NCBI GenBank assembly: GCA_963815935.1
Contig: CAWFIL010000008.1
Span: 162,088-226,087 of the forward strand
Direction of reading: 5' to 3'
Source of the DNA: an uncultured bacterium
GTDB lineage: Bacteria; Patescibacteriota; Saccharimonadia; Saccharimonadales; UBA4665
Length of the DNA stretch: 64,000 nucleotides
Part shown: piece after piece, positions 1 to 64,000 of the stretch
Position numbering within the stretch: position 1 is the stretch's first letter
Layout: every line of letters begins with the position of its first letter
Translations under genes and position numbers: made by a program
The notes under the pieces: generated by a model
Databases searched by the model: none
What the model was told of the DNA's origin: nothing
Seen by the model: only the letters and a program-made list of their open reading frames with translations

Positions 1-759
1 ATTGAGGGTGCTTTCGAACGTAGCGTACAGTGTGTGTCTACACGATATGGCACGTTTGTTGGCTATTTGCAGAAGCAGATTATTGCTAGCCCATTGCTAG
101 CCAATCTAGATGTCCATGATGGTGATCGTTTTTGTGGCGGCGAGATATCACCAGACGATCCGCTCCGTACGGTGTACCCCGAAATTCGCGGCTACGCACT
201 GGCTATTGGTGATCGCCTACAACAAATGGGTTACCGAGGTATTTTTAGTGTCGACTGTTTAGTAGACCAAAAAGGTAAGGTATTTGTCTTGGAAGTTAAC
301 CCGCGTCTTACAGGTATGACGCCACTGGTTACCGCGCTCTACCGCGAAGGCAAAGATATCCCGTTCTACCTGCTACACATGCTCGAGACTGCTGACATGG
401 AGTACTCCATTGCTGACGCCACGATTGACGCAAATCCACCAGAAGGAGCGCTGATGGTGCTGCATTCGCAAGCAGATACGACAACGCAGATTACTGCTAC
501 GCCTCAGTCGGGCTTATATGACTTGGCTGACCTATCGTTTATTGGCAAGCAGTATCGTTTGCCGGCAGAAGTCGATCGGCGGCATATGCTTGTTCAGCGT
601 TATACGCCACCGGGGTTTAAGATAAAACCCGGTGGCCGGCTGGTCACGGTGCTTACTAATAGCAAAGTAACCAGCGATAGCGATGAGCTACTACCTCGTA
701 CTACCAAGATAATAGAAGAACTTATGAACCAAGTAACCCTCAAGGAGGCAACAAAATGA
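1..759 (+). CDS. ATP-grasp family ligase, C-terminal part (5' end lies outside the window)
   Basis: Frame 1 is open from nt 1. The ATP-grasp core GIFSVDCLVDQKGKVFVLEVNPRLTG is present. The stop overlaps the next start (ATGA at 756-759). Confidence 0.75.
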   Translation: MEGAFERSVQCVSTRYGTFVGYLQKQIIASPLLANLDVHDGDRFCGGEISPDDPLRTVYPEIRGYALAIGDRLQQMGYRGIFSVDCLVDQKGKVFVLEVNPRLTGMTPLVTALYREGKDIPFYLLHMLETADMEYSIADATIDANPPEGALMVLHSQADTTTQITATPQSGLYDLADLSFIGKQYRLPAEVDRRHMLVQRYTPPGFKIKPGGRLVTVLTNSKVTSDSDELLPRTTKIIEELMNQVTLKEATK

Positions 760-1205
760 ACTTGCTACGCAGAAAACTAAAAGCGATTGTTGGACGTGCC
801 GAGCGTATTGATTTCCCCGAGGGGAAGATTGTCGGCGTGCCCGCCAAGATTGACACCGGAGCATACCGTTCTTCGGTATGGGCGTCGGATATTCGGGAAG
901 AAGGCGGTGTTTTGAGATTCAAGCTTCTTGGACCTGCCTCCGAATTTTACTCTGGTCAGGATTGCGAGACAGACAAATACGAGGTTGTCGAGGTTGAGAA
1001 CTCTTTTGGGCACAAAGAAGATCGCTACAGCGTGTTTATGCGCGTCCGTCTGGGGCCAAAAGTGGTGCGCAGCAACTTTACGCTTGCTGACCGCTCCAAA
1101 AAGACCTACCCTGTGCTTATTGGCCGAAAGTTACTGCGCGGACGCTATATCGTTGACGTATCCGAGGGTCAACCATTAGACGACGAGGAGATTGCAGGAT
1201 TATGA
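756..1205 (+). CDS. RimB-like protein (ATP-dependent zinc protease / retropepsin-like DUF785 family) associated with RimK
   Basis: 149 aa. The pattern GRAERIDFPE...VPAKIDTGAYRSSV...VLIGRKLLRGRYIVD is typical of the RimK-associated protease family. The gene is coupled on both sides by ATGA overlaps. Confidence 0.7.
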   Translation: MNLLRRKLKAIVGRAERIDFPEGKIVGVPAKIDTGAYRSSVWASDIREEGGVLRFKLLGPASEFYSGQDCETDKYEVVEVENSFGHKEDRYSVFMRVRLGPKVVRSNFTLADRSKKTYPVLIGRKLLRGRYIVDVSEGQPLDDEEIAGL

Positions 1206-2107
1206 AGATAGCTATTCTGTCGCGCGGTGCGGCAAACTACACAACCAAGCGCCTTAAAGAAGAGGCAATTGCCCGTGGCCACGAAGTTAAGATTATTAAT
1301 TACTCCAAGTGCTACATGGCCATCGAAAAAGGCAATCCAGTGGTGTACTACAAGGGTAAGACACTCGAAGGCTTCGACGCCATCATCCCACGTATTGCCC
1401 AGTCGTACACCAAGTACGGTTGTGCTGTAGTCCGCCAGTTTGAAATGCGCGATGTGTATACCACCGCCAAGTCGATCGCCATCGATCGTTCGCGCAACAA
1501 ACTACGCTCGTACCAGTTGCTGGCAAAGGCCGATGTAGGCATCCCCAAGACAGTCTTTGCCTACGAGACCGCCGATATTGAGGACGTTATTCAGAAAGCC
1601 GGCGGTGCTCCGTTAATTGTTAAGGTCGCTCGTGGCACGCACGGTAACGGTGTTGTATTGGCCGAAACCAACAAAGCTGCCAAGGCGGTAATGCAGGCCT
1701 TCTATGTGGAAGGTGTGAGCTTCCTGGTGCAGGAATTTGTTAAGGAATCTGCTGGTGTGGACATTCGTGCGCTTGTAGTCGGTAGCCAGGTTGTTGCCAG
1801 CGTCAAGCGCCAGAGTTTGGACGACGATTTCCGTTCCAATACTCACCAGGGTGGCGTTGGTAAGCCAGTCAAACTGACCCCAGAAGAGGAGCGGGTAGCT
1901 ATTAAAGCTGCCAAAGCCATGGGCCTGCCAATCTGTGGCGTCGACATGATGCGCAGTGATCGTGGTCCGCTGGTACTAGAAGTTAACTCTTCTGCCAGTA
2001 TTAAAACTCCAGAATTGCTTACGAAGCGTAACGTTGCTGCTAAAATAATTGAGTACATCGAAAAAAATGCCAAGCAACGTAACCGCAAAGATAGAGTCGG
2101 CGCTTAA
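1202..2107 (+). CDS. rimK: Ribosomal protein S6--L-glutamate ligase (ATP-grasp)
   Basis: 301 aa. The N-terminus MKIAILSR, plus VVLAETNKAAKAV, LVQEFV and GVDMMRSDRGPLVLEVNSS, match the RimK family layout. Confidence 0.9.
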   Translation: MKIAILSRGAANYTTKRLKEEAIARGHEVKIINYSKCYMAIEKGNPVVYYKGKTLEGFDAIIPRIAQSYTKYGCAVVRQFEMRDVYTTAKSIAIDRSRNKLRSYQLLAKADVGIPKTVFAYETADIEDVIQKAGGAPLIVKVARGTHGNGVVLAETNKAAKAVMQAFYVEGVSFLVQEFVKESAGVDIRALVVGSQVVASVKRQSLDDDFRSNTHQGGVGKPVKLTPEEERVAIKAAKAMGLPICGVDMMRSDRGPLVLEVNSSASIKTPELLTKRNVAAKIIEYIEKNAKQRNRKDRVGA

Positions 2108-2540
2108 GCGTCGCGAAGCCGTCACCTTACTGGTCGCGGTCGTCGTTTTTGCGATAGCCATTTTGAGCTATCGCCACATGACGCAAACAGGTAAGACACT
2201 AACCTTTGGCGGCCATACCTACACGCTCGAACTAGCTACCACTACCAAGCAGCAAGAGCACGGCCTATCCGACCGACGCTCGATGCCGCGTGACCACGGT
2301 ATGCTATTCGTCTACCAGCAGGAAAAGAAAGAATGTTTCTGGATGAAGGACATGCACTTTCCGTTGGATATGATTTGGCTGGATGCCGATCACAAGGTCA
2401 TCTACATTGCTAATAACGTATCGCCAGACACCTACCCAGATACAATCTGCCCGGGTGACCCTGCCGAGTTTGTAATTGAACTCAACGCGGGGCAGGCTGC
2501 CGAAGCCGGTATTCTGCAAGATAGCGTCCTCCAGTTCTAA
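2067..2540 (+). CDS. DUF192 (COG1430) family protein with an N-terminal TM helix
   Basis: Motifs GLSDRRSMPRDHGMLFVY and FWMKDMHFPLDMIWLD. ATG 2067 was chosen over the track start 2049. It overlaps the 3' end of rimK. Confidence 0.7.
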   Translation: MPSNVTAKIESALKRREAVTLLVAVVVFAIAILSYRHMTQTGKTLTFGGHTYTLELATTTKQQEHGLSDRRSMPRDHGMLFVYQQEKKECFWMKDMHFPLDMIWLDADHKVIYIANNVSPDTYPDTICPGDPAEFVIELNAGQAAEAGILQDSVLQF

Positions 2541-2585
2541 TTGCTCATATCGCTCACGTTTAACGCGTGATATTATGAACTTATC

Positions 2586-3083
2586 ATGCCAAATAACATC
2601 GAGCTTATTGCCGCAATAGTTGTGCCTATAGCTGTGCTTACGGTGCTGCGTATAAACGCGGCCATGGTGTTCTTGAGCCTCTGTTTGGGCTACGTGCTAG
2701 TGCAGTTTGTGGCTAACGATACGGATTCGCTTATTAGCTTCATCGCGCCGAATGCGGGCTCGGTTAGCGCGAGTACACTGCGTTTGGGCATGCTACTGAC
2801 TCCGGTAGTGCTTACGGCAATACTTATGGTGTTTAGTATCCATGGCCGGATACGCGCAGTACTAAACGTGTTGCCTGCGGTGGGCAGCGCCCTGCTCGGT
2901 CTGTTGCTAGCTGTGCCGCTATTAACACCAGGCTTACGCTATGCTATTCAGTCGCAGTCGCTCTGGCAACAAATCAACAAACCCCAGGCGCTCATTGTGG
3001 GTGCTAGTGCCTTTGTCAGTTTGCTGTTTCTGTGGACGCAAAGACGGTCAAGCGAAAAGCTTGCCCGCGGTAAGCATCATTGA
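2586..3083 (+). CDS. Hypothetical multi-pass membrane protein
   Basis: 165 aa with about 4 hydrophobic helices and coding-like composition. No family was recognised. Confidence 0.55.
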   Translation: MPNNIELIAAIVVPIAVLTVLRINAAMVFLSLCLGYVLVQFVANDTDSLISFIAPNAGSVSASTLRLGMLLTPVVLTAILMVFSIHGRIRAVLNVLPAVGSALLGLLLAVPLLTPGLRYAIQSQSLWQQINKPQALIVGASAFVSLLFLWTQRRSSEKLARGKHH

Positions 3084-3149
3084 CTTTTTGTGCAAAATAA
3101 GGATAATATAATCTGTTATTCCCGTCTTGGCCGACCCAAGCAACAAGAT

Positions 3150-3226
3150 GGGCCCATAGCTCAGTTGGTTAGAGCAGCGGCCTTTTAAGCCGCGTGTCCT
3201 GGGTTCGAATCCCAGTGGGCCCTCCA
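3150..3226 (+). tRNA. tRNA-Lys (anticodon TTT), CCA encoded
   Basis: Cloverleaf read by eye: acceptor GGGCCCA/TGGGCCC, anticodon arm GCGGC-CTTTTAA-GCCGC, T arm CTGGG-TTCGAAT-CCCAG. Confidence 0.93.
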
Positions 3227-3240
3227 AATAGATTTACGAA

Positions 3241-3267
3241 AGACTTCCCCGGAAGTCTTTTTATTTT
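3241..3267 (+). terminator. Rho-independent terminator after tRNA-Lys
   Basis: Hairpin AGACTTCC/GGAAGTCT followed by TTTTATTTT. Confidence 0.7.
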
Positions 3268-3281
3268 GCTATGATGTCGGT

Positions 3282-4301
3282 ATGAAAACAGTTATCTTGG
3301 CAGCCGGGTTTGGTAGCCGGTTGTGGCCTATCTCTACTTCAGAAAACCCCAAGCAGTTCCAGCCGCTTATTAACGGTGAATCGTTGCTGGTCTATACCTA
3401 TCGGCAGCTTGCTACCGTCACGCCCGTTGATGAGCTGTATGTGCTTACACTGGAAGGACTCGAAAAGCATGTACGTGCTCAGCTGCCGGACATTGCCGAC
3501 GATCACATCATTTTGGTACCAGAACGTCGCAATACGCTACCACATACCGTATGGGCTCTCCATGCATTGGGTGGTACTCCTGACGAGCCTGTTTTATTCA
3601 AAAGCGTGGATCATTATATGCGGGATGCTGATGCGTTCCTGGCTTCACTTAGCGCCAGTACAGCGCGTTACGACCGCACAAAACCGGCAGTAACGCTGCT
3701 GTGCACTGAGTACACGTCGTTTGACCACAACAACGGCTACTTATTGGCCGATGACTCGAGGCGCATTGTGGAGTATCTCGAAAAGCCTACCGAGGACATG
3801 CTTGAGGCTCTGCGGAGTAAGGGGTCAATCTACTGCTCGCCATTCGTGTATATCGCCTGTCAGTCGGCGCTTGAGGCTGCCTTGGGCAAACTCGATAATG
3901 AATGGTCGAGGGCGGCTACCAAGCTTGTTCGGGCACCTGAATCTGAGTTTAAGCAGCTATTTTTGGGCCTGCCATTCATAGACATTAGCAGTACACTGTT
4001 CCACGACTCTAAAGATTTGATGATGGACACCATCAAATATGATTTCGTAGACGTAGGCAAGTATGATGCGCTATATGCACTGAACGCAAAAGATGTACGA
4101 GGCAATGTGATTATGGGCGAAGTTGTCTTGAGCGATGACTGCCAGAATAACTTTATCTGCAACCGGATGCCGGAGCCTTTGGCTGTTGTTGGCTGCAGTG
4201 ACTCGGTAATCGTGCAAACGCCGCATGGAAGCCTGGTGTCGAGTATGAAAAACGCCAATGACATTGGTGAGCTCTACAAGACACGGATTCTCAAAAAGTA
4301 G
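3282..4301 (+). CDS. Sugar-phosphate nucleotidyltransferase (mannose-1-phosphate guanylyltransferase-like)
   Basis: N-terminal signature ILAAGFGSRLWPIS...NPKQF. The length (339 aa) fits ManC-type nucleotidyltransferases. Confidence 0.7.
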   Translation: MKTVILAAGFGSRLWPISTSENPKQFQPLINGESLLVYTYRQLATVTPVDELYVLTLEGLEKHVRAQLPDIADDHIILVPERRNTLPHTVWALHALGGTPDEPVLFKSVDHYMRDADAFLASLSASTARYDRTKPAVTLLCTEYTSFDHNNGYLLADDSRRIVEYLEKPTEDMLEALRSKGSIYCSPFVYIACQSALEAALGKLDNEWSRAATKLVRAPESEFKQLFLGLPFIDISSTLFHDSKDLMMDTIKYDFVDVGKYDALYALNAKDVRGNVIMGEVVLSDDCQNNFICNRMPEPLAVVGCSDSVIVQTPHGSLVSSMKNANDIGELYKTRILKK

Positions 4302-4337
4302 CCTTTCCTAACACGCAACTGTTGCTACAATGCGCGT

Positions 4338-5801
4338 GTGCTTGGACTTGGCGAACTAGTAAGGCGTTTGAATCGTCAGTATATTGTATGCGCCGCATGC
4401 TTAGCGCTAGCGGCAGGCACACTCGTAGCCCGTGTGTTGCCACTGCACAGTACGGCATGGCTTTGGTCTGTTGTTCCATTTGTAGCCCTGAGTTTACGTC
4501 GGCACAATATTACGACACTGGTGTTGCTGGGCGTGTTAGCTTTCGGGGTAGGGTGGTGGCGAGGCAGCTATTTTGTGCATAGATTAGACATTAACCAGTC
4601 GTTATATGAGCAGAAGGTCACCATAGTGGGCCGTGCCACCGACGACGCAGTATACGGCAAGCAATACCAACTCGAGTTTAGCCTAAGTGACGCCCGGGCG
4701 TTATCGCCCGGCGCGGTTCCGATTGTCGGTGGAATAACGGTGCGCGGATTTGGTGAGCCGGTCATATACCGGGGTGATATCGTGCGCGTGACAGGCAAAT
4801 TATTCCCAACGAGGGGTAACAATGTTGCCTCAATTAGCTATGCAAACCTGACGGTTATGCAACGTGACACGTCGTGGGTGAATGACGTCCGGCGAAAGTT
4901 TGCTGCGGGCATGCAATCGGCGTTGCCGGAGCCGCTGGCATCGTTCTCGCTGGGGCTTTTAATAGGGCAACGTTCCACGCTGCCGGATGAGGTTAACGAT
5001 CAGTTGCGACGTGTCGGCTTGACGCATATCATCGCAGTCTCTGGCGCAAACCTGACTATTATTGTCACGGCTTGTCGCAAGCTGCTCGCCAAGCGGTCGA
5101 AGTTCCAAACAATGGCAAGCTGTCTGCTGTTGCTCGGGCTATTTCTGCTCATGACTGGATCTTGCCCGCCTATTGTGCGTGCAAGCATTATTAGCCTGCT
5201 TGGTTTGTGGGCCTGGTACTACGGACGTGAGATCTCAGCAATTGTGCTGGTACTGGTTGGTGCTGCGATAACCGTGCTAGCCAACCCGCTTTATCTGTGG
5301 GGCAATGTTAGCTGGTATCTGTCGTTTCTGTCATTTTTTGGTGTGCTGATTGTGGGACCTTTGGTGCGAGTAAGGTTGTACGGCGACCGCGAGCCCGGCC
5401 TAGTTAGTGGCGTTGTGTTGGAAACGCTCTGCGCGAGTGTCTTGGTGATTCCGTATGTATTGTATATCTTTGGGCAGACATCGCTGGTTAGTCTGCCTGC
5501 TAACATATTGGTGGTGCCCCTAATTCCGTTTGCAATGCTGCTTGGGCTAGCTGCTGGGTTGGCGGGGATGCTACTGCCAGTGTTAGCTGGCTGGTTTGCA
5601 TGGCCGGCAGTAATGCTACTCACGTACATGCTGGATGTCTCGGCCTTGCTTAGCCGCGTGCCACACGCTTTCGTCGAGCATGTTGGCGTTTCGTGGCAAA
5701 CAATGACGGAGATGTATGGTATCATAGGTGTTGTATTAATTATTCTTCGTAATAAAGCACGCAAACTACGTAAATCTGACCGCCTTAGGCACATGGAGTA
5801 A
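4338..5801 (+). CDS. comEC: ComEC/Rec2 family DNA internalisation channel, without a C-terminal metallo-beta-lactamase domain
   Basis: Many TM helices and the signature GLTHIIAVSGANLTII. An N-terminal OB-like (DUF4131-type) segment is present. Only 487 aa. Confidence 0.8.
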   Translation: MLGLGELVRRLNRQYIVCAACLALAAGTLVARVLPLHSTAWLWSVVPFVALSLRRHNITTLVLLGVLAFGVGWWRGSYFVHRLDINQSLYEQKVTIVGRATDDAVYGKQYQLEFSLSDARALSPGAVPIVGGITVRGFGEPVIYRGDIVRVTGKLFPTRGNNVASISYANLTVMQRDTSWVNDVRRKFAAGMQSALPEPLASFSLGLLIGQRSTLPDEVNDQLRRVGLTHIIAVSGANLTIIVTACRKLLAKRSKFQTMASCLLLLGLFLLMTGSCPPIVRASIISLLGLWAWYYGREISAIVLVLVGAAITVLANPLYLWGNVSWYLSFLSFFGVLIVGPLVRVRLYGDREPGLVSGVVLETLCASVLVIPYVLYIFGQTSLVSLPANILVVPLIPFAMLLGLAAGLAGMLLPVLAGWFAWPAVMLLTYMLDVSALLSRVPHAFVEHVGVSWQTMTEMYGIIGVVLIILRNKARKLRKSDRLRHME

Positions 5802-5814
5802 TCCAGATACCGAT

Positions 5815-6411
5815 ATGTCCACCAAGAATGCACGCCCCAACCGCTCGGAAGTCCGCGCTTCCATCATCAGAACAGCCCGCGATATAGCCGCAAATGAAGG
5901 ATGGTCTGCGGTCACCGTCCGTAAGGTAGCCCAGAGTATAGGCTACACTGCACCGATTATTTATGAGCACTTTGGTAGCAAGGACGAAATGCTCGATCAA
6001 GTCCTCAAGCTTGGCTACGAGACCCTATATGCCGACATGGCGGCAGCTGTCGCTCAAGAAAGCGACAGCGAACGGCGTGTAAGGGCGATCGCCAGAGCTT
6101 ACTGGGACTTTGCTCACGATACGCCTGAACTTTACTTTTTGATGTATGGTATGTGCGGCGCAAAGGCTACAAGCGATGCTGCCCGTGACTATGCCGTACC
6201 GATGGTTAAACTTATTACTGACGAAATGATTGCGTTTAACCCAGCGCGCATTAACACCACCAATGTGGCGTTAATTATGGTGCAGGCTTGGAGCTTTGTG
6301 CACGGCATGATCTCACTTGAAGTGCTGGGCTACACCAGACGGTATGTGCCAAATGACGATTTGCCAACTGTGCTGGCTGCCAACGTCTTGGACGTACTGC
6401 GGAGGCAATAG
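5815..6411 (+). CDS. TetR family transcriptional regulator
   Basis: N-terminal HTH VTVRKVAQSIGYTAPIIYEHFGSKDEML. 198 aa. Confidence 0.85.
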   Translation: MSTKNARPNRSEVRASIIRTARDIAANEGWSAVTVRKVAQSIGYTAPIIYEHFGSKDEMLDQVLKLGYETLYADMAAAVAQESDSERRVRAIARAYWDFAHDTPELYFLMYGMCGAKATSDAARDYAVPMVKLITDEMIAFNPARINTTNVALIMVQAWSFVHGMISLEVLGYTRRYVPNDDLPTVLAANVLDVLRRQ

Positions 6412-6474
6412 CCAACTGTACTCAGAGATGGTATAATCACCCCTGTAGAATTGGTAAAACCTAGGATTATAGAC

Positions 6475-7197
6475 ATGTCTGGACACTCAAAATGGTCGAC
6501 AATCAAGCGACAAAAAGCCGTTACGGACGCTAAGCGTGGCGCTGTATTTACAAAGCTTGGCAACCAAATTGCAATTGCAGCCCGCGGCGGCACTGACCCA
6601 ACCGTAAACTCAACGTTGGCGATGGTTATCGACAAAGCCAAGGCTGCCAATATGCCACTCAACAACATTGAGCGGGCCATCCAGCGCGTTGCCGACAAAA
6701 ATGCTGCCGTGTTACAAGAGGTACTGTACGAGGGCTATGGCCCCGGCGGTGTGGCTATTATTGTTGAGGCCGCTACCGATAACATCAACCGTACATACCC
6801 CGAAGTCCGCCTGGCGTTCTCGAAGCACGGCGGCAACATCGCCGAGAAAGGTGCTGTGGCATTCCAGTTTGACCGCAAGGGCATGCTCCGTGTTAAGGGC
6901 TCGGGTGATGACTTGATGCTCCAGGCGCTCGATGCTGGTGCCGAGGACATGCAGGAAGAGGGTGATGAGTCGGTAGTGTACACTGACCCCAAGGAGTTGG
7001 CTCGTGTGCGCGATACTCTAAAGACTGCTGGCATCCAGGTTACTGAGGCTGAACTGACTTACGTACCTAACAATACTATCGAGGTCACCGACAAAGAAAC
7101 CGCCGGTAAGATCATGCGCCTGATGGATGCACTTGACGACATCGACGATGTGTCCGCTACGCACGTCAACTTTGATATTGCTGAAGACCTGCTCTAA
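6475..7197 (+). CDS. yebC: YebC/PmpR family DNA-binding regulator
   Basis: Diagnostic N-terminus MSGHSKWSTIKRQK at ATG 6475 (the track ORF starts at 6451). Confidence 0.92.
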   Translation: MSGHSKWSTIKRQKAVTDAKRGAVFTKLGNQIAIAARGGTDPTVNSTLAMVIDKAKAANMPLNNIERAIQRVADKNAAVLQEVLYEGYGPGGVAIIVEAATDNINRTYPEVRLAFSKHGGNIAEKGAVAFQFDRKGMLRVKGSGDDLMLQALDAGAEDMQEEGDESVVYTDPKELARVRDTLKTAGIQVTEAELTYVPNNTIEVTDKETAGKIMRLMDALDDIDDVSATHVNFDIAEDLL

Positions 7198-7228
7198 GTT
7201 TCGCCTTGGTCCAAGGTATACTATTCGT

Positions 7229-7705
7229 ATGCGCATACTAGGAATTGATCCCGGGACTGGTATTCTGGGCTTTGGTATTATTGAAATCAAGAATCGCAGG
7301 CCACAGATGGTGGATGCGGGTGTTATTCGGACTCCGGTCAAGGAGGATGATGCCATTCGGCTGGAGACTATCTTCGACGAGCTAACAGATATTATTAGCG
7401 CCAATAAGCCTGACGTTATGTCGGTTGAAAAACTCTTTTTCGCGCGCAATGTTACGACCGCGATGACCGTTGCTCAGGCTCGTGGTGTTGTGCTTTTGTG
7501 CGGCCGCCAAGCTGGACTACCGATATTCGAATATACGCCTATGCAGATCAAGCAGGCTACAACCGGTTATGGCAAAGCGGACAAAAAACAGATACAGGAA
7601 ATGGTTCGAGTGCTCTTGGGACTGTCTGAGATTCCTAAGCCCGACGACTGCGCCGATGCTCTGGCTGCGGCATTAACCCATGCAAACAGCATGAGTGTGG
7701 CATAA
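7229..7705 (+). CDS. ruvC: Holliday junction resolvase RuvC
   Basis: MRILGIDPGTGILGFG at ATG 7229, with ...EKLFFARN... and ...DCADALAAALTH further on. Confidence 0.92.
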   Translation: MRILGIDPGTGILGFGIIEIKNRRPQMVDAGVIRTPVKEDDAIRLETIFDELTDIISANKPDVMSVEKLFFARNVTTAMTVAQARGVVLLCGRQAGLPIFEYTPMQIKQATTGYGKADKKQIQEMVRVLLGLSEIPKPDDCADALAAALTHANSMSVA

Positions 7706-7714
7706 TAGCTGGTG

Positions 7715-8293
7715 ATGATAGCGCTACTAACTGGCACGATTGCCGAAAAGATTGCCGATACCGTAATTATTGACGTCCGTGGTGTAGGCTACGGTGTACT
7801 AGTTACGACCGAGGACTATGGTCTGCTGACACCGGGCTCTGCTGCAAAGTTATACGTGTATGAGCATATTCGCGAGAATATGCATGACCTGTTCGGTTTT
7901 GTTAAACTCGACACCAAACAACTATTTGAGCAGCTACTTAACGTCAACGGTGTGGGTCCAAAAATGGCACTTAGCGTGTTAAGTATTGGCTCGACAAGTG
8001 AGGTACGCCAAGCAATTGCTGCCGGCGATACTAAGTTGATCCAGCGTGCTAACGGAGTAGGGAAACGAGTGGCCGAACGCATTATAGTCGACCTAAAAGA
8101 TAAGGTGGGTCTGGAAGGTGTCGACTTAGCCACGACGGGCATGCTGCAGTCGGATACGCTTATCCGCCGTGATGAGGCTGCTGAAGCTCTTATATCGCTC
8201 GGCTACTCGGCGCAGGACGCTGCCCAGGCCTTGGCAGAAGTGCCGACCAACCTGCCTACCGAAGAGCGCATCAAGCAGGCACTTAGGCACTAG
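7715..8293 (+). CDS. ruvA: Holliday junction branch migration protein RuvA
   Basis: MIALLTG N-terminus and HhH motifs [17 protein letters not shown] and [12 protein letters not shown]. Confidence 0.92.
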
Positions 8294-8310
8294 AGAGTAT
8301 ACTTAGAAAC

Positions 8311-9342
8311 GTGATTGAACGAATTGTAAATACAAGCCCGGATGACGATGATCCGCAAGAGCAAGAGCTAGAGAACACGCTTCGTCCTAAAGATTTTGCC
8401 AACTATATTGGGCAGAAACGCCTAAAGCAGAACTTGAAGCTGGCAATTGATGCCGCCAAAAAACGTGGCGAAGCCCTCGACCACATCCTGCTCTATGGGC
8501 CGCCCGGCCTGGGCAAGACTACTATGGCAAGTGTTATAGCCAATGAGATGGGCGCCCAAATTCGTATTACCTCGGGGCCGGCAATTGAACGCGCAGGTGA
8601 TCTTGCGAGCTTGCTGACCAATCTGCAAGATGGTGATATGCTGTTTATCGACGAGATTCACCGGCTCAACCGGACGGTCGAGGAAGTTCTATACTCTGCT
8701 ATGGAAGACTTTAAACTCGACATTATGCTCGGTAAAGGACCAAGTGCTCGCAGCTTGCGCCTTGATCTGCCAAAGTTTACGCTAGTCGGGGCAACTACCC
8801 GTACCGGCGCGCTAGCTGCGCCGTTGCGCGACCGTTTTGGAATGATCCATCGCCTGGAGTTTTACGCTCCGGACGAAATCCAACAGATTATCCAGCGTGC
8901 TGCCACCATCCTTAGTGTGCCCATCGGGCCGGACGCTGCCAAGGAACTAGCCAGTCGCTCGCGTTTGACGCCACGTATTGCCAACCGCTTACTCAAGCGT
9001 GTTCGTGATTTTGCCGACGTCAACGGTGATGGGATTATTGATACTGCCATTAGCCATAAGGCACTTAAACTACTTGAGGTCGACGAGCTTGGCCTTGACC
9101 CTGCAGACCGCATGCTGCTGCTGGCGATTATTGACAACTACAGGGGTGGACCGGTAGGCGTCGAAACACTGGCGGCTTTAACTGCCGAAGAGCGTAGTAC
9201 AATTGAGGATTTCTATGAGCCATACCTTATGCAGATTGGCTTGTTGGAGCGCACCCCACGTGGTCGTAAAGTAACGCATAAGGCATACAAACACTTGGGT
9301 CGGACGCCGCACAGCCACGAGGACCAGGCTAGCCTGGTATAA
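8311..9342 (+). CDS. ruvB: Holliday junction ATP-dependent DNA helicase RuvB
   Basis: Walker [10 protein letters not shown], Walker B/sensor region LFIDEIHRL, and the RuvB C-terminal winged helix. Confidence 0.95.
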
Positions 9343-9968
9343 TGAAGCCTAGTATGGATAACAAACCCCAACCCAACGAAAAAAAATTACACCCAATGGT
9401 TGTCATGCAACCAGGGGAGCGCATTGTTTGTGAGATCAAACGGCACCCGATCGGTATTCTGTCTCTCTATGTCGGTGCTTTTATCGCGGTGATTATTGCT
9501 GCTGTGGGGCTCTTCTTCTTGATGCCAACTCTACAGGATCAGTATGGGGGCAGCCTGACTATGGTCGTGACGCTCGGCGGTAGCATCGTGTTGGTAGGTC
9601 TTGTGCTCATGCTGTTTATTAGCACGACCGTATATTGGCAAAACCAATGGATTGTGACCACTGATAGCATCACGCAGATTACACAGAATGGGCTATTCGG
9701 CCGTCAAGTGAGCCAGCTGTCACTCGAGAACCTGGAAGACATAACTGTCAAACAGGACGGCATTTTGCCGCACATGTTTAACTATGGTGTCCTTAAGGCT
9801 GAATCCGCCGGTGAACGATCCAAGTTTGTGTTCATTTACTGCCCGAATCCGAACCAGTACGCACGTGATATCCTTGATGCCCACGAGAAGTTCCTTGATG
9901 AACGGCGCAATATCCAGTACGCAGGAGCGGGGGCTGCTCCTGGTACGAACGTCGATACCCAGAGCTAG
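9342..9968 (+). CDS. Membrane protein with a bacterial PH (bPH_2/YdbT-like) domain
   Basis: GERIVCEIKRHP is followed by two TM helices, then WIVTTDSITQI. The start overlaps the ruvB stop (TAATG). Confidence 0.6.
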   Translation: MKPSMDNKPQPNEKKLHPMVVMQPGERIVCEIKRHPIGILSLYVGAFIAVIIAAVGLFFLMPTLQDQYGGSLTMVVTLGGSIVLVGLVLMLFISTTVYWQNQWIVTTDSITQITQNGLFGRQVSQLSLENLEDITVKQDGILPHMFNYGVLKAESAGERSKFVFIYCPNPNQYARDILDAHEKFLDERRNIQYAGAGAAPGTNVDTQS

Positions 9969-10006
9969 ACCTGTCCTACTACCGGCAGGCAATCTGGCTA
10001 TCGGGG

Positions 10007-10483
10007 CTAGTTAAGACTGGTCTTAACGTACTTTTCGCCTCCTTCAAGGGTAGCGGTCAGTGTGTATTGGGTACAGACGACGTCTATGGTGGTGCAGGGC
10101 GATCCGTCGGCTGTGGTGGCCTGGTATGAATAACACCGTTCGGTTGGCTTGGCCGAAAAAGCTACCTGACCGTTGAGAGTGCAATCCTTGATGTTTTTGT
10201 TCCAGCGCGGGTCACTGATATCCCCTTGTTTGAGGTCTGTGAGGCTCGTTTTGCGCCAAGTAACACTGTTGAGATCTGTGAGGCTCGGGTACTTGGTGTA
10301 CTGTGCGTAGAACGTTTCTAGCTGGCTCTGGACGGTATCAATGCTTGCCTGCCGGTCAGCATTGCGGTTTTTGACCTGGACGCCGCTATATGTCATGGCA
10401 ACCAGTGTTGCAAGAATGCCAACGACGATACTAATGATGAGTAATTCTATGAGGGTGAAGCCCTGTTCGCGCCTAATGCCCAT
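10007..10483 (-). CDS. Type IV pilin / pseudopilin
   Basis: Prepilin leader and N-methylation motif MGIRREQ-G/FTLIELLI, a hydrophobic alpha1 helix, and C-terminal Cys pairs. Confidence 0.88.
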   Translation of the reverse strand: MGIRREQGFTLIELLIISIVVGILATLVAMTYSGVQVKNRNADRQASIDTVQSQLETFYAQYTKYPSLTDLNSVTWRKTSLTDLKQGDISDPRWNKNIKDCTLNGQVAFSAKPTERCYSYQATTADGSPCTTIDVVCTQYTLTATLEGGEKYVKTSLN

Positions 10484-10559
10484 GGCCTGCTTTCTTAGCT
10501 AGCTTTGTTACTAATTATCAAACGTGATTATAGCAGCTTTTGCTAGATGTTGCCGTAAG

Positions 10560-11876
10560 CTAAGTTGCGTTCGTTCGGAGGACCTCTGCGATAGTGGTTC
10601 GGCCGCGTAGAGCCTTGATGATACCATCCAAGCCCATAGGTATAAAACCTTCTTTAAGAGCGATGCTGTGCAGGGTATTGGCCGGTGCGTGCTCAAGCAG
10701 TGCTTTTTGGATGCTGCTGCTTACGTGTAGTGCTTCGGCAATAGCAACGACACCTTGGTAGCCGGTGTGGCCGCAAGCCTCGCACCCTTCGTCACTGGCA
10801 CGCCACAAGTTAGTGATACGTGATGGCGTAGTATTGACGTGGTTGTTGCTGTCGACGCCCTCGGCGGTGGCGCGTTGTTCTAGCTCGTGTACTTTACGAC
10901 GGGCGGTGGTGGTCGTAATTCCGAAGACACGTTCAATTTCGGCAATTTGCTCCTGGGCGGGGATGTAGCGTTCACGGCAGTGAGTGCAAAGCTGGCGGAC
11001 TAGTCGTTGGCTAGTGACCGTTCGCAGGGCGGCAGCAAGTAGATATAGCTCGCCACTTAAGGTGCGCAAATGCGTAATGGCACTGCTGGCCGAGTCGCCG
11101 TGCACACCAGCTATGAGCAGATGCCCGTTCGTAGCTGCTTGGATGGCAATGTCGGCGGTAGTGCTGTCCGGCAGGCTACTTATCATAATTATGTTGGGGT
11201 CCTGGTTGAGGGCAGCCTGTAAGCCTTGACTAAAGGTGATACCGCGATGTGGGCGGACGTGTGTTTGACTGGCTCCAGGCAAGCGGTACTCGATTGACGA
11301 CTCCACGGTTGCAATACTCACAGCTGGTGTGTTGAGTGCCTGTAGCATGCTGTGCATGGTAGTGGTCTTGCCGCTGCGACGAGGCGCAGCCACTACAACC
11401 AGGCCATGCGGGCGTGCTAGGGTGTCCCGTACTGTCTGAAGCGTTTGCCCCCAGAACCCAAGTGTTTCTAGCGAGAGTGGCTTGCTGAGTCGCCGGTTTA
11501 AATGCAGGACGACCTTTTCGCCGCCGACAACCGGCAGGGTTGCAACCTGTACCTCAAATTGTTCTTCGCCAATCAGGGTGGCATATTGACCATCTTGCGG
11601 AATTTGATTTTCTTCTATATTAAGGTGGGCGAGTGTTTTAATTTGCCCGACAACAGCGGGCAGTGAGCCGATAGGCAGCTTGTGTACGCCCTTGAGCGTG
11701 CCATCGATACGGTAACGTACCAATACGAAACGTTCGTGCGGTTCAATATGGATGTCGCTGGCATGGTGTCTAACGCCGTGTTCCACGAGCATGCCGATGG
11801 TTTGTAGTACTTGCTCCTCGCTGAACTTATCAGCATTACCAAGTAGCTTCCCCAAAAAAGAATCTTTTACACCCAT
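10560..11876 (-). CDS. Type II/IV secretion-family assembly ATPase (PilB/GspE-like, short N-terminus)
   Basis: Walker A APRRSGKTTT, Asp and His boxes, and the C-terminal tetracysteine CTHC...CEAC. 438 aa. Confidence 0.85.
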   Translation of the reverse strand: MGVKDSFLGKLLGNADKFSEEQVLQTIGMLVEHGVRHHASDIHIEPHERFVLVRYRIDGTLKGVHKLPIGSLPAVVGQIKTLAHLNIEENQIPQDGQYATLIGEEQFEVQVATLPVVGGEKVVLHLNRRLSKPLSLETLGFWGQTLQTVRDTLARPHGLVVVAAPRRSGKTTTMHSMLQALNTPAVSIATVESSIEYRLPGASQTHVRPHRGITFSQGLQAALNQDPNIIMISSLPDSTTADIAIQAATNGHLLIAGVHGDSASSAITHLRTLSGELYLLAAALRTVTSQRLVRQLCTHCRERYIPAQEQIAEIERVFGITTTTARRKVHELEQRATAEGVDSNNHVNTTPSRITNLWRASDEGCEACGHTGYQGVVAIAEALHVSSSIQKALLEHAPANTLHSIALKEGFIPMGLDGIIKALRGRTTIAEVLRTNAT

Positions 11877-11978
11877 TGCTGCGCATCATTATAACGAAAA
11901 CCATAACCTTTAAAAACCCTGATTACTAATTAGCCCCAAGAACAAGCACAGCAGCTATGAGGTGTTATACTTGCCGTT

Positions 11979-12485
11979 ATGAGTGCGCCTATTCAGATAG
12001 TAGACGAACAGGACCGACCCGTTGGGCAGGCTACAAAACAGGAGGCTTGGGCACAGGGTCTACGACATCGTATAGTGCGTATTATGATCGAGAATGATCG
12101 GGGGGAAGTCCTCCTTCAGCACCGTACGCCAACTAAAGACATATTCCCGAATTGCTGGGATAATTCCGTCGCCGGTCATGTAGATGTTGGTGAAGATTAT
12201 CTGGCAGCGGCCCTGCGTGAGCTGAGAGAAGAGTTGGGTATCGGTGGGGTCAAACTCGAGGAAATCGGTCATTACGCTTCGGACGAGACGTGGTGGGAGC
12301 ATCGTTTCAAACGTTTTACGTATGTTTACCGATTACGCTACAACGCCATGCCCACAAAACTGGAAGAGGGCAAGGTCGACGACGTGCAGTGGAAGCGGAT
12401 CGATGACGCCAAGAAATTGGCCAAAGAGCACCCTAACGAGGTGACGGACGGGTTACGTCAGGTGTTAGAGAAGTACTACGCGTAA
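11979..12485 (+). CDS. NUDIX hydrolase (IDI-like subfamily, catalytic Cys absent)
   Basis: Nudix box GHVDVGEDYLAAALRELREELGI. FPNCWDNSVAGH resembles type-1 IPP isomerase but has no Cys. Confidence 0.8.
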   Translation: MSAPIQIVDEQDRPVGQATKQEAWAQGLRHRIVRIMIENDRGEVLLQHRTPTKDIFPNCWDNSVAGHVDVGEDYLAAALRELREELGIGGVKLEEIGHYASDETWWEHRFKRFTYVYRLRYNAMPTKLEEGKVDDVQWKRIDDAKKLAKEHPNEVTDGLRQVLEKYYA

Positions 12486-12551
12486 AAGCAGTGGCCAAAT
12501 ACTTGCAGCTTTGGGCAAAGTGTTATTTCCTACAAGCATAATCAGTAAAAC

Positions 12552-12560
12552 TGATATAAT
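12552..12560 (+). promoter_or_regulatory. Extended -10 promoter element (TGATATAAT) upstream of recA
   Basis: TGnTATAAT lies 48 nt before ATG 12608. The -35 element is weak. Confidence 0.4.
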
Positions 12561-12607
12561 GTATGTTGAATGTCTTGGGTGGGGATAACGCATACGGAGG
12601 GTTAACT

Positions 12608-13642
12608 ATGGCTGATAAAAAAGAACCAAAGACAATGGGAACTGGTACTGGTACGAATGAGGGCAAGAGCAAGGCGCTTGGCCTAGCACTTGAGCATATC
12701 GAAAAGCAATTCGGTAAGGGCTCGATTATGAAGCTGGGCGATGCCAGCGCGACCGCTCAGGTGGAAACTACTTCCACCGGCAGCATCTCGCTTGATCTTG
12801 CGCTGGGCGGTGGTTTGCCGCGAGGCCGTGTTGTTGAAATCTATGGTCCTGAAAGCTCAGGCAAGACAACGCTGACCCTGCACGCAATTGCCGAAGTACA
12901 GCGCACTGGCGGTACGGCGGCATTCATTGATGCCGAGCATGCCCTTGACCCTGCCTACGCCAAGCGTATTGGTGTGGACGTCGACAACCTGCTGCTCAGC
13001 CAGCCGGACAATGGCGAGCAGGCACTCGAGATTGTAGAGACACTCGTACGAAGCAATGCCGTGGATATTATTGTTGTTGACTCTGTTGCCGCATTGGTGC
13101 CTCGCGCCGAAATCGAAGGTGATATGGGTGACTCACTGCCAGGTTTGCAGGCACGCCTCATGAGCCAGGCACTCCGCAAACTCACCGGTGTTATCAACCG
13201 CTCCAACGCCACAGTGGTGTTCATCAACCAGATCCGTATGAAGATTGGTGTTATGTTTGGTAACCCCGAAACCACAACTGGCGGTAACGCCCTTAAGTTC
13301 TATGCGTCGGTACGTATGGACATCCGTCGCATTGGCCAGATCAAGCAAGGTGAGCAGATGATTGGCAATCGTACTCGCGTGAAGGTGGTCAAAAACAAGA
13401 TTGCCCCACCGTTCCGCGAAGCCGAATTTGACATTATGTACAACGAGGGCATTAGCCGTAGCGGTGACGTACTTGATATTGCTGTCATCCGGAATCTAGT
13501 CGAAAAGAGTGGTGCCTGGTTTGCCTACAATGACCAAAAGATTGGTCAAGGGCGCGAAGCCGCCAAGGCGTATCTGAACGACAACCCCAAAGTACTTGAT
13601 GAGCTTGTAAAGAAAATCCGCGAAGCCGCTGCCAAGGACTAG
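12608..13642 (+). CDS. recA: Recombinase RecA
   Basis: ATG 12608 follows GGAGGG. Walker [19 protein letters not shown], and the L1/L2 loop regions are present. Confidence 0.96.
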
Positions 13643-13647
13643 ATACT

Positions 13648-13971
13648 ATGTCTGACTTAGTGCTGCCTGATAACCCCACTCTTGGGGACATCCAAGCGTA
13701 TGTAGACACTATGGCTGCACAGCGCGGTTTTAATCGTACTGATATTGCCAAGAAGTTTATGATGCTTACCGAGGAGGTGGGCGAGCTTGCCAAGGCTGCC
13801 CGCAAGAATGCTGGCCTAAAGTTGGCAAGTGATGCTGTGCAGTCGAACATTGCTCACGAAGCAGCGGATGTCCTGATCGTGCTGATTGGTCTTTGTAATA
13901 TGCTGGGTATTGATCTAGAACAGGCTTTCAGGGATAAAGAGGAACAAAATAAACAACGCAGCTGGCAGTAA
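13648..13971 (+). CDS. MazG-like nucleoside triphosphate pyrophosphohydrolase domain protein
   Basis: 107 aa with LTEEVGELAKAARK and HEAADVLIVLIGLCNMLGIDLEQAF (EExxE / ExxD type). Confidence 0.75.
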   Translation: MSDLVLPDNPTLGDIQAYVDTMAAQRGFNRTDIAKKFMMLTEEVGELAKAARKNAGLKLASDAVQSNIAHEAADVLIVLIGLCNMLGIDLEQAFRDKEEQNKQRSWQ

Positions 13972-13992
13972 TTGTAAGGAGGTAGTGTTAAG

Positions 13993-14499
13993 GTGACCTA
14001 TCCACCAGTGATTGTAGTAGACGAAGACGACAATGAAATCGGCAACGAGATGCTTGCCGAAGTTTGGGCGCGCGGCCTGACCCATCGCTTGGTGCGGGTT
14101 ATGGCCGAAGACCATGGGGGCAGGATTTTACTCCAGCGACGCAGCAGCCGAATGCTTGTATTCCCAGGGTGCTGGGATAATTCTGCTGCCGGTCATGTCG
14201 ACCAGGGTATGAGTTACCTCGAGGCTGCAACACAAGAGGTCGCAGAAGAATTGGGCGTCCCCGAGCCACTTCTCGAGGATATGGGGTACTTCTTCATGAG
14301 GCGCGAGTTAGATGGCCGCAAAATGTACAACTTCAACAAGGTGTATCGCATGCATTTAGAGCCGGTCGATGTTCACTACGCGCCTGAAGAGGTGGGTGAG
14401 ATTAGATGGTTTACGCGTGCCGAGCTACAAGAGCTTGTCTGCATGCATCCAGAACAGACTACACCAGGCTTGCAAGTGGTCGTCGAGCGCTACTATTAA
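13993..14499 (+). CDS. NUDIX hydrolase, paralog of 11979-12485
   Basis: Also 168 aa. FPGCWDNSAAGHVDQGMSYLEAATQEVAEELGV. About 40 percent identity to the upstream copy by eye. Confidence 0.8.
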   Translation: MTYPPVIVVDEDDNEIGNEMLAEVWARGLTHRLVRVMAEDHGGRILLQRRSSRMLVFPGCWDNSAAGHVDQGMSYLEAATQEVAEELGVPEPLLEDMGYFFMRRELDGRKMYNFNKVYRMHLEPVDVHYAPEEVGEIRWFTRAELQELVCMHPEQTTPGLQVVVERYY

Positions 14500-14519
14500 C
14501 CTGGGTGTACAATACAGGC

Positions 14520-14990
14520 ATGACAGCTACAAATCATATGCTTGCCGGCGCGGTGGTTGCTACGGCGTTACAACAGCCGCTACTGGTCTTCCCGGTTGTT
14601 ATTGCGTCACATTTTGTGCTTGATATGATACCCCATTTTGGCGTAGCGGAGCATGACCCTAGCGAGCGCAATGGGCACCCATTGTTCCACTATATTTTGA
14701 CCATAGATGTCTGCCTGGTTATAAGCTTGCTGGTACTATTACCGTTTATTATGCAGGGCCGAGTTAGTTGGTGGGTGCTGGTTACTGGCATGTTCTTGGC
14801 TTGGTCGCCGGATATCGTGTGGGTTGGTGAGTTCTTTCGCACGGCTAAGCGTAAGCGTGAGTACAAACGCACTAATAAGTTCGTACGTTTCCATCAGTAT
14901 ATCCAATGGTTCGAAAAACCGTGGGGCCTCGTGACAGAGGTCGTGTGGTTCGGAGCAATGGCCGTGCTGCTGGGAGTTCTCGCCCGATGA
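14520..14990 (+). CDS. Hypothetical membrane protein (possibly a DUF457/YdjM-like membrane hydrolase)
   Basis: ATG 14520. It has 4-5 TM helices and HFVLDMIPH. The family assignment is tentative. Confidence 0.5.
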   Translation: MTATNHMLAGAVVATALQQPLLVFPVVIASHFVLDMIPHFGVAEHDPSERNGHPLFHYILTIDVCLVISLLVLLPFIMQGRVSWWVLVTGMFLAWSPDIVWVGEFFRTAKRKREYKRTNKFVRFHQYIQWFEKPWGLVTEVVWFGAMAVLLGVLAR

Positions 14991-15583
14991 AGATAACTGG
15001 TATTAAGCAACAGCTTAAGCGGACCGACCGTTACTCGGTTTTTGTAGACAACAAATACTCGTTTAGCCTGAGTGAGTCTGCACTGTTGAACGAAGGTTTG
15101 GCGAGCGGCCAAGAGCTTGACGAACGACGACTGGCTGATCTAAAAGACGCCTCTGGGACCGATAAGGCCTACGGCAATGCCTTGCGCTATGTGGCAATGC
15201 GTCCACGTAGCATATGGGAAATGGAGATGTATTTGCGACGCAAAGATATAGAGGAGCCTGTCTCCAAACAAATTATCGAGCGTCTCGAAGCTGTAGGCCT
15301 GCTAGATGATGCTGTGTTTGCAAGGGCCTGGGTGGCAAATCGTCGTTTGCTCAAGAGTACTAGCAAGCGCAAACTCCGTCTGGAGTTACGGCAAAAGCAC
15401 CTGTCACCCGCTGTTATTGACCAGGCAATGCAAGACGACGAGACCGATGAACGCGATACGTTGCGCGAACTGATCGCCAAAAAATGTAATCGCTACCCAG
15501 ACCGAAATAAGTTTATGCAGTACTTGACTCGTCAGGGGTTTGGCTACGACGACATCAAGTCGGCATTACAAGAAGAACGCTAG
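14987..15583 (+). CDS. recX: RecA regulator RecX
   Basis: ATG 14987 overlaps the upstream stop (ATGA). RYSVFVDNKYSFSLSE and ALRYVAMRPRSIWEMEMYLRRK fit RecX helical repeats. Confidence 0.85.
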   Translation: MKITGIKQQLKRTDRYSVFVDNKYSFSLSESALLNEGLASGQELDERRLADLKDASGTDKAYGNALRYVAMRPRSIWEMEMYLRRKDIEEPVSKQIIERLEAVGLLDDAVFARAWVANRRLLKSTSKRKLRLELRQKHLSPAVIDQAMQDDETDERDTLRELIAKKCNRYPDRNKFMQYLTRQGFGYDDIKSALQEER

Positions 15584-16098
15584 GCCCAGGCTTTCGCGCC
15601 GGCGGGTACCCGTTGAGCTAGGTCTTGGATTACAATGTCGCGGTCAGTAATCTCGACGATTTGCGTACGGTCGATGCCGAGGCTACCGCCCGTGAAGTTT
15701 TTGATGAGTGATTGACCAACATATAACTTTTGGACAAACATGGTGTTGGTGTCGGTGGCAAAGTCAACGACCTTGCCAACCCTATTCTTGCTAACTGTTT
15801 TAACGGATTTGCCCATAAGGCTAAACCGTAGATCCATAAGGCTTTTAAGCCGTACGAGTTCTTCGGGCTCAGCCAGGGCGTCATAGTCGTTAATTACAAT
15901 GCCCTGAGGGATGACATCCCTGATGTCTTGAAAGAGCAGTATGACTTCTTTCTTTCGATGAAAACCATCGGTGCAGTAAAAGCCTTCTATCTTGAGATTA
16001 TTAGGGTTAATGATCATGCCAGTAGTCGTAGCTACGAGACCACCCGTGCGCAGACTGAGGACGGGACGATTGAGAAGGCTTCCACTCAGTTGTAACAT
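15580..16098 (-). CDS. PRC-barrel domain protein (two repeats)
   Basis: LLNRPVLSLRTGGLVATTTGMIINPNNLKIEGFYC and LMGKSVKTVSKNRVGKVVDFATD resemble PRC barrels. Start taken at ATG 16098. Confidence 0.5.
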   Translation of the reverse strand: MLQLSGSLLNRPVLSLRTGGLVATTTGMIINPNNLKIEGFYCTDGFHRKKEVILLFQDIRDVIPQGIVINDYDALAEPEELVRLKSLMDLRFSLMGKSVKTVSKNRVGKVVDFATDTNTMFVQKLYVGQSLIKNFTGGSLGIDRTQIVEITDRDIVIQDLAQRVPAGAKAWA

Positions 16099-16176
16099 AT
16101 GCATAAGTATAGCGCGCCTGGCAATAATCTGCCAAAATGCTTGCGGTTTCGGGCAACTGTGCATAGTATTTGGCGC

Positions 16177-17769
16177 GTGAACAGAACTAAAACGATTATC
16201 ACAAGTATATGTTGCATTATTGCTATTCTGGCGTCACCCGTGTACGCAACGGGTGCCGATAGCATCGAGATACAAGAGCCAATCTACCCTTCGTCGGTAA
16301 TTATTACCGAAGTCCAGACCGGTGCTTCAGCGGCTGGCGACGAATATGTTGAGTTGTACAACACGGCAGACACACCAGTAGACATAACGGGTTGGCAGGT
16401 GCGCTACCGCAATGCCACCACCACGGGCGACACGACGTTGTTGGCGACGATCACCCCGGCGGAAGGCTCGTCGGCGGTTACCATGGAGTCACGAGCCTAC
16501 TATGTGTTGCATACAGCAAGTATCGTGCTACCCAAGGGAGTACAAGGCCAGACGTATACTGCAAAGCTATCAAGCGCGGACAAAGTAGTTGCTTTGTTTG
16601 CGCTTGATAGCCAGGATTGCATGCTCCAGGTGCAGGATGCAATTGCTTGGGGTACGGCACTATTTGGCGAAGGGCAGGCCACCACCGCGCCACAGGCCAC
16701 GGGCGACCGTTTAGTTGAGCGCTACCGCAATGCCGAGGGATTTTACCTGGATACAAATCACAACGACTACGACATTTTGGTCGTGCCCGCTACGGTTGAC
16801 CTCATCACTCCGTCGGTTGCCAGCGGTGCTACGCCAGGCTGGAGTACCACATCGATTCGGCAGGATGAAGCCGTGCCGCCTCCTGAGGCCGGCGGTGGCT
16901 CGCAGCTCACAGGTATAGCAATGCAGGATTGTACTCTTCCTACCCCCGATGGTCCCGATACGTCTGAGTCTGGAGGCCTAGAACAGCCAACAGAACAGCC
17001 GCCGTCTACCATCATCCAAGAGCCAGGCGAAGGTGCCCCGCCGACCAATCAGCCCAGCCTGCCTGCCGCCGACATTGGCCTTGCATCGCCACAAGTAACC
17101 GAGCTGCTGCCCAATCCTGGCTCCCCACTCACTGATGCTGCCGACGAATTCGTCGAACTATATAATTCCAACGACGTAGGTTTCGACTTGAGCGGCTTTA
17201 TGCTGGAATCTGGCCAGACGACCAAAAAGCACTACACGTTTCCGTCGGGAACAATCCTGGTCCCTCGTTCGTTTACGGCTTTTTTCTCGGCTACTACGCA
17301 TTTGGGGCTTTCTAATACAGCGGGCCAGGTGAGCCTGCTGGACCCGTTTGGGAATAAAATCGGCGGCTCTGATCCGTACGGCACTGCTAAAGACAACCAA
17401 TCCTGGACGCTCGCGAACGGTGCCTGGTACTGGACGACAACCCCGACACCGAATGCCGCTAACCGGGTAACGCTACCCGCCGCTAAAGCCAAGGCAGCTA
17501 CTAAAAAGACGACGACTAGCAAGATCGGCGCTGTCAAGGCCGCATCGACCACCAAATCGACGACCACTGCCGCCACGGCAAGCTCGCAGTTTGCTAGCGC
17601 CAACGAAGAACGGTCTCCTCTGCATACAGGGGTGCTTGCTCTGGTGGGGGGATTCGCGCTACTATACGGAGCATATGAGTACCGAAGTGACATGGCAAAT
17701 AAGTTCCACCAGCTCCGACTATACCGAGAAGCTCGCCGAGAAGCTCGGCAAAGCGCTAAAGGGCGGTGA
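16177..17769 (+). CDS. Surface protein with two lamin-tail-domain (LTD)-like modules and a C-terminal TM anchor
   Basis: ITEVQTGASAAGDEYVELYNTADTPVDITGWQVRY and VTELLPNPGSPLTDAADEFVELYNSNDVGFDLSGFML. A signal-like N-terminus starts at GTG 16177 (alternative ATG 16099). A T/A/K-rich linker precedes the TM helix. Confidence 0.7.
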   Translation: MNRTKTIITSICCIIAILASPVYATGADSIEIQEPIYPSSVIITEVQTGASAAGDEYVELYNTADTPVDITGWQVRYRNATTTGDTTLLATITPAEGSSAVTMESRAYYVLHTASIVLPKGVQGQTYTAKLSSADKVVALFALDSQDCMLQVQDAIAWGTALFGEGQATTAPQATGDRLVERYRNAEGFYLDTNHNDYDILVVPATVDLITPSVASGATPGWSTTSIRQDEAVPPPEAGGGSQLTGIAMQDCTLPTPDGPDTSESGGLEQPTEQPPSTIIQEPGEGAPPTNQPSLPAADIGLASPQVTELLPNPGSPLTDAADEFVELYNSNDVGFDLSGFMLESGQTTKKHYTFPSGTILVPRSFTAFFSATTHLGLSNTAGQVSLLDPFGNKIGGSDPYGTAKDNQSWTLANGAWYWTTTPTPNAANRVTLPAAKAKAATKKTTTSKIGAVKAASTTKSTTTAATASSQFASANEERSPLHTGVLALVGGFALLYGAYEYRSDMANKFHQLRLYREARREARQSAKGR

Positions 17770-18142
17770 GATGATTGAACTCGTCAGCGATCTTGGTGGC
17801 GGCAAAACCACCTTTACCCGTGGCCTTGTACGGGGAGTGGGCAGTGAGGATAAAGTTGCCAGCCCAACGTTTACGATCAGCAAGGTCTATGACGCGGGTA
17901 AATTAGAAGTACACCACTTTGACTTCTACCGGTTGCATGAACCGGGTATTGTTGCTGACGAACTTGCTGAATTGACCGGCGAACCCTCTATTGTTGTGGT
18001 GGTTGAATGGGGTGATGCCGTGCAGCACGTACTACCGATCGAGCGTTTGACGGTAGGCATCAAACAGGAACCAGACGGAACGCGAACCTTATCGTTTTCG
18101 TGCCCCACTTCGCTTAGTTACCTTGTGGAGGCTATAAAATAG
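17675..18142 (+). CDS. tsaE: tRNA t6A37 biosynthesis protein TsaE
   Basis: ATG 17675. P-loop SDLGGGKTTFTRGL, then SPTFTI, FDFYRL and VVEW. Confidence 0.88.
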   Translation: MSTEVTWQISSTSSDYTEKLAEKLGKALKGGEMIELVSDLGGGKTTFTRGLVRGVGSEDKVASPTFTISKVYDAGKLEVHHFDFYRLHEPGIVADELAELTGEPSIVVVVEWGDAVQHVLPIERLTVGIKQEPDGTRTLSFSCPTSLSYLVEAIK

Positions 18143-18534
18143 TGTTTATCCTGACCATACGAACCGATAACCCCGAGGCCGAAATAGGTTTGTTTAGCGA
18201 TGGCGACAAACTTGTCTATCAACAGTGGCACGCACACCGCGAACTATCGGTTACGATACATCGAAAGATTACCGAGACCCTGGCCGCCCAAGGAAAGCAA
18301 TTGGCCGACCTGCAGGGAATTATCTGTTTTGCCGGTCCTGGCAGCTTTACGGGTTTGCGGATTGGCATCACGGTCGGGAATGCATTAGCCTACGGGTTGG
18401 ATATTCCTATCATTGCTGCAAAGGGAGATGGCTGGATTGCGACTGGCGCCGACCGTCTGCTGCGTGGCGAGCGTGACAAGATTGCCTTGCCCGAATATGG
18501 TGCGCCAGTGCATATTACGCAACAAAAGAAGTAG
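18142..18534 (+). CDS. tsaB: TsaB-like protein, short form (N-terminal domain only)
   Basis: FAGPGSFTGLRIGITVGNALAYGLDIPI. Only 130 aa. The GTG start overlaps the tsaE stop. Confidence 0.75.
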   Translation: MFILTIRTDNPEAEIGLFSDGDKLVYQQWHAHRELSVTIHRKITETLAAQGKQLADLQGIICFAGPGSFTGLRIGITVGNALAYGLDIPIIAAKGDGWIATGADRLLRGERDKIALPEYGAPVHITQQKK

Positions 18535-18545
18535 CGTACGTAATA

Positions 18546-18575
18546 TTGACCACATTCATAATTACAGCGTATAGT
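18546..18575 (+). promoter_or_regulatory. Candidate sigma70-type promoter upstream of rny
   Basis: TTGACC, 18 nt spacer, TATAGT. This leaves a leader of about 140 nt before ATG 18717. Confidence 0.45.
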
Positions 18576-18716
18576 TTTACATAAGGATTTGCCGATTTTG
18601 CCAGTGCAGTCCGCTTTGAAACATTTTATAAACACATTAGATATTCAGATCTGTTGATAGTTGGCTAGTGAAGTGAAAGCGATTGCCGCCGGCATGATCT
18701 GCACGATAGAAAGGAA

Positions 18717-20237
18717 ATGCATATGGACCCAATTACCATAGTGCTCGCTGTGGCTGGGCTTGCTATTGGCTTTGGTACAAACACAGTACTGACCAAACGT
18801 AAGGTGGGGTCGGCCCAAGAACAGGCCGATAAAGAGCTTAGCAAAGCCAAGAAAGATTCCGCCAAGTTACTAGACGAAGCTAAAGACGAGGCAGCTAAGC
18901 TGGCTGATCAGACCAGAAAAGAAGAACAAACCAGGCGTCGTGAGTTCAAAGATATCGAGCAGCGTCTGGTTTCGCGTGAGGAGACCCTCGACCGTAAGTT
19001 TGACGATCTCGACAAGCGCAGCGAAAAACTCCGCAAGGGCGAATCTGAGGTAGAGGAACTGAAGGACGAAATCCGCAGTATCCGCCAAAAACAGCAAGAC
19101 AAGCTAGAAAAAATTGCCAAACTTACCAGGCAAGAAGCTGCCGAAAAACTCATGCAAATGACCGAGCGCGATATCAGCGATGATCTAACTGGTCTGGTTG
19201 CCAAGTTGCAAAACGAAGCCAAAGACAAGGCCGAAGACCAGGCCGCCGTTATTATTGCAACCGCCATGGAGCGCATGGCTAGCGAAGTAACTGCTGAGCG
19301 CACCGTTACTAGCGTCAAGTTGGAAGACGAAGAAATGAAGGGCCGCATTATTGGTAAGGAAGGTCGCAACATCCAAGCCTTGCAACGCGCGACTGGCGTG
19401 GATATTATGGTCGATGACACCCCTGGTTATGTGGTGCTCTCGAGCTTTGACCCGGTCCGGCGTGAAGTGGCCCGCCAGGCGCTTGAAATGCTCATGAAAG
19501 ATGGCCGCATCCACCCGGGTCGCATCGAGGAAGTTGTCGCCAAGGCGCAGAAGAACGTCGAAAAAGACGTTGTCCGCGCCGGTGAAGACGCCGCCCGTGA
19601 AGTTGGTGTTATTGGTATCCCCAAGGAATTGCTGCACTTGCTCGGTGAGCTTAAGTACCGTACTACTTACGGCCAGAATGTGCTCAAGCACAGTACCGAG
19701 ATGGCTCACATGGCTGGCATGATTGCCGAGGAACTTGGTGCCAACGTTAAGGTGACCAAATACGCTACACTGATGCACGATATGGGCAAGGCGCTTACCC
19801 ACAAGATCGAAGGCAAACATCACCACATTAGCGGTGAAATGCTTCGTAAGTATGGTGCCCCTGAAGAGGTCGCCCTGGCCGCTGAACAGCACCACGATGA
19901 CATGGAGGCTACATCTGTCGAAGCGCTCATTGTCCGCGTGGTTGATGCTATTAGCGCATCGCGCCCTGGTGCTCGCAACATTTCTGCCGAAAACTTTGTA
20001 GAACGCATGAAAGAACTAGAGAACGTTGCCAACAGCTTTAACGGTATCGAGAAGTCCTACGCTATCTCGGCCGGCCGCGAAGTCCGTGTGTTTGTTAGGC
20101 CGCAGTCGATTGACGACCTGGCTGCCATTCGCTTGGCCCGTGATATTGCAACCAAGATTGAGTCGACCATGCAGTACCCTGGTACCATCAAGGTCAACGT
20201 TATCCGCGAGACTCGCGCCATAGAATTCGCTAAGTAA
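18717..20237 (+). CDS. rny: Ribonuclease Y
   Basis: N-terminal TM helix, long K/E-rich coiled coil, KH motif GRIIGKEGRNIQAL, and HD domain LMHDMGKAL...HH. Confidence 0.95.
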   Translation: MHMDPITIVLAVAGLAIGFGTNTVLTKRKVGSAQEQADKELSKAKKDSAKLLDEAKDEAAKLADQTRKEEQTRRREFKDIEQRLVSREETLDRKFDDLDKRSEKLRKGESEVEELKDEIRSIRQKQQDKLEKIAKLTRQEAAEKLMQMTERDISDDLTGLVAKLQNEAKDKAEDQAAVIIATAMERMASEVTAERTVTSVKLEDEEMKGRIIGKEGRNIQALQRATGVDIMVDDTPGYVVLSSFDPVRREVARQALEMLMKDGRIHPGRIEEVVAKAQKNVEKDVVRAGEDAAREVGVIGIPKELLHLLGELKYRTTYGQNVLKHSTEMAHMAGMIAEELGANVKVTKYATLMHDMGKALTHKIEGKHHHISGEMLRKYGAPEEVALAAEQHHDDMEATSVEALIVRVVDAISASRPGARNISAENFVERMKELENVANSFNGIEKSYAISAGREVRVFVRPQSIDDLAAIRLARDIATKIESTMQYPGTIKVNVIRETRAIEFAK

Positions 20238-20252
20238 TACCGAATTGCCAAC

Positions 20253-20807
20253 ATGAAGCCAACCAGACCCATAGCCTTTGTCATGCTCGGTTTTCCGGGC
20301 TCTGGCAAGAGCTACATTGCGGCCTGGTTGGCTACGGTAACCGGTGCAGTCCACCTACGTGCCGATGATATGCGGGTAGCAATGTTCGGCGAAGAACGGC
20401 TTGAACACCACAAGAACTGGCGATACCAACAGCAAGTCCATGGAGCTATGCACTATGCAGCTACGCAGGTGCTGCAGGCTGGCGCATCGGTTATTTATGA
20501 TGCCAACCACAACTCGGCCATGAGCCGACAGCCAATTGCCCGTATTGCCCGTGAAGCTCAGGCGCTGCCGATTCTGGTCTGGGCCAAGGCGCCGCTGGCC
20601 CTTGCCAAACAGCGAGTCTTGGACCGCGAAGCGGCGGGTGGCCACAAGGTGTTTGAGCCTGATTTCGTGGAACGGATGGCCGCACACCTGGAGCCGCCTA
20701 AGGAGCATGAACTGGTCATCGAGCTGGATGGCACTGCCTCACAGACAGACCAACAGGCTGCCTTTACGCAGCAATTAGCAAAAATAATGGCTGAGCAAGT
20801 ACAATAG
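20253..20807 (+). CDS. P-loop kinase (AAA_33 / polynucleotide-kinase-like family)
   Basis: Walker A GFPGSGKSYIA, then LRADDMR and IYDANHNS...R, the pattern of small P-loop kinases. Confidence 0.7.
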   Translation: MKPTRPIAFVMLGFPGSGKSYIAAWLATVTGAVHLRADDMRVAMFGEERLEHHKNWRYQQQVHGAMHYAATQVLQAGASVIYDANHNSAMSRQPIARIAREAQALPILVWAKAPLALAKQRVLDREAAGGHKVFEPDFVERMAAHLEPPKEHELVIELDGTASQTDQQAAFTQQLAKIMAEQVQ

Positions 20808-20812
20808 AAGCA

Positions 20813-21421
20813 ATGATCAAGGTTGTATTGTTTGACTTTGGTGGCGTGCTGACAGAGAGCGGCCGCTCCGGGTTTATTACTGATACTGTCGCCGAGCTGT
20901 ATGGCGTAGATCCGGCGAGTCTGGATATTGGGCAATATCACGCCGAACTCCGTCGCGGCCGCGGCGACGAAGACGAACTCTTCGAGCGTCTCAACCAGAA
21001 ATACAGCAAACACGTTACCAAACAGATGTTCCTGGACCGTATGCACCAGAGCTTTGTGCCGTCGCCAGGCGTCTACAATCTGGCCAAAAAGCTTCGCGAG
21101 CATGGCATTGGAACGGGTATTCTGTCTAATATCTTTGCTATGAATGCCCGGATACTGGAAGGGCAGGGCTGGTATGACGGCTTTGACCCGGTCATCCTGT
21201 CGTGCGACGAAGGCTATGCCAAACCCGACAAAGAATTCTACGAAATTGCCTTGCGTAAGGTAGGCGTGCCCGCCAGCGACATCCTGTTTGTAGACGACCA
21301 AGAAAAATGCCTTGGCCCAGCCCGAGGGTTTGGTATGCAAGTGGTCGAGGCTAAAAATCCAGACCAAATCGTCTGTGACGTAAAAGCGGCGATTATGTCT
21401 GCGAATGGTATTGCACTGTAA
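20813..21421 (+). CDS. HAD-superfamily hydrolase
   Basis: Motif I VLFDFGGVL, motif II GILSN, and motif IV FVDD. Confidence 0.8.
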   Translation: MIKVVLFDFGGVLTESGRSGFITDTVAELYGVDPASLDIGQYHAELRRGRGDEDELFERLNQKYSKHVTKQMFLDRMHQSFVPSPGVYNLAKKLREHGIGTGILSNIFAMNARILEGQGWYDGFDPVILSCDEGYAKPDKEFYEIALRKVGVPASDILFVDDQEKCLGPARGFGMQVVEAKNPDQIVCDVKAAIMSANGIAL

Positions 21422-21450
21422 GTACGCTTCAAACGAGTTACAATAGAATC

Positions 21451-21660
21451 ATGAACAGCGATACACCAACGCCTCCACCACCACAAGACGACATCGGGCA
21501 GTCGGCTGACCAGCTTTCGCAAAACCTGGAAAACGCCACCAACGGCGTCGACGATATCGCCAACAATCTTGAGCAGATAGTCGAGAAAGGCATTAGCCAA
21601 GCCGAAGACAAGCTCGATGGCTTCCTAAAGAGCCTCGATAACTTTCTGGGTAAGTTCTAG
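21451..21660 (+). CDS. Small acidic hypothetical protein (69 aa)
   Basis: The ORF fills the gap between flanking genes. A Pro-rich N-terminus is followed by an amphipathic acidic helix. No family recognised. Confidence 0.4.
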   Translation: MNSDTPTPPPPQDDIGQSADQLSQNLENATNGVDDIANNLEQIVEKGISQAEDKLDGFLKSLDNFLGKF

Positions 21661-21663
21661 CGA

Positions 21664-22251
21664 ATGCACACCGAAATAGAGGCCAAGTTCCTAGATATTG
21701 ACCATGATGCTATGCGCTCCAAGCTCAAGGAAATCGGAGCAGAGCTTGTAGCGCCCATCCGCCAGATGCACCGGGTCAACTATGACGTGCCCACCCGCAA
21801 GCGTGCCTGGGTGAGGGTGCGCGACGAAGACGACAAAGTCACTCTGACCTACAAACAGTTGGACGACCGTAGTCTACACGGTACCAAAGAGGTCGACCTG
21901 ACGGTAGATAGCTTTGAGCAAGCTGAGGCTTTCTTGCAGGCAATTGGCCTACCGCCCAAAACCGACCAACAAACTACCCGTGAGAGTTGGAAGTTGGGCG
22001 ATGTCGAAATTGAACTGGACGAATGGCCTTGGATCCGCCCGTTCCTGGAAATAGAAGGTCCGGATGAGCAGTCTGTTCGCAATGTAGCCGGCCAGTTGGG
22101 GCTTGATTGGGCCAAAGCCGTCCACGGCAGCGTAGAAATTGCCTACCAAGCGGAGTACGACGTGACCGACGAAGACATCAACACAATCCCTGTGATTCAC
22201 TTTGGGCCAGTTCCCGAATGGTTAGCCAAGCGGCGAAAGGAGCAAGCATGA
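21664..22251 (+). CDS. CYTH (triphosphate tunnel metalloenzyme) domain protein
   Basis: N-terminal EIEAKF motif (MHTEIEAKFLDI) and alternating charged beta strands. 195 aa. Confidence 0.75.
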   Translation: MHTEIEAKFLDIDHDAMRSKLKEIGAELVAPIRQMHRVNYDVPTRKRAWVRVRDEDDKVTLTYKQLDDRSLHGTKEVDLTVDSFEQAEAFLQAIGLPPKTDQQTTRESWKLGDVEIELDEWPWIRPFLEIEGPDEQSVRNVAGQLGLDWAKAVHGSVEIAYQAEYDVTDEDINTIPVIHFGPVPEWLAKRRKEQA

Positions 22252-23045
22252 ACATCTTATACATCGGCGACGTAATGGCCGAACCTGGCATTAATCTGGT
22301 AGAGAAGTTGTTGCCCGGATTGCGGTCGGAGTATAACGTTGACTTGGCCATTGCCCAGGCCGAGAACCTGTCCGAAGGCAAGGGCATCATGTTGCTGGAC
22401 TTTAACCGTCTACGCAAAGCGGGCGTGGATTTTTGCACCGGTGGCAACCACTCATTTTTCCGCAAGGACATCTTTGCCCAGCTAAACGATCCCAACGTGC
22501 CGATTATCCGCCCGGCCAACTACCCAGTCGGCACGCCTGGCTTGGGCTACAAATACGTGAATACCACCAAGGGCGACGTCTTGGTAATCAGTTTGCTTGG
22601 CAAGATTGTGGGCAAAGACGCCGACCTACCCGTTGACAACCCGCTCAAAGTTGTCGACGCCATCCTGGAAAAAGAAAAACACACCAAGCATGTGGCCACA
22701 GTTATTAACTTCCACGGTGACTACAGCAGCGAGAAGCGGATCATCGGCTACTACCTAGACGGCCGCGTAACCGCCGTGATTGGCGACCACTGGCACATCC
22801 AGACAGCTGACGCTGATGTATTGCCCAAGGGTACTGCCCACATCACCGACGTTGGTATGTGTGGCTCGCTTGACTCGTCTTTGGGTGTGGCCTTCAACAG
22901 CCTCATTCCGCGCTGGCGTGATGGCTACCAAACCCGCAACGTGTTGGAGTACGAAGGCCGTATGCAGTTTAACGCCCTGCTAATAACCGTGGACGAAGTA
23001 ACTGGCCTGGCCACCAAAGCCGAGGCGATCCGCAAGATTCTGTAA
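22248..23045 (+). CDS. ymdB: YmdB-family metallophosphoesterase (2',3'-cyclic-nucleotide phosphodiesterase type)
   Basis: ATG 22248 overlaps the upstream stop (ATGA). Motifs MNILYIGDVMAEPG, GGNH, NFHGD and GDHWH. Confidence 0.88.
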   Translation: MNILYIGDVMAEPGINLVEKLLPGLRSEYNVDLAIAQAENLSEGKGIMLLDFNRLRKAGVDFCTGGNHSFFRKDIFAQLNDPNVPIIRPANYPVGTPGLGYKYVNTTKGDVLVISLLGKIVGKDADLPVDNPLKVVDAILEKEKHTKHVATVINFHGDYSSEKRIIGYYLDGRVTAVIGDHWHIQTADADVLPKGTAHITDVGMCGSLDSSLGVAFNSLIPRWRDGYQTRNVLEYEGRMQFNALLITVDEVTGLATKAEAIRKIL

Positions 23046-23059
23046 CAACCGCTCCATTC

Positions 23060-23088
23060 TTGCTTATTTAGCAGTAAAGCGCTATAAT
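23060..23088 (+). promoter_or_regulatory. Candidate promoter for tRNA-Pro(TGG)
   Basis: TTGCTT, 17 nt spacer, TATAAT. It ends 13 nt before the tRNA 5' end. Confidence 0.55.
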
Positions 23089-23101
23089 CGTATCTGTTTT
23101 A

Positions 23102-23178
23102 CGGGGTGTGGCGCAGTTGGCTAGCGCGCGCGGTTTGGGACCGCGAGGTCGAAGGTTCGAGTCCTTTCACCCCGACCA
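23102..23178 (+). tRNA. tRNA-Pro (anticodon TGG), CCA encoded
   Basis: Acceptor CGGGGTG/CACCCCG and anticodon arm CGCGG-TTTGGGA-CCGCG. Confidence 0.92.
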
Positions 23179-23185
23179 AGAAAAA

Positions 23186-23215
23186 AGAGTTACTAAACGG
23201 TAGCTCTTTTTTCTT
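23186..23215 (+). terminator. Rho-independent terminator after tRNA-Pro(TGG)
   Basis: Stem AGAGTTAC/GTAGCTCT followed by TTTTTCTTT. Confidence 0.65.
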
Positions 23216-23435
23216 TATCTAAGCGCATAAAGAGAGGCAGTGGTCCAATTCATGGTATAATTACACAACTTTGTCGATCGTATGACCTCAAAGCACATTG
23301 ACAAACAGACAGACACAAGGTGGACAACGAGTACATGAACGAAATCATGTATTGGTTGTCCATCTTTGTGCTATCAGAATGCACACTCTCTCTGTTAAGG
23401 GAGCATCATTGAAGATGGGGAAGTGAGGTATTGCC

Positions 23436-23963
23436 GTGTTTGGAATAGGGGTTGCCATCGTGGCCGCCCTCGTCGTACTCGCGATACTCGTAGCTGGCCT
23501 GATTATCTGGCGCCGGCTCACGGATCCGTCGCGTACGACCGAGGAGCCCCGGGCAACAATCGAGAGCTGCGTCTCTCCCGACCAGCAAGCTGCCATGCTC
23601 AGTTTCGTGACAAACGTACTGGGTTACGGCACCGACGCTGAGCACTTCAGCAAGCTGCGGGCGCGACTTCTGAACGACTGCGACCCGTACCTGATCGCGC
23701 AACACATCGAGCACGTCCGGATCGGTCACCACATACCTGTGCCCGAGCAGATGACGTTCGGCGAGCGCCGGTTGCTCACAAAGATTCTCGAGGGGAACAT
23801 CCTGCTGCAGGTAGCCTGTGCGCGTTCGGCCACCTTCCTGGACAGTCTTGCCGAGCGGTGCCGCATGGCAATCGATGCAGGCGAGTCGATCCCCGAGGAC
23901 CTCGTCCCCGACCAGTCGGTCGTCGATGCGTACCTCAACTTGGAGCGGGCATTGTTCGGCTGA
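23436..23963 (+). CDS. Orphan hypothetical protein with an N-terminal TM helix; markedly GC-rich, with GC3-rich codons
   Basis: 175 aa with a GTG start. Third codon positions are mostly G or C, unlike the neighbours. It is flanked by about 250 nt of non-coding, AT-richer DNA on each side. Confidence 0.55.
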   Translation: MFGIGVAIVAALVVLAILVAGLIIWRRLTDPSRTTEEPRATIESCVSPDQQAAMLSFVTNVLGYGTDAEHFSKLRARLLNDCDPYLIAQHIEHVRIGHHIPVPEQMTFGERRLLTKILEGNILLQVACARSATFLDSLAERCRMAIDAGESIPEDLVPDQSVVDAYLNLERALFG

Positions 23964-24194
23964 GTCGCCGATTCAATCTTCGTCCGATCCCGCGATGATG
24001 GGGCCACAAACAGAGAGAAGAGTACAGAGTTGGTGTATATCTGACCGGCATTTGCCGATCTATCCACCTCTGTATTGTTCTGTCTGTTTGTATCCTCTCC
24101 ACGTTTTTTTGACACTATCGAATAATTCAAGTATCGTCGAGCGTCGGGTCATTTTCTTTGACATCGGCAGAATGGACGATGGTATACTCACCCT

Positions 24195-26003
24195 ATGTCG
24201 TCCACATTTACTGCCCGCGACCGAGAGGTCGCCCGTGCTACCCACAAACTCTTTTGGCGAGCCAATGGCGAAGATCGCCCAACCTTTATAATTTGGTTGC
24301 TAACACGCCCCGCCGCCTTACTGGTGTATAACGTACTTATCCCGCTGGAAGTCGCCTACGGCCTTCAAGCGATCGTCACCAGGCACTTTGACCAAGTCGG
24401 ACACTACGCGCTGCTAGTGTTGCTGCTTGGCGTGTTGTATAGCGTGCTGTGGGCGGTAGGTGGCGTTGCTATCTGCCGAAACGGCCGGGAAGGTACGGCT
24501 TACATTCAGCGTGAGGTATTTGGGAACTACCTGGGCAAAGATTACGAGTTCTTTAACAACACGTTTTTGGGCACCTTGGGTGCCCAGGCTACCAGACTCA
24601 AAGACGCCTACAACGAATATTCTATTCTTGTGCTGAATGGTGTGACCAAGCAGCTGATCTTGGTCGTAACCAGTATTAGTATTATTGCTTGGCACTCGTG
24701 GCTGCTGGCGGTAGTTACGGTTGTTAGCATGATTTTGGTGCTGAGCTTTACGATCGCTACTGGCAAGTGGCGCCTAAAGTATCGCCGGCTGCTGAGCGAA
24801 GCAAATAGTGACCTGGCTGGCGTGGTAGGCGATGCCCTCGGGCATGGTGTGACCGTCAAAAGCTTTGCTGCCGAAGATTACGAGAAAGAGCGGCTCAATA
24901 TTTCGCTCAAAAAACAGGTGCACTTGCAGTATTTGTCTTGGATGACGTCGATTCCTGCAGACGTTGGTCGAATGTTGCTGACAGCTGCCGCTACGGCGAT
25001 ATTGCTACTGCTGACAGCACGATTGTACCAACAGCACGCCATTACGATCGCAATTGTGGTCTTGGTACAGCTGTATGTGATTAAGTTGGTGAACGCTACC
25101 CAGGAAATTGCCGATATGATCAAGTCGTACGAGGCGATCATGAGCGGCGCTCACCAGGCAGTAAAAACAATGTTGCTTCGGTCGACGATTGTCGATCCGG
25201 TCAGGCCAGAGCGTCTGCCAAAGAGCACCAAGCTCGACGTAGCACTGCACGACGTAGTGTATCGCTACGACGATGCACCTGATGGCGTCGCTGCTATTAA
25301 AGATTTTGATTTGCAGATAGAGCAGGGCGAGAAAGTTGGCTTTGTCGGCTACTCGGGCAGCGGCAAAACCACGCTGACCAAGCTGCTGCTGCGCTTTATG
25401 GACATCTCCGAAGGAAGCATTACAGTCAGTGGTGTCGACATCCGGGACATGTCCCAAAAAGACTTGCGTTCGCGGATTGCTTACGTGCCCCAAGAACCGC
25501 TGTTATTCCACCGCAGCATTGCCGACAACATTGCATACGGTAAGCCGAGTGCTAACAAAGCAGCAATACATCAGGCAGGCAAGACTGCATTCGTTGACGA
25601 GTTTGTTGGCGAGCTGTCGCATGGCTACGACACCATGGTTGGTGAAAAAGGCGTAAAACTATCCGGGGGCCAGCGCCAACGGGTGGCCATTGCCCGGGCT
25701 TTGCTAAAAGACGCGCCTATCCTGGTGCTCGACGAAGCTACCAGTGCGCTCGATAGTCGCAGCGAACAGTACATCCAAAAAGCGCTGTGGCGGCTAATGA
25801 AAGGTCGTACTGCCCTGGTTATTGCGCACCGCCTAAGCACCATTCAGCGCATGGACCGAATCGTGGTTATGGACAAAGGTCGCATTATCGAGGTAGGCAC
25901 ACACGAAGAATTGCTCAAGAAGCCCAAGGGCATTTACGCCAAATTATGGGCCCACCAGAGCGGTGGCTATATAGTTCCTGCCGACACTACAGACGCAGCT
26001 TAA
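24195..26003 (+). CDS. ABC exporter, fused permease/ATPase (MsbA/MdlB-like)
   Basis: Six-TM N-terminal domain, Walker A GYSGSGKTT, signature LSGGQRQR, and Walker B ILVLDEATSALD. Confidence 0.92.
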   Translation: MSSTFTARDREVARATHKLFWRANGEDRPTFIIWLLTRPAALLVYNVLIPLEVAYGLQAIVTRHFDQVGHYALLVLLLGVLYSVLWAVGGVAICRNGREGTAYIQREVFGNYLGKDYEFFNNTFLGTLGAQATRLKDAYNEYSILVLNGVTKQLILVVTSISIIAWHSWLLAVVTVVSMILVLSFTIATGKWRLKYRRLLSEANSDLAGVVGDALGHGVTVKSFAAEDYEKERLNISLKKQVHLQYLSWMTSIPADVGRMLLTAAATAILLLLTARLYQQHAITIAIVVLVQLYVIKLVNATQEIADMIKSYEAIMSGAHQAVKTMLLRSTIVDPVRPERLPKSTKLDVALHDVVYRYDDAPDGVAAIKDFDLQIEQGEKVGFVGYSGSGKTTLTKLLLRFMDISEGSITVSGVDIRDMSQKDLRSRIAYVPQEPLLFHRSIADNIAYGKPSANKAAIHQAGKTAFVDEFVGELSHGYDTMVGEKGVKLSGGQRQRVAIARALLKDAPILVLDEATSALDSRSEQYIQKALWRLMKGRTALVIAHRLSTIQRMDRIVVMDKGRIIEVGTHEELLKKPKGIYAKLWAHQSGGYIVPADTTDAA

Positions 26004-26767
26004 CGCTCGCTAGCAAGCAGAGCGTCAAGTTCGTCGTAACTGTCAAAGATAATATCCGGTGGGGTATCCAGGGCGGCCAGTTGGTCGCGACTGTAGCGGG
26101 TGGCGATTGCCAGTGTGTACAGGCCAGCGGCTTTAGCGGAGGCAACACCGCGCGGGTCGTCTTCGAAAGCGGCAACATACGCCCGCGTTTCTTCGGGCAG
26201 GCCGAGTACACCAAATGCCAGGTTAAACGGTTCAGGATCGGGCTTGGGATGTGTAAACCGCTCACGGGAGATAATCTTTTTGTCAGGGAAGTAGGGCGCA
26301 AAACCGTTCATTTCAAAGAAGACGTCTATGTCGCGGCGGCAAGCAGTACTAGCCACTGACATGCTAATGCCACGCAATGCCATGCCCTGTACAAAGCGTA
26401 GCGCGCCCGGTACCTCACGCGCCTGGGTGCGTAGTAATTCTTCGTGCAAGTTGTCCTTGAGGTCTACGATTTCAAGGAGTAGTGGATGCGCCAGGTCTAC
26501 GTCGCGGTCGGGTGTTTCGCCGGCCATGATCAGCATTTGCCAGACGGCGGCGTGCAGCGTGTGTTGTTTTGCCTCGCGAAAGGCTAGACTGCTCTGTTCG
26601 GGTGTAAAGGCAATGAGGCCAGGGCTTTGAACGCGTTGGCCAACGGCATGGGCTGCCGCCAAGCGCGATTGTTCGTGCAAACCAAAAGAAGTACCGTCAG
26701 GATGGTTGTCGAGTAGGGTTTCGTCGACGTCGAAGACGGCGCCACGCAGGTCGGAGTACTTAAGCAT
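26000..26767 (-). CDS. HAD-superfamily hydrolase (beta-phosphoglucomutase-like subfamily)
   Basis: Motif I VFDVDETLLDN and a late FEDD motif. Its stop overlaps the convergent ABC gene stop (TTAA). Confidence 0.8.
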   Translation of the reverse strand: MLKYSDLRGAVFDVDETLLDNHPDGTSFGLHEQSRLAAAHAVGQRVQSPGLIAFTPEQSSLAFREAKQHTLHAAVWQMLIMAGETPDRDVDLAHPLLLEIVDLKDNLHEELLRTQAREVPGALRFVQGMALRGISMSVASTACRRDIDVFFEMNGFAPYFPDKKIISRERFTHPKPDPEPFNLAFGVLGLPEETRAYVAAFEDDPRGVASAKAAGLYTLAIATRYSRDQLAALDTPPDIIFDSYDELDALLASER

Positions 26768-26796
26768 GGGATAAAGTATAAGCCACGCATCTAAAA

Positions 26797-26819
26797 AGAC
26801 CAGCCGTGTAGGCTGGTCT
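26797..26819 (-). terminator. Hairpin terminator between the MFS and HAD genes
   Basis: AGACCAGCC-gtgta-GGCTGGTCT, flanked by A and T runs. Confidence 0.6.
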
Positions 26820-26841
26820 TTTGCTGCAAAGCGGAGTTTAG

Positions 26842-28320
26842 CTAAACGCCAGGAATGGCAGCTAGTGACTCGGCTTCGGTCTCGGCCTCTTGGTCGAGGT
26901 CGTCCTTAGTGGCCTTGTGGACCTTTAGGATGGTTAGAGCAACCAGGCTGGCGGCTATAGCAAAGAATGCTGCAGCCAGGAACCCGCGCTGGAAGCCGTG
27001 TACGGTTGCGGTCAGCATGGCTGACGGTGCGCCGTGTGCGGCGGCGATGTCGCTCTTGGTGACTGAGGTCGAAATAACACTCAGCACGGCCAAGCCGATT
27101 GCACCACCGATTTGCTGGCCAGCGTTAAGCAGGCCAGATACCAAGCCAGACTCTTCGTGCGAGATACCACTGGTAGTCACCATGGTTACGGTTACGAAGA
27201 CGGCAGCCATACCGCTTGCCATCAGGGCAATGCCGGGTAGGATGTCGGTCAGGTAGTTGGCGTGTACTGGAATCCGGGCGAAGTACAGCAACCCGGCAGC
27301 TACTACAAGTGGTGCGATAGTCAGGACTGCCTTGGGATTAATCTTAGCCAGGCGGCTAGATAGTACACCGGCAACGGCAATCAGGACTAGTGTGAACGGT
27401 ACATCCGCGGCACCAGTCTTGGTTGGCGAGTATTGCAGAACTTGCTGCAAATAGATCGACAGGTAAAAGAACATGCCGAATAGCGCAGCTGGCATCAGCA
27501 CCTGCATAATGCTACCACCTGTAACATTGCGGCGACGGAAAATGCTGAGCTTGACTAACGGGTGCCGGACGGTCGACTCGATAACCCCGAAGGCAATCAG
27601 CAAGGCAGCCGCTACGCCGAAGAAACCAAGGGTTGCGCTGCTGCCCCAGCCCTTTTCGGGGGCTTGAGCTAGTGCGTATACCAAGCTCATCAGGCCACCA
27701 GTAACGGTGACTGCGCCCGCATAGTCGATGCGTTGTTTTTCGCTTGGCTTACTCTTTGGTACGTACGACATTGCGCTTACGAGTACGGCAATTGCAATGG
27801 GGATATTGATAAAGAAGATCCAGCGCCAGTCAACGTACTGGGTAAGGACGCCACCGAGCAACAGACCGACGGCGCCACCACCACCGGAGATCATGCTCCA
27901 GATACCAAGTGCGCGATTACGCTCCTGGCCTTCCTTAAAGATGGTCAGCACTAGTGATAGCGCTGAGGGTGCCAACAGTGCACCACCGAGCCCCTGTAGA
28001 GAGCGGAATGCAATCATCTGGGTCGGGTTTTGCGAGAAACCGGCGGCCATAGACGCGAGTGCGAATAGGGCAACGCCGGCGATAAAGATACGCCGCCTAC
28101 CAAAGAGGTCGGACAAGCGTCCACCTAGCAACAAAAAACCACCAAAGACCAGCGCATATGCCGTGACCACCCATTGTAGCTGCGAGTCGGTGGTGAAGCC
28201 GAGCGCCTTCTGGATAGCGGGCAGGGCAACGTTTACGATGGTCGCATCGAGGATCACCATAAACTGCGCAGCAGCCAAGACGGCAAGTGCTAGCCCCTTA
28301 TGTCTTACTTTTTCAATCAT
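26842..28320 (-). CDS. MFS transporter, DHA2 (EmrB/QacA-like, 14-TM) drug:proton antiporter
   Basis: 492 aa with about 14 TM helices and LGGRLSDLFGRRR (motif A). Confidence 0.88.
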   Translation of the reverse strand: MIEKVRHKGLALAVLAAAQFMVILDATIVNVALPAIQKALGFTTDSQLQWVVTAYALVFGGFLLLGGRLSDLFGRRRIFIAGVALFALASMAAGFSQNPTQMIAFRSLQGLGGALLAPSALSLVLTIFKEGQERNRALGIWSMISGGGGAVGLLLGGVLTQYVDWRWIFFINIPIAIAVLVSAMSYVPKSKPSEKQRIDYAGAVTVTGGLMSLVYALAQAPEKGWGSSATLGFFGVAAALLIAFGVIESTVRHPLVKLSIFRRRNVTGGSIMQVLMPAALFGMFFYLSIYLQQVLQYSPTKTGAADVPFTLVLIAVAGVLSSRLAKINPKAVLTIAPLVVAAGLLYFARIPVHANYLTDILPGIALMASGMAAVFVTVTMVTTSGISHEESGLVSGLLNAGQQIGGAIGLAVLSVISTSVTKSDIAAAHGAPSAMLTATVHGFQRGFLAAAFFAIAASLVALTILKVHKATKDDLDQEAETEAESLAAIPGV

Positions 28321-28372
28321 TAATGAGCCTCCTGCTCGTGATTAGTTGAGGTTACAAAGTAATAGTATATAT

Positions 28373-28397
28373 AAATATTTGATACTATCAAGTATTT
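28373..28397. promoter_or_regulatory. 25-nt near-perfect palindrome, candidate MarR operator
   Basis: AAATATTTGATA-C-TATCAAGTATTT, with 11 of 12 arm positions complementary. It lies in the divergent MFS/MarR intergenic region, just upstream of the marR -10 element. Confidence 0.55.
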
Positions 28398-28406
28398 TCT
28401 GGATTG

Positions 28407-28415
28407 TGTTATAAT
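28407..28415 (+). promoter_or_regulatory. Extended -10 (TGTTATAAT) for the MarR gene; the transcript is probably leaderless
   Basis: The -10 element ends 9 nt before ATG 28425. Confidence 0.5.
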
Positions 28416-28424
28416 ACAAGTGTT

Positions 28425-28832
28425 ATGAGTATTAGTCCAGAGCAAACATGTGCCGACTTGTTCAGCTTGCTTGCTATCGTTAAGCAAAGCATTAAAGATT
28501 TGGCCGAAGACGAAGGTCTAACGCAAATGCAGGTTGCTGCTTTGTATGTCATTGATAAACAGCCCGAGATGGGTATGGGGCTTATGGCTGAGACCTTGCA
28601 CTGTGACGCCTCCAATGTGACTGGCCTTGTTGACCGTTTGGTTGTTCAGCACTTGGTAGAACGCCGTGAAAGTGAGCGCGACCGTCGGGCTAAGAAGCTG
28701 GTGGTCACCAGTAGAGGCAAGGAAATCATCGAACGGATCATGAACGCTATGCCTATACGCCTTGGGTGCGACAAGCTAACCGAACACGAGCGTGACCTTT
28801 TGCACGCTACTATCCGTAAAGTTCACGCCTAG
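28425..28832 (+). CDS. MarR family transcriptional regulator
   Basis: Winged-HTH region LTQMQVAALYVIDK...LHCDASNVTGLVDRLVVQHLVERRESERDRR. Confidence 0.88.
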   Translation: MSISPEQTCADLFSLLAIVKQSIKDLAEDEGLTQMQVAALYVIDKQPEMGMGLMAETLHCDASNVTGLVDRLVVQHLVERRESERDRRAKKLVVTSRGKEIIERIMNAMPIRLGCDKLTEHERDLLHATIRKVHA

Positions 28833-29380
28833 GCGCCGGCTTTTTGTTTGGCTGGTGTGAGCCGTAGAGTGAGGCTGCCAGTGAGCCGGTGACTTGCCAC
28901 GGCGTATAGCCCAAAAAAGAGGACGCTAAAACTCAGATCTGACACAAGCGTTGACCGCCAAAAAGGCAGGGCACGCAAAAAGCAGTCACCCAGACCTTGC
29001 CAGGTTGCCGGGTACAGACGCCCCTCTATCCAGACGCCAAAATTTGATACTACAAAGAAGATTAGCGAAGCACTAAGGGAGCCAACGGGCACTCTAAACC
29101 AGTTGGGCTTGCCCCGGAGTGAGGTGCCAAACAGACCAATCAGCAAGAAGGCCCCCCAGGTATACATAATGAGCGGGTGCAGACCGATGATCAGGTCGGA
29201 GGCGATCATAATGACTAGTGGTAGCCACAGGGCATACCGCCTGTTCATGACCGCACCCGCGAATAGGGCAATGGCGCCAATTGGCGCAAAGTTGGCAGTA
29301 TGCGGTACAACGCGCAGTATGACGCCGAGGATAATGAGCGCTAAGGCTAGTAGCGCCAGCTTGTTTACTCGAATTTCCAT
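28829..29380 (-). CDS. Multi-pass membrane protein (ECF S-component-like, DUF6580-type; tentative)
   Basis: 183 aa with 5-6 TM helices, starting ...VVPHTANFAPIGAIALFAG. It overlaps the upstream DUF4430 gene by 16 nt. Confidence 0.55.
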   Translation of the reverse strand: MEIRVNKLALLALALIILGVILRVVPHTANFAPIGAIALFAGAVMNRRYALWLPLVIMIASDLIIGLHPLIMYTWGAFLLIGLFGTSLRGKPNWFRVPVGSLSASLIFFVVSNFGVWIEGRLYPATWQGLGDCFLRALPFWRSTLVSDLSFSVLFFGLYAVASHRLTGSLTLRLTPAKQKAGA

Positions 29381-29769
29381 ACAACATTTTCTCCACCCTT
29401 TGTTTTGTACTCCCCTGCACCGATGTTCGCCATTTGTCCATCGACGTAATAGCCCCAGAATTTGCCGTCGGTGCCACCTTTGATGCCATCAATACTGTCA
29501 ACGTATTGTCCGTATTGCGAGTCTTTGGTTACGACGTTCGCCTTTTGTTTGAGCTGCTCCAAAACCGTCTTGTCGGCCTGGGCTGTGAACTGGACGACGG
29601 TGGCTGCTTTGACGGCGTGCTTAGTTACGGCTACCTGCTTCGGAGGTGTCGTGTTCGGTTTATGATTATCGACTACGTGTAGGATGCTAGCGGTTCCGGC
29701 TGTTACCAGAGCCAGTAGCACGAGCACGATCGTCATTGATTTTTTGTGGTTTGTATTTAAGTCTCTCAT
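29365..29769 (-). CDS. DUF4430 domain protein (transcobalamin-like beta domain), membrane-anchored
   Basis: N-terminal TM/signal segment. The C-terminal pattern YVDSIDGIKGGTDGKFWGYYVDGQMANIGAGEYKTKGGENVVWKF is typical of DUF4430. Confidence 0.65.
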   Translation of the reverse strand: MRDLNTNHKKSMTIVLVLLALVTAGTASILHVVDNHKPNTTPPKQVAVTKHAVKAATVVQFTAQADKTVLEQLKQKANVVTKDSQYGQYVDSIDGIKGGTDGKFWGYYVDGQMANIGAGEYKTKGGENVVWKFE

Positions 29770-29878
29770 ACCTCCATATTAATATATATAGCGTCTGGGT
29801 CAATGACAAAACACCACATGTTGTGCATTTAACGCTTATGCTCGGTGTTGCTACAATACCTGTATAAGGAGAATACAT

Positions 29879-30163
29879 ATGACGATCGAAGAGCTACTCG
29901 AAGAAGCTAAAGCCATTTGGGACGGTAAGCAGCAAAGCCTACCGCAGGTAACTGTGCTCATGGGTGTTATCTATGGTGACATCTGCAGGCAAGCCCGAAG
30001 CGGCCAAGAGGGCAAGATTGTGAACGCTGCCGAACTCAAGAAAGAACTGGGCAACATGATTTTCTCGACAGTCCGTTGGTGCAATGAACTGGGCTATGAT
30101 CCTACTGAATGTATTGAACTGGCGAAAGAGGCGCAGAAGCAGTACGTTGCATCAACTGAGTAG
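29879..30163 (+). CDS. Small MazG-like / all-alpha NTP-pyrophosphohydrolase-fold protein (tentative)
   Basis: 94 aa with GVIYGDICRQAR...ELGNMIFSTVRWCNELGYDPTECIELA. Confidence 0.45.
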   Translation: MTIEELLEEAKAIWDGKQQSLPQVTVLMGVIYGDICRQARSGQEGKIVNAAELKKELGNMIFSTVRWCNELGYDPTECIELAKEAQKQYVASTE

Positions 30164-30835
30164 TCAGGATAGTTCGGGTATGCGGAATGGCGGCGGGGTT
30201 TGCCCTGTTGGCCCGAGCCGACCGTAAATATCGGGCAGATCACGATACTGTTCATCGAGATCCAGCCCGAAGCCGATGGCCCAGGCATTTGGATCATCGA
30301 GTTCAAAACCGACAAGTGATGGCTGGTATCCGACTGTTTCGGGCGCCCTGGCGGCGGGTCTATTGAGCATAACGACCGTGGTTAGCGAGGCAGCAGCCTG
30401 TGCGCCGAGGGCGGCTTCGACGGCGGTAAGTGTGCGGGCGCTGTCGGCGATGTCCTCCACCAGCACATCATGGACCAACGGGTTTGCAGCCTGGGAGGGA
30501 TACTGTAGCCAACGCAGCTCGCGTGATGCTGTGCCGGCGTAACTCTTAACACGTATAGGATCGACCGTGATGCTGCTTGGTGCGTTTGGTGACGCGGCCA
30601 ACATGTCTGTCAGTAGATTGCTGAATTCATGAGCGCCACGAAGTACGGGGATAATGCGCACTGGTTCGCCACCAAAACGAGTGGCGAGATGCCCGACCAA
30701 CTGAGCGGTGCGGGTGTGGATAGTTGCAGCACCAATCCAGGGCTCAAATACCATATCACCCTCGTGGATACGAGGCGGCCGTTCGGCTAACAACGTCATA
30801 GGCCTATATTTAAACATGTGCCGGTCTGTTTGCAA
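30164..30835 (-). CDS. hpt: Hypoxanthine/guanine phosphoribosyltransferase-like PRTase
   Basis: PRPP motif VHDVLVEDIADSARTL. The C-terminal part VGFELDDPNAWAIGFGLDLDEQYRDLPDIY follows the Hpt pattern. The exact start is uncertain (several in-frame Met). Confidence 0.75.
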   Translation of the reverse strand: MQTDRHMFKYRPMTLLAERPPRIHEGDMVFEPWIGAATIHTRTAQLVGHLATRFGGEPVRIIPVLRGAHEFSNLLTDMLAASPNAPSSITVDPIRVKSYAGTASRELRWLQYPSQAANPLVHDVLVEDIADSARTLTAVEAALGAQAAASLTTVVMLNRPAARAPETVGYQPSLVGFELDDPNAWAIGFGLDLDEQYRDLPDIYGRLGPTGQTPPPFRIPELS

Positions 30836-30895
30836 AAATTATAAAATCAGGGTTTAACTTTGTTAGCAGGATTTGCTAGAATTGAACGAGAAGTA

Positions 30896-30972
30896 CGGGG
30901 CGTAGCGCAGCTTGGTAGCGCGCAGCGTTCGGGACGCTGAGGTCGCAGGTTCAAATCCTGTCGCCCCGACCA
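30896..30972 (+). tRNA. tRNA-Pro (anticodon CGG), CCA encoded
   Basis: Acceptor CGGGGCG/CGCCCCG and anticodon arm CAGCG-TTCGGGA-CGCTG. Confidence 0.92.
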
Positions 30973-30981
30973 AATAAAGAT

Positions 30982-31007
30982 GACCATCTTTGCGATGGTC
31001 TTTTTTA
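30982..31007 (+). terminator. Rho-independent terminator after tRNA-Pro(CGG)
   Basis: GACCATC-tttgc-GATGGTC followed by TTTTTTATT. Confidence 0.7.
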
Positions 31008-31033
31008 TTGCCAGTACCTGATACACTAGCACC

Positions 31034-31909
31034 ATGACACCACAAACGACATCGCCAGCGACCATCGACCAAGAGCGAGCGCTTGTCCGTACTCTGGCAC
31101 ACGTAGACGATGCAGCGATAGTGTTGAATGATGAAGGTTGGGATAGCCGGGCCTACATCGTGCACGACGGCCAGTATATTTTTAAGTTTCCACGATCCGA
31201 GAAAATACGGGGTAGGTACGCCGCACAGGTTGCTGCCCTAAAATTAGCCGCCGCTACGCACACGGTGCATATCCCCGAGGTCGCATGGCAACACCCAGAT
31301 AACGCCTACTTTGGCTACAAAGGTGTTCCGGGCCGGGCCGTGGGCGATTTGCTTATGACTCTGGACCAACCGGCCAAGCAGCGGATTGGCCGGCAGCTCG
31401 GCACGTTTTTGAAGCGGTTTCATGGGCTTGAGTTGCCTACGGCGCGGGACATGAGCATTACAGAAGAGATAAGCCAGTTACAAAACTGGTACGAGAAAGG
31501 GGTGGCGCTGAGCCAAGGACTGTTTGCGGCCACAGAGCAAGCCAGGCTACACGATCTGGTCTATGAGGTCTGGCCGGAACAGCTGGCGCGGCTTGGGGCC
31601 GAACAGCGCTTGTGCCACGGGGATTTCGGGTTCCGCAATATCTTTTATAGCCCTGAGGATGGCGTTGGTGTGATTGACTTTGGTGATGTCTGCCGCAGCG
31701 ATCCCGCAAAAGATTTTGTAAATCTTAACGATGAGGTAATGCTTGAGTCTGCCCTGGATACGTACGGCGACACCAGTGAGGCTATGCATCAAAAGATTGC
31801 CTTGCGCCGGGCGATGGTGCAGGTTATCAAGTTGACTGCGAGCCTTGGCAAGCAAGACAGACGGGGTACCGAGCGCGCGGTGGGCGCCATCAAATTGCTG
31901 CTTGGGTAA
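31034..31909 (+). CDS. Aminoglycoside/choline-kinase-type phosphotransferase (APH family)
   Basis: Catalytic loop [12 protein letters not shown] and metal site VIDFGDV. Confidence 0.8.
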
Positions 31910-31943
31910 AAAGCGGGCTTGCTGGCGGTGCTACAATGAGAGC

Positions 31944-32576
31944 ATGTTAGCTACGATTGCCGTCGTCCTAGTTACTTTTTGTATCCTTGTCTTTGCTGAG
32001 TGGCTGTCGCGGGCCAAAGAAATACATGCCGAGCTGACGCGCAAGTTAGTGCACGTAGCGGTCGGAAGTTTTGTCGCTTTCTGGCCGTTCTTTTTAAGTT
32101 GGCGGTCTATCCAGTTGCTGAGCCTGGCCTTTTTTGTAGTCGTGGCGCTCTCGGTCAAATTGAACATCTTTAGATCGATCCACGCCGTTAAGCGCAATAT
32201 GACGGGGGAGCTATTATTTGCAATTGTGATTGGCATGCTGGCGCTTATTAGCACTACCAAATGGGTATTTATGGCGGCGATGCTGCACCTGAGCATCGCA
32301 GACGGGCTCGCGGCGGTTATCGGCCTAGGGTGGGGGGATAGCAACAGCTATAAGGTGTTCGGCAAGACCAAGAGCATCGCCGGCAGCACGGCGTTTTGGA
32401 TATCTTCGTTCTGTATTCTGATTGCCTACGTAACGTTTTCACACTCAACGACCAGTTTTACTACGGTGCTCTGGCTGCCATTCTTGGCGACGGCCGCCGA
32501 GAATCTGGCCGTTCAGGGTACGGACAACTTAGTTATGCCAATGTTGATTGCCGTAGTTCTAACGAGCGGCGTGTAG
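31944..32576 (+). CDS. CTP-dependent polyprenol (dolichol/phytol) kinase family membrane protein
   Basis: ATG 31944. ELTRKLVHVAVG and IADGLAAVIG...KSIAGSTAF motifs, with about 6 TM helices. Confidence 0.65.
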   Translation: MLATIAVVLVTFCILVFAEWLSRAKEIHAELTRKLVHVAVGSFVAFWPFFLSWRSIQLLSLAFFVVVALSVKLNIFRSIHAVKRNMTGELLFAIVIGMLALISTTKWVFMAAMLHLSIADGLAAVIGLGWGDSNSYKVFGKTKSIAGSTAFWISSFCILIAYVTFSHSTTSFTTVLWLPFLATAAENLAVQGTDNLVMPMLIAVVLTSGV

Positions 32577-34430
32577 CTTTTTGTTAGCCTTAGGCTTTGG
32601 CCCGAACTTGCCATGGGCACGCAGGGAGTTGAAGATAACCACAACGTCCACTAGCTCCTGAATCGCCGCACCATAGATGGGCTTGAACTTACCAGTTGAG
32701 AAGATGAGCATCAAAGCGACGCTCATGCCGATCCCCAGTAGGATACTCTGTTGGGCGATAAAGAACGTGCGTTTGGCGATCTTCTTGCCAACGGCTAACT
32801 GGTTTAGATCGTCGAGCATAATGACGATGTCGGCAGATTCGCTGGCGGCTGTTGAGCCTCTGGCGCCCAGCGCGATGCCGAGTTCGCTCGCTGTCAACAC
32901 CGGTGCGTCGTTTACGCCGTCGCCCACAAAAACGACCGGTCGGTCGGGCAGGTCTTCAATGGCGCGGATTTTGTCGCCAGGCAGGGCCTCGGCATAGAAT
33001 TGCTTAATGCCTACCGCTTTGGCAATAGCCTTGGCGACGCGCTTGTTGTCGCCGGTGACCATCAGCATGTGCTTGACGCCCATGGAGCGGAGCTGCTCTA
33101 GTGTCTGCTTTGTTTCGGGCCGTAGTTCGTCCCGGAAGGTGATGACACCAGCCAGCCGGTTGTCGATGGCGACAAAGGCTGCGGTCGACTGGACGTCCTC
33201 GGGGTCGAACTGCTTAGGAATGTCTATGTCGTAGTCTTTCAATAAGCCCAGCCGACCTACCAATACTTCGCGGGCGCCCACTCTAGCGATTAGGCCATTG
33301 CCGGCAAGTTCGCGGACGTGCTTGGCTTTGACCAAAGGCACGTGGCCATCTTTGGCTTTATTGATGATGGCCTGGGCTAGGATGTGGTTGGAGCTTTGCT
33401 CCAGGGCAGCGGCCAAGCCGAGTACGTCAGTACGCTTAAAGCCGTTGTAGGTCATGACCTGGTCCACGACAGGCTTGCCTTGCGTGAGGGTTCCGGTTTT
33501 GTCGAAAGCAAAGGTGGTTGCCTCGGCTAACTTTTCGAGAGCACTTCCTGTCTTGATGATAATGCCGTGTTTTGTGGAGCGGCTCATGCCCGAGATGATG
33601 GCGATTGGCGCGGCAAGGATAAGTGGGCAGGGCGTTGCTACCACCAATACCTCGAGGAAGCGGATCGATTCGCCGCTAAGGGCCCAGGCAATGCCAGCAA
33701 TACCAAACGAGACCACCGTAAAGGGTATGGCATATTTGTCGGCCAGCCGCACAAACGGCGCTTGACTTTTTGAAGCTGCTTGCACCAGCTTAATAATCTG
33801 TTGGTATTGACTATCTTCGGCTGAGTGGAGAGCTTCGGCTACGATAGCGCCGTCTTGGTTGATTGAGCCACTAAGGATGTCTTGGCCTACTTGCTTGACG
33901 ACGGGCAGGCTTTCGCCGGTTAGGCTTGATTCGTCAAAGCCTGCGGTGCCTTCCAAGATGCGGGCATCCACTGGTACGACTTCACCCGGCTTAATGACAA
34001 TCTTGTCACCAGTCTTAACTTCGCTAACTTTAACTTCGATCTCGCGGGTGCCGCGCAAGATGCGGGCCTTTTGCGGGGAACGGGTAAGTAGGGCGTCAAG
34101 CTCGCGTTTGGCACGATGTTCGGCATAGTCCTCCAATGATTCACCGCCCGTGAGCATCAGTACGATCACCATACCAGCCCAATATTCATGCATCACAATT
34201 GATGCGACTATAGCGGTTGCGGCCAATATATCGACACCATATTTGCCTTGGCGTAGATCGTCGACCATCCCCCAGAGCAACGGGAGTACCTCGCTACCAG
34301 CTACAACAATGAGTATCCAGTGCGCAGCGGTGTCGAGGCCGTACATGTCAAACACCAACGCTATAATTGATGTAATGAGTGCCAACGCAAATAGGCGGTA
34401 CTCACGAATAAAGTGCAAGAGCTTCTTCAT
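32559..34430 (-). CDS. P1B-type heavy-metal ATPase with a TPCP transmembrane motif and no N-terminal metal-binding domain
   Basis: DKTGTLT phosphorylation site, TGES actuator motif (LTGESLP), VGDGVNDAP, and ATPCPLILAAP in the metal-binding TM helix. Start at ATG 34430. Confidence 0.9.
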   Translation of the reverse strand: MKKLLHFIREYRLFALALITSIIALVFDMYGLDTAAHWILIVVAGSEVLPLLWGMVDDLRQGKYGVDILAATAIVASIVMHEYWAGMVIVLMLTGGESLEDYAEHRAKRELDALLTRSPQKARILRGTREIEVKVSEVKTGDKIVIKPGEVVPVDARILEGTAGFDESSLTGESLPVVKQVGQDILSGSINQDGAIVAEALHSAEDSQYQQIIKLVQAASKSQAPFVRLADKYAIPFTVVSFGIAGIAWALSGESIRFLEVLVVATPCPLILAAPIAIISGMSRSTKHGIIIKTGSALEKLAEATTFAFDKTGTLTQGKPVVDQVMTYNGFKRTDVLGLAAALEQSSNHILAQAIINKAKDGHVPLVKAKHVRELAGNGLIARVGAREVLVGRLGLLKDYDIDIPKQFDPEDVQSTAAFVAIDNRLAGVITFRDELRPETKQTLEQLRSMGVKHMLMVTGDNKRVAKAIAKAVGIKQFYAEALPGDKIRAIEDLPDRPVVFVGDGVNDAPVLTASELGIALGARGSTAASESADIVIMLDDLNQLAVGKKIAKRTFFIAQQSILLGIGMSVALMLIFSTGKFKPIYGAAIQELVDVVVIFNSLRAHGKFGPKPKANKKLHAAR

Positions 34431-34479
34431 ATGCGTTCCGAATCCTTTATATGTCCTTACGGCTAAGTATAGCAAGAAC

Positions 34480-35742
34480 CTACTCTTGCTTCATGGGGAA
34501 CCACTGAAAGCTATCTATGTAAGCCTGGATGCCCGAGCCAGGTGTTACGTAGACTTGGAGCCGGGCTTTGTGTACCTGTGACGATGTCGGTGTGTAGGCG
34601 AAGTTTATGTTTTCGGCGAATGCGGTAGTTTCGGTTTTTTTCCACTGACCAGATAGCCACCTTCCCTGATCGTCAAATTCGTCTATGTAATAGCCAACTT
34701 CGCCTGCGGCTATCTTTGTGACATTCAAGAATGATTTGACCATGTATGTATTGCGGGCATCAACGTCGATCGGTGGCGCAAACACATGCACCGATTTACC
34801 GCCGGCTGTTAGTAGGAGTGAATTTTTTGGTTCCGGAAAGCTGCCATGCCCATGAGTATCATGTCGTACGCCACTTGGCGTATCGGTCGTCCACCCTTGC
34901 GAGAGGCCGGTGGAGAACCCTCCGTTGGCTAGCAGGTTGACGTTGCTAGTGACTGCTCCGTGATCGATGGTTGTCACATTGACGTTGCGTTGCTTGATAT
35001 ACGCAGCAAGCTGGTCGAGTTCGCTGGCCGCAAACTCAAAGTCATCGGGATTGATGCTGGGAGTATCCTTGATGTCGTGAAAGACAAATATTAGCCAGCG
35101 TTTGTGTGTAATGGCCTGGTCTACTAGCTGTTTGGCTTGTTGTAGCGGTGTGATGGCTTGCAACTGTTGTACGGAGAGCAGGTATTCATTGTACGGCCAG
35201 CGGTTGTCGCCCTTATCCCAGAATCCGCGGTGGGATTGGTAGTACTTGGCGCTGAGTGCAATCGTTTGGGGTGTGTAGTCGCCATATGGACTGGCAAAGC
35301 CCACGGCATTGAAACCGTGTTTTGATAATACTTGTTTACTGTTGGACATCTCTGCTTCTTGTCTGGCTGGTGAGAGGTTGGTGAGTGAGGGGTGGCTTGC
35401 GGTATGAGAGCCAATTTCCCAGTTGTACTGCTCATGTAGAGCCGTAATTTGGGCCCAGGTTAAGTAGCTTGTCCGCGGATTTGCTGGGCACGTGCCACTA
35501 GACCCGACACAGTTGGTGATGATATAGGCCGTGCCAGGGAAGTTATATTTGGCCAAGATTGGTGCTGCGCGCGTCAGGTCGCTGCTCAGCCCGTCGTCGA
35601 ACGTAAAACTTACTCGAGGCTCCGGGCTGATATTACTGACCGAAGTTGCAATAACGGTACGCATATGAGCGCCGGTCAGCACGATCGCTAGTCCGGCGGC
35701 TAAGGCTAAAAGCCGTCGTGCTATTGCGCGTCTGCCCCCCAT
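34480..35742 (-). CDS. Polysaccharide deacetylase (CE4/NodB) with a C-terminal CBM-like beta-sandwich
   Basis: Signal/TM N-terminus. CE4 motif 1 is FTFDDG and motif 2 is GSHTASH. The C-terminal NLLANGGFSTGLSQGW module is CBM4_9-like. Confidence 0.85.
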   Translation of the reverse strand: MGGRRAIARRLLALAAGLAIVLTGAHMRTVIATSVSNISPEPRVSFTFDDGLSSDLTRAAPILAKYNFPGTAYIITNCVGSSGTCPANPRTSYLTWAQITALHEQYNWEIGSHTASHPSLTNLSPARQEAEMSNSKQVLSKHGFNAVGFASPYGDYTPQTIALSAKYYQSHRGFWDKGDNRWPYNEYLLSVQQLQAITPLQQAKQLVDQAITHKRWLIFVFHDIKDTPSINPDDFEFAASELDQLAAYIKQRNVNVTTIDHGAVTSNVNLLANGGFSTGLSQGWTTDTPSGVRHDTHGHGSFPEPKNSLLLTAGGKSVHVFAPPIDVDARNTYMVKSFLNVTKIAAGEVGYYIDEFDDQGRWLSGQWKKTETTAFAENINFAYTPTSSQVHKARLQVYVTPGSGIQAYIDSFQWFPMKQE

Positions 35743-35763
35743 GCGCCCTCCCCCGTTATGTGG

Positions 35764-37521
35764 TTACTTAAGTATTGACTGAAGTTTGGCGACTGACGGC
35801 GTGGGAAGCATGCTGCTGTCCCATAAAAAGTCCTGGCCGTAGGCAATTGTGCCGTTGTCGTCTTTGTATGTATCGTACCTGTCTGATACTCCCCAGGTGG
35901 TGTAGCCAATGCAGCTTGTCTGGGAGAGACACGCTCGTAGTACTTCGCCGTACTGCTGTGCCTGCGTGCCTTGCCCGTCGTCTGAATACACGTCGTTCTC
36001 TGAGACGCGTGAGACCAATCCCAGCTTAGCGAGTTGTCTCATGTGCTGAGTTAGGACGTTGCCGTCTATACGGTCTGATGCGTCATATACATGGGTCTGG
36101 AATCCTACGCCATTGATCGGTACCCCCTCTGACTTGAGCTTTGTTACCAATTGAAGGAATGCATCCCAGCGGTCGCCGTCTTCCTCGAGCCCATATTCAT
36201 TCATGAATAGCTTGGCGCTTGGGTCGGTGGCGTGTGCGGCATTGAAGGCTTCGCCTATGTAGCTTTCACCCATCGCTTGGTACCATTTGTGTTGGCGTAA
36301 AATGTGTCCATTGCTGCTGTCGAAAGCGTCATAATCGGCTAACGGTTCGTTGACAACGTCCCATGTGGCAATCTGGCCTTTGTAATGGCCTACGACGGTA
36401 CGGATATGGTCCAGCATGACCTGCTTGACCTTGGCTTTGTCGCTGTCGGTCGCTGTCGGCAGGTCTTGTACCCAGCGCGGGTTTGCCTCTCCAAACACGA
36501 GCGTGTGTCCATGAACCGCCATGCCGTTCTTTTTGGCAAGCGCCACAAGAGCGTCGCCTTCCTGGAACGTGTACAGATTCGGCTGCGGGTGGACAAATTG
36601 CCACTTAAGCGCGTTTTCGGTAGTGAGGGCACCGAAGTTGCCACCGAATGCAACTTGGGCGTATGCGGGATCTGACACGGCGGGACCGAGTGCCATGGCG
36701 GCGCCGATGGTAAATCCTGGGCGCTTCTTGGCAGCCAGTTGCTGGAGCCCATCAGTAACAGTCGGCACCGTTTGCGTCGAACTGTCGGCGGTCGCGAGCG
36801 TTGTACCGTTGAGCGGCGTAGCTTGGAGCCCACCGAGTACCCAGCTGTTGCTTGCGCTCATACCAAACCACAGGCTTTGATCGCTGAACACCTGGCGCGA
36901 AGCAACCGAGCCGATAGTAGTACCGTCGACACCGAGCGTCAATTGTCCGTGTTCGCTGCTGACCGTAAGTTGGGTGCTGGTCTTGGGGCTGTAGGGCCAC
37001 GATTGTGTGACGACAGGGCTTTGGCCGGACCCATCCCAAAGCCGTAGCCGCACGGTGGTATCGGTCAATGTGATCTCGACGCTTTTGCGTTCGATACGAA
37101 ACTCATCGGCAATGATAGGCGTCTGTCCGTACAGTTGCAGCGTTGCGTCACCGTGCCGTTGGCCTATTTGGGCTTGTAGCTTGAAATCACTTAGCTGCGC
37201 GAGGTGTGTGCCAAACAAGTTGATGGGCGGGTTGGCTTGTCCGCCGGACCCATCCTGCTCAACAATGGCAGCATTGGTGGCGGTAATATGCAGCCCGTCT
37301 TTTTGTTTACTGCTGCCTGGTAAATATTGCCATTGGCCGGCTAGGAGGTCGGACTGCTGTTTTACGACTTGTGTCTTCTGGACTGCCTTGAGGTTGGTCG
37401 TGTCGGGCGAACGGAACATGTATAGGCCTCCCGTAATGCATGCGAGTAGTAGTAGGGTAACGACTAGGACTAGGCTAGGTCTGTAAACGGGCCGTTTTTT
37501 GAATCGGGTAGAAGTGAGCAT
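35764..37521 (-). CDS. Membrane-anchored GH10-family glycoside hydrolase with an N-terminal beta-sandwich domain
   Basis: TM helix at residues about 15-35. GH10 motifs: HGHTLVFGEANPRW, WDVVNEP (acid/base), NEYG, GFQTH, VSEND (nucleophile), TWGVSDRY. Confidence 0.85.
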   Translation of the reverse strand: MLTSTRFKKRPVYRPSLVLVVTLLLLACITGGLYMFRSPDTTNLKAVQKTQVVKQQSDLLAGQWQYLPGSSKQKDGLHITATNAAIVEQDGSGGQANPPINLFGTHLAQLSDFKLQAQIGQRHGDATLQLYGQTPIIADEFRIERKSVEITLTDTTVRLRLWDGSGQSPVVTQSWPYSPKTSTQLTVSSEHGQLTLGVDGTTIGSVASRQVFSDQSLWFGMSASNSWVLGGLQATPLNGTTLATADSSTQTVPTVTDGLQQLAAKKRPGFTIGAAMALGPAVSDPAYAQVAFGGNFGALTTENALKWQFVHPQPNLYTFQEGDALVALAKKNGMAVHGHTLVFGEANPRWVQDLPTATDSDKAKVKQVMLDHIRTVVGHYKGQIATWDVVNEPLADYDAFDSSNGHILRQHKWYQAMGESYIGEAFNAAHATDPSAKLFMNEYGLEEDGDRWDAFLQLVTKLKSEGVPINGVGFQTHVYDASDRIDGNVLTQHMRQLAKLGLVSRVSENDVYSDDGQGTQAQQYGEVLRACLSQTSCIGYTTWGVSDRYDTYKDDNGTIAYGQDFLWDSSMLPTPSVAKLQSILK

Positions 37522-37669
37522 ACTGCGAGTTCCTAACCGTTCTATTGTACGCTGTACGCGAAATGTTTTCCACAGGCACTAGCTATGAAATGTCGTTGTG
37601 GTTATGGCTATACGATGCTACCATTAGTCAGAATCCAGGTGAGGGTTTGTTGTATTTTCCGTTAACAGA

Positions 37670-37861
37670 GTGACGTGTCCTACCGTGTTATATTCCGTAG
37701 CATCTCTCTACTACCACCATAGCCTGCAAGAGCTTATCGTGTTTCTTGCACTCATAAGTACCGTTAGTTGGATAACGGTAGTATTTACGACACTTCTTCG
37801 TTTTGCGGCTAAGTTCACGTACGAGCGTCGGACCAAACGGCAATTGCAGGAGCAGGTGTGA
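37670..37861 (+). CDS. Possible small single-TM protein coupled to the GT2 start (low confidence)
   Basis: 63-aa ORF with a GTG start, one hydrophobic helix and a basic tail. Its stop overlaps the GT2 start codon (GTGA). The RBS is weak. Confidence 0.25.
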   Translation: MTCPTVLYSVASLYYHHSLQELIVFLALISTVSWITVVFTTLLRFAAKFTYERRTKRQLQEQV

Positions 37862-39141
37862 GCTTCGAATATGTCGTTTTTTGTATATTTGCAGTAGTTA
37901 GTACCCTTTATGTCGTTCACTTTGGTATTTACCTTGTAGGAGCAAACTTTTACGATGTTTGGCAGTTTAGGCGTCGCCATCGTCTGAGGGTAGCTGGCTA
38001 CAACGGCAGCAACAAGCTTGTATCGGTCCTAATACCTGCCCACAATGAAGAAAAGGTTATCGTGCGATGCCTCGATTCGGTGTGTGCCAATACGCACACT
38101 AACACCCAGATAATTGTAGTGGACGATGCGTCAGTTGACAGTACGTCGCGATTGGTCAAAGACTACATTCTTCGTCATCCTGCCTATAATATTAGCTTCA
38201 TCCGAAGGCGTAAAAATGTGGGCAAGGGCGGTGCGCTCAACTACGCGCTACGTCGCAAAGCCCAGGGCGAGCTGGTTATGACTCTCGATTCAGACTCGAT
38301 CCTCGATAGAGACACTATTGCCAATGCTGTCGCCTATTTTGAAGACCCGACCATTGTGGGTATTGCCGCTAATGTGCGGATTATAGAGGAGCACACCACT
38401 CTGGGCGTCCTGCAAAAGTTCGAGCATATGATTGGCTACCGATCCAAGAAGACCTACTCTCTTACAAAAAGTGAATTTGTGGTTGGCGGCGTGGCGTCTA
38501 CGTATCGCATGGATGTCCTGCGCGAGGTAGGCTATTATGACACCGACACGCTTACCGAAGACATTGGCTTGAGTATCAAGATTGTCAGCAGCAAAGGCAA
38601 CCGTCATAATCGCATCGTGTATGCGGCGGACGTTACTGCACAGACCGAAGGCGTGGAATCATTCAAGGGCCTGCTGCGTCAGCGCTTTCGCTGGAAGTAT
38701 GGCAGCTTGCAGAATGTTATTAAGTACAAACATCTCATATTTAATCTTGACAGGCGTTTCACGCGTCGGCTCACATTTTATCGCATGCCAATGGTGTTGC
38801 TGAGCGAGGTGGCGATCTTATTTGCGCCTGTTATTTGGGGCTACGTTATCTATATCAGCTTTAGCGAACAGAGTCTGCAGCTTGTGGTTGGTGCATATAT
38901 TACCATTACGGCCTATACGTTCATAAACTTATGGTTCGACGAACATATCCGAGGATGGAACCGATTGCGTCTAAGCATGTATGCACCAGTTGTATACTTT
39001 GTGTTTTACATAATGGATATTATTCAATTTACCTCAGTAGTGAAGTGCTTATTTAGGGCGCGCAAGCTGATAACGGGTAAAGATAAGGTAAGTACGTGGG
39101 TATCGCCACAACGGGTTGGTAAACAAATAGTAGCGGGGTAG
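37858..39141 (+). CDS. Processive family-2 glycosyltransferase (PgaC/IcaA/NodC/HasA-like membrane synthase), copy 1
   Basis: N- and C-terminal TM helices. Motifs VLIPAHNEE, TLDSDS, TEDIGLS and QRFRWKYG (the QxxRW processivity motif). Confidence 0.88.
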   Translation: MSFEYVVFCIFAVVSTLYVVHFGIYLVGANFYDVWQFRRRHRLRVAGYNGSNKLVSVLIPAHNEEKVIVRCLDSVCANTHTNTQIIVVDDASVDSTSRLVKDYILRHPAYNISFIRRRKNVGKGGALNYALRRKAQGELVMTLDSDSILDRDTIANAVAYFEDPTIVGIAANVRIIEEHTTLGVLQKFEHMIGYRSKKTYSLTKSEFVVGGVASTYRMDVLREVGYYDTDTLTEDIGLSIKIVSSKGNRHNRIVYAADVTAQTEGVESFKGLLRQRFRWKYGSLQNVIKYKHLIFNLDRRFTRRLTFYRMPMVLLSEVAILFAPVIWGYVIYISFSEQSLQLVVGAYITITAYTFINLWFDEHIRGWNRLRLSMYAPVVYFVFYIMDIIQFTSVVKCLFRARKLITGKDKVSTWVSPQRVGKQIVAG

Positions 39142-39145
39142 TAGG

Positions 39146-40885
39146 ATGGGCAAACGGCTGCGGATACTGTTACGGAATCCACTGATGATTATTTTGCCTA
39201 TGGTTGCCATTGGCTGGTTTGGCTGGTCAATGTACATGCGGGCTGTCAACATACCCGACCATGCTGCTCATAATCTACTGCAGGGTGGTGATTTTGAAGA
39301 TCGGGCTAATGGTGGTGTGCCGTCTGGCTGGACGGTTAAGGCCAGCGACACGTTAAGTTATTTTCCGCAGCCAGTTAAAGGGTATGGCGGGGGGAAGGCA
39401 CTACAACTGGTGGTCGATACATACACCGGCGGTAGTCTTGATGTCGAGAGCCCCCTGGTGCAGGTGCAGCCAGCAACGACCTACTTCTACAAGGGATACT
39501 ACCGTTCGACTGTGCCTTTTTGGCTACTGGCGAAGTTTTACTATAAGGACGGGACGAGCAAACTCAAGGTTGTAAAGCAGTACGGTGACGCAAATGACTG
39601 GACCACCGACAGCCTGGCGTTTCTTACGGATGCCAATACGCAGCGGGTACAATTTTACTACAAGCTGGCCGCTAAGGGTGAGCTTACTGTCGACAAGGCG
39701 TTTGTGGAAAAACGCGCCGACGGCAGTGTGTATCTTCCGGATACTCCAACAGTCACTACCACTAACATTCTTGCTAACGGTGACCTTGCCGACCAACAGG
39801 GCGATACGCCAGTTGGCTGGGGTCGGTATTACACTGGCAACAATAGCCCAGAACTATCCTACATACAGCAGGACGGCAGCCGATACTTACGCGTTAGATT
39901 GTCTAACTACAAAGATGGTGAGGCCAAGTGGGAACACAAGCCGCTTGATTCTGAAGGTGGACAGTACCTTTCGCTCACGCTTGACTATCGTTGCGACACT
40001 ACTGTCGCACAACTTGTAGCAGAATATGTAATGGAGGACGGCAGTCGCTCGTTTGCGACGCTAGCAAACTTGCCACCTGCTAGCAATTGGACTAGCACGA
40101 CGGTGTACGCGGAGGCCCCTGAAGGGGCCAAGACAGTAGCCCTTAATGCGGTGCTTAAGGGTGGCGGTACGCTTGATACCGACAACTATAGAGTTGATGA
40201 CTTGACGAAGCCCGGCATCCGGCACTTTAAACGTCCACTCGTGTCGATAAGCTTTGACGATGGCTGGGAGTCGGGCTATAACACGGCGGCACGCATCATG
40301 GACTATCTAAACTACAAAGGAACCTTTTATATCAACCCTGCTGCCGTCGAAGAGCCTGCTTTTCTAACGGGGGCTGACCTGCAAAGCCTGATCAAGTCGG
40401 GGAATCAGCTAGCGACCGAAGGTAATGAATATGTTGACCTCACGACGCTTAACACCCGGTTGCTAAAGCGCCAACTACTGCTCGCTCATGACTATTTTGT
40501 AAAACAGTTGCATCAAACGAATATCGATTTTGCACCAACCAGTGGCTATGACGATGCAGGCGTACAGGCCTTAACGCACACTTATTTCCGTAGTAGCAGG
40601 GGTGGGGGCGACGGGATCAATACTAAGCAGAATTTTGACGCTTACAACCTCAAAACGTTTTATGTAGACAACAAGACTAACCCACAGCGCCTACAGGCTG
40701 TTCTGGACGAAACGCAGAGGATGCGGGGGTGGCTGATACTCGTATACCACCGCGTTGAAGACAACTCACCATCACGTACAACAGTCACCTCTAAGGAGTT
40801 TACCGACCAGATGGAGCAGCTACATAAAAGTGGCATTGCGGTAACGACTGTCGGTAAAGCTATAGACGAGATCTTGGGCCAATAG
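39146..40885 (+). CDS. CE4-like polysaccharide deacetylase homolog with two N-terminal CBM-like modules; His-His motif missing
   Basis: TM anchor, then two NLLxGGDF/NILANGDL-type beta-sandwich modules. CE4 motif 1 (SFDDG) is at 40250-40264. The expected H[ST]xxH is replaced by TEGNEY (40412-40432). Confidence 0.8.
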   Translation: MGKRLRILLRNPLMIILPMVAIGWFGWSMYMRAVNIPDHAAHNLLQGGDFEDRANGGVPSGWTVKASDTLSYFPQPVKGYGGGKALQLVVDTYTGGSLDVESPLVQVQPATTYFYKGYYRSTVPFWLLAKFYYKDGTSKLKVVKQYGDANDWTTDSLAFLTDANTQRVQFYYKLAAKGELTVDKAFVEKRADGSVYLPDTPTVTTTNILANGDLADQQGDTPVGWGRYYTGNNSPELSYIQQDGSRYLRVRLSNYKDGEAKWEHKPLDSEGGQYLSLTLDYRCDTTVAQLVAEYVMEDGSRSFATLANLPPASNWTSTTVYAEAPEGAKTVALNAVLKGGGTLDTDNYRVDDLTKPGIRHFKRPLVSISFDDGWESGYNTAARIMDYLNYKGTFYINPAAVEEPAFLTGADLQSLIKSGNQLATEGNEYVDLTTLNTRLLKRQLLLAHDYFVKQLHQTNIDFAPTSGYDDAGVQALTHTYFRSSRGGGDGINTKQNFDAYNLKTFYVDNKTNPQRLQAVLDETQRMRGWLILVYHRVEDNSPSRTTVTSKEFTDQMEQLHKSGIAVTTVGKAIDEILGQ

Positions 40886-40902
40886 ACCGTATTCTTTCGG
40901 AC

Positions 40903-40940
40903 AAATAAAATAACCATGCAAACACATGGTTATTTTATTT
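40903..40940. terminator. 16-bp perfect hairpin acting as a bidirectional terminator
   Basis: AAATAAAATAACCATG-caaaca-CATGGTTATTTTATTT lies between the CE4-like gene (+) and the tRNA-His 3' end (-). Confidence 0.7.
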
Positions 40941-41017
40941 GGGGCGAATGATGGGGTTCGAACCCACGGCCTCCGGAGCCACAATCCAGCGCTCTAACCA
41001 GCTGAGCTACATCCGCC
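40940..41017 (-). tRNA. tRNA-His (anticodon GTG) with encoded G-1 and CCA
   Basis: The reverse complement gives G-1 + GCGGATG...CATTCGC-C-CCA and anticodon arm CTGGA-TTGTGGC-TCCGG. Confidence 0.9.
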
Positions 41018-41112
41018 AAAAACTGAAAATTAACATGACTACTGTAGCACTTTTCAAGAGATAAATCTACTATTATGATGTTAGAACATTAAATATAGAT
41101 GATGTCTACAGT

Positions 41113-41140
41113 AAAAGAGATCTAGTACTAGATCTCTTTT
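41113..41140. terminator. 28-nt perfect palindrome (hairpin terminator) between tRNA-Arg and tRNA-His
   Basis: AAAAGAGATCTAGTACTAGATCTCTTTT starts 3 nt after the tRNA-Arg 3' end. Confidence 0.6.
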
Positions 41141-41143
41141 ATG

Positions 41144-41220
41144 TGGTGCCCCGGGTTGGACTCGAACCAACGACCTTAGGCTTAGAAGTCCTCTGCTCTA
41201 TCCAGCTGAGCTACCAGGGC
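41144..41220 (-). tRNA. tRNA-Arg (anticodon TCT), CCA encoded; weak anticodon stem
   Basis: Good acceptor, D and T arms. The anticodon arm GAGGA-CTTCTAA-GCCTA has only 3 Watson-Crick pairs. Confidence 0.8.
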
Positions 41221-41227
41221 AGGCAAT

Positions 41228-41303
41228 TGGTGCGGGTAGAGAGAATCGAACTCTCATCTCCAGCTTGGAAGGCTGGCATACGAAGCCATTGTACGATACC
41301 CGC
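41228..41303 (-). tRNA. tRNA-Gly (anticodon TCC), CCA encoded
   Basis: Acceptor GCGGGTA/TACCCGC, anticodon arm CCAGC-CTTCCAA-GCTGG, T arm GAGAG-TTCGATT-CTCTC. Confidence 0.92.
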
Positions 41304-41449
41304 GTGCGCACTATTATATCAGATCGACCGTAGTTAAGCATAAACGTAATAGTATAGTATTTACAAACTGTCAACAATATGTATAATGTGGAGTATTGAG
41401 CAAGGCGTGAAGAGACCGAACTCAGGGAATCCATAAAGGGAGACTATCC

Positions 41450-41608
41450 ATGTACCAACCACAAGTACTGGGCGAGCAGTTCTTGCCAAATACCGGCAAC
41501 AGCAACGTAGCACTTATAACGGGTGGCATTACCCTGTTGGTAGGCGTAGCTATCGTAGTTACCACCGTGCTTCGCATGGCTGCCAAGAAAAAGGCTAGCA
41601 AGGCCTAA
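41450..41608 (+). CDS. 52-aa miniprotein consisting of an LPNTG sorting signal, a TM helix and a basic tail, with no N-terminal signal peptide
   Basis: Not in the ORF track because it is under 60 aa. AAGGGAG RBS lies 8 nt before ATG 41450. My translation is MYQPQVLGEQFLPNTGNSNVALITGGITLLVGVAIVVTTVLRMAAKKKASKA. LPNTG is at 41483-41497, and the gene has its own terminator. Confidence 0.6.
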   Translation: MYQPQVLGEQFLPNTGNSNVALITGGITLLVGVAIVVTTVLRMAAKKKASKA

Positions 41609-41632
41609 GCGCCTGTTCGTCAGAATAATATA

Positions 41633-41673
41633 AAGTAGGCGCTCATCTGTAAGTTTGGGCGCCTTACTTTTTT
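41633..41673 (+). terminator. Hairpin terminator after the LPNTG miniprotein ORF
   Basis: AAGTAGGCGC...GCGCCTTACTT (one bulge) followed by TTTTTT. Confidence 0.55.
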
Positions 41674-41683
41674 GAAAGCGGCT

Positions 41684-42277
41684 ATGAAAAAGCGACTTCT
41701 ATGGCTAATAACCGGACTTATCCTGATTGCCGTCGGGGTGGGCTTGGGTTTGCCCTCATTCCTACAGGCCCGCGAAAGCGCGGCTGTGCCGAAAGTTGCC
41801 GCCTCACCCTTTGTTACCCCCTCCAAGCCGAGTACAAGCAATACCGAACAGACCGTTGCCCGTATTGAAGGCAAGCCGGTTCGCATCCAAATCCCATCCC
41901 TGAAAATCGATCTTCCCGTCATTGACGGCTACCATAACGTGAAGGCCCAGACTTGGACGTTGACCAAGAATAAAGTGCAGTACGCCGTAAACACTCCTCT
42001 GGCTAATAACGTCGAGGGCAATACGTTTCTGTACGGCCATAACCGCCGCGAAGTACTCCACAGTTTGGTCAAGATCAAGCTTGGGGCTGAAGCAATCATT
42101 ACTACCGACAACGGTCATGTCTTTACCTATGTGTTCAAGGGGGCACTCGAGACTACCCCAAGTGATGATTCGCTTTTCAAATACCAGGGGCCACCGATTC
42201 TGACTGTACAGACCTGTTCGGGCGTCTGGTACCAGAACCGCCAGTTGTTTACGTTTGACCTAAAGGATGTGCAATAA
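41684..42277 (+). CDS. Sortase family transpeptidase
   Basis: N-terminal TM anchor, catalytic His in TFLYGHN, Cys in LTVQTCSG, and a downstream Arg (QNRQ). Confidence 0.85.
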   Translation: MKKRLLWLITGLILIAVGVGLGLPSFLQARESAAVPKVAASPFVTPSKPSTSNTEQTVARIEGKPVRIQIPSLKIDLPVIDGYHNVKAQTWTLTKNKVQYAVNTPLANNVEGNTFLYGHNRREVLHSLVKIKLGAEAIITTDNGHVFTYVFKGALETTPSDDSLFKYQGPPILTVQTCSGVWYQNRQLFTFDLKDVQ

Positions 42278-42278
42278 G

Positions 42279-43544
42279 ATGTTGTATCTGCTGTATGTAA
42301 TCTTCATTGTCGTAAGTATGGTGAATACCATACACCTTGGCCTATATGTTGGCGGCGCGAATCTCTATGATCTGCGTCGCTTTAGGCGTGCTGCCGCTAA
42401 GCCGGCTCGTGGCACGCGCCCGTTGGTGTCGGTTATCGTGCCGGCCCACAACGAAGCGCTGGTAATAGAGCGCTGCATGGAGTCGATCCGTAAAAGCAAG
42501 TACCGCAAATTAGAGGTGATTGTACATAACGACAACAGCAGCGACGACACTCGTGCCGCACTGACTGCATACCAAAAAGCGTACCCCAAGTTTAACCTAC
42601 GTGTTGTGAACCGTCGCAAGCAGGTCGGCAAGGCTGGTGGCGTAAACTATTGCATCAAACAGCATGCCAAGGGTGACCTGATAATGACGCTTGACGCTGA
42701 CTGTGTATTACGCAAAGATGCAGTCACTAATGCGGTTGCTTATTTTGCCAACCCACAAGTCGTGGGCGTTGCTGCCAATGTCAGGCTTATAGACAAGCCG
42801 TCTATTCTTGGCCTGCTCCAAAAGTTTGAGCATATGATCGGCTACCGCTCTAAGAAGTTCTACACTGTAGCCAACTGTGAGTTTATTGTAGGCGGCGTGG
42901 CTTCGACCTACCGCCGCGAAGTGCTGAAGCAAGTCGGTTACTATGACACCGATACAACAACTGAGGACATCGGCCTTAGTATGAAGATCGTTGCCATGGG
43001 CAATCGTGCTAATGTCATTGTATATGGTGTTGATGTCGTGGCAATGACCGAGGGCGCGCACAGCTTTAAGGCACTGCTCAAACAGCGCTATCGTTGGAAG
43101 ATGGGCAGTCTACAAAACCTATTGCGTCACGCACACCTTATTGGCAGCCGTGACCCTAAGTACAGCAAGACGCTCACCTGGTACCGCTTGCCAATGGCTT
43201 TCGTAAGTGAGGCGATGCTATTTATGCAGCCACTTGTGCTTGGCTACGCGGCCTATGTGAGCATTCATTACCACACTTTCGCCTTGTTTATCGGCGCCTA
43301 TCTAACCATCACCGGGTATGTGCTACTAACCATCTTGCCAGATGAGCACAGCACGCCTCGCCACAAGCTCGCCATGAGCCTGTATGCACCTATCTTATAC
43401 TTCACTTTCTATATAATGGATACTGTTCAGGTCGTTTCGATTGTACGCTGTTTGTTGCACCCACGCCAAATGACGCGCAGAACATTGCATCAAGGTACTT
43501 GGGTTTCGCCCGAACGGGCGGGGCAGCAAGTCCAACTTTCATAA
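42279..43544 (+). CDS. Processive family-2 glycosyltransferase, copy 2 (paralog of 37858-39141)
   Basis: About 55 percent identity to copy 1 by eye. Motifs VIVPAHNEA, TLDADC, TEDIGLS and QRYRWKMG. ATG 42279 is preferred over 42267 because of SD spacing. Confidence 0.88.
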   Translation: MLYLLYVIFIVVSMVNTIHLGLYVGGANLYDLRRFRRAAAKPARGTRPLVSVIVPAHNEALVIERCMESIRKSKYRKLEVIVHNDNSSDDTRAALTAYQKAYPKFNLRVVNRRKQVGKAGGVNYCIKQHAKGDLIMTLDADCVLRKDAVTNAVAYFANPQVVGVAANVRLIDKPSILGLLQKFEHMIGYRSKKFYTVANCEFIVGGVASTYRREVLKQVGYYDTDTTTEDIGLSMKIVAMGNRANVIVYGVDVVAMTEGAHSFKALLKQRYRWKMGSLQNLLRHAHLIGSRDPKYSKTLTWYRLPMAFVSEAMLFMQPLVLGYAAYVSIHYHTFALFIGAYLTITGYVLLTILPDEHSTPRHKLAMSLYAPILYFTFYIMDTVQVVSIVRCLLHPRQMTRRTLHQGTWVSPERAGQQVQLS

Positions 43545-43567
43545 TCTGCCTGCAGCAGGAGGACCCT

Positions 43568-45521
43568 ATGGAATTTGTAGACCCTAGTAGTGACATTGAA
43601 GCGCTTGTTGCCTCCGGCGAGTTGGAAGTGGTTGAGACCGAGATGGTATCTGGTGGAGCACAGGCTCAAGAGGTTGTGGTGGCTTCTTCTGCTGGTGTAC
43701 CCGGGACCGCTATCCCCGAAGCGCCCCGGCAACAGAGGCGTCCCTGGCGGCGAGTTATCACGACCGGTTTGTGCGCCCTTGTATTGGCGGGATGCACCAG
43801 CCATAGTACGAGTGAAGGGTCGCCCCAGGCTGGCATTGAGGCAAGCGGGCCACTCCGCGGACTGCCAGAGTTCGATGCATCACATGAGCAAAACGTGCTA
43901 AGTGCAAACTGGCAGTTTGCCCAGGGGGTAACGGTGGTAGATGGGGGGCTGCGTGTAGCGCATACGGGTGAAGCAACACTCACCACTCCTCCCGAAAATG
44001 AAGACTGCCAAGCCGCGGTATATGCCTAATCCGCCAGTCGTATTGTATGGGCCACATATTCAGCTAGCGCAGCCGGGCAGTGTTGGCTTTGCCGCCCGCT
44101 TGACCAATATTCAGGGGCCGGCAACGATCTCCTTGCTTAGCGCGCCGACGATTCGTTTTGATGAGCGCGTTGAGCACCAACCAGGTGTTGATGTAACTAT
44201 CAACGACAAGGTAGCGGATATTACCATTTGGAATGACGGCCAAGCTCCATTACAAACCGAAACGAAACTAAACCATGCAGCTGCCTCAGCTGATATTGCA
44301 GTCGGTCAAACCGGCGATCAGCTGAAGGTAGTGGTAAATGGTCAGACACTACCACTGCAGAAAGCCGTGCTTGGTAATCGAGTTTGGTTTGGGCTAAGTG
44401 CCACCAAACAATTTGACGTTGCTGGCTTTAACGTATACCCAATCGGTGGCAACAAAGTAGATATCGTAGACACTAGTGCTGCCGGTTTCGTAGCGGCCAA
44501 GCCATCCCCTAGCGGCCTGGCTTCGATTGCGGCTGCCCACGGTCACGGCGATAAGTTGATTGGTACCACTGTTGATTTGGTGGAATTGATGTCCGACCCG
44601 CAGTATACCGAGTTCGTGTTGCAAAACTTTAATGAGATCGAAACCGAGACGCTAGCCAAGTTTCAGGCACTACAGCCCGAGCGGGGCCAGTTCCAATTTG
44701 CCGAGCTGGATGCACTAGTCAAGTTTGCCAACGAGCATGACCTAAAAATCCACGGCCATGCACTAGTATTTGGCGAGGCATATCCAGAATGGCTATACAA
44801 GGCGCTAAACGGTGCCAGCCAGGCCCAGGCGCTTGCTATTATGCGTGCTCACATTCAGACGGTGGTATCGCGGTATGACGGTAAACACGGCCACGGCGCC
44901 ATCTCGTACTGGGACGTTGTTAACGAGCCCTTTGACCCAGATAACTGGGGAGACCTCAATAAAAATACTATCTGGTATAAGGCGATTGGTCCGCAGTATA
45001 TTGCTGAGGCCTTTAAGGCCGCGCGTGCCGCCAACCCTGGCGCGCTGCTCGGTTTGAACGAATGGGGTATCGAGACGGATGCCGATCGCCGGGCAGGGGT
45101 GATAAACCTTATCAAGAGCCTGCCGCCCAGAACGATTGATTTTGTGGGGCTGCAGGCCCACTTTGACGAAGGCACGCTGAACGACAATGGCGTCATGGAT
45201 GGCATTTACGGCGGTGATCTGACAAAAGTATTCGCCCAATTCGCCAAACTAGGCGTAAAGGTGCGTATTTCGGAGGCCAGCGTTGCCGAAAATGGTGACC
45301 CGCAGACACAAAGTGATGTCTATAGTATGTTGCTCGAAGCTTGCATGAAGGCACCTAATTGTATCGGCTTCAACCTCTGGGGCGCTACCAGTAACCAGTA
45401 TTACTTTACGACGACGCCAGAGTATGGCATAGGCGATGACGCGCCAACAAAACAGGACGCCAACGGAAAGATAGTTGAGCGTCCTGCAATGGGTGGACTG
45501 CGCGAAGCAGCCGCGGCCTAG
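43568..45521 (+). pseudogene. Second anchored GH10-like hydrolase, split by a +1 frame change at about 43968-44029 (pseudogene, sequencing error or recoding)
   Basis: The frame-2 ORF 43568-44029 (RBS AGGAGGA, TM/lipobox-like LVLAGC) aligns to the N-terminus of the 35764-37521 paralog. The frame-3 ORF 43968-45521 aligns to the remainder, including WDVVNEP and ISEAS. Confidence 0.6.
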
Positions 45522-47038
45522 AAGTCGTGGAAGACTTGGATGCTAGCACCGAGCGAGTTTAGCCGTTCGGCCAGATCTTCATATCCGCGGTTAATAGTGT
45601 AGACGTTGCGTAACGTCGAAATTCCGTCGGCTGCGAGCATGCCAATGAGTAATAGGCTAGCTGGACGAAGCGCTGGCGGGCAAACGACGTCGGCTTTGCT
45701 GAACTTGGTTGGCCCCTGGATGTACAGACGGTGTGGGTCAGCAAGTTCGACTTGCATACCGACTTTGGTCATCTCGGTATAGTAGATGGCGCGGTTTTCA
45801 TACATCCAGTCGTGGATGAGCGTGCGTCCCTGGGCGACTCCGGCAATTGGCACGAAGTATGGCAGATTGTCGGCGTTAATGCCTGGATAGGCAGCGGAGT
45901 GAATCTTTTCGGGTAAGGCACGGAGGGTGCCGTTGTGTTTGTGGATGGTTAGGTCAACCAGATCAATTTTGCCGTTTTCAGCCTTATAGCGGTCGCTAAC
46001 ATCAAACTTGAGACCCATCTTTTTGAGTTTGAGTAGCTCGAGGCTCATGAACGAGATAGGAACACGACGAATGGTGATGCTGGAGTTGGTAGTAATAGCG
46101 GCCGAAGTAAAGAACATGGCTTCAATCGGGTCTTCGGTTGGTGTGTAGGTGACGTTCTTCTTGATGTGTGGTACACCGGTAATCTTGATGGAGGTACCAC
46201 GACCAAACTCAACCTTAACGCCAAGTTTTTGCAGGAAGAAGGCGACATCCTGGACCATGTAGTTGGTTGTGCCGAACTCGATAATTGTCTCGCCGGCCGT
46301 ACGGGCGGCAGCAAAGAGAGTATTTTCGGTTACGGTGTCGCCAGCTTCGTATAGGACGACCCGGCCGGCTGGCTTCTTCTTGACGCTTACTTTGTAGTGG
46401 CCCTGCGTGGCAACGATGCCAACGCCAAACTCTTCTAGAGCGTAGAGGTGGGGCGCGACCGTGCGACTACCGAGCTTACAGCCACCAGCATAAGGGATCT
46501 CAAAGCTTTCGTAATCGTGCATCAGCGGACCCATCATCATTAGTACGGAGCGGGTCTTGCGAGCGGCGTCAGCATCCATGTTTTCGAGCTTGAGCTTGGC
46601 TGGCCGGCGAATTTCGAGGTTGTTGCCGTTTGTCCACTTAACTTGGACACCGATGCTCTCGAGCACCTCGATAATGCGATAGACTTCCTCGATACGGGGG
46701 AAGTTGATAAATTTAGTTACACCATAGTTGAGAAGGCTAGCGCACAGCAAACCGACTGCGGCATTTTTGCTGGTCTTGAGTGTAATTTCACCCGATAGCT
46801 CGTGACCGCCCTCAATGCGGAGGTTGATGGCACCGCTGCCTAGCGAGATAAGTTGCTTATTTAGGACGTCACTTATACGCCCCATGGTCTCTAGGCTCAG
46901 GTTCTGCTTGCCGTGTTCCATGCGGTTGACGGCCGACTGACTAGTGCTCAGCTTCTGAGCGAATTCGGCCTGGGTGAGGCCACGCTCTTGACGAATTTGT
47001 GCAATTAAATGTCCAATTTTCTCGTTGGTTGTACTCAT
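45518..47038 (-). CDS. murA: UDP-N-acetylglucosamine 1-carboxyvinyltransferase fused to an N-terminal XRE-type HTH domain
   Basis: Residues 1-65 are an HTH (IRQERGLTQAEFAQKLSTSQSAVNRMEHGKQNLSLETM). The rest is the MurA/EPSP-synthase fold, with the catalytic-loop Cys in YAGGCKLGSRTVAPH. Confidence 0.85.
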   Translation of the reverse strand: MSTTNEKIGHLIAQIRQERGLTQAEFAQKLSTSQSAVNRMEHGKQNLSLETMGRISDVLNKQLISLGSGAINLRIEGGHELSGEITLKTSKNAAVGLLCASLLNYGVTKFINFPRIEEVYRIIEVLESIGVQVKWTNGNNLEIRRPAKLKLENMDADAARKTRSVLMMMGPLMHDYESFEIPYAGGCKLGSRTVAPHLYALEEFGVGIVATQGHYKVSVKKKPAGRVVLYEAGDTVTENTLFAAARTAGETIIEFGTTNYMVQDVAFFLQKLGVKVEFGRGTSIKITGVPHIKKNVTYTPTEDPIEAMFFTSAAITTNSSITIRRVPISFMSLELLKLKKMGLKFDVSDRYKAENGKIDLVDLTIHKHNGTLRALPEKIHSAAYPGINADNLPYFVPIAGVAQGRTLIHDWMYENRAIYYTEMTKVGMQVELADPHRLYIQGPTKFSKADVVCPPALRPASLLLIGMLAADGISTLRNVYTINRGYEDLAERLNSLGASIQVFHDF

Positions 47039-47097
47039 AGTGCAAACAATATACCATACTTGATATTTTGCATACAACTACAAAGCATAAGCTTATT

Positions 47098-47397
47098 CTA
47101 GTGATGCCGAGGTGACTTGCGCCAGGTTTCGAGCCCTGCGGCAACTAAATGCTTGCAGAAGAGGGCCTTGTTGCCAGTACATGAGCACTGCCAACGTAAC
47201 CCAGAGGGTGAGGCCTCTAGTATGATATTGCGCGACTGCGTACTCAACCCATTAACATGGGCTGCTACTTTGTCGGGGGTGAATTCTGTAAAAATAACAC
47301 CACCATTGTCGGCTATTTCCTGGCCAAGCCGGAAGTTCGACGGTGTGGCAAACCCGCGGATTGTAGCTTCTGTTACAAGATCGGCTACCGAATTCAT
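47098..47397 (-). CDS. Small SWIM zinc-finger protein
   Basis: CxC...CxH signature: WQCSCTGNKALFCKHLVAAG. Start uncertain (47397 or 47424). Confidence 0.6.
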   Translation of the reverse strand: MNSVADLVTEATIRGFATPSNFRLGQEIADNGGVIFTEFTPDKVAAHVNGLSTQSRNIILEASPSGLRWQCSCTGNKALFCKHLVAAGLETWRKSPRHH

Positions 47398-47513
47398 ACT
47401 CAAAGTGTAGCACTTTTGCTTCAACTTGATACAATGGGGCCATGATCTAGCTTGTCTCTATTACTACTTGCAACGAATGTAATGTGTAATTTCTTGATAG
47501 GGAGGATAAGCTA

Positions 47514-48782
47514 ATGGACGATAAAGAGATTGAACGGCTCATCGAAGCCGAAGTTAAGCGCCAACGCCAGGGTTTGGAGATGATTCCAAGCGAAAACCAT
47601 ACGTCCCCGGACGTCCTAAAGGCATTGGGCTCGCGCTTGACCGATAAGTATTCCGAGGGCTACCCCGGCATGCGCTACTACGGTGGCTGCGAAATCGTTG
47701 ACCAAGTTGAGAACCTGGCTCGCGATCGCGCCAAGGCGCTCTTCGGCGTAGATCACGCTAATGTACAGCCCTATTCGGGTTCACCGGCTAATATGGCGGT
47801 GTACTTCGCACTGGCTGATCCCGGTGACACGGTTATGGGGCTCGATCTGTTCTTTGGCGGTCATATGACGCACGGCCTAAAGGTAAACTTCTCCGGTAAG
47901 TGGTTCAACTCGGTGCAGTACAAGACCGGCCATGACGGCTACCTCGACTATGACGGCATGGCCGAGTTGGTCAAGGAGCACAGGCCGAAGCTTATCTTTA
48001 CTGGCTTTACGGCTTATCCCCGCACTATTGATTGGAAGCGGCTGCGTGAGATCGCCGACCTGGCCGACGCCTTTTTGGTGGCTGACATCTCACACATCGC
48101 CGGGCTGGTAGTAGCTGGTGCACACCCATCGCCAGTAGGTATCGCAGATGTCATTACCACCACCACCCACAAGACCCTGCGTGGTCCGCGCGGGGCCATG
48201 ATTATGTGCAACGGCAAGCCATCGAACCCGCTCAAGGCTGCCAAGCGTACCCGCGAGAACTTGCCGACCCTTATTGACCGGGCAATTATCCCTGGCTTGC
48301 AGGGCGGCCCGCACAACCACCAAACGGCTGGCATTGCCGTTGCGCTTCGAGAAGCATCCCAACCAGCATTTACAGAATACGGACACCAGATCGTTAAGAA
48401 TGCCAAGCGTCTAGCAGACCGCCTTACGGGCAAGGGGTATACGTTAGTCACGGGAGGCACCGACAACCATCTGCTACTCGTGGACCTTACCAACAAGGGT
48501 GTTAAGGGTAAAGAAGGTGAGGTAGCGCTCGGTGCGGCTGGTATCACGGTCAACAAAAACACCGTACCCTTTGACCCGCGTCCCGCCTTTGACCCGAGCG
48601 GTATCCGTCTTGGCACGCCAGCCCTGACCACTCGTGGCATGAAAGAATCCGAGATGGATCAGGTGGCTGACTGGATCGACCAGGCAATTACTGCGCATGG
48701 CAATGAGGGCAAGCTCGGCAAGATTCACGCCGAGGTTAAAGAATTTGTAAAGGCCTTCCCGCTGCCCGGAGAAGAGAAGTAG
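47514..48782 (+). CDS. glyA: Serine hydroxymethyltransferase
   Basis: LEMIPSENHTSP, and the PLP-lysine region TTTTHKTLRGPRG. Confidence 0.96.
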   Translation: MDDKEIERLIEAEVKRQRQGLEMIPSENHTSPDVLKALGSRLTDKYSEGYPGMRYYGGCEIVDQVENLARDRAKALFGVDHANVQPYSGSPANMAVYFALADPGDTVMGLDLFFGGHMTHGLKVNFSGKWFNSVQYKTGHDGYLDYDGMAELVKEHRPKLIFTGFTAYPRTIDWKRLREIADLADAFLVADISHIAGLVVAGAHPSPVGIADVITTTTHKTLRGPRGAMIMCNGKPSNPLKAAKRTRENLPTLIDRAIIPGLQGGPHNHQTAGIAVALREASQPAFTEYGHQIVKNAKRLADRLTGKGYTLVTGGTDNHLLLVDLTNKGVKGKEGEVALGAAGITVNKNTVPFDPRPAFDPSGIRLGTPALTTRGMKESEMDQVADWIDQAITAHGNEGKLGKIHAEVKEFVKAFPLPGEEK

Positions 48783-49252
48783 TGGCTAACGGTGGTGCGC
48801 GTTTTGTCTCGCGCTCGGCGGTGTTTGTTGCGCTATTGAATGATCAAGGTGAGGTGCTTCTACACCGTCGGGCAAATACCGGCTTTATGGATGGCAGATA
48901 CGACTTGCCGTCAGGCCACGTTGAACGCGACGAGTCATTGCTCCACGCGGCGGTGCGCGAGCTCAAAGAAGAATCGGGAGTGACCGTTAAAGAGTCGACG
49001 CTTAAGCTGTGGCATGTCAATCAGTTTGCTGCCAACGACCAGTACTATTACAACTTCTTCTTTGTAGCTAGGGACTGGCAGGGTATGCCAAAGATCACCG
49101 AACCCGATAAATGTGATGATATGCAGTTTTTTGCCACGAGCGATCTGCCAAAATTAACTGCCGGTAGCCATATGGCGCTACAACATATCCAAGGTGACGG
49201 CGTTAGTTTTGGGTATATTGATCAGGCCGTATTTGAGCAAATTGCTCAGTAG
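48782..49252 (+). CDS. NUDIX hydrolase
   Basis: Nudix box GHVERDESLLHAAVRELKEESGV. Confidence 0.8.
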   Translation: MANGGARFVSRSAVFVALLNDQGEVLLHRRANTGFMDGRYDLPSGHVERDESLLHAAVRELKEESGVTVKESTLKLWHVNQFAANDQYYYNFFFVARDWQGMPKITEPDKCDDMQFFATSDLPKLTAGSHMALQHIQGDGVSFGYIDQAVFEQIAQ

Positions 49253-49258
49253 GACTGG

Positions 49259-49840
49259 TTACCCCCTGTTCGTGAAGTACTCGATACCAGCATAGGCTAT
49301 CGTCGAGGCTGCGGCTAATACGCCGATACTGGCACCGATGCGCGCAGTGATTCGTTCCACCCTGGTCTCGCGGCGATGTGTACCACGATATCGTCCTCGT
49401 GTCTCTGTGCTGGGGTCGTCCCATGCCTGCATAAAGTCGATAAACTTTCGGTCAATGGCTTCAACTGCGGTGGTCTGTTCTTCTGCCGATCTAATGGGAT
49501 ATCGCGGCCGAGGAACGGGGGCGGTGGCAATGACCGTGGGCGCGACATCTGTCCGTGGCCTGCGACTGGCTATTGGATCTGCCGAGGTGTCCAGTCGTCG
49601 CAACCCAGAAAGCACGCGTGTCATTGTGTCGTAGGACGCATCGAATGCAAGCGGGTCGCGAGGTGTGTTTGGTGTTAGGGCCTGGTGCTGGCCTCCTTCT
49701 CTGCGGCTGCTCGGTGTTTCATGTGCGCCTAGTGGCTGCGGAGTGTCTTCTTGGCCGACATACTCCAAGATTCGGTTAAGTACATCCTCTGGCGATTCGT
49801 GCGGGTACATGTAGGTCGGGGGTAGTGTCATTGCTTCCAT
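49259..49840 (-). CDS. Hypothetical, largely disordered protein with a C-terminal TM anchor
   Basis: AAGGAG RBS lies 6 nt before ATG 49840. The body is P/R/T-rich and the C-terminus is ITARIGASIGVLAAASTIAYAGI. Confidence 0.5.
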   Translation of the reverse strand: MEAMTLPPTYMYPHESPEDVLNRILEYVGQEDTPQPLGAHETPSSRREGGQHQALTPNTPRDPLAFDASYDTMTRVLSGLRRLDTSADPIASRRPRTDVAPTVIATAPVPRPRYPIRSAEEQTTAVEAIDRKFIDFMQAWDDPSTETRGRYRGTHRRETRVERITARIGASIGVLAAASTIAYAGIEYFTNRG

Positions 49841-49954
49841 ATGCGCTCCTTTTCTGTCGTTGACGTGAAAAAATAGACCCACTGCCAGAGTGCAGTGGCT
49901 CTACGGGCGCTAAGGTCGTTAGCGCGAAGAAACCATTAAATCATACCATTGTGC

Positions 49955-50983
49955 TTAAGGCAAAAGTTCTGGTTCTTGTACGAGCGTAATGCCAAACTTT
50001 TGCTGTACGGCATCGACTATCTTTTGTTTGAATTGCAGTAATTGTGCAGTAGACTGCGCGTGTTCATTAACGAGTACGAGGGGCTGCATGGACCAGGTGC
50101 TCATGCCGGTTTCGGGGTCATGGAAATCTTTAAAGCCAGTTTGTTCGATTAGCCAAGCTGCGGGTATTTTGACGTTGCCTGTATCGTCTGGCCAGCCAGG
50201 AATGTCGGGGAAGTCGGCGCGTAATTGGGTGAACTGGCCGTCATCCACGACTGGATTGGCAAAAAATGAACCGTTGTTGGCGACTTGCGTGGGGTCGGGT
50301 AGCTTGCTCTGGCGAATGGCAATTACCGCCCGGCGGATGATTTGTGGTGTCACGTCAGTAATCTGGTGCTCTTCAAGGTAGGCCTCAACCGCCCGATAGA
50401 ACGGCGGCTGGGGTTTGCTCTTGAGTAAGTGCAGTGTGATGGCGGTAATGAAGAACCGCCCACGGTCACCGGTCTTGAACCGGCTCGTCCGGTAGCCAAA
50501 GGCACAGTCCATAGCGGGGATGTTGACCATTTGTTTGAGCTCGCTGTCGTAGGCTTCGACACTGACAAGCACGTTGGCAATCTCTTGCCCATAGGCGCCC
50601 ACATTTTGTACGGGGGTTGCTCCGGCGGTGCCGGGGATCAGACTCAAGGCTTCAATGCCGGTGACGCCTCGCTCTACGGTGCGGGCTACGACGTTGTCCC
50701 AATTTTCGCCGGCGCCCACGGTTACATAGTAGTTCTCTTCGTCTTCGGTTTGCTCCTCAAAGCGCATAATTTTGTTGACGATAATCAGGCCTGGAAAGCC
50801 CTCGTCTTTCCAGACAATATTGCTGCCGCCGCCGATCATTAACACCGGTAGATTGCTTTGCTCGGCCCATGCTAACGCGTCGGTTAGCTCATGCCGGTCG
50901 GCGACTTCGGTCATGTAGGCCGCATTACCTCCAAGCCGCATAGTTGAGTGAGCTTTGAGGGAGACGTTTTGCAAAATGTTCAT
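49955..50983 (-). CDS. murB: UDP-N-acetylenolpyruvoylglucosamine reductase
   Basis: MNILQNVSLKAHSTMRLGG at ATG 50983, FAD-binding region VLMIGGGSNIV, and C-terminal MurB domain GSFFANP. Confidence 0.92.
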   Translation of the reverse strand: MNILQNVSLKAHSTMRLGGNAAYMTEVADRHELTDALAWAEQSNLPVLMIGGGSNIVWKDEGFPGLIIVNKIMRFEEQTEDEENYYVTVGAGENWDNVVARTVERGVTGIEALSLIPGTAGATPVQNVGAYGQEIANVLVSVEAYDSELKQMVNIPAMDCAFGYRTSRFKTGDRGRFFITAITLHLLKSKPQPPFYRAVEAYLEEHQITDVTPQIIRRAVIAIRQSKLPDPTQVANNGSFFANPVVDDGQFTQLRADFPDIPGWPDDTGNVKIPAAWLIEQTGFKDFHDPETGMSTWSMQPLVLVNEHAQSTAQLLQFKQKIVDAVQQKFGITLVQEPELLP

Positions 50984-51052
50984 ATTGGTATTATAGCGCA
51001 CCGCATCCAGCGCTTGCGCGATTAACAGAGAGGCGCTACTATAAAGTGGTTT

Positions 51053-51595
51053 ATGAACGAGAAGAAGCAAGACCTACCATTCAAGAAGCTTGGTGACCGC
51101 CTAAAAACGATCCGTCAAAAGATGCACGAAAGTGTGGCCGAAGTCTCTGGTGCTGTCGAGATCGACGAGCCCATGCTACAGCGCATTGAACAAGGTGCAG
51201 AGCGTCCGAGCGAAGATATCCTGATGCTTCTGATTAGTCATTTTGGCATGCATGACGACGAAGCTGCCGGTCTATGGCAACTAGCTGGTTATGATCAGCC
51301 CCGCGCTCACGATCATGACAGTGATGACACCAATAATGGCAAGGCCACTATCCTGGTTATGGCTGTTGACCCGCGGGTGATCTACAGTGATGGTGTGCAG
51401 GTAACCGCCAACAACAATGGTGTAGTTATCTCGTTCTCTCAGAACAACGGCAACCAGAATCCACTGACGACCGCTAAGATCGGCATGAGCCGCGAGCAAG
51501 CCCAGGGTGTTGTCCGGGCGCTCCAAGATGCCATGGTCCATTCCGAGCCGAAGCAGCTTTCTGACGGCTTTCACAACAAAGACCAAGCAAATTAG
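51053..51595 (+). CDS. XRE-family HTH protein with an uncharacterised C-terminal domain
   Basis: LGDRLKTIRQKMHESVAEVSGAVEIDEPMLQRIEQG. Divergent from murB. Confidence 0.7.
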   Translation: MNEKKQDLPFKKLGDRLKTIRQKMHESVAEVSGAVEIDEPMLQRIEQGAERPSEDILMLLISHFGMHDDEAAGLWQLAGYDQPRAHDHDSDDTNNGKATILVMAVDPRVIYSDGVQVTANNNGVVISFSQNNGNQNPLTTAKIGMSREQAQGVVRALQDAMVHSEPKQLSDGFHNKDQAN

Positions 51596-51602
51596 TTTGT
51601 AA

Positions 51603-51631
51603 TTGACTACGCGAGCAACCCCTATTAGAAT
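51603..51631 (+). promoter_or_regulatory. Candidate sigma70-type promoter upstream of the tail-fibre-like gene
   Basis: TTGACT, 17 nt spacer, TAGAAT. Confidence 0.5.
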
Positions 51632-51706
51632 AGGGATTTAAGCATTAGTGTTATGCTTTTCCGCATGACTGAGCACACAAACTAACTTCTGGCTGAGGGT
51701 GTTTAT

Positions 51707-53458
51707 ATGGTAACGCGTTTGCCTGTCCCGGGTAGGGACGGTGGCATGTGGGGCGATCTGCTCAATGAGTTCCTGAGTATTGAGCATAATGATGACGGTA
51801 GCTTAAAGCTGCGGGCTGACATGTCTAAGTTTGCCGACACAACGGCACCCTCTACGTTCACAAAGCGACTGATTATTAATGAGCCGGGGGCTGGTGCAAG
51901 TACATTACAGCTGCCGGACACGACCGGTTCCACTGGTATTACTTTTGGCTCTGATACAAATCTATTTCGCTCAGGGAGTGGGCAGCTACAAACCGCCAGT
52001 ACTTTCTTTGTGGTGCGGGCTAGCAGTAGTGTTGCTGGTCTTGGCGTAACAACCTCAGGCGACTCTACGCGTCGGTTCCAGGTAAACACCGATGGTAAAC
52101 TTCTCTGGTCGGGCGGCTCAGGTAGCCAAGATACAACGATGATCCGTGATACATCAGGCGGACTCAAGATTGCTCAAACAAGCGGTACCACCGGTTCACC
52201 AGCCACGCCTACACTTAGTCTTGTGCCATCTGGTGTGACGTCCGGCTCCCCAACGGGCGGCGGCACACTTTTAGTTAACCAAGGTACCAACCCGGGATCG
52301 GCGCTGAATGTTAACTCGTCGGCTGGTTCTGGCGCGCTGGGTCGTCTAGTAAATATCACGGCCAGTAGCTCTCTTTTCGACAAGCCTGCAATGCACGTGG
52401 ACTATGCCGGTACAAGCAATGCGGTCGAGGTGAGCAGTACTGGAACGGGTACGACTGGAAACGCGCTCAACGTGGTGTCAACTAACAACAACGACTCAGC
52501 TGTTGGTGTTAATGGCACAGAGATTAGCCGGGGTACGGTTAAGATTGTCCACAACTATCCTGGGCAGAGCGATGCAAACGCATCAGCCCTTTCACTGCGA
52601 GCGAACGGCGTCGGTACTGCCGCGCAGGGCATCTTTTTTGACTCGGAAAACGGCGGAACGACCGGCAACCTAATGAAGTTTCGCAACGCTGGTGTAGATA
52701 AATTTATACTGGGCCCAAACGGTAGCCTGTACACGTCGCAGAATATACAAATTGGTTCGACGACGGCCGATACGGGTAGCGGTGTGGGCGTGATCGGTTT
52801 CAAACAGGCTTCGACGATACCTACGACTAACCCCGCAGCTGGCGGTGCTATTTTATACGCTGACGCTGGTGTTCTGAAGTGGCGTGACCCAAGTGGAACC
52901 GTGTATACCGTTGGTGGTAGCGTAAGTTCGGTTACGTCCAAGAATTTCGAGCCAAGCGACCAGAGCTATAACGGCTGGGCGTACGATCCCATTGCTGCCG
53001 CTAACAACACCCAGCCTACAGCTGGCCAGCCGGTTCTCATTAAAGTGAAAGCCTCACAAACGGCCACGATAAGCACTATCTATCTAAATGTAAACAATGC
53101 GGGTTCGGGCTTTACGGCGAGTGCGTCGTATGCGGCCCTGTATGATACGAGCGGAAATCTGCTTGCTCAAAGTGCCGACCTTGCTGCGACACTGAATAGT
53201 ACTGGTGCAAAGGCGATTAGCCTCGGGTCTACCCCTAGTGTGACGGGTGGCACCTTTTACTATGTATATATTGTTGTGAATGCGACCACCATGCCTGCCC
53301 TCAACCGTGCTGGTAACGTAGGTGCTATGAACCAAAACCTGGGGCCGGGTACGTATCGCTTTTGTACACTTGGCAGCGGCATATCTTCGCCGCCCTCGAC
53401 GATTGACCTAAATACCAGTGTTGCATTGTCTGTCTCATACTGGGCGGCAATTGCTTAG
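51707..53458 (+). CDS. Phage tail-fibre-like / receptor-binding-like G/S/T-rich protein without a signal peptide
   Basis: As I recall, the N-terminal pattern LPVPGRDGGMWGDLLNEFLSIEHNDDGSLK matches minor tail or tail-fibre proteins of actinobacteriophages and related actinobacterial proteins. It is followed by long G/S/T/N-rich beta-type segments. Confidence 0.55.
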   Translation: MVTRLPVPGRDGGMWGDLLNEFLSIEHNDDGSLKLRADMSKFADTTAPSTFTKRLIINEPGAGASTLQLPDTTGSTGITFGSDTNLFRSGSGQLQTASTFFVVRASSSVAGLGVTTSGDSTRRFQVNTDGKLLWSGGSGSQDTTMIRDTSGGLKIAQTSGTTGSPATPTLSLVPSGVTSGSPTGGGTLLVNQGTNPGSALNVNSSAGSGALGRLVNITASSSLFDKPAMHVDYAGTSNAVEVSSTGTGTTGNALNVVSTNNNDSAVGVNGTEISRGTVKIVHNYPGQSDANASALSLRANGVGTAAQGIFFDSENGGTTGNLMKFRNAGVDKFILGPNGSLYTSQNIQIGSTTADTGSGVGVIGFKQASTIPTTNPAAGGAILYADAGVLKWRDPSGTVYTVGGSVSSVTSKNFEPSDQSYNGWAYDPIAAANNTQPTAGQPVLIKVKASQTATISTIYLNVNNAGSGFTASASYAALYDTSGNLLAQSADLAATLNSTGAKAISLGSTPSVTGGTFYYVYIVVNATTMPALNRAGNVGAMNQNLGPGTYRFCTLGSGISSPPSTIDLNTSVALSVSYWAAIA

Positions 53459-54123
53459 CGGGGGTCGTCGCTAAAGAGTCGTACGCGCATTAGAAACAGC
53501 CGCAAAAGGACCACAATTGCGTGAAACACCAATCCTGCGCCCAGTATTAGCACTATTAACTGTTTGGCGCTCTCTGCAACGGGTACTTGCCCAAGGACAA
53601 CCCTGGGTGCTGTATGATCCAATGCCTGTATCATTGGGAGTAGACCAACTACAAAGATAACTGCAAAGATTATGACCACGCATAGCCGCCACGCAGCCAC
53701 CTCTAAGAACGATGTAAGGCCTACGTGTTTTTTGTAACCATAGGGCGTGATCTGTATGTAATCTTCGGCTGCCCGCCATCCCTTATACGCGTAGACGCTG
53801 TACTCGACCACTAAGTATACGACCAGTCCTAATGTTCCCCACAAGAAAAGCGTGGCGATTTTACCAACTAGTGCGCTGTGAGTAAGCGTGGCCACTGGTT
53901 GTACGATATGGTTGGTGTAGGCCACGCCCCATTCACCATCGAGTAGGTTTGGCAAAGAGGTGCCTATCTCTACGCTGCGTGATACCAGATACCCCACCAC
54001 CACCAAACTACCCAGCCCTACGCAAATAAGAGCACTTATGGGTGACGGCCACAGGCTGCGGAAGAGTTTATAGCGGAAAGTTGTCTTTTTATTTGTGGGC
54101 ACTACATAAATAGTATATACCAA
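53455..54123 (-). CDS. Hypothetical 4-5 TM membrane protein
   Basis: 222 aa and hydrophobic. Its stop overlaps the convergent upstream gene stop. Confidence 0.55.
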   Translation of the reverse strand: MVYTIYVVPTNKKTTFRYKLFRSLWPSPISALICVGLGSLVVVGYLVSRSVEIGTSLPNLLDGEWGVAYTNHIVQPVATLTHSALVGKIATLFLWGTLGLVVYLVVEYSVYAYKGWRAAEDYIQITPYGYKKHVGLTSFLEVAAWRLCVVIIFAVIFVVGLLPMIQALDHTAPRVVLGQVPVAESAKQLIVLILGAGLVFHAIVVLLRLFLMRVRLFSDDPR

Positions 54124-54199
54124 CCTGTTGGCGGATATGTCTTGTATGGATCTGAGAAAAAGCTTATGCTATAAAAAGCAAATATAAAATAAAAAAAGT

Positions 54200-56023
54200 A
54201 TGGGAAACGTGAGAAAAACTACTACTACTCAAACCGCCAAGAGGCCATCATCAGTTTCAGGCAAGAAGAAAGTTTCAAATACTTCTTGGTTAGCGCGCAT
54301 GCGCATGACGCGCTATGGCAAGCCGCTGGTGTATGTATTTGTTTTTATGCTCATTGGGGTGGGTACGCTAGCGTACACCTCAGCGGCTACCACAACATAT
54401 GGCATGTGGGGTGGCGATGTAACCCCCAAGATTATTACGGCTGATGATCGCCATGACCTTGAGCTTGGCATGAAGTTCAAACCAACGGTCGCTGGCTATG
54501 TTACGGGCGTACGTTTCTATAAGGGCGCTCAGAATAAAGGTACACATACAGGAAGCCTATGGAACTCTAACGGCCACCTGTTGGCCACGGTCACATTCGA
54601 GAACGAGACGGCAAACGGTTGGCAAACGGCCGCCTTTGACCATCCTGTTAGTGTTGCTGCGAATGTGACATATGTAGTGTCTTACCATGCGCCAATGGGT
54701 CGGTATTCGGTTAACTTCCATTACTTTAGCGAAAGTTCACGTCAGCACAAAAAACTGGTTGCTCTTAAGGCTAGCAAGCATAGCGCCAATGGAGTGTATA
54801 AATACGGCAATGGTACTAGGTTCCCCGACGAGGATGGCTCCGGAGCTAACTACTGGGTAGATGTTGTTTTTACCAACAAGCTATTTAACGCACCAGAAGC
54901 ACCTGCGGCGCCCGGTAACCTTACTGCAAATGTCCAGAGTGATAAAAGCGTAGTCCTCCGTTGGCAGGCAAGCAGTAGTGCTAGTCCGATCGCTGCGTAC
55001 CAAGTATATCGCGACAGCCAACAGCTTGCCACGACCGCGGATACCAGCTACCAAGATACGACCGCCGAGGCTGGCAAAACGTATACATACGACGTCCGTG
55101 CGGTTGATAGTACGGGTGCCAAGTCGGCAGCTTCAATCGGGGTAGTTGTCGGTATTCCTTCCAACCCAAGCAGTGGCGGAAGTAGTAGCGGCAATGGCGG
55201 TAGCAGCGGCGGATCTGGGTCTAACTCTGGATCGGGTTCTTCGGGCAGTAATACGGGTGGCAACTCAAGCGGCGGTAGCCCTAGTGGTCCTAGTACGGGC
55301 AGCGCAGCGGATCTCTTTAATGCCTCCAAAAAAGAGATTGCTATGGAGCTGGTCTCGAGTGCCGAGAATTCCTCGCTCAACTGGAAGGCGCAGTATGCAT
55401 ATATCGAAGATATCGGTGACGGTCGCGGTTACACTGGGGGCATCATCGGCTTCTGCTCCGGTACGAGTGACATGCTGGCTATGATTCAGTATTATAACCA
55501 GATACAGCCAGGCAATATTCTTGCTAAATACATCCCAGCCCTGCAAAAGGTCAATGGAACTGCTTCGCACTCTGGCCTAGGTGATGCGTTCGTAAATGAT
55601 TGGAAGGCGGCCGCCAAAGATGTCAAGTTCCAGGAGGCGCAGGACTACGAGCGTGATACGGTATACTTCAACCCCTCGGTCAACCAGGCTATTGGTGACG
55701 GCCTGCATGCGCTTGGGCAATTTACCTACTACGATGCCATGGTGATGCATGGCCCTGGTAATGATCCGGTGAGCTTTGGTGGCATCCGTGCTACGGCTAT
55801 GAAGAAGGCTAAAACTCCCGCACAGGGCGGCGACGAGACTGCGTACATCAACGCTTTCCTCGACGCCCGTAAGGCGGCCATGCTCACCGAGGCAGCACAC
55901 GACAACACCGATCGTGTCGATACCGAACAGCGCGTATTTTTGCAGCAAAGCAACCTCAACCTAGACCCGCCACTTCGTTGGACAGTGTATGGCGACGCAT
56001 ACGCAATAACAACCAATCCCTAG
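54200..56023 (+). CDS. Secreted or anchored multidomain protein: DUF4082, fibronectin type III, G/S linker, GH46 chitosanase
   Basis: TM/signal at residues about 40-60. DUF4082-like segment GMKFKPTVAGYVTGVRFYKG...GWQTAAF. Fn3 segment LRWQAS...YQVYRD...YTYDVRAVD. GH46 core ELVSSAENSSLNWKAQYAYIEDIGDGRGYTGGIIGFCSGT from nt 55310. Confidence 0.88.
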   Translation: MGNVRKTTTTQTAKRPSSVSGKKKVSNTSWLARMRMTRYGKPLVYVFVFMLIGVGTLAYTSAATTTYGMWGGDVTPKIITADDRHDLELGMKFKPTVAGYVTGVRFYKGAQNKGTHTGSLWNSNGHLLATVTFENETANGWQTAAFDHPVSVAANVTYVVSYHAPMGRYSVNFHYFSESSRQHKKLVALKASKHSANGVYKYGNGTRFPDEDGSGANYWVDVVFTNKLFNAPEAPAAPGNLTANVQSDKSVVLRWQASSSASPIAAYQVYRDSQQLATTADTSYQDTTAEAGKTYTYDVRAVDSTGAKSAASIGVVVGIPSNPSSGGSSSGNGGSSGGSGSNSGSGSSGSNTGGNSSGGSPSGPSTGSAADLFNASKKEIAMELVSSAENSSLNWKAQYAYIEDIGDGRGYTGGIIGFCSGTSDMLAMIQYYNQIQPGNILAKYIPALQKVNGTASHSGLGDAFVNDWKAAAKDVKFQEAQDYERDTVYFNPSVNQAIGDGLHALGQFTYYDAMVMHGPGNDPVSFGGIRATAMKKAKTPAQGGDETAYINAFLDARKAAMLTEAAHDNTDRVDTEQRVFLQQSNLNLDPPLRWTVYGDAYAITTNP

Positions 56024-56068
56024 CTGAGTGCGTTGTTTAGCTACGAGCGCAGTAAGTGTGTAGTAATC

Positions 56069-56077
56069 TGTTATAAT
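56069..56077 (+). promoter_or_regulatory. Extended -10 (TGTTATAAT) for tRNA-Arg(CCG)
   Basis: It ends 8 nt before the tRNA 5' end. Confidence 0.5.
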
Positions 56078-56085
56078 AGCCGCAT

Positions 56086-56162
56086 GCGCCCGTAGCTCAG
56101 CTGGATAGAGCGTTGGTTTCCGGTACCAAAGGCCGGGGGTTCGAATCCCTTCGGGCGTACCA
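56086..56162 (+). tRNA. tRNA-Arg (anticodon CCG), CCA encoded
   Basis: Acceptor GCGCCCG/CGGGCGT and anticodon arm TTGGT-TTCCGGT-ACCAA. Confidence 0.9.
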
Positions 56163-56186
56163 CGTATAGAAGTATTCCCTAAAATT

Positions 56187-57227
56187 ATGATAAGAGTAGG
56201 CTTAGTAGGTTTGCCCAACGCAGGCAAGAGCACCTTGTTCAATTTTCTGACTGGCGCCGAAGCGCTCATTGCTCCCTATCCGTTTTCGACCGTTACGCCC
56301 AACAAGGCAAACCTAAAGTTTTACGACAAAACTGCCGACGACTTGGCTTTGGCGGTTAAGGCCCCCGATGTCTTGCGCACAGAAGTTGAAGTGTGGGATA
56401 TAGCCGGGTTGATTGAGAATGCCAGCCAAGGCGAGGGTCTGGGCAATGAGTTTCTGGGGCAGATAAAAGATTGTGATGTTATCGTCCATGTTGTACGAGT
56501 TACTAAAGATAGCACGCCAGACTCCATAGCAGCTGATCTCAGGACTGTGTTGACCGAGGTTGCACTATTTGATCACAAGTGTCTGCTCAAGCCATTCGAG
56601 AAGGCGCGTCGCATGGCCCGTCTTTATCCAGGTAGCACTAGCCATATGCGAGCCGATCACGTCTTTAGCAAGGCATATTATGGCACTCAAGAGGGCAAGC
56701 TAGCTGCTGACGTGGTTACTGACAAGGAGTTGGATGAACTGAGAGAGGTTGGTCTAGTGTCGACAAAGCCACGTATCGTGCTGTTCAACGTGGATACTAC
56801 CGACACCGAGGCAATCACTGGTATCCGCAGCCCCGACCTGTCAGAGAACCTGCTGGAGCTTTCTGCTCTGCTCTCGATGTCTGCCGAGGAGCGGGCGTTT
56901 TTGGGCTACGACGATGAGCCCATCCGACGGTTTTTGGAGCAATACTGCCAGCAACTGCTAGAAAAGGGCAGGGCCAAACGATTTTATACCGTGGGGCATC
57001 TAGGCGTTGGCCAGTGGGTTATAGGCGTTGATGCCGATGCCAAAAATTGTTCCCAGCTAGTGCACGGCGAGCTGAGCGATATGCTCAAAGGCGTAAAAGT
57101 AGCACGCCCCGCCGACTTTATGCAGTGTATAAGCTGGCAATCGGTCACTAAGCAAGGCTTGGCACGCAAGTATGGACCGGGGTATATCCCTCATGACGGG
57201 GATGTCTTGTATTTTGAGACTACCTAG
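56187..57227 (+). CDS. ychF: YchF/OLA1-like P-loop GTPase/ATPase
   Basis: G1 motif GLPNAGKSTLFN, G3 motif DIAGL, and GEGLGNEFLGQIKDCDVIVHVVR. Confidence 0.8.
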   Translation: MIRVGLVGLPNAGKSTLFNFLTGAEALIAPYPFSTVTPNKANLKFYDKTADDLALAVKAPDVLRTEVEVWDIAGLIENASQGEGLGNEFLGQIKDCDVIVHVVRVTKDSTPDSIAADLRTVLTEVALFDHKCLLKPFEKARRMARLYPGSTSHMRADHVFSKAYYGTQEGKLAADVVTDKELDELREVGLVSTKPRIVLFNVDTTDTEAITGIRSPDLSENLLELSALLSMSAEERAFLGYDDEPIRRFLEQYCQQLLEKGRAKRFYTVGHLGVGQWVIGVDADAKNCSQLVHGELSDMLKGVKVARPADFMQCISWQSVTKQGLARKYGPGYIPHDGDVLYFETT

Positions 57228-57257
57228 CGATCAGCTGTAGTAATTTATGGAATCTTG

Positions 57258-57285
57258 TTGACAAGACTTCCTCTATATTTATATC
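57258..57285 (+). promoter_or_regulatory. Candidate promoter of the 57316-63000 operon
   Basis: TTGACA, 16 nt spacer, TATATC. RBS AAGGGGA precedes ATG 57316. Confidence 0.4.
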
Positions 57286-57315
57286 TTTAAGGCGGGAAAT
57301 ATAAGGGGAAAAATT

Positions 57316-58509
57316 ATGCCAATACCGCAAATGGAAGCTTTGTGGGCTTCTAATCCTAATCTTGATTTAGCTGATGGACAGCCAGAGGAGTTCGCACCTT
57401 TAGTGGAGCACCTGGCTGCAAACATTGCCGCGAAGACCGCTGCACTCGAAGCAGAAGGGCACAGTATTGAAGTGCTTGGTCCAGAATGGAGCCGTGCCAA
57501 CCCGGTTGAAGCTGGTCGACTGCACGCCAAGGCTATTCTTGCTACCTATAGCAATACTTATGCATTGCCAAATAAGGATCCTCTCGCCAATCAAGCGGCC
57601 GTTGAGTCGGGCGAACTAGATCTATACTTTATGGCTGTTGATGGGAAGGTGACCGGCACTACATGTTTGGTGGACGTAGGTGGTGGCCGTGCAGAGCTGG
57701 GCCGTTCGGCCAGTGCTGGCGGCAGCGGTAACACCATTATCCAGGATATGCGCATTCTTGACTGGCTGACCCGCCAGGAGGTTTCGGACAAGTACCACAC
57801 GCTCTTTACCACACTGCGTAATGCACCTGATCGTGTGATTGAGGGCGACGATAGCGAATGTTTCGTTATGCGTGGCGGGCAGGCAATCACCGGCCACTGG
57901 AAGAAGTTTCCGGGGCTTATGGTGAGCGGCGTTGCACCACTATATCTTAAGCATGGCGCGCTTGAGCAGTTCACTTGTGCCTCATTGTCGCGTAATCGTC
58001 TCGACCCAACACGTCCGTTGTACGTTGAGGATGAGACTGCGGCGCGTTTTGTCGGGGACTGGCACAAGTTTTACGGTCTGCCTCAGCCGCAAGTGGGCGA
58101 AGGCAGTGGACAGGCCTCACCGCTTGCTTTCGAAGCACACTACCCTCCGGCCGAAAGCGGTCTTACGGGTTTGGTACATGCCGATGTTGTGGCTTCGGCT
58201 GGCGAGCGTTCACGGGGTCTTACTGACTGTCTGTCCGAGGTTGAGGTAGCCGGCTCTCCATTCACCCAGATTGTGATGCCTATCGATCGCGACACGCGAG
58301 CATTACAGGCTGCGTTGCTCGAGAGTGGCTACCAGGTCTACGGCTACCAGCCAGCCGACGAGTTGAGCAGTGCTTCATTGATGTTTGGCAAGGTTCGACC
58401 AGGGACCCCAGTCGTTCCCACGCATTGGAGTGAGGCCGGTAACGTCAGCCCGTTCTGGCCGGATGAAGGGCTACACGGGTTGGCTGAGGCAGTCGCGTCG
58501 CAATGGTAG
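57316..58509 (+). CDS. Hypothetical protein, possibly a tandem GNAT-like (Fem-like size) fold
   Basis: 397 aa with no clear motif. GRAELGRSASAGGSGNTIIQDM and a C-terminal ...ALLESGYQVYGYQP are only vaguely GNAT-like. Confidence 0.6.
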   Translation: MPIPQMEALWASNPNLDLADGQPEEFAPLVEHLAANIAAKTAALEAEGHSIEVLGPEWSRANPVEAGRLHAKAILATYSNTYALPNKDPLANQAAVESGELDLYFMAVDGKVTGTTCLVDVGGGRAELGRSASAGGSGNTIIQDMRILDWLTRQEVSDKYHTLFTTLRNAPDRVIEGDDSECFVMRGGQAITGHWKKFPGLMVSGVAPLYLKHGALEQFTCASLSRNRLDPTRPLYVEDETAARFVGDWHKFYGLPQPQVGEGSGQASPLAFEAHYPPAESGLTGLVHADVVASAGERSRGLTDCLSEVEVAGSPFTQIVMPIDRDTRALQAALLESGYQVYGYQPADELSSASLMFGKVRPGTPVVPTHWSEAGNVSPFWPDEGLHGLAEAVASQW

Positions 58510-59696
58510 CCCCCGAACTTACTTCTGGCGCGCTTTTGGACCAGCAAGTACTGGACACTGAATTTGAGGTAGTGGCCGTAGAGTCACGATCAGTCGAGCT
58601 TGACCTATGCGAGCCGATGACCTTATCGTTTGGTACCTTCGCTAGCCGACCTTCGGGTTGGCTAGCGCTGAGCTGCGAAGCAAACGGTCGCGCAGTAATG
58701 GGCTACGGTGAAGGTGCTACCTTGCCAGAGCCGGTGTTCACTGATGACAGTGGCCACAATATCGCGAACAACATGCAGGAACTTGTTGCCGATATCGCCA
58801 GCCAAGAGGATCATAGCGTACGGGCTGCCATCCAAACTATTCGTGATCATGCATTTGTCGACGGTGCACGCTACCCGACGGCTCGATTGGCCGCCGAAAT
58901 GGCCGTTTTGGATGTGGCCACTAAATCGCAGCAGACTTCTGTGCGAGAGTTCATTGGGTTGCCGGCCTCCATAACTGAGGTGCCGTATGGCAAAAGCATT
59001 GGCGGTGCCAATGAGACTGCCATTCTGCGCCAAGCGGAGGTTGCACTCGAAAATAATGCCCAGAAGATTAAAATAAAGGTCTCTCCGGGCTTGTTCGAGG
59101 ATGTGGTGAGTGCGGTTGCTGTGCTTAGGCGTGCGCATCCTGGCGTCGATGTCATGGTGGACGCCAACGGCGGCTTTGATCCTACCAACCCCGATCACCT
59201 GCGTATGCTCCGTGGCTTAGACGAACAAGGATTGATCATGGTAGAAGAACCGGTGTCGCGTGTTGGTCGGCTCCGTGGTTTGTCTGCAGTGCGCGCTTTA
59301 CGCCAGGCACTACCCGACTTGCGTACTCCGATTTGTCTGGATGATAGCCTGCAGACGCTTGGAGATTGTGAAACTGCCGTCGATGAAGGGCTTGCAGATA
59401 TCATTAACATCAAGCCGGGCCGGATTGGTTCATTTATGCAGTCACTTGAGCTTGCAGATTATGCAAACACACGGGAGGTTGGCGTCATGGTTGGTGGTAT
59501 GCTTGAGGGTACTCCGGGCCGTTGTATGACAACGCTACTGGGTGCCTACTGTATGTATCAAGGATGTCAGGTACCAGGCGATCTGTCGTTGGCGCAAGAA
59601 CGTCTGGCGAGTGATCTGGTGCCACCAGAAAAGCAATTAAGCCTGAGCCCGCGTGGCAATATTCTGTTGCCCGACGGCCTAGGATGGGGATTTTAG
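58503..59696 (+). CDS. Enolase-superfamily enzyme of the MLE subgroup (dipeptide epimerase / N-acylamino-acid racemase / OSBS-like)
   Basis: KxK in AQKIKIKV. Metal ligands in MVDANGGF, MVEEP and CLDDS. Second catalytic Lys in INIKPGRIG. Confidence 0.85.
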   Translation: MVAPELTSGALLDQQVLDTEFEVVAVESRSVELDLCEPMTLSFGTFASRPSGWLALSCEANGRAVMGYGEGATLPEPVFTDDSGHNIANNMQELVADIASQEDHSVRAAIQTIRDHAFVDGARYPTARLAAEMAVLDVATKSQQTSVREFIGLPASITEVPYGKSIGGANETAILRQAEVALENNAQKIKIKVSPGLFEDVVSAVAVLRRAHPGVDVMVDANGGFDPTNPDHLRMLRGLDEQGLIMVEEPVSRVGRLRGLSAVRALRQALPDLRTPICLDDSLQTLGDCETAVDEGLADIINIKPGRIGSFMQSLELADYANTREVGVMVGGMLEGTPGRCMTTLLGAYCMYQGCQVPGDLSLAQERLASDLVPPEKQLSLSPRGNILLPDGLGWGF

Positions 59697-59698
59697 AT

Positions 59699-60748
59699 AT
59701 GGCTATAGAAGTTATGTACCAGCCGTTAGATATGCCAGATACCGAAGCACTACGGGCAGAGTATGGGGTTGAATTTGTCGAAGCGACACCAAATCAAACG
59801 AGTGACTTTGGGGCGATGTGTGATCGCCTACTCCAAGAACGCATTGCGCTCGACGGGCAGTGTGCCAACGTTGGCATAGTCGCGACCGGTCCAGCGGTAA
59901 TATACCAACCATCTGTCTTTTTGGCGACGAAACCAACTACCGAGCAAATTAAGCAAATTAATGATCACGAAACAGGCCGTGTTGCCGATTATACCGTTGG
60001 CGTGCAGGCGGAACTTGCTAAGGTCCCCATCGTTGAATCGGGGGATCGCATGGTTGATCTACGCACGTGGTTTGCTGCGGAGGATGTGGCGACGACCTTT
60101 AGTGATAAGCCCTACCATGCCGCATGTGGCGAATGGGCAGGCCAGCCTCGTGTGTTCTGGGCGCGGGAGGGTTTTGCACAGCGATTGGCCTTGATGGGTA
60201 GGCTGCTCGATACTGCTGATGTTGACTTGCACTTTGAAGACGCCTTTAGGCCTGTTGGCGTGCAGGAGGGGCTTTTTAAACGACGCGTTGCTTGGACTAA
60301 GGCAGATCACCCAGATTGGACCGACGAGCAAATCATAACTGAGGCCCAGAGCAAGACCGCCGTAAAGCCCCGACTAGCATCCCATAAGGGTGGCGCAGCT
60401 GCTGATGCACGGCTTCGCGATCGGGCAACCAACGAGCTGCTCGACTTTGGCCACGAATATCCCGATGGCGGTGCGCTGGTCTTTCCGCGTACGCCGTTTA
60501 TTACTGCTGAACAATGGCGCAACCGGCAGCTCTTCCAGGTGGCTGCAGGCCTGAGTGGTCTGACGCTGTACGTAGGCGAAGACTGGCACGTCAGCTATGG
60601 CGACAATCTTGGCTCACTCGACGAACACGGTCAAGTGCGGCCTGATTACGTGGCTCAGTACGGTCCCATCAAAGACTTTGACCGCCGGGATGGCACCATC
60701 ACTGCGATTTATGGGCCCAACGAGATGGATCAGGTGTTTGACCACTAA
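59699..60748 (+). CDS. M15 (VanX/DdpX-like) D-Ala-D-Ala-type dipeptidase with an N-terminal extension of about 170 aa
   Basis: DAFRP (compare DGYRP), SHKGGAAAD (SxHxxGxAxD) and EDWHVSY (ExWH) Zn-site motifs. Confidence 0.75.
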   Translation: MAIEVMYQPLDMPDTEALRAEYGVEFVEATPNQTSDFGAMCDRLLQERIALDGQCANVGIVATGPAVIYQPSVFLATKPTTEQIKQINDHETGRVADYTVGVQAELAKVPIVESGDRMVDLRTWFAAEDVATTFSDKPYHAACGEWAGQPRVFWAREGFAQRLALMGRLLDTADVDLHFEDAFRPVGVQEGLFKRRVAWTKADHPDWTDEQIITEAQSKTAVKPRLASHKGGAAADARLRDRATNELLDFGHEYPDGGALVFPRTPFITAEQWRNRQLFQVAAGLSGLTLYVGEDWHVSYGDNLGSLDEHGQVRPDYVAQYGPIKDFDRRDGTITAIYGPNEMDQVFDH

Positions 60749-60801
60749 TATTGCATATTTCATAATACAATGCTGCATACGCTATAATACGAGAGGAAAC
60801 G

Positions 60802-61743
60802 ATGATCGAAGGACTGAACGTACCGTTCATGGAACAGGACGAATCAATGCACATGCAAGACCGTGTTGCTGAAGTGACTAAAGTTATCCGCAATGACGCG
60901 CTGATTGAAGCCGCCCCTACGCTAGACTATTTTGACCCGAATTGCCTTGAGCAGCCTGGTGGCAGTATCTACTACGGTACTGGTCTTACGACTCCTAATG
61001 CTATTTCGGAAGGGTTACCGTTTGACACGCTCGGCATGATGCTGACAGCCGAAAAAGTGCGTCGGGCGGGCAATCTCGAAACGGTGTACCATCACATTGC
61101 CGACACGCACGCCAAAACGAACAGCTGGATTGACCCGGTAGCTGTCGATGCAGTTGCCGACCGGACGGTCGGTGCCCTTGAGCAAATTAAGCACAATCTT
61201 GGTTTGGAACATTTCCAGTTTGTATTGTCATCCTCGTTCGATAATGACCCAGAATATCAGGCGCTCGTTGAAAGCTTTAGCAGCTCAGAGGAGCACGAGT
61301 ATGTCCGCCGCGAAATGGCCGATATGGAATGGTACCGTACCCGTGGCGATGTGCGTATTAAGATGGGCTGGGTTATCCAGGCCAAGGAAACCGACATGGG
61401 CTTTGACGAGCGGCGTTTTGACCGCGAGTATCTGCGCTTTCATCCCGGCCAGATGTCCTTTGTCTATACAAAGCCGGGTCGCACCTTTGACACCAGCCGC
61501 CCAAAGGCGTCACCGTACATCTCGGTAGCTGGAGAACCCCGTCTAAGGCTTGCACCCGGCATCGATGTCGACGAAGTGTTCGCTGCCACTGGCGACCCCA
61601 ATCTGGGCGGCGCCAAGAAACACTTAGCCACCATTGTCCGTGCCTATGAAGATTTGTATGGCAGCCTGGGCAAAATCGGACACGATGGCGTTACGTTGAA
61701 CGGTAAAATCCAACATATTATTAACACTTGTTTTGCTACTTAG
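60802..61743 (+). CDS. Hypothetical protein with a faint class-Ic aaRS-like (TyrRS/TrpRS/CDPS-fold) pattern
   Basis: 313 aa. YYGTGLTTPN...(26 aa)...VYHHIADTHA and IKMGWVIQ loosely mirror the PxxG...xxDxHA and GxDQ spacing of TrpRS/TyrRS. There is no HIGH or KMSKS motif. The gene ends 6 nt before tyrS. Confidence 0.6.
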   Translation: MIEGLNVPFMEQDESMHMQDRVAEVTKVIRNDALIEAAPTLDYFDPNCLEQPGGSIYYGTGLTTPNAISEGLPFDTLGMMLTAEKVRRAGNLETVYHHIADTHAKTNSWIDPVAVDAVADRTVGALEQIKHNLGLEHFQFVLSSSFDNDPEYQALVESFSSSEEHEYVRREMADMEWYRTRGDVRIKMGWVIQAKETDMGFDERRFDREYLRFHPGQMSFVYTKPGRTFDTSRPKASPYISVAGEPRLRLAPGIDVDEVFAATGDPNLGGAKKHLATIVRAYEDLYGSLGKIGHDGVTLNGKIQHIINTCFAT

Positions 61744-61749
61744 CTTATT

Positions 61750-63000
61750 ATGGAATTTATGAACCAACCTCTAGATCACGAGCCAATCACACGTGAAGCC
61801 GTTGACCAAATGCTCGAAACGGCACAGATCGTCTTGCCTGAAGACGGTGTATTTAACAAATTAGCAAGCGCCGAAGAAGAAGGCCGTGCGCTGCGGGTCA
61901 AGATGGGCTTTGACCCAACCAGCCCCGACTTACATCTGGGGCATGCAGTGTCTATGCACATGCTTCGCCGCTTCCAGGATATGGGGCATACGCCGGTCAT
62001 TATCATCGGTGACTTTACTGGCCGAATTGGTGACCCAACCGGTCGCAACCAAGCGCGTCCCCTTGTATCTCCCGACGAGATTGCACGGAACTCCGAGACG
62101 TATATCGACCAGCTAGGCAAGGTACTTGATATATCCAAGATTGAAGTCAGGCGGAACTCCGAATGGCTCGAAGGTATGACACTTACCGACGTTATTCACC
62201 TCTTGTCGCAAGGTACGCTGTCTCAGGTAATTACCCGGGATGACTTTCGTCAGCGCCTAGATGCCGGCTCCCCAATCGCATTGCACGAAATCGTATACCC
62301 GTTACTGCAGGGTATGGACTCAGTTGCCATAGATGCTGACATCGAAATCGGCGGTGTCGACCAGCTATACGCTTTTCAGGCTGCTCGCAGCCTGCAAGGG
62401 AACAAGGGAGTTGACCCAGAGGCACTAGTTATGATGCCGCTATTACGTGGTCTTGATGGCACAAAAAAAATGAGTAAAAGTCTGGGCAACTACGTAGGCC
62501 TAGCCGACCAGCCAAGTGATATGTTTGGCAAGGTCATGTCGACACCCGACTCTGTGCTCGAAGAATACCTGCGCTTAACATCAACTTTTGAACATGACGA
62601 AGTTCAGGCTATGCTTGATAGTATCAAGGCTGGTGAAAACCCTATGAACGTCAAGCTCAAACTCGCTCGCAATATTACGACAACCTACCATGACGAGGCT
62701 GCCGCCGACGAGGCCGAGAGCCACTTTAATCGGCAGTTCCGTAGCCGCAGCGAAGCTGATCGTGAATACCGAATAGTTGATATTGCACGGGGCGTAACTT
62801 CGCTTGTCGACATCCTTATGGAAGCTGGTGTGGCAGCGAGCCGCAACCAAGCGCGTCGGCTTATCGGCGAAGGCGGGGTGCGTATTAACGGCCAAAAGAC
62901 CACACTAGACGAGGCCGACAACCTCACGGACGTTGACGGCTTGCGCATTCGCGCTGGCAAACGGCAATTCTTCCAGACACGTCTGGCCGAGGAGTCATAG
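61750..63000 (+). CDS. tyrS: Tyrosine--tRNA ligase
   Basis: HIGH motif HLGH, KMSKS present, and a C-terminal S4-like domain (SRNQARRLIGEGGVRING). Confidence 0.95.
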   Translation: MEFMNQPLDHEPITREAVDQMLETAQIVLPEDGVFNKLASAEEEGRALRVKMGFDPTSPDLHLGHAVSMHMLRRFQDMGHTPVIIIGDFTGRIGDPTGRNQARPLVSPDEIARNSETYIDQLGKVLDISKIEVRRNSEWLEGMTLTDVIHLLSQGTLSQVITRDDFRQRLDAGSPIALHEIVYPLLQGMDSVAIDADIEIGGVDQLYAFQAARSLQGNKGVDPEALVMMPLLRGLDGTKKMSKSLGNYVGLADQPSDMFGKVMSTPDSVLEEYLRLTSTFEHDEVQAMLDSIKAGENPMNVKLKLARNITTTYHDEAAADEAESHFNRQFRSRSEADREYRIVDIARGVTSLVDILMEAGVAASRNQARRLIGEGGVRINGQKTTLDEADNLTDVDGLRIRAGKRQFFQTRLAEES

Positions 63001-63086
63001 CAACGGTACCCTTGCCATAACCGAGGGTAGTATTGTATAGTATTCGCTAATGACCGCAGGGCATTTGTCTTGCAGTCATTAGCTTT

Positions 63087-63171
63087 GCAGGGATAGTGAA
63101 GCGGTCAAACACAGCTGACTGTAAATCAGCCCTCTCCGAGTTCGGGGGTTCGAATCCCTCTCCCTGCACCA
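63087..63171 (+). tRNA. tRNA-Tyr (anticodon GTA), long variable arm, CCA encoded
   Basis: Acceptor GCAGGGA/TCCCTGC and anticodon arm GCTGA-CTGTAAA-TCAGC. 85 nt. Confidence 0.9.
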
Positions 63172-63174
63172 AAC

Positions 63175-63204
63175 AAAAAAGCCGGCAGTATAGCCGGCTT
63201 TTTT
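63175..63204. terminator. Bidirectional hairpin terminator
   Basis: AAAAAAGCCGGC-agtata-GCCGGCTTTTTT lies between tRNA-Tyr (+) and pheA (-). Confidence 0.8.
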
Positions 63205-63218
63205 GTTTGGTGAGATGC

Positions 63219-64000
63219 CTAGATAGTTTCACCTGCTTGGTAGGTGCCCAACTCTCGCCACTGGGCCCCGAGCCCGTCGAGCTCGTCTAGAGCCTTTTCC
63301 ATGGCTGGGTCTGTAGCCCCGGCGGCACAGTCCAGGTAGAACGCATATCGCCATGGGCGGCCTTGGATGGGCCGCGACTCCACCTTGGTCAACCCTATGC
63401 CGGCAGTAGCAAAACAGCCCAATGCGGCGTGTAGTGTCCCCGGTGCAAGCTCATCCTCGCCGTCAGTCAGGCGGTCGATGAGTAATGAGGTCTTATTTGC
63501 CTGTGCGCGTCTGGCTGGGTCATCTTCGGCGCTGCGACCGAGCACTAAAAAGCGGGTAAAGTTGTTGGGATCATTCTCGACGCCTTCGCGAAGTATTGCC
63601 AAGTTATGCCGCTCGGCATTATTTTTGCCAGCAATCGCTGCGGCCGAAGGCTCGCCGAGATCTTTAATGAAAACCACGCTCCCGGCAGTGTCATAAGCTG
63701 TGTGCCTTTTCGCCTGAGGTAGCTCCCGCCCCAAGAAGTCTGTGCATTGCTCCAGAGCGACAGGGTGTGAGTAAACGTCCCGGATATCTTCGATGCGTGC
63801 CCCCGGCAAGCCAATCAGGCTATGGTGGATGCTCAAGAAGACCTCACCCATAATCGAGACATTGCCTGTCTTGCGTAGCAAGTCATATACGGGTGCAATG
63901 GACCCAACTAGTGAGTTCTCTACGGCAGACATGCCGTAATCGGCCCGGCCGTCGGCCACCGACCCAAAAACATCGGCAAACGTATCCATATACTGCGCTT
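63219..64000 (-). CDS. pheA: Prephenate dehydratase with a C-terminal ACT domain (N-terminus outside the window)
   Basis: ADYGMSAVENSLVGSI, TRFLVLG, and ACT-type LGCFATAGIGLTKVESRP. The frame stays open to nt 64000. Confidence 0.85.
   Translation of the reverse strand, partial: AQYMDTFADVFGSVADGRADYGMSAVENSLVGSIAPVYDLLRKTGNVSIMGEVFLSIHHSLIGLPGARIEDIRDVYSHPVALEQCTDFLGRELPQAKRHTAYDTAGSVVFIKDLGEPSAAAIAGKNNAERHNLAILREGVENDPNNFTRFLVLGRSAEDDPARRAQANKTSLLIDRLTDGEDELAPGTLHAALGCFATAGIGLTKVESRPIQGRPWRYAFYLDCAAGATDPAMEKALDELDGLGAQWRELGTYQAGETI

Follow-up and report, generated by a model that had tools for sequence, protein, structure and literature searches.

A predicted exported chitosanase with DUF4082 and Fn3 modules in a variable genomic slot of a soil Saccharimonadales bacterium

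Introduction

How did a chitosanase closely resembling CsnA of Streptomyces sp. N174 come to be encoded by a member of the Saccharimonadales, and what could such an enzyme be doing there? The question is raised by a gene (P0001) found in a 64,000-nucleotide stretch of DNA (the window), which belongs to a 1.36 Mb Saccharimonadales genome and lies on a 310 kb contig (C8) of typical composition. A sequence-only reading of the window had described the product as a GH46 chitosanase apparently of actinobacterial origin, fused to other modules in an unfamiliar architecture, and had proposed that it might act on a polymer made by a nearby locus or on glycans of a host wall.

The GH46 family comprises groups A-E, group A being mainly actinobacterial; it is a member of the lysozyme superfamily, and carbohydrate-binding modules are uncommon on chitosanases (PMC6097792). 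Cultured Saccharibacteria are epibionts, mostly of Actinobacteria (e.g. PMC8764695). The explanation that we favour, with a probability of about 0.6, is that the gene product would be a functional, exported endo-beta-1,4-chitosanase, acquired long ago by transfer between phyla and probably acting on environmental chitosan.

Results

The catalytic domain

The C-terminal part of P0001 (Table 1) matched Pfam Glyco_hydro_46 (PF01374) between residues 383 and 592, over the full 210-position model (1-210), with an E-value of 1.2e-93 and 313 bits against a cut-off of 27. Its best PDB sequence match was 1chk_A, the Streptomyces N174 chitosanase (E 4.4e-120); the alignment paired query residues 370-604 with residues 3-237 of the chain without a gap, and 177 of the 235 positions (75%), counted from the alignment, were identical. 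The likeness to CsnA claimed by the sequence-only reading, which had estimated more than 70% identity, was thereby confirmed, the two sequence blocks it had quoted were found verbatim (residues 377-422 and around residues 544-586), and the catalytic pair it had named is in place as E389 and D407.

T412 aligned, again without gaps, to Thr45 of 1chk, and R409, D424, D512, R557, R572, W395, W468 and W594 occupy the positions of N174 Arg42, Asp57, Asp145, Arg190, Arg205, Trp28, Trp101 and Trp227, respectively. All 11 of the 11 CsnA functional residues examined are present, and they are invariant across 23 proteins of the same architecture. We take the roles of these residues, substrate-binding or structural, to be those assigned to them in the CsnA literature. 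The characterised residues being fully conserved, we infer that P0001 would act on partly deacetylated chitin, hydrolysing its GlcN-GlcN and GlcNAc-GlcN bonds through an inverting mechanism in which E389 would serve as the acid while D407 and T412 would activate the water molecule.

The domain scored 405 bits with 1chk, 332 with 4ily and 298 with 4olt versus 124 with 7c6c and 26 with 1qgi, a difference which, if our sorting of these entries into GH46 groups is right, presumably separates group A from the other groups. The closeness to group A is read from these scores and from a tree that left out named references of groups B-E, where the query grouped with N174-like rows and not with outgroups of 40-50% identity. 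Judged by its sequence, P0001 contains a chitosanase domain of the GH46 group-A (N174 CsnA-like) type.

Table 1. Features of the chitosanase gene and its surroundings (window coordinates)
Feature	Position	Strand	Basis or remark
murB	49955-51070	-	left flank, divergent from HTH gene
XRE-type HTH gene	51053..51595	+	Pfam; conserved left flank of variable slot
HylP/phage-hyaluronidase-like fibre protein	51707..53458	+	Pfam PF07212 E 8e-33; phrog_2332 hyaluronidase E 3e-25
4-TM membrane protein, divergent from chitosanase	53455..54123	-	conserved chitosanase partner
DUF4082-Fn3-GH46 chitosanase gene (P0001)	54200..56023	+	complete, 607 aa, ATG start, TAG stop; ORF listing and translation
N-terminal basic segment, aa 1-41, 11 Lys/Arg, predicted cytoplasmic	54200..54322	+	composition; length and charge kept in same-architecture homologs
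Hydrophobic helix, aa 42-59, then T-S-A/A	54323..54388	+	read from sequence and alignment
DUF4082 domain, aa 74-220, PHR-like beta-sandwich	54419..54859	+	Pfam PF13313 E 1.7e-51, 174 bits vs cut-off 28.4
Fn3 (fibronectin type III) domain, aa 237-308, probably a spacer	54908..55123	+	Pfam PF00041 E 7e-8, 33 bits vs cut-off 25
Flexible Gly/Ser/Asn-rich linker, aa 321-369	55160..55306	+	composition 21 Ser, 17 Gly, 5 Asn of 49
GH46 catalytic domain, aa 370-607	55307..56020	+	Pfam and 1chk alignment
General acid E389	codon 55364-55366	+	within SAENSS; N174 Glu22
General base D407	codon 55418-55420	+	within IGDGRGYT; N174 Asp40
tRNA-Arg(CCG)	56086..56162	+	ARAGORN; conserved right flank of variable slot

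The N-terminus and the accessory modules

The M1 start of P0001 is supported by alignment, because 21 of the 22 aligned homologs keep the long basic N-terminal segment, the remaining one (P0021) being 5'-truncated. The n-region is atypically long for a Sec signal, but a charged n-region, a hydrophobic h-region and an AxA-type c-region are all visible, and this layout is conserved among the same-architecture homologs; most of these read A-S-A/A (the slash marking the cleavage point) where P0001 has T-S-A/A. The helix is predicted to act as a Sec signal peptide ending in a signal-peptidase-I-like site, or else as a signal anchor that stays uncleaved. Together, the long basic segment and this single helix would direct the protein to Sec, after which it may be freed by cleavage at the AxA-like site or kept tethered to the cell membrane.

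An AlphaFold2 model of the DUF4082 domain (pLDDT 91.3, pTM 0.87) matched the fold of the MYCBP2 PHR domain (3gbw, TM 0.55), and also those of the mycobacteriophage Douge central fibre (gp20) and the Bxb1 tail tip; matches to CBM35/CBM6 were weaker (TM about 0.33). When the model was compared with a viral structure library, minor tail proteins of Streptomyces, Mycobacterium and Gordonia phages were found at TM 0.5-0.56, and one unnamed viral protein reached TM 0.78. The fold matches of DUF4082 at TM about 0.5 are generic, to beta-sandwiches of a very common kind. Elsewhere in the source genome, three large proteins contain four more DUF4082 domains between them, and the partners of DUF4082 in other proteins are Ig-like surface domains, not glycoside hydrolases. 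PDB matches of the Fn3 part include the Fn3 domain of chitinase A1 (1k85), and the length of the Gly/Ser linker differs among homologs.

DUF4082 takes the slot that is held by ricin-B/CBM13, discoidin/CBM32 or peptidoglycan-binding modules in sister enzymes. Two saccharibacterial sisters (L047 and L060) have a Ricin_B-GH46 enzyme at the same murB-HTH locus, a further enzyme of their clade (P0061) is a PG_binding_1-GH46 protein whose neighbours are genes for an IS1595 transposase and a Replic_Relax protein, and a further GH46 protein (P0035) gave only a faint GH18 match in addition. Together, DUF4082 and Fn3, carried on a tether of ~50 Gly/Ser-rich residues, would most likely target or space the GH46 domain on a polysaccharide or cell surface.

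The order of modules given by the sequence-only reading (signal or anchor, DUF4082, Fn3, Gly/Ser linker) was correct, but the architecture is not unique, as the database holds about 30 DUF4082+GH46 fusions, from soil metagenomes. Of these, 23 align over their full length with 58-70% identity, and in the GH46 domain the fusions are 72-85% identical to the query. All organism-labelled DUF4082+GH46 proteins found in our searches are from Saccharimonadales. No publication describing such fusions was found; DUF4082 is mentioned by two papers, in passing, and Saccharibacteria and chitosanase come up together in four, once each.

The genomic location

The gene lies in a variable slot whose flanks, murB-HTH and tRNA-Arg, match those in same-genus genomes. 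The HTH gene had DNA matches in five genomes (G001, G002, G003, G004 and G005) and tblastx matches in L003, L047 and L060. An empty site was recognised in G001 and G005, where tRNA-Arg(CCG) follows the HTH gene at about 100 bp; the layout of G003 is apparently like it, its contig ending inside the tRNA. Three of the four same-genus genomes aligned across the site have no chitosanase there. The cargo of the slot varies: G002 has only the HylP-like gene, L003 has the membrane protein and the chitosanase, and the window has all three, which makes the HylP-like gene, present in G002 without a chitosanase and absent from L003, a separate cargo.

The 4-TM membrane protein, which had no Pfam or PHROG match, adjoins the chitosanase in the window, L002, L003, L104 and L105, lying divergently upstream where the orientation was read, and in L014 it is found just downstream. 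Identities were 45% (L104, L105) and 41% (G004). Its possible status as a GH46-specific factor was only partly upheld, since weaker homologs occur in genomes without GH46; of 61 related genomes, 9 have such a weaker relative, and the genes around these offered no functional clue.

The ORFs between 49.9 and 60.7 kb include no integrase, and no significant flanking direct repeats (att sites) were found around the slot; all that its left junction shows is a degenerate copy of the promoter region of the tRNA. A classical tRNA-associated integrative island, to which the variable flanked tRNA site had pointed, was therefore rejected, and the region is better called a variable slot. Apart from the HylP-like fibre gene, phage structural or integration genes were absent from the slot region.

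The origin of the gene

The G+C content of the chitosanase gene is 0.524 and its GC3 0.540, versus genome means of 0.531 and 0.578; the GH46 part alone (GC 0.53, GC3 0.60) also falls inside the genome's range. The native base composition noticed by the sequence-only reading was thus borne out, and the comparison of codon usage with the genome gave the same picture, with the gene at the 47th percentile. Synonymous sites were saturated even versus the nearest syntenic homolog (pS 0.72-0.83), whereas pN in the GH46 domain was about 0.10, which shows strong purifying selection. From native codon usage and saturated synonymous sites no recent transfer is visible. The chitosanase gene is an intact, old and fully naturalised accessory gene, not a recent import.

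The Saccharimonadota rows of the tree fall into a clade of 44 rows (support 95/81), together with every DUF4082 fusion included except P0016, which sits at the base. A separate 35-row clade (95/91), mainly actinomycete with 21 labelled Actinomycetota rows, holds the N174-like Streptomyces rows. The query's clade thus stands beside the main actinobacterial clade and is not nested inside Streptomyces. It must be noted that the 44-row clade also includes non-CPR or doubtfully binned contigs, namely P0128, on a contig of 3 Mb, L030, whose label is Nitrososphaera, and P0126, whose label is Legionellaceae. Within this clade the N-terminal modules (DUF4082, ricin-B, PG-binding) have been swapped. Forcing the query's clade together with the N174-like Streptomyces rows cost 74 lnL units with a p-AU of 0.041, a marginal value for a group that was defined after the tree was seen.

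Several observations bear on transfer between phyla. Within the order, GH46 was present in 3 of 401 genomes, versus 10 of 201 sampled Actinomycetes, and 66 of the best 80 named genome matches were Actinomycetota. Compared with three actinomycete genomes, the GH46 domain was 70-79% identical, whereas the SHMT encoded in the window was only 52-60% identical to that of the same genomes. Identity was 79% with Streptomyces sp. DvalAA-14 and S. polygonati. These sequence comparisons support an inter-phylum transfer of the GH46 domain, and the lack of the gene at this site in three of the four aligned same-genus genomes likewise speaks for a non-vertical history. As the base of the tree is a polytomy, the direction from Actinomycetota to Patescibacteria rests on distribution, not on topology, and saturation, codon usage and the separate clade mean that any actinobacterial origin would be old. 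The actinobacterial origin proposed by the sequence-only reading therefore holds as far as a transfer between phyla is concerned, but not in the form in which it was stated: similarity to actinobacterial GH46 is far from distant (75% to N174), yet all of the closest homologs that carry a label are Saccharimonadales, which goes part of the way to the outcome that this reading had itself named as refuting. GH46 probably entered the Patescibacteria long ago from an actinomycete-dominated group-A pool, was fused later to various binding modules, and has persisted as a rare accessory cassette with the 4-TM membrane protein in large-genome soil Saccharimonadales.

The GH46 part of P0001 also matched the phage family phrog_20173 (E 1.5e-46, a distant match), therefore phages carry GH46-like domains, and soil viruses reportedly encode chitosanases as auxiliary genes. 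A scan of IMG/VR confirmed no viral contig (0) with a close relative of the GH46 domain, and a phage as vector of the chitosanase was rejected.

Discussion

The most likely substrate of the enzyme, if it is exported as its sequence predicts, is environmental, probably fungal, chitosan. Its role is the least certain part of our explanation: the enzyme may depolymerise chitosan of fungi or necromass in soil, and the benefit could be salvage of amino sugars, relief from the antibacterial effect of chitosan, or a gain for the host. We found no NagB, no GH2 exo-glucosaminidase and no GH3 enzyme in the genome, a weak negative as the genome is 90.9% complete; the single PF01182 match is a 6-phosphogluconolactonase next to gnd. 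A purely nutritional role is thus weakly supported, and chitosan as carbon source was set aside. Since glmS is present, there is no amino-sugar auxotrophy that could have been the driver.

The sequence-only reading had suggested that the substrate could be a partly deacetylated polysaccharide of the cell itself, which P0001 would trim or recycle. The locus at 34.5-45.5 kb that would make it has two GT2 synthases with weak similarity to chitin synthases, two CE4 deacetylases and two GH10 genes, and the GT2 synthase is also present in the two genomes of the genus that carry GH46 (G000, G004). This suggestion was not borne out, because neither GT2 nor GH46 predicts the other: close GT2 orthologs (at least 49% identity) are found in G007, G044 and G050, all of which lack GH46, and the four GH46 carriers G344, G260, G429 (L003) and G431 (L047) gave no match to GT2 at E<=1e-20. 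Moreover, the locus has GH10 hydrolases of its own, and the chitosanase lies 9 kb from it, beyond murA, glyA and murB, in a slot that varies separately. Such a self-directed role appears very improbable to us. A role at the surface of the host deserves somewhat more attention, though we think it unlikely: DUF4082 would bind the envelope of an actinobacterial host, and the tethered GH46 domain would cut a GlcN-containing wall glycan, N-deacetylated peptidoglycan or another, which would aid attachment or feeding. The epibiotic habit of the cultured relatives, the place of GH46 in the lysozyme superfamily, the likeness of the DUF4082 fold to distal domains found in minor tail and central-fibre proteins of actinophages, the neighbouring gene for a HylP-like fibre, the peptidoglycan-binding domain of the sister enzyme P0061 and the fact that no chitosan catabolic pathway was found in the genome all fit this idea. 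However, every substrate-binding residue of CsnA is retained, which speaks for a chitosan specificity that has not changed, and we know of no beta-1,4-GlcN polymer established in actinobacterial envelopes. The fold similarities, at TM about 0.5, concern a very widespread fold, the beta-sandwich, the HylP-like gene and the chitosanase are each found without the other (G002, L003), the ricin-B modules and the one faint GH18 match of sister enzymes resemble those of ordinary chitin or chitosan degraders, and a gene that less than 1% of the order carries cannot belong to the core of an epibiotic way of life. A broader form of the idea, speculative and doubtful in our estimate, would see the fusion protein, its 4-TM partner and the HylP-like fibre as a phage-like host-engagement toolkit of a soil epibiont, in which DUF4082 docks on an actinobacterial or fungal surface and GH46 breaches a GlcN-containing wall. 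If this were true, a lysozyme-superfamily chitosanase would gain a new biological substrate, and DUF4082 would for the first time be given a function, in binding host surfaces or chitosan.

As to the origin, a recent and direct acquisition from a Streptomyces-like host could account for the 75% identity to N174 CsnA, the 79% identity to the two Streptomyces genomes, and the position of the gene next to a tRNA in a variable region. Streptomyces genes are expected to have high G+C, unlike the GH46 part, whose composition is within the genome's range; closer homologs (up to 85%) are found in Saccharimonadales-type fusions, synonymous sites are saturated within the query's clade, this clade stands apart from the N174-like one (the joint constraint giving the p-AU of 0.041), and integrase and flanking direct repeats were not found. 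Codon usage, saturation, tree position and the marginal AU test largely refute a recent transfer, which we regard as most improbable. An assembly or binning artefact, i.e. an actinobacterial or otherwise foreign fragment joined as a chimera to a Saccharibacteria bin, might be suspected from the 4.74% estimated contamination of the bin and the deviant GC of another contig (C6), but its chance is negligible in our judgement: the gene is inside contig C8, the flanks are collinear with four same-genus genomes, the pair of membrane protein and chitosanase recurs between murB-HTH and tRNA-Arg in an independent assembly (L003), and the codon usage is native.

Under the favoured explanation, an old inter-phylum acquisition probably acting on environmental chitosan, the locus is a well-bounded case of an accessory carbohydrate-active enzyme common to ultra-small epibiotic bacteria and to Actinomycetota, their usual hosts. 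Its empty site can be identified, two genes form a conserved cassette, and modules (DUF4082, ricin-B, PG-binding) have been shuffled on one catalytic scaffold; it also gives the uncharacterised DUF4082 a testable role as targeting module. A further suggestion is that some few soil Saccharimonadales with large genomes contribute to the turnover of chitosan or fungal necromass, or use the enzyme at a cell-cell interface.

It is instructive to compare P0001 with known chitosanases. With CsnA (1chk) it has in common the catalytic Glu/Asp pair, Thr45, Arg42, Asp57 and three Trp residues, as well as the Arg205-Asp145-Arg190 network, and both would be secreted enzymes of soil bacteria, the export of P0001 being predicted. 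CsnA, from a high-GC actinomycete, consists of one domain behind an ordinary signal peptide, whereas P0001 adds a basic tail of 41 residues and a TM helix, followed by DUF4082, Fn3 and a 49-residue Gly/Ser linker, has about 52% GC and native codon usage, and belongs to a different subclade of the tree. The modular actinomycete GH46 enzymes, of which Csn2 of Kitasatospora setae is an example (PMC6097792), are similar in arrangement: in those with CBM32 (F5/8 type C) or CBM13 (ricin-B) an N-terminal beta-rich module precedes a C-terminal group-A GH46 domain, as in P0001, where the module is instead DUF4082, a putative binder of PHR-like fold, plus Fn3. From its nearest counterparts, P0014 (from the same-genus genome G004), P0023 and about 28 metagenome proteins, P0001 does not differ in kind, as they share its full architecture and N-terminal layout. 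P0001 is one more member of this known fusion set, with a conventional GH46 domain, and since similar proteins are already automatically annotated as chitosanases (P0014 and P0023 as 'chitosanase [Candidatus Saccharimonadales bacterium]'), the gain lies in ecological and evolutionary context rather than in a new mechanism.

The chitosanase and its catalytic domain

The open reading frame that the sequence-only reading had described as a DUF4082-Fn3-GH46 chitosanase is real (ORF listing and translation), with the three Pfam domains matched in the claimed order. Its top PDB sequence match is the Streptomyces sp. N174 chitosanase CsnA (1chk, E 4.4e-120), aligned without gaps from query residues 370-604 to chain positions 3-237. 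Counted from the printed alignment, 177 of 235 positions (75%) are identical, which bears out the earlier estimate of more than 70%; both CsnA-like sequence blocks cited there were found, and the catalytic residues are E389 (Glu) and D407 (Asp). All 11 residues characterised in CsnA (Glu22, Asp40, Thr45, Arg42, Asp57, Asp145, Arg190, Arg205, Trp28, Trp101 and Trp227, CsnA numbering) are invariant among the 23 DUF4082-GH46 fusion proteins, and the GH46 domain differs from its nearest genomic homologs with pN ~0.10 against a saturated pS of 0.72-0.83. These observations point to a functional gene that is old in its clade and kept by strong purifying selection. Since the active-site and substrate-binding residues of CsnA are all conserved, the specificity is most likely unchanged.

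Features of the window and related loci
Feature	Location	Strand	Remarks
murB	49955-51070	minus	left flank
XRE-HTH gene	51053-51595		left flank; divergent from murB
Degenerate promoter-like copy	51640-51700		left junction; TATTAGAATAGGG...GCATTAG; compared with 56060-56086, L085, L086
HylP / phage-hyaluronidase-like fibre protein	51707-53458	+	PF07212 E 8e-33; phrog_2332
4-TM membrane protein	53455-54123	minus	no Pfam match, no PHROG match
Chitosanase	54200-56023	+	607 aa; ATG start, TAG stop
Chitosanase N-terminus			41 residues, 11 Lys/Arg; hydrophobic helix aa 42-59; then T-S-A|A
DUF4082	aa 74-220		E 1.7e-51
fn3	aa 237-308		E 7e-8
Gly/Ser linker	aa 321-369		21 Ser, 17 Gly, 5 Asn among 49 residues
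Glyco_hydro_46, complete	aa 383-592		E 1.2e-93
tRNA-Arg(CCG)	56086-56162		right flank; ychF follows
4-TM relatives	L104:5215-5772; L105:5240-5764; L003:1191-1859
Other DUF4082 proteins, same genome	L096, C8:150397-153831; L097, C3:1-3204; L100, C2:459500-463400
Ricin_B(CBM13)-GH46	L047:2266-3720; L060:2308-3711		at murB-HTH
P0061, PG_binding_1-GH46	L113:5047-7203		Logan contig SRR21396292_21706

A variable slot with a two-gene cassette

The window spans positions 162088-226087 of contig C8 in a genome of 1.36 Mb (9 contigs, 90.9% complete). The chitosanase sits in a variable slot between the murB/XRE-HTH pair and tRNA-Arg(CCG). The slot is empty in genomes G001 and G005, where the tRNA lies ~100 bp past the HTH gene, and appears likewise empty in G003, whose contig stops inside the tRNA. 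It holds the HylP-like gene alone in the same-genus G002, the HylP-like, membrane protein and chitosanase genes in the window, and the membrane protein, chitosanase and a NUDIX gene in L003, a 1.4-Mb MAG. As it stands alone in G002 and is absent from L003, the HylP-like gene is an independent cargo of the slot, not in a fixed operon with the chitosanase. In two more distant Saccharibacteria (L047, L060) a GH46 gene in which ricin-B replaces DUF4082 comes straight after murB-HTH; the tRNA was not found within 3 kb downstream.

In at least five genomes, otherwise of different context, the 4-TM protein is a neighbour of the chitosanase, divergently upstream where the orientation was read; in L104 and L105 the pair stands in unrelated contexts. 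Identities are 45% (L104, L105) and 41% (G004), and 9 of 61 related genomes, including some without GH46, have weaker relatives. The setting is a variable slot with a mobile two-gene cassette. The HylP-like gene begins just past the degenerate copy of a promoter-like region that in the empty sites of G001 and G005 lies immediately 5' of the tRNA. Neither an integrase (among the ORFs from 49.9 to 60.7 kb) nor att-like repeats around the slot were found; the region is not a classical integrative island. The surroundings of P0061 are those of a mobile element: an IS1595-family transposase, a Replic_Relax gene and type ISP restriction-modification genes lie beside this member of the GH46 lineage.

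The public labels of two MAGs appear to be mistaken. The contig named 'Bacillota bacterium SMAG_U15699' (L003, DATIJU010000010.1) is collinear with the window (murB, HTH, membrane protein, chitosanase, tRNA-Arg), and the 'Woesebacteria' locus L067 (JASFQB010000002.1) shares an identical GH46 domain with G260, a genome assigned to the same order as the window.

DUF4082, substrate and role

The literature on DUF4082 consists essentially of passing mentions in two papers. Four further DUF4082 domains occur in three large proteins of the genome (765 aa with DUF4082 as sole Pfam match; 627+ aa with two DUF4082 and two Big_5; 1154 aa with DMFA2_C and DUF4082), thus it is a recurrent module of large proteins there. 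The confident AlphaFold2 model of residues 63-237 (pLDDT 91.3, pTM 0.87) is a beta-sandwich, which resembles PHR domains (3gbw, TM 0.55) and phage baseplate/tail domains at TM 0.5-0.56 (mycobacteriophage Douge central fibre, Bxb1 tail tip, and the minor tail proteins of phages of Streptomyces, Mycobacterium and Gordonia). It also matches an unnamed protein of a virus (TM 0.78) and, weakly, CBM35 and CBM6 (TM ~0.33). In sister enzymes the place of DUF4082 is taken by ricin-B, discoidin or PG-binding modules, so a putative targeting or binding module is the best inference. The DUF4082-GH46 proteins P0026 and P0027 have GH46 domains whose sisters (100/98) are those of L047 and L060, thus N-terminal modules were swapped on closely related catalytic domains.

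The phage-tail-like fold, the adjoining fibre gene, the PG-binding module of a sister enzyme and the lysozyme superfamily fold of GH46 would all suit an enzyme directed at a host, but the substrate residues of CsnA are unchanged and the gene is rare in the order; we regard this minority hypothesis as unlikely. The polymer of the GT2/CE4/GH10 polysaccharide locus (34.5-45.5 kb), previously suggested as substrate, failed a co-occurrence test in both directions: the GT2 synthase occurs without GH46 in G007, G044 and G050, and GH46 without the synthase in G344, G260, G429 and G431. For a chitosanase of CsnA specificity, amino-sugar salvage, protection against antibacterial chitosan, as reported for Streptomyces CsnA, or benefit to a host are possible roles.

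Little metabolism downstream of the chitosanase is apparent: glmS and one ROK kinase are present. NagB, GH2 and GH3 were not found in this 90.9% complete genome, which gives no support to growth on chitosan as a main source of carbon. The only PF01182 match is a 6-phosphogluconolactonase (pgl) next to gnd on contig C6. GC is 0.576 and mean GC3 0.621 on that contig, which is 169.5 kb long and lies outside the window, against 0.508-0.524 and ~0.55-0.58 on the remaining eight (for GC3, single-gene contig C9 excepted); it may be mis-binned, consistent with the 4.74% contamination estimate.

Origin of the GH46 domain

A maximum-likelihood tree was built from 103 GH46 domains, taken from named genome loci, from metagenome proteins, for which taxon labels are sparse, and from a search of 1.8 billion proteins reduced to representatives at 50% identity. 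The query belongs to a 14-row clade (support 98/89), which includes P0061 and is nested in a 44-row clade (95/81). The latter holds every Saccharimonadota-labelled row and all DUF4082 fusions except P0016, which stays at the unresolved base, together with one 'Patescibacteria group' row, several MAG contigs of doubtful binning and a single protein from a 3-Mb contig. Most Actinomycetota, N174-like Streptomyces included, sit in a distinct 35-row clade (95/91), and more branch from the basal polytomy. Constraining the query clade with the N174-like rows cost 74 lnL units (p-AU 0.041), a marginal result for a group chosen with the tree already in view. The pattern which the sequence-only reading had linked to vertical inheritance, all closest homologs belonging to one candidate phylum, was thus found in part.

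Simple vertical inheritance is nevertheless unlikely, because GH46 is rare in the order (3 of 401 genomes sampled, and 2 of the 10 searched in the genus) and was present in 10 of the 201 Actinomycetes sampled, eight of these with 7-10 Mb genomes, Actinomycetota make up 66 of the best 80 named genome loci, and in three actinomycete genomes GH46 is 70-79% identical to the query while SHMT, a housekeeping enzyme of very high conservation, reaches only 52-60% identity to that of the window. Moreover, the copy of G344, from the same family, is 53% identical on a long branch, and a 'Parcubacteria' copy clusters with a Streptomyces protein; these unrelated lineages point to repeated acquisitions by Patescibacteria. 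Codon usage is native, the synonymous-codon likelihood of the whole gene being at the 47th percentile of the genome, and GC3 of the GH46 part (0.605) is at the 74th. Of the proposed actinobacterial origin, we retain an old inter-phylum transfer, which probably ran from Actinomycetota to Patescibacteria. The closest homologs are Saccharimonadales-type proteins of the same architecture and not Streptomyces enzymes.

Comparison with known proteins

A search of 5.8 billion proteins gave 22 further proteins with the full-length layout (58-70% identity) and seven with DUF4082 and GH46 but without Fn3; many other GH46 proteins carry F5/8-type C, ricin-B, pectate-lyase-like beta-helix, dockerin or PG_binding_1 modules. 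Over GH46 alone, identity to the query is 72-85% for the same-architecture proteins and 79% for the best named Streptomyces genomes. One relative, P0014 (NCBI label Candidatus Saccharimonadales), is encoded by the same-genus G004, and Saccharimonadales MAGs already contain comparable proteins to which automatic annotation gives the name chitosanase. As a catalytic domain this is a conventional group-A GH46 enzyme; judged from the literature searched, what appears to be undescribed is the combination of DUF4082 and Fn3 with a long basic signal/anchor, the conserved 4-TM partner, the variable murB-HTH/tRNA-Arg slot, and the swapping of modules on a single catalytic scaffold.

What the first reader, a model, noticed from the sequence alone, without database searches (positions are those of the whole stretch)
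57316..63171. Four-gene operon joining a dipeptide-epimerase-like enzyme, an extended VanX-like dipeptidase and two unknown proteins to tyrS and tRNA-Tyr
A candidate promoter (57258-57285) is followed by six tightly packed or overlapping + strand elements:
- an unknown 397-aa protein, possibly a tandem GNAT fold and of Fem-transferase size
- an enolase-superfamily MLE-subgroup enzyme with the full KxK / D / E / D / K catalytic set, as in L-Ala-D/L-Glu epimerases and N-succinylamino-acid racemases
- an M15 VanX/DdpX-type Zn dipeptidase with an extra N-terminal region of about 170 aa
- an unknown 313-aa protein
- tyrS, only 6 nt further on
- tRNA-Tyr, followed by a strong terminator

The first terminator appears only after tRNA-Tyr. 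Epimerase plus D,D-dipeptidase suggests processing of D-amino-acid dipeptides. One possibility is salvage of peptidoglycan stem-peptide fragments, possibly host-derived, into usable L-amino acids. The two unknowns and the link to Tyr charging suggest something beyond simple recycling, such as aminoacyl-tRNA-dependent peptide modification.
Basis: partly seen in the sequence, partly recalled or inferred. Interest (0 to 1): 0.65.

Follow-up and report, generated by a model that had tools for sequence, protein, structure and literature searches.

The report
Tyrosine-chirality gene cluster beside tyrS
A Saccharibacteria gene cluster joins three enzymes that probably flip an amino acid between its mirror-image forms to a previously undescribed, motif-stripped copy of tyrosyl-tRNA synthetase. 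The same partnership recurs across many ultra-small bacteria and archaea, which points to an unstudied way of handling D-tyrosine at the tRNA-charging step.

Summary
In detail: pA, pB, pC, pD, tyrS and tRNA-Tyr lie packed on the + strand, ending at a very strong terminator.

- **The two "unknowns".** pA has a confident GNAT fold in its N-terminal half. pD is a full-length structural homologue of minimal archaeal TyrRS (Foldseek E 1.5e-9) but lacks the HIGH motif.
- **pB and pC.** pB is closer to N-succinylamino-acid racemases than to dipeptide epimerases. pC has the VanX catalytic residues.
- **Comparison across 67 loci.** In Patescibacteria and Woesearchaeota, pD sits beside TyrRS and/or tRNA-Tyr. 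It is fused to TyrRS in four database clusters.
- **Interchangeable racemisation modules.** pD also sits beside one of three unrelated modules: GNAT+enolase+M15, GCS2 ligase+enolase+C26 hydrolase, or a plain Asp/Glu-type racemase.
- **Side findings.** Some loci carry a second TyrRS with a Gln→Met change at the α-amino site. Others carry an archaeal-type TyrRS/tRNA-Tyr pair.

Best reading: pA–pB–pC form an acylate–racemise–deacylate stereoinversion module, coupled to a TyrRS-derived protein that acts on tyrosine or tyrosyl-tRNA, most likely for D-Tyr control. The peptidoglycan-dipeptide salvage idea is not specifically supported. pD's reaction and the direction of inversion remain inferred. The pD family appears undescribed.

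The parts
57258..57287 (+). Promoter-like site upstream of pA (TTGACA-18-TATCTT)
   Evidence: It matches 10 of 12 consensus positions. The -35 and -10 boxes are conserved in position in L004, L008 and L005, while the surrounding spacer has diverged. It has not been shown to be active.
57316..58509 (+). pA: 397-aa protein with an N-terminal GNAT-fold acyltransferase domain (about residues 50-225) and an unassigned C-terminal alpha/beta domain. Proposed N-acyltransferase of the stereoinversion module.
   Evidence: There is no Pfam, NCBIfam or PDB sequence match. The AF2 model has pLDDT 92.4. Foldseek's top hits are GNAT amino-acid and polyamine N-acyltransferases (PaiA E 5.6e-7, probability 1.0). 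Two tandem-GNAT proteins align over 350-375 columns, but with TM of only 0.26-0.27. The family comprises 71 clusters, nearly all from Saccharibacteria/Patescibacteria, and is syntenic with pD.
58503..59696 (+). pB: enolase-superfamily, MLE-subgroup racemase of the NSAR/OSBS type. Proposed N-acyl-amino-acid racemase.
   Evidence: It has MR_MLE_N and MR_MLE_C domains. The best NCBIfam match is menC_lowGC_arch at 143 bits, below the 200.65 cut-off. The closest PDB sequences are NSAR/OSBS enzymes: 1wue 3.8e-31, 1wuf 1e-28, 1sja 2e-25. Catalytic residues are K190/K192, D220, E248, D280 and K304, plus R307, the equivalent of NSAR second-shell R266 (PMC12006748).
59684..60748 (+). pC: VanX-type (M15) zinc hydrolase with an extra N-terminal region of about 165 aa. 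Proposed deacylase of the module.
   Evidence: PF01427 matches at E 6.6e-8 and 33 bits (cut-off 27) over residues 168-309. R189, H234-x6-D241 and E299-x2-H302 are present. The N-terminal region has no Pfam match, and there is no PDB sequence match.
60738..60788 (+). Two overlapping promoter-like sites in the 53-nt pC-pD spacer
   Evidence: Both match 10 of 12 positions. A TATAAT-like box just upstream of pD's ribosome-binding site recurs in several of the aligned relatives, most clearly L004, L023 and L025. The spacer has no stable RNA structure. In rearranged relatives pD is transcribed divergently from pB, pA and pC.
60802..61743 (+). pD: 313-aa TyrRS-fold paralogue without the HIGH motif, from an apparently undescribed family. 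Proposed tyrosine / tyrosyl-tRNA-binding partner of TyrRS.
   Evidence: The AF2 model has pLDDT 92.5. All top 50 Foldseek matches are TyrRS, mostly the 306-aa M. jannaschii enzyme (E 1.5e-9, TM about 0.6, 12-16% identity). Sequence matches are only weak: PRK08560 at E 1e-3 and eukaryotic TyrRS at E about 0.5. The HIGH slot reads L72-P73-F74-D75. Y167, K187, W190, P238, Y239 and R247 are invariant, and D101, H103 and D174 nearly so, across 243 members. The family has 525 clusters at 50% identity.
61750..63000 (+). tyrS: canonical bacterial (Thermus-like) tyrosyl-tRNA synthetase
   Evidence: TIGR00234 scores 326 bits against a cut-off of 113.8. It has HLGH at 62, Y-P-L-L-Q-G-M-D at 183, GGVDQ and KMSKS at 240. 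It is the only TyrRS in the 64-kb window.
63012..63041 (+). Promoter-like site in front of tRNA-Tyr, overlapping a weak hairpin at 63007-63029
   Evidence: TTGCCA-18-TATAGT matches 10 of 12 positions. The -10 region is conserved in L004 and L008. The hairpin is -12 kcal/mol with z = -1.8.
63087..63171 (+). tRNA-Tyr (GTA), bacterial type: G1-C72, long variable arm, CCA encoded
   Evidence: Found by ARAGORN and Rfam at 60.4 bits, and aligned with related tRNAs. tRNA-Tyr lies in or next to the pD cluster in 21 of the 67 related loci, besides the window.
63168..63212 (.). Strong bidirectional intrinsic terminator shared with the convergent pheA-like gene
   Evidence: It has a 19-bp perfect stem flanked by an A-run and a U-run, at -32.4 kcal/mol and z = -9.9. 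None of 200 shuffles folded as well.

Best explanation
This is the Saccharibacteria form of a gene cluster conserved across Patescibacteria (CPR) and some DPANN archaea. It couples an amino-acid stereoinversion module to tyrosine charging.

**Shown**
- pA has a GNAT acyltransferase fold.
- pB is an NSAR-type enolase-superfamily enzyme with all catalytic residues.
- pC is a VanX-type zinc hydrolase with all catalytic residues.
- pD has the fold of a minimal TyrRS but lacks HIGH.
- Across genomes, pD keeps company with TyrRS, tRNA-Tyr and one of three unrelated racemisation modules.

**Inferred mechanism**
1. pA N-acylates the alpha-amino group of an amino acid, most likely tyrosine or another aromatic or hydrophobic residue.
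2. pB inverts C-alpha of the N-acyl amino acid.
3. pC removes the acyl group. The net result is a driven D/L interconversion, following the same logic as the Geobacillus NSAR pathway.
4. pD keeps a TyrRS-like amino-acid pocket (Y167, E/Q171, D174, D101, H103). It binds tyrosine or the tyrosyl end of Tyr-tRNA-Tyr made by the adjacent TyrRS.

**My committed guess**
pD serves chiral control. It removes or diverts D-Tyr-tRNA-Tyr, and the module returns D-Tyr to the L-Tyr pool.

**Confidence by layer**
- About 0.6 that the cluster is a stereoinversion module functionally tied to a TyrRS-derived tyrosine or tyrosyl-tRNA-binding protein.
- About 0.3 for the specific D-Tyr proofreading and recycling role.
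For: **Fold and family**
- pD: AF2 pLDDT 92.5, and the top 50 PDB matches are all TyrRS.
- pA: GNAT fold.
- pB: nearest to NSAR/OSBS structures, and it has the R266-equivalent Arg.
- pC: M15 catalytic residues are present.

**Non-orthologous displacement**
Four kinds of locus keep pD while swapping its partners:
- GNAT+enolase+M15
- GCS2 ligase+enolase+C26 hydrolase
- Asp/Glu-type racemase alone
- YbaK-type editing domain plus archaeal-type TyrRS

**Synteny counts**
Among 21 distinct loci with at least 4 kb on both sides of pD, 86% have a class Ib aaRS within 7 kb and 90% have a racemase module.

**Link to TyrRS**
- All three linked aaRS genes tested (L003, and two in L001) pass the tyrS equivalog cut-off. 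Motif alignment shows the others are TyrRS-type.
- pD is fused to a complete TyrRS in four cluster representatives, in both domain orders, and to a GNAT domain in a fifth. The L010 fusion is one uninterrupted 756-aa ORF.
- tRNA-Tyr, and no other tRNA recurrently, abuts pD.

**TyrRS variants**
- Several loci have two TyrRS genes. The cluster-embedded subtype has Gln→Met at the alpha-amino-binding position.
- A second, D-Tyr-discriminating TyrRS is a known bacterial answer to D-Tyr (PMC11005379).

**Pocket conservation in pD**
- Y167 is invariant.
- D174 is kept in 231 of 243 members, D101 in 240, and H103 in 238.
- Position 171 is Glu (191) or Gln (52).
- This matches the Y151/Q155/D158 tyrosine network of MjTyrRS and Y178/E182 of CDPS (PMC3105412).

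**Operon signals**
- The pA, pB and pC reading frames overlap.
- The promoter upstream of pA is conserved.
Against: - No activity has been measured for any of the four proteins.
- The direction of inversion is unknown. From general knowledge, M15 enzymes characteristically cleave in front of a D-residue, which would favour L→D (production of a D-amino acid) rather than recycling.
- Apart from the central HHIADTHA block, the pD-TyrRS residue correspondences come from my manual alignment guided by secondary structure. They do not come from a 3-D superposition, and global hhalign placed some blocks differently.
- Q193, which I first took for the MjTyrRS Q173 equivalent, is not conserved.
- The invariant G59-x-G61 loop, K187 and R247 could form a new phosphate site, so loss of ATP use is not proven.
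- pA lacks a canonical Q/RxxGxG/A CoA loop, and its acyl donor is unknown.
- Duplicated TyrRS genes and a separate archaeal-type TyrRS/tRNA pair fit a dedicated biosynthetic channel at least as well as proofreading.
- Whether these genomes lack Dtd could not be tested.
- Tyrosine as the module's substrate is inferred only from neighbours.
Confidence: 0.45

Rival explanations
1. A biosynthetic, tRNA-dependent D-tyrosyl (or tyrosyl) transfer system. The module makes D-Tyr from L-Tyr, and TyrRS loads it on tRNA-Tyr. In some genomes this is done by a dedicated Gln→Met variant or an archaeal-type orthogonal pair. pD then acts like a cyclodipeptide synthase or Fem/MprF-type transferase and moves the tyrosyl group from the tRNA to an acceptor such as an envelope component, a small molecule or a peptide.
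For: - pD lacks HIGH and usually has Glu where TyrRS has Gln, as CDPSs do (PMC3105412).
- TyrRS-pD fusions resemble aaRS-transferase fusions such as LysX (my own knowledge).
- Several tiny genomes carry duplicated TyrRS and duplicated or archaeal-type tRNA-Tyr next to pD.
- M15 hydrolases typically release a D-residue, which implies the L→D direction (my own knowledge).
- A YbaK-type editing domain sits beside pD in type-4 loci.
Against: - No conserved acceptor-related, membrane or export gene accompanies pD.
- The minimal loci are just pD plus a racemase.
- The CDPS catalytic Ser (Gly+2) is an invariant Gly in pD.
- No CDPS appears among the top 50 structural matches.
- 52 of 243 members have Gln rather than Glu at position 171.
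- The window itself has only one, canonical TyrRS and an ordinary tRNA-Tyr.
Confidence: 0.25
2. pD is a non-catalytic TyrRS-like subunit or sensor. It either pairs with TyrRS as a pseudo-dimer partner, as in the double-length TyrRS of trypanosomatids, or senses tyrosine to regulate TyrRS or the module.
For: - pD has a whole-chain TyrRS fold of the same length as a minimal TyrRS.
- The ATP motif is lost.
- Natural double-length TyrRS-pD and pD-TyrRS proteins exist.
- pD is tightly coupled to tyrS, with only a 6-nt gap in the window.
Against: - About 20 pocket-region residues are invariant or nearly so down to 24% identity. That is more typical of an enzyme or a specific binder than of a degenerate subunit.
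- pD resembles archaeal-type TyrRS, whereas the neighbouring TyrRS is usually the bacterial type, which makes a symmetric dimer interface less likely.
- A pseudo-subunit role does not explain the constant association with racemases.
Confidence: 0.12
3. One reading: salvage of peptidoglycan-derived D-amino-acid dipeptides. pB would be an L-Ala-D/L-Glu-type dipeptide epimerase and pC the dipeptidase, with the adjacency to tyrS and tRNA-Tyr incidental or only regulatory.
For: - pB gives weak matches to Ala-Glu epimerase models (54.5 and 46.8 bits).
- pC belongs to the VanX dipeptidase family.
- Saccharibacteria have peptidoglycan genes, and MurB is in the window.
- An S66 LD-carboxypeptidase lies about 5.5 kb from the cluster in L001.
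Against: - pB scores far below the epimerase cut-offs of 500 and 343 bits, and is 10-20 orders of magnitude closer to NSAR/OSBS structures.
- In other lineages the module is replaced by GCS2+enolase+C26 or by a plain racemase, while pD and TyrRS stay.
- No murein-recycling gene was seen inside any of the clusters. Neighbours were screened only for the partner families.
- pD occurs in Woesearchaeota MAGs. From general knowledge, these archaea are not expected to make murein.
Confidence: 0.08
4. pD is still an ATP-dependent ligase with a rebuilt phosphate site. It would join tyrosine (D or L) to an amine or to tRNA, and pA would then acylate the product. This parallels MshC (a CysRS paralogue) plus MshD (a tandem GNAT) in mycothiol synthesis.
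For: - Invariant G59-x-G61 sits at the end of strand 1, and K187, R247 and the conserved R233-P-K235-x-S237 loop sit in the KMSKS region.
- An aaRS paralogue paired with a large GNAT protein has the MshC/MshD precedent (my own knowledge).
- One family member is a GNAT-pD fusion.
Against: - Both HIGH histidines are replaced in the whole family.
- By my manual alignment, the acidic residue of the GGxDQ ribose-binding motif is also replaced (I192).
- From my own knowledge, known aaRS-derived ligases keep HIGH.
- This model does not explain why a racemase is the constant partner, or why pA can be replaced by a GCS2 ligase.
Confidence: 0.07

Closest known systems
NSAR-based D-to-L amino-acid conversion pathway of Geobacillus kaustophilus (Sakai et al. 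2006, as cited in PMC12006748)
   Same: It uses the same three-step logic and two of the same protein kinds. A GNAT acyltransferase N-acylates the amino acid, an NSAR/OSBS-subfamily enolase racemises the N-acyl amino acid, and a metallohydrolase removes the acyl group. Known NSARs prefer hydrophobic side chains.
   Different: - The hydrolase here is a VanX-type M15 enzyme, not an M20 aminoacylase (M20 is my own knowledge).
- The GNAT protein is 397 aa with an extra domain and no Pfam match.
- pB scores below the family's curated cut-off.
- The direction and the acyl donor are unknown.
- The known pathway has no TyrRS-like protein, TyrRS or tRNA.
Minimal archaeal tyrosyl-tRNA synthetase (M. jannaschii TyrRS, 306 aa)
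   Same: It is the best structural match over the whole chain, at about the same length. The ADxHA block is shared, as is the Y-x3-(Q/E)-x2-D helix that forms the tyrosine pocket.
   Different: - Sequence identity is only 12-16%.
- HIGH is replaced by LPFD.
- KMSKS reads RPKAS.
- pD has no significant match to any tyrS model.
- The CP1 helix region is shortened.
- pD is not expected to activate tyrosine with ATP in the canonical way.
Cyclodipeptide synthases (AlbC, Rv2275; PMC3105412)
   Same: They are TyrRS/TrpRS-fold proteins that lost HIGH. They have Tyr and Glu (Y178/E182) where TyrRS has Tyr and Gln, and they use the pocket to hold the aminoacyl part of an aa-tRNA. One member, Rv2275, uses Tyr-tRNA-Tyr.
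   Different: - pD lacks the catalytic Ser two residues after the conserved Gly (invariant Gly instead).
- pD keeps a KMSKS-region loop and a C-terminal helical part.
- pD matches no CDPS Pfam model.
- Its closest structures are TyrRS, not CDPS.
- 21% of family members have Gln rather than Glu.
D-Tyr protection systems: D-aminoacyl-tRNA deacylase (Dtd) and the selective second TyrRS TyrZ of Bacillus subtilis (PMC11005379; Williams-Wagner 2015)
   Same: Both address the same functional problem: TyrRS mischarges D-Tyr, and cells add a deacylase and/or a second, more selective TyrRS. Several pD loci carry a second TyrRS with an altered alpha-amino site.
   Different: pD has no similarity to Dtd. 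A proofreading role for a synthetase-catalytic-domain paralogue would be unprecedented. The selectivity of the Gln→Met TyrRS variants is untested.
L-Ala-D/L-Glu epimerase murein-peptide recycling (YcjG/YkfB) and VanX/DdpX D-Ala-D-Ala dipeptidases
   Same: Both pair an MLE-subgroup epimerase with a peptidase that acts on D-residue-containing dipeptides. pC has the VanX zinc ligands and catalytic Glu.
   Different: - pB is nearer NSAR than the dipeptide epimerases.
- pC is 354 aa with an extra N-terminal region.
- The conserved neighbours are TyrRS, tRNA-Tyr and pD, not murein-recycling genes.
aaRS-partner arrangements: LysX (LysRS-MprF fusion), VlmL/VlmA, and the double-length pseudo-dimeric TyrRS of Leishmania (my own knowledge)
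   Same: In each, a synthetase is fused to, or encoded beside, the protein that uses its aa-tRNA, or beside a degenerate copy of itself. TyrRS-pD fusions occur in both domain orders.
   Different: The partner here is a TyrRS-fold protein of unknown activity, and it is always accompanied by a racemisation module.

Membership tests
Enolase superfamily, MLE subgroup, NSAR/OSBS subfamily (pB) | KxK motif, three metal-ligand acids (D/E/D) and a second catalytic Lys | tested here: met
   K190/K192, D220, E248, D280 and K304 align with the same residues of 1wue.
Enolase superfamily, MLE subgroup, NSAR/OSBS subfamily (pB) | Second-shell Arg three residues after the second catalytic Lys (AmyNSAR R266), conserved throughout the subfamily | tested here: met
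   K304-P-G-R307. The role of the feature is described in PMC12006748.
Enolase superfamily, MLE subgroup, NSAR/OSBS subfamily (pB) | Score above the curated family cut-off (TIGR01928, 200.65 bits) | tested here: not met
   143 bits. It is the best NCBIfam hit but is below the cut-off, so pB is a divergent relative rather than a curated member.
Enolase superfamily, MLE subgroup, NSAR/OSBS subfamily (pB) | Racemisation of N-succinyl or N-acyl amino acids | not testable with these tools
   This needs an enzyme assay.
o-Succinylbenzoate synthase (menaquinone pathway) | Menaquinone (men) gene context | tested here: not met
   Every pB-type enolase detected in the pD-anchored loci (33 loci) sits inside the pD cluster. 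No men gene was called in the window or in the annotated loci L001-L003.
L-Ala-D/L-Glu (dipeptide) epimerase | Score above the curated equivalog cut-offs (NF041118, 500 bits; NF011708, 343 bits) | tested here: not met
   54.5 and 46.8 bits. PDB dipeptide epimerases match at E 2.5e-13 to 2e-7, against 4e-31 for NSAR/OSBS.
VanX / M15 D-Ala-D-Ala dipeptidase (pC) | Pfam PF01427 match above the gathering score | tested here: met
   33 bits against 27, over residues 168-309.
VanX / M15 D-Ala-D-Ala dipeptidase (pC) | Zinc ligands H-x6-D and H, the catalytic Glu of ExxH, and the transition-state Arg | tested here: met
   H234...D241, E299-D-W-H302 and R189 by motif inspection. The correspondence to VanX H116/D123/E181/H184/R71 is from my own knowledge.
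VanX / M15 D-Ala-D-Ala dipeptidase (pC) | Single-domain protein of about 200 aa that hydrolyses D-Ala-D-Ala | tested here: not met
   pC is 354 aa, and its N-terminal region of about 165 aa has no family match. Its substrate is untested.
GNAT acyltransferases (pA) | GNAT fold | tested here: met
   The top 50 Foldseek matches are GNAT proteins. The best E-value is 5.6e-7, with probability 0.99-1.0.
GNAT acyltransferases (pA) | Match to a GNAT sequence model and a canonical Q/R-x-x-G-x-G/A acyl-CoA loop | tested here: inconclusive
   No Pfam match even at E of 5. The loop between strand 4 and helix 3 reads R130-S-A-S-A-G-G-S-G-N. It is conserved but longer than the canonical motif.
Fem-type aminoacyl-tRNA transferases (pA) | FemAB-family sequence or structure match | tested here: not met
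   No FemAB or other Pfam match. No Fem protein is among the top 50 structural matches.
Class Ic aminoacyl-tRNA synthetase / TyrRS (pD) | Rossmann-fold catalytic domain with TyrRS topology | tested here: met
   The top 50 PDB matches are all TyrRS, at E 1.5e-9 to 8e-7 and TM 0.5-0.6 over about 340 columns.
Class Ic aminoacyl-tRNA synthetase / TyrRS (pD) | HIGH signature motif | tested here: not met
   The slot reads L72-P73-F74-D75. P73 and D75 are nearly invariant in 243 members. The slot was assigned by alignment guided by secondary structure.
Class Ic aminoacyl-tRNA synthetase / TyrRS (pD) | KMSKS signature motif | tested here: inconclusive
   The region reads R233-P-K235-A-S237-P-Y. It is conserved but not KMSKS, and the loop alignment is uncertain.
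Class Ic aminoacyl-tRNA synthetase / TyrRS (pD) | Score above the tyrS model cut-off | tested here: not met
   No TIGR00234 match. The only hit is PRK08560 at E 1e-3 and 18 bits against a cut-off of 220. There is no PF00579 match.
Class Ic aminoacyl-tRNA synthetase / TyrRS (pD) | Tyrosine-pocket residues (Mj Y32, Y151, Q155, D158) | tested here: inconclusive
   Candidate equivalents are Y57 (Y or F in 226 of 243), Y167 (243/243), E/Q171 (243/243) and D174 (231/243). The mapping is manual and has not been confirmed by superposition. hhalign confirms only the ADxHA block.
Cyclodipeptide synthases (pD) | Catalytic Ser two residues after the conserved Gly, and a CDPS sequence model match | tested here: not met
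   G59-T60-G61 with G61 invariant. No Pfam match. No CDPS is among the top 50 structures. The Y-x3-E feature is present in 191 of 243 members.
D-aminoacyl-tRNA deacylase (Dtd) | Dtd fold or sequence | tested here: not met
   pD has a TyrRS fold. tblastn with E. coli Dtd (sequence recalled from memory) found nothing in the window or in 747 kb of loci. Any proofreading role would be by analogy only.

The most novel reading that the evidence does not exclude
pD founds a new class of synthetase-derived enzymes that act on (D-)tyrosyl-tRNA-Tyr. It would do one of two things. It could be the first chiral proofreading factor built from an aaRS catalytic domain. Or it could be a tRNA-dependent D-tyrosyl transferase fed by a racemisation module and, in some CPR genomes, by a dedicated TyrRS variant (Gln→Met) or a naturally orthogonal archaeal-type TyrRS/tRNA-Tyr pair that coexists with the bacterial tRNA-Tyr.
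Probability: 0.3. Interest if true: 0.9.

Novelty: new variant of a known kind. Interest (0 to 1): 0.72.

Why it matters
- **Minimal genomes keep it.** CPR bacteria and DPANN archaea have some of the smallest known genomes, yet many retain this cluster of about 5 kb, sometimes with a second TyrRS and a second tRNA-Tyr. That argues for an important, unrecognised function at the border between amino-acid chirality and translation.
- **A new aaRS-derived family.** If pD acts on tyrosyl-tRNA, it adds a new branch to the short list of aaRS-derived enzymes (CDPS, MshC, GluQRS). It would also offer either a new solution to the D-Tyr problem or a new route for putting D-amino acids into cell products.
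- **Relevance to genetic-code engineering.** The archaeal-type TyrRS/tRNA pair found beside a bacterial tRNA-Tyr could be a natural counterpart of the orthogonal pairs used in genetic-code expansion.
- **Directly testable.** All proteins are small, soluble-looking and confidently modelled.

Tried and rejected
- **Sequence searches on the unknowns.** Pfam, NCBIfam and PDB sequence searches gave nothing usable for pA and only a marginal TyrRS hint for pD. Structure prediction was needed.
- **Profile-profile alignment.** hhalign of the pD family against MjTyrRS, archaeal-type TyrRS and bacterial TyrRS was weak: probability 2.6-7%, with only the central block reliable. I therefore do not claim a sequence-level alignment of the whole pocket. 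I also dropped the Q193 = Mj Q173 correspondence once it proved unconserved.
- **CDPS membership** was considered and rejected (no Ser, no model match, no structural top hit).
- **Fem-like pA** was considered and rejected.
- **OSBS/menaquinone** was rejected on context.
- **Regulatory RNA.** An Rfam scan of 55900-64000 found only the two tRNAs, with no T-box or other leader.
- **Dtd search.** A search of the window and 747 kb of loci found nothing. This is uninformative, because Dtd need not be linked.
- **Unassigned regions.** Pfam on pC's N-terminal region, pA's C-terminal half and the recurrent 124-aa ORF gave nothing.
- **Literature.** Searches for TyrRS-like paralogues in CPR, Dtd in CPR, and racemases in Saccharibacteria returned no relevant paper.
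- **Terminator scan.** The pattern scan missed the real terminator.
- **Unused.** I did not use the third homologue search, because no remaining question depended on it.

Full report
**1. Observation**

| Element | Coordinates | Relation to previous |
|---|---|---|
| pA | 57316-58509 | – |
| pB | 58503-59696 | 7-nt overlap |
| pC | 59684-60748 | 13-nt overlap |
| pD | 60802-61743 | 53-nt gap |
| tyrS | 61750-63000 | 6-nt gap |
| tRNA-Tyr(GTA) | 63087-63171 | 86-nt gap |

- The promoter-like site at 57258-57287 matches 10 of 12 consensus positions. Its -35 and -10 boxes are conserved in position in three relatives whose spacer has otherwise diverged.
- After the tRNA there is a 19-bp perfect hairpin flanked by A- and U-runs, at -32.4 kcal/mol and z = -9.9. 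It is shared with a convergent pheA-like gene.
- Two refinements apply. Promoter-like boxes lie in the pC-pD spacer, and a TATAAT-like box recurs there in relatives. A promoter-like site with a conserved -10 region, plus a marginal hairpin (z = -1.8), lies between tyrS and the tRNA.
- The region is therefore better described as a cluster with up to three promoters than as a single operon.
- An Rfam scan found no leader RNA.
- GC content is 0.52-0.56 in the cluster, against 0.524 for the window.
- The best homologues, at 76-77% identity, are from Candidatus Saccharimonadales MAGs.

**2. The four proteins**

*pB*
- It has both MR_MLE domains and the full catalytic set: K190/K192, D220, E248, D280, K304.
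- Its closest solved relatives are NSAR/OSBS-subfamily enzymes (1wue 3.8e-31, 1wuf 1e-28, Amycolatopsis NAAAR 2e-25). Dipeptide and Ala-Glu epimerases are much weaker, at 2.5e-13 to 2e-7.
- It carries Arg three residues after the second catalytic Lys (K304-P-G-R307). [quoted passage not shown]
- It scores below the curated cut-off of its best NCBIfam model, 143 against 200.65 bits. It is a divergent relative.

*pC*
- It passes the VanX-family Pfam threshold and has R189, H234-x6-D241 and E299-x2-H302.
- It carries about 165 N-terminal residues with no match to anything.

*pA*
- It has no sequence-model match at all, but it models confidently at pLDDT 92.4.
- Its N-terminal half is a GNAT fold. 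The best matches are amino-acid and polyamine N-acyltransferases.
- Two tandem-GNAT proteins align along the whole chain, but poorly. No Fem transferase appears.

*pD*
- It also models confidently, at pLDDT 92.5.
- Its 50 best PDB matches are all tyrosyl-tRNA synthetases, led by the 306-aa M. jannaschii enzyme (E 1.5e-9, TM about 0.6, 12-16% identity).
- pD is thus a whole-length TyrRS-fold paralogue that sequence models barely detect: PRK08560 at E 1e-3 and eukaryotic TyrRS at E about 0.5.

**3. pD anatomy**

- *Central block.* The block H97-H-I-A-D101-T-H103-A-K-T-N107 aligns with the TyrRS LLADLHAYLN block in HMMER and hhalign.
- *HIGH slot.* By alignment guided by secondary structure, the strand-1 motif Y57-Y-G59-T-G61 corresponds to Y32-I-G34 of MjTyrRS. 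The HIGH slot reads L72-P73-F74-D75.
- *Pocket helix.* The helix before strand 4 carries Y167-x3-E171-x2-D174, where MjTyrRS has Y151-x3-Q155-x2-D158. In MjTyrRS these residues, with Y32 and G34, form the tyrosine-binding network. In the cyclodipeptide synthase AlbC, G35/Y178/E182 superimpose on G34/Y151/Q155 and hold the aminoacyl part of an aa-tRNA (PMC3105412).
- *Conservation.* Across 243 family members, down to 24% identity, G59, G61, Y167, K187, W190, P238, Y239 and R247 are invariant. P73, D75, D101, H103, A104, D174, D202, E203 and D207 are nearly so. Position 171 is Glu in 191 members and Gln in 52.
- *Caveats.* Outside the central block the mapping is my own and has not been checked by superposition. 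Global hhalign placed some blocks differently. One early correspondence, Q193, turned out not to be conserved.
- *CDPS comparison.* The CDPS catalytic Ser position is an invariant Gly in pD.

**4. Comparative genomics**

This is the main evidence.

- An exhaustive profile search finds 525 clusters of pD relatives at 50% identity.
- I mapped the partner families onto 67 loci from genome and metagenome scans.

Five recurring architectures appear:

| Type | Architecture | Example loci |
|---|---|---|
| 1 | GNAT-enolase-M15-pD-TyrRS(-tRNA-Tyr), or the rearranged form in which pD is divergent from enolase, GNAT and M15 | window, L004, L005, L008, L021-L027; rearranged: L001, L006, L007, L028-L034 |
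| 2 | TyrRS-GCS2 ligase-pD-enolase-C26 hydrolase, or GCS2-enolase-C26-pD-TyrRS | L003, L009, L010, L012, L014, L015, L018, L039-L049, L053-L056 |
| 3 | pD next to a PF01177 Asp/Glu-type racemase | L016 Kaiserbacteria, L019 Woesearchaeota, L057-L061, L067 |
| 4 | tRNA-Tyr-pD-YbaK-type editing domain-archaeal-type TyrRS | L013 Gottesmanbacteria, L050-L052, L064 |
| 5 | pD next to a class I/II aminotransferase | L020, L063, L060 |

- Among 21 distinct loci with at least 4 kb on both sides, 86% have a class Ib aaRS within 7 kb of pD and 90% have a racemase module.
- The three linked aaRS genes tested pass the tyrS equivalog cut-off. Motif alignment shows the rest are TyrRS-type.
- tRNA-Tyr lies in or beside the cluster in 21 of the 67 related loci as well as the window, sometimes directly abutting pD rather than tyrS. 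No other tRNA recurs like this.
- pD is fused to a full TyrRS in four cluster representatives, in both domain orders, and to a GNAT domain in a fifth. The L010 fusion is one uninterrupted 756-aa ORF.
- pD resembles archaeal-type TyrRS, while its neighbour is usually a bacterial Thermus-like TyrRS. The gene order is also repeatedly reshuffled. The linkage is therefore not simply the trace of a recent tandem duplication.

**5. What this implies**

- Three unrelated solutions occupy the same genomic slot next to pD:
  - acyl-CoA-type acyltransferase + N-acyl racemase + M15 hydrolase
  - ATP-dependent carboxylate-amine ligase + enolase + C26 amidohydrolase
  - a cofactor-independent racemase alone
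- What they have in common is inversion of an amino acid's alpha-carbon.
- In the first two, an acylating and a deacylating enzyme bracket an enolase-superfamily racemase, which needs an N-acylated substrate. [quoted passage not shown]
- That logic is my reading of pA-pB-pC.
- The constant companions (TyrRS, tRNA-Tyr, and a TyrRS-fold protein with a conserved amino-acid pocket) point to tyrosine as the relevant amino acid, and to the tRNA-charging step as the place where pD works.
- The pheA-like gene lies within 7 kb of pD in 38% of well-flanked loci, which fits an aromatic amino-acid theme.

**6. Mechanism: commitment and rivals**

TyrRS is known to mischarge D-Tyr. Cells answer with Dtd and, in some bacteria, with a second TyrRS that discriminates against D-Tyr (PMC11005379).

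*Best guess (about 0.3 for this specific version).* The module interconverts D- and L-Tyr, and pD removes or diverts D-Tyr-tRNA-Tyr. This needs no further genes and matches the minimal loci of pD plus a racemase. It also fits pD occurring both free-standing and fused to the synthetase, as editing domains do.

*Main rival (about 0.25).* A biosynthetic channel in which D-Tyr is made, loaded on tRNA-Tyr, and transferred by pD to an unknown acceptor.
- For it: the usual D-specificity of M15 enzymes; TyrRS duplications with a Gln→Met change at the alpha-amino-binding position in the cluster-embedded copy; and type-4 loci where pD sits with an archaeal-type TyrRS and a C1-G72, short-variable-arm tRNA-Tyr while the same contig has an ordinary bacterial tRNA-Tyr.
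- Against it: no acceptor-related gene is conserved, and the CDPS nucleophile is absent.

*Lesser rivals.*
- pD as a non-catalytic TyrRS partner or tyrosine sensor.
- pD as an ATP-dependent ligase with a rebuilt phosphate loop.

The more general statement is that this is a stereoinversion module functionally coupled to a TyrRS-derived tyrosine or tyrosyl-tRNA-binding protein. I hold that at about 0.6.

**7. Comparison with known systems, and novelty**

- The racemisation half is a new variant of a known pathway type: a new hydrolase family, an atypical GNAT and a divergent NSAR.
- pD fails the membership tests for TyrRS (no HIGH, no model match), for CDPS (no Ser, no model match) and for Dtd (different fold).
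- I found no Pfam or NCBIfam model, no solved structure and no paper for the family.
- The coupling of a synthetase-fold paralogue to racemases, TyrRS and tRNA-Tyr has no described counterpart that I could find.
- I rate the whole as a new variant of a known kind. I give roughly 0.3 to the reading that pD's chemistry is categorically new.

**8. The window's own copy**

- The window has the type-1 arrangement with a single, canonical TyrRS (HLGH, Y-x3-Q-x2-D, GGVDQ, KMSKS) and an ordinary bacterial tRNA-Tyr.
- No Dtd, second racemase, YbaK, GCS2 or C26 homologue is present in the 64 kb.
- The rest of the window encodes ordinary housekeeping and surface-glycan genes.

Noticed in passing
L003:7296-8582, L012:5938-7218, L010:3654-5921 and others (L006, L014, L015, L017, L018, L031, L032, L047, L049): One subclass of cluster-linked TyrRS has Met in place of the alpha-amino-binding Gln: Y-x3-M-x2-D-S instead of Y-x3-Q-x2-D-S. 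In L012, L047 and L049 the same locus also has a second TyrRS with Gln, but with HLGR and KMSSS motifs. These may be specialised or enantioselective synthetases.
   Followed up: partly
L050:5984-6060 and L050:1546-1632; also L013:612-687, L051, L052: The tRNA-Tyr abutting pD in type-4 loci is the archaeal/eukaryotic kind, with a C1-G72 first pair and a short variable arm. It sits with an archaeal-type TyrRS and a YbaK-like domain. L050 also has a normal bacterial tRNA-Tyr (G1-C72, long variable arm). This looks like a natural orthogonal TyrRS/tRNA pair in a CPR bacterium.
   Followed up: partly
L043:7566 (same sequence in L044:4141): This tRNA-Tyr has C1-G72 but a long variable arm. It lies between a bacterial-type and an archaeal-type TyrRS gene, downstream of pD.
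   Followed up: no
window 63219-63989 (-); also L004, L012, L018, L032, L038, L041, L047-L049, L057: A prephenate-dehydratase (PDT+ACT) gene lies within 7 kb of pD in 38% of well-flanked loci. That is odd for organisms thought to lack aromatic amino-acid biosynthesis. The window copy matches only PDT profile positions 29-179.
   Followed up: partly
L001:14380-14754 (-); L009:6031-6384; L028, L031, L032: A 124-aa ORF with no family match recurs at the edge of both type-1 and type-2 clusters. It has no homologue in the window.
   Followed up: partly
window 45518-47077 (-): A 519-aa protein fuses an N-terminal HTH_3 DNA-binding domain to an EPSP-synthase-family (MurA/AroA) domain. This is an unusual fusion. 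MurB lies nearby at 49955-51070.
   Followed up: no
window 54200-56023 (+), 35764-37521 (-), 43968-45521 (+), 51707-53458 (+): The window is rich in secreted-looking glycan-degrading enzymes: a GH46 chitosanase with DUF4082 and fn3 domains and a Gly/Ser-rich linker, two GH10 xylanase-family proteins, and a HylP-like hyaluronidase-domain protein. Two GT2 glycosyltransferases and two polysaccharide deacetylases are also present.
   Followed up: no
L052 (upstream of the tRNA-Tyr at 7902), minus strand: ARAGORN calls a tRNA with a CTA anticodon (reported as tRNA-Pyl) within a tRNA cluster on a CPR contig. It may be an amber-suppressor-like tRNA.
   Followed up: no
window 63168-63212: The consensus terminator scan did not report the strongest terminator in the region, probably because the stem extends through the A/U runs. 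Folding shows -32.4 kcal/mol.
   Followed up: yes
P0194 (581 aa, from the profile search): This family member has an N-terminal Acetyltransf_6 (PF13480) GNAT domain fused to pD. It is a different GNAT family from pA.
   Followed up: partly
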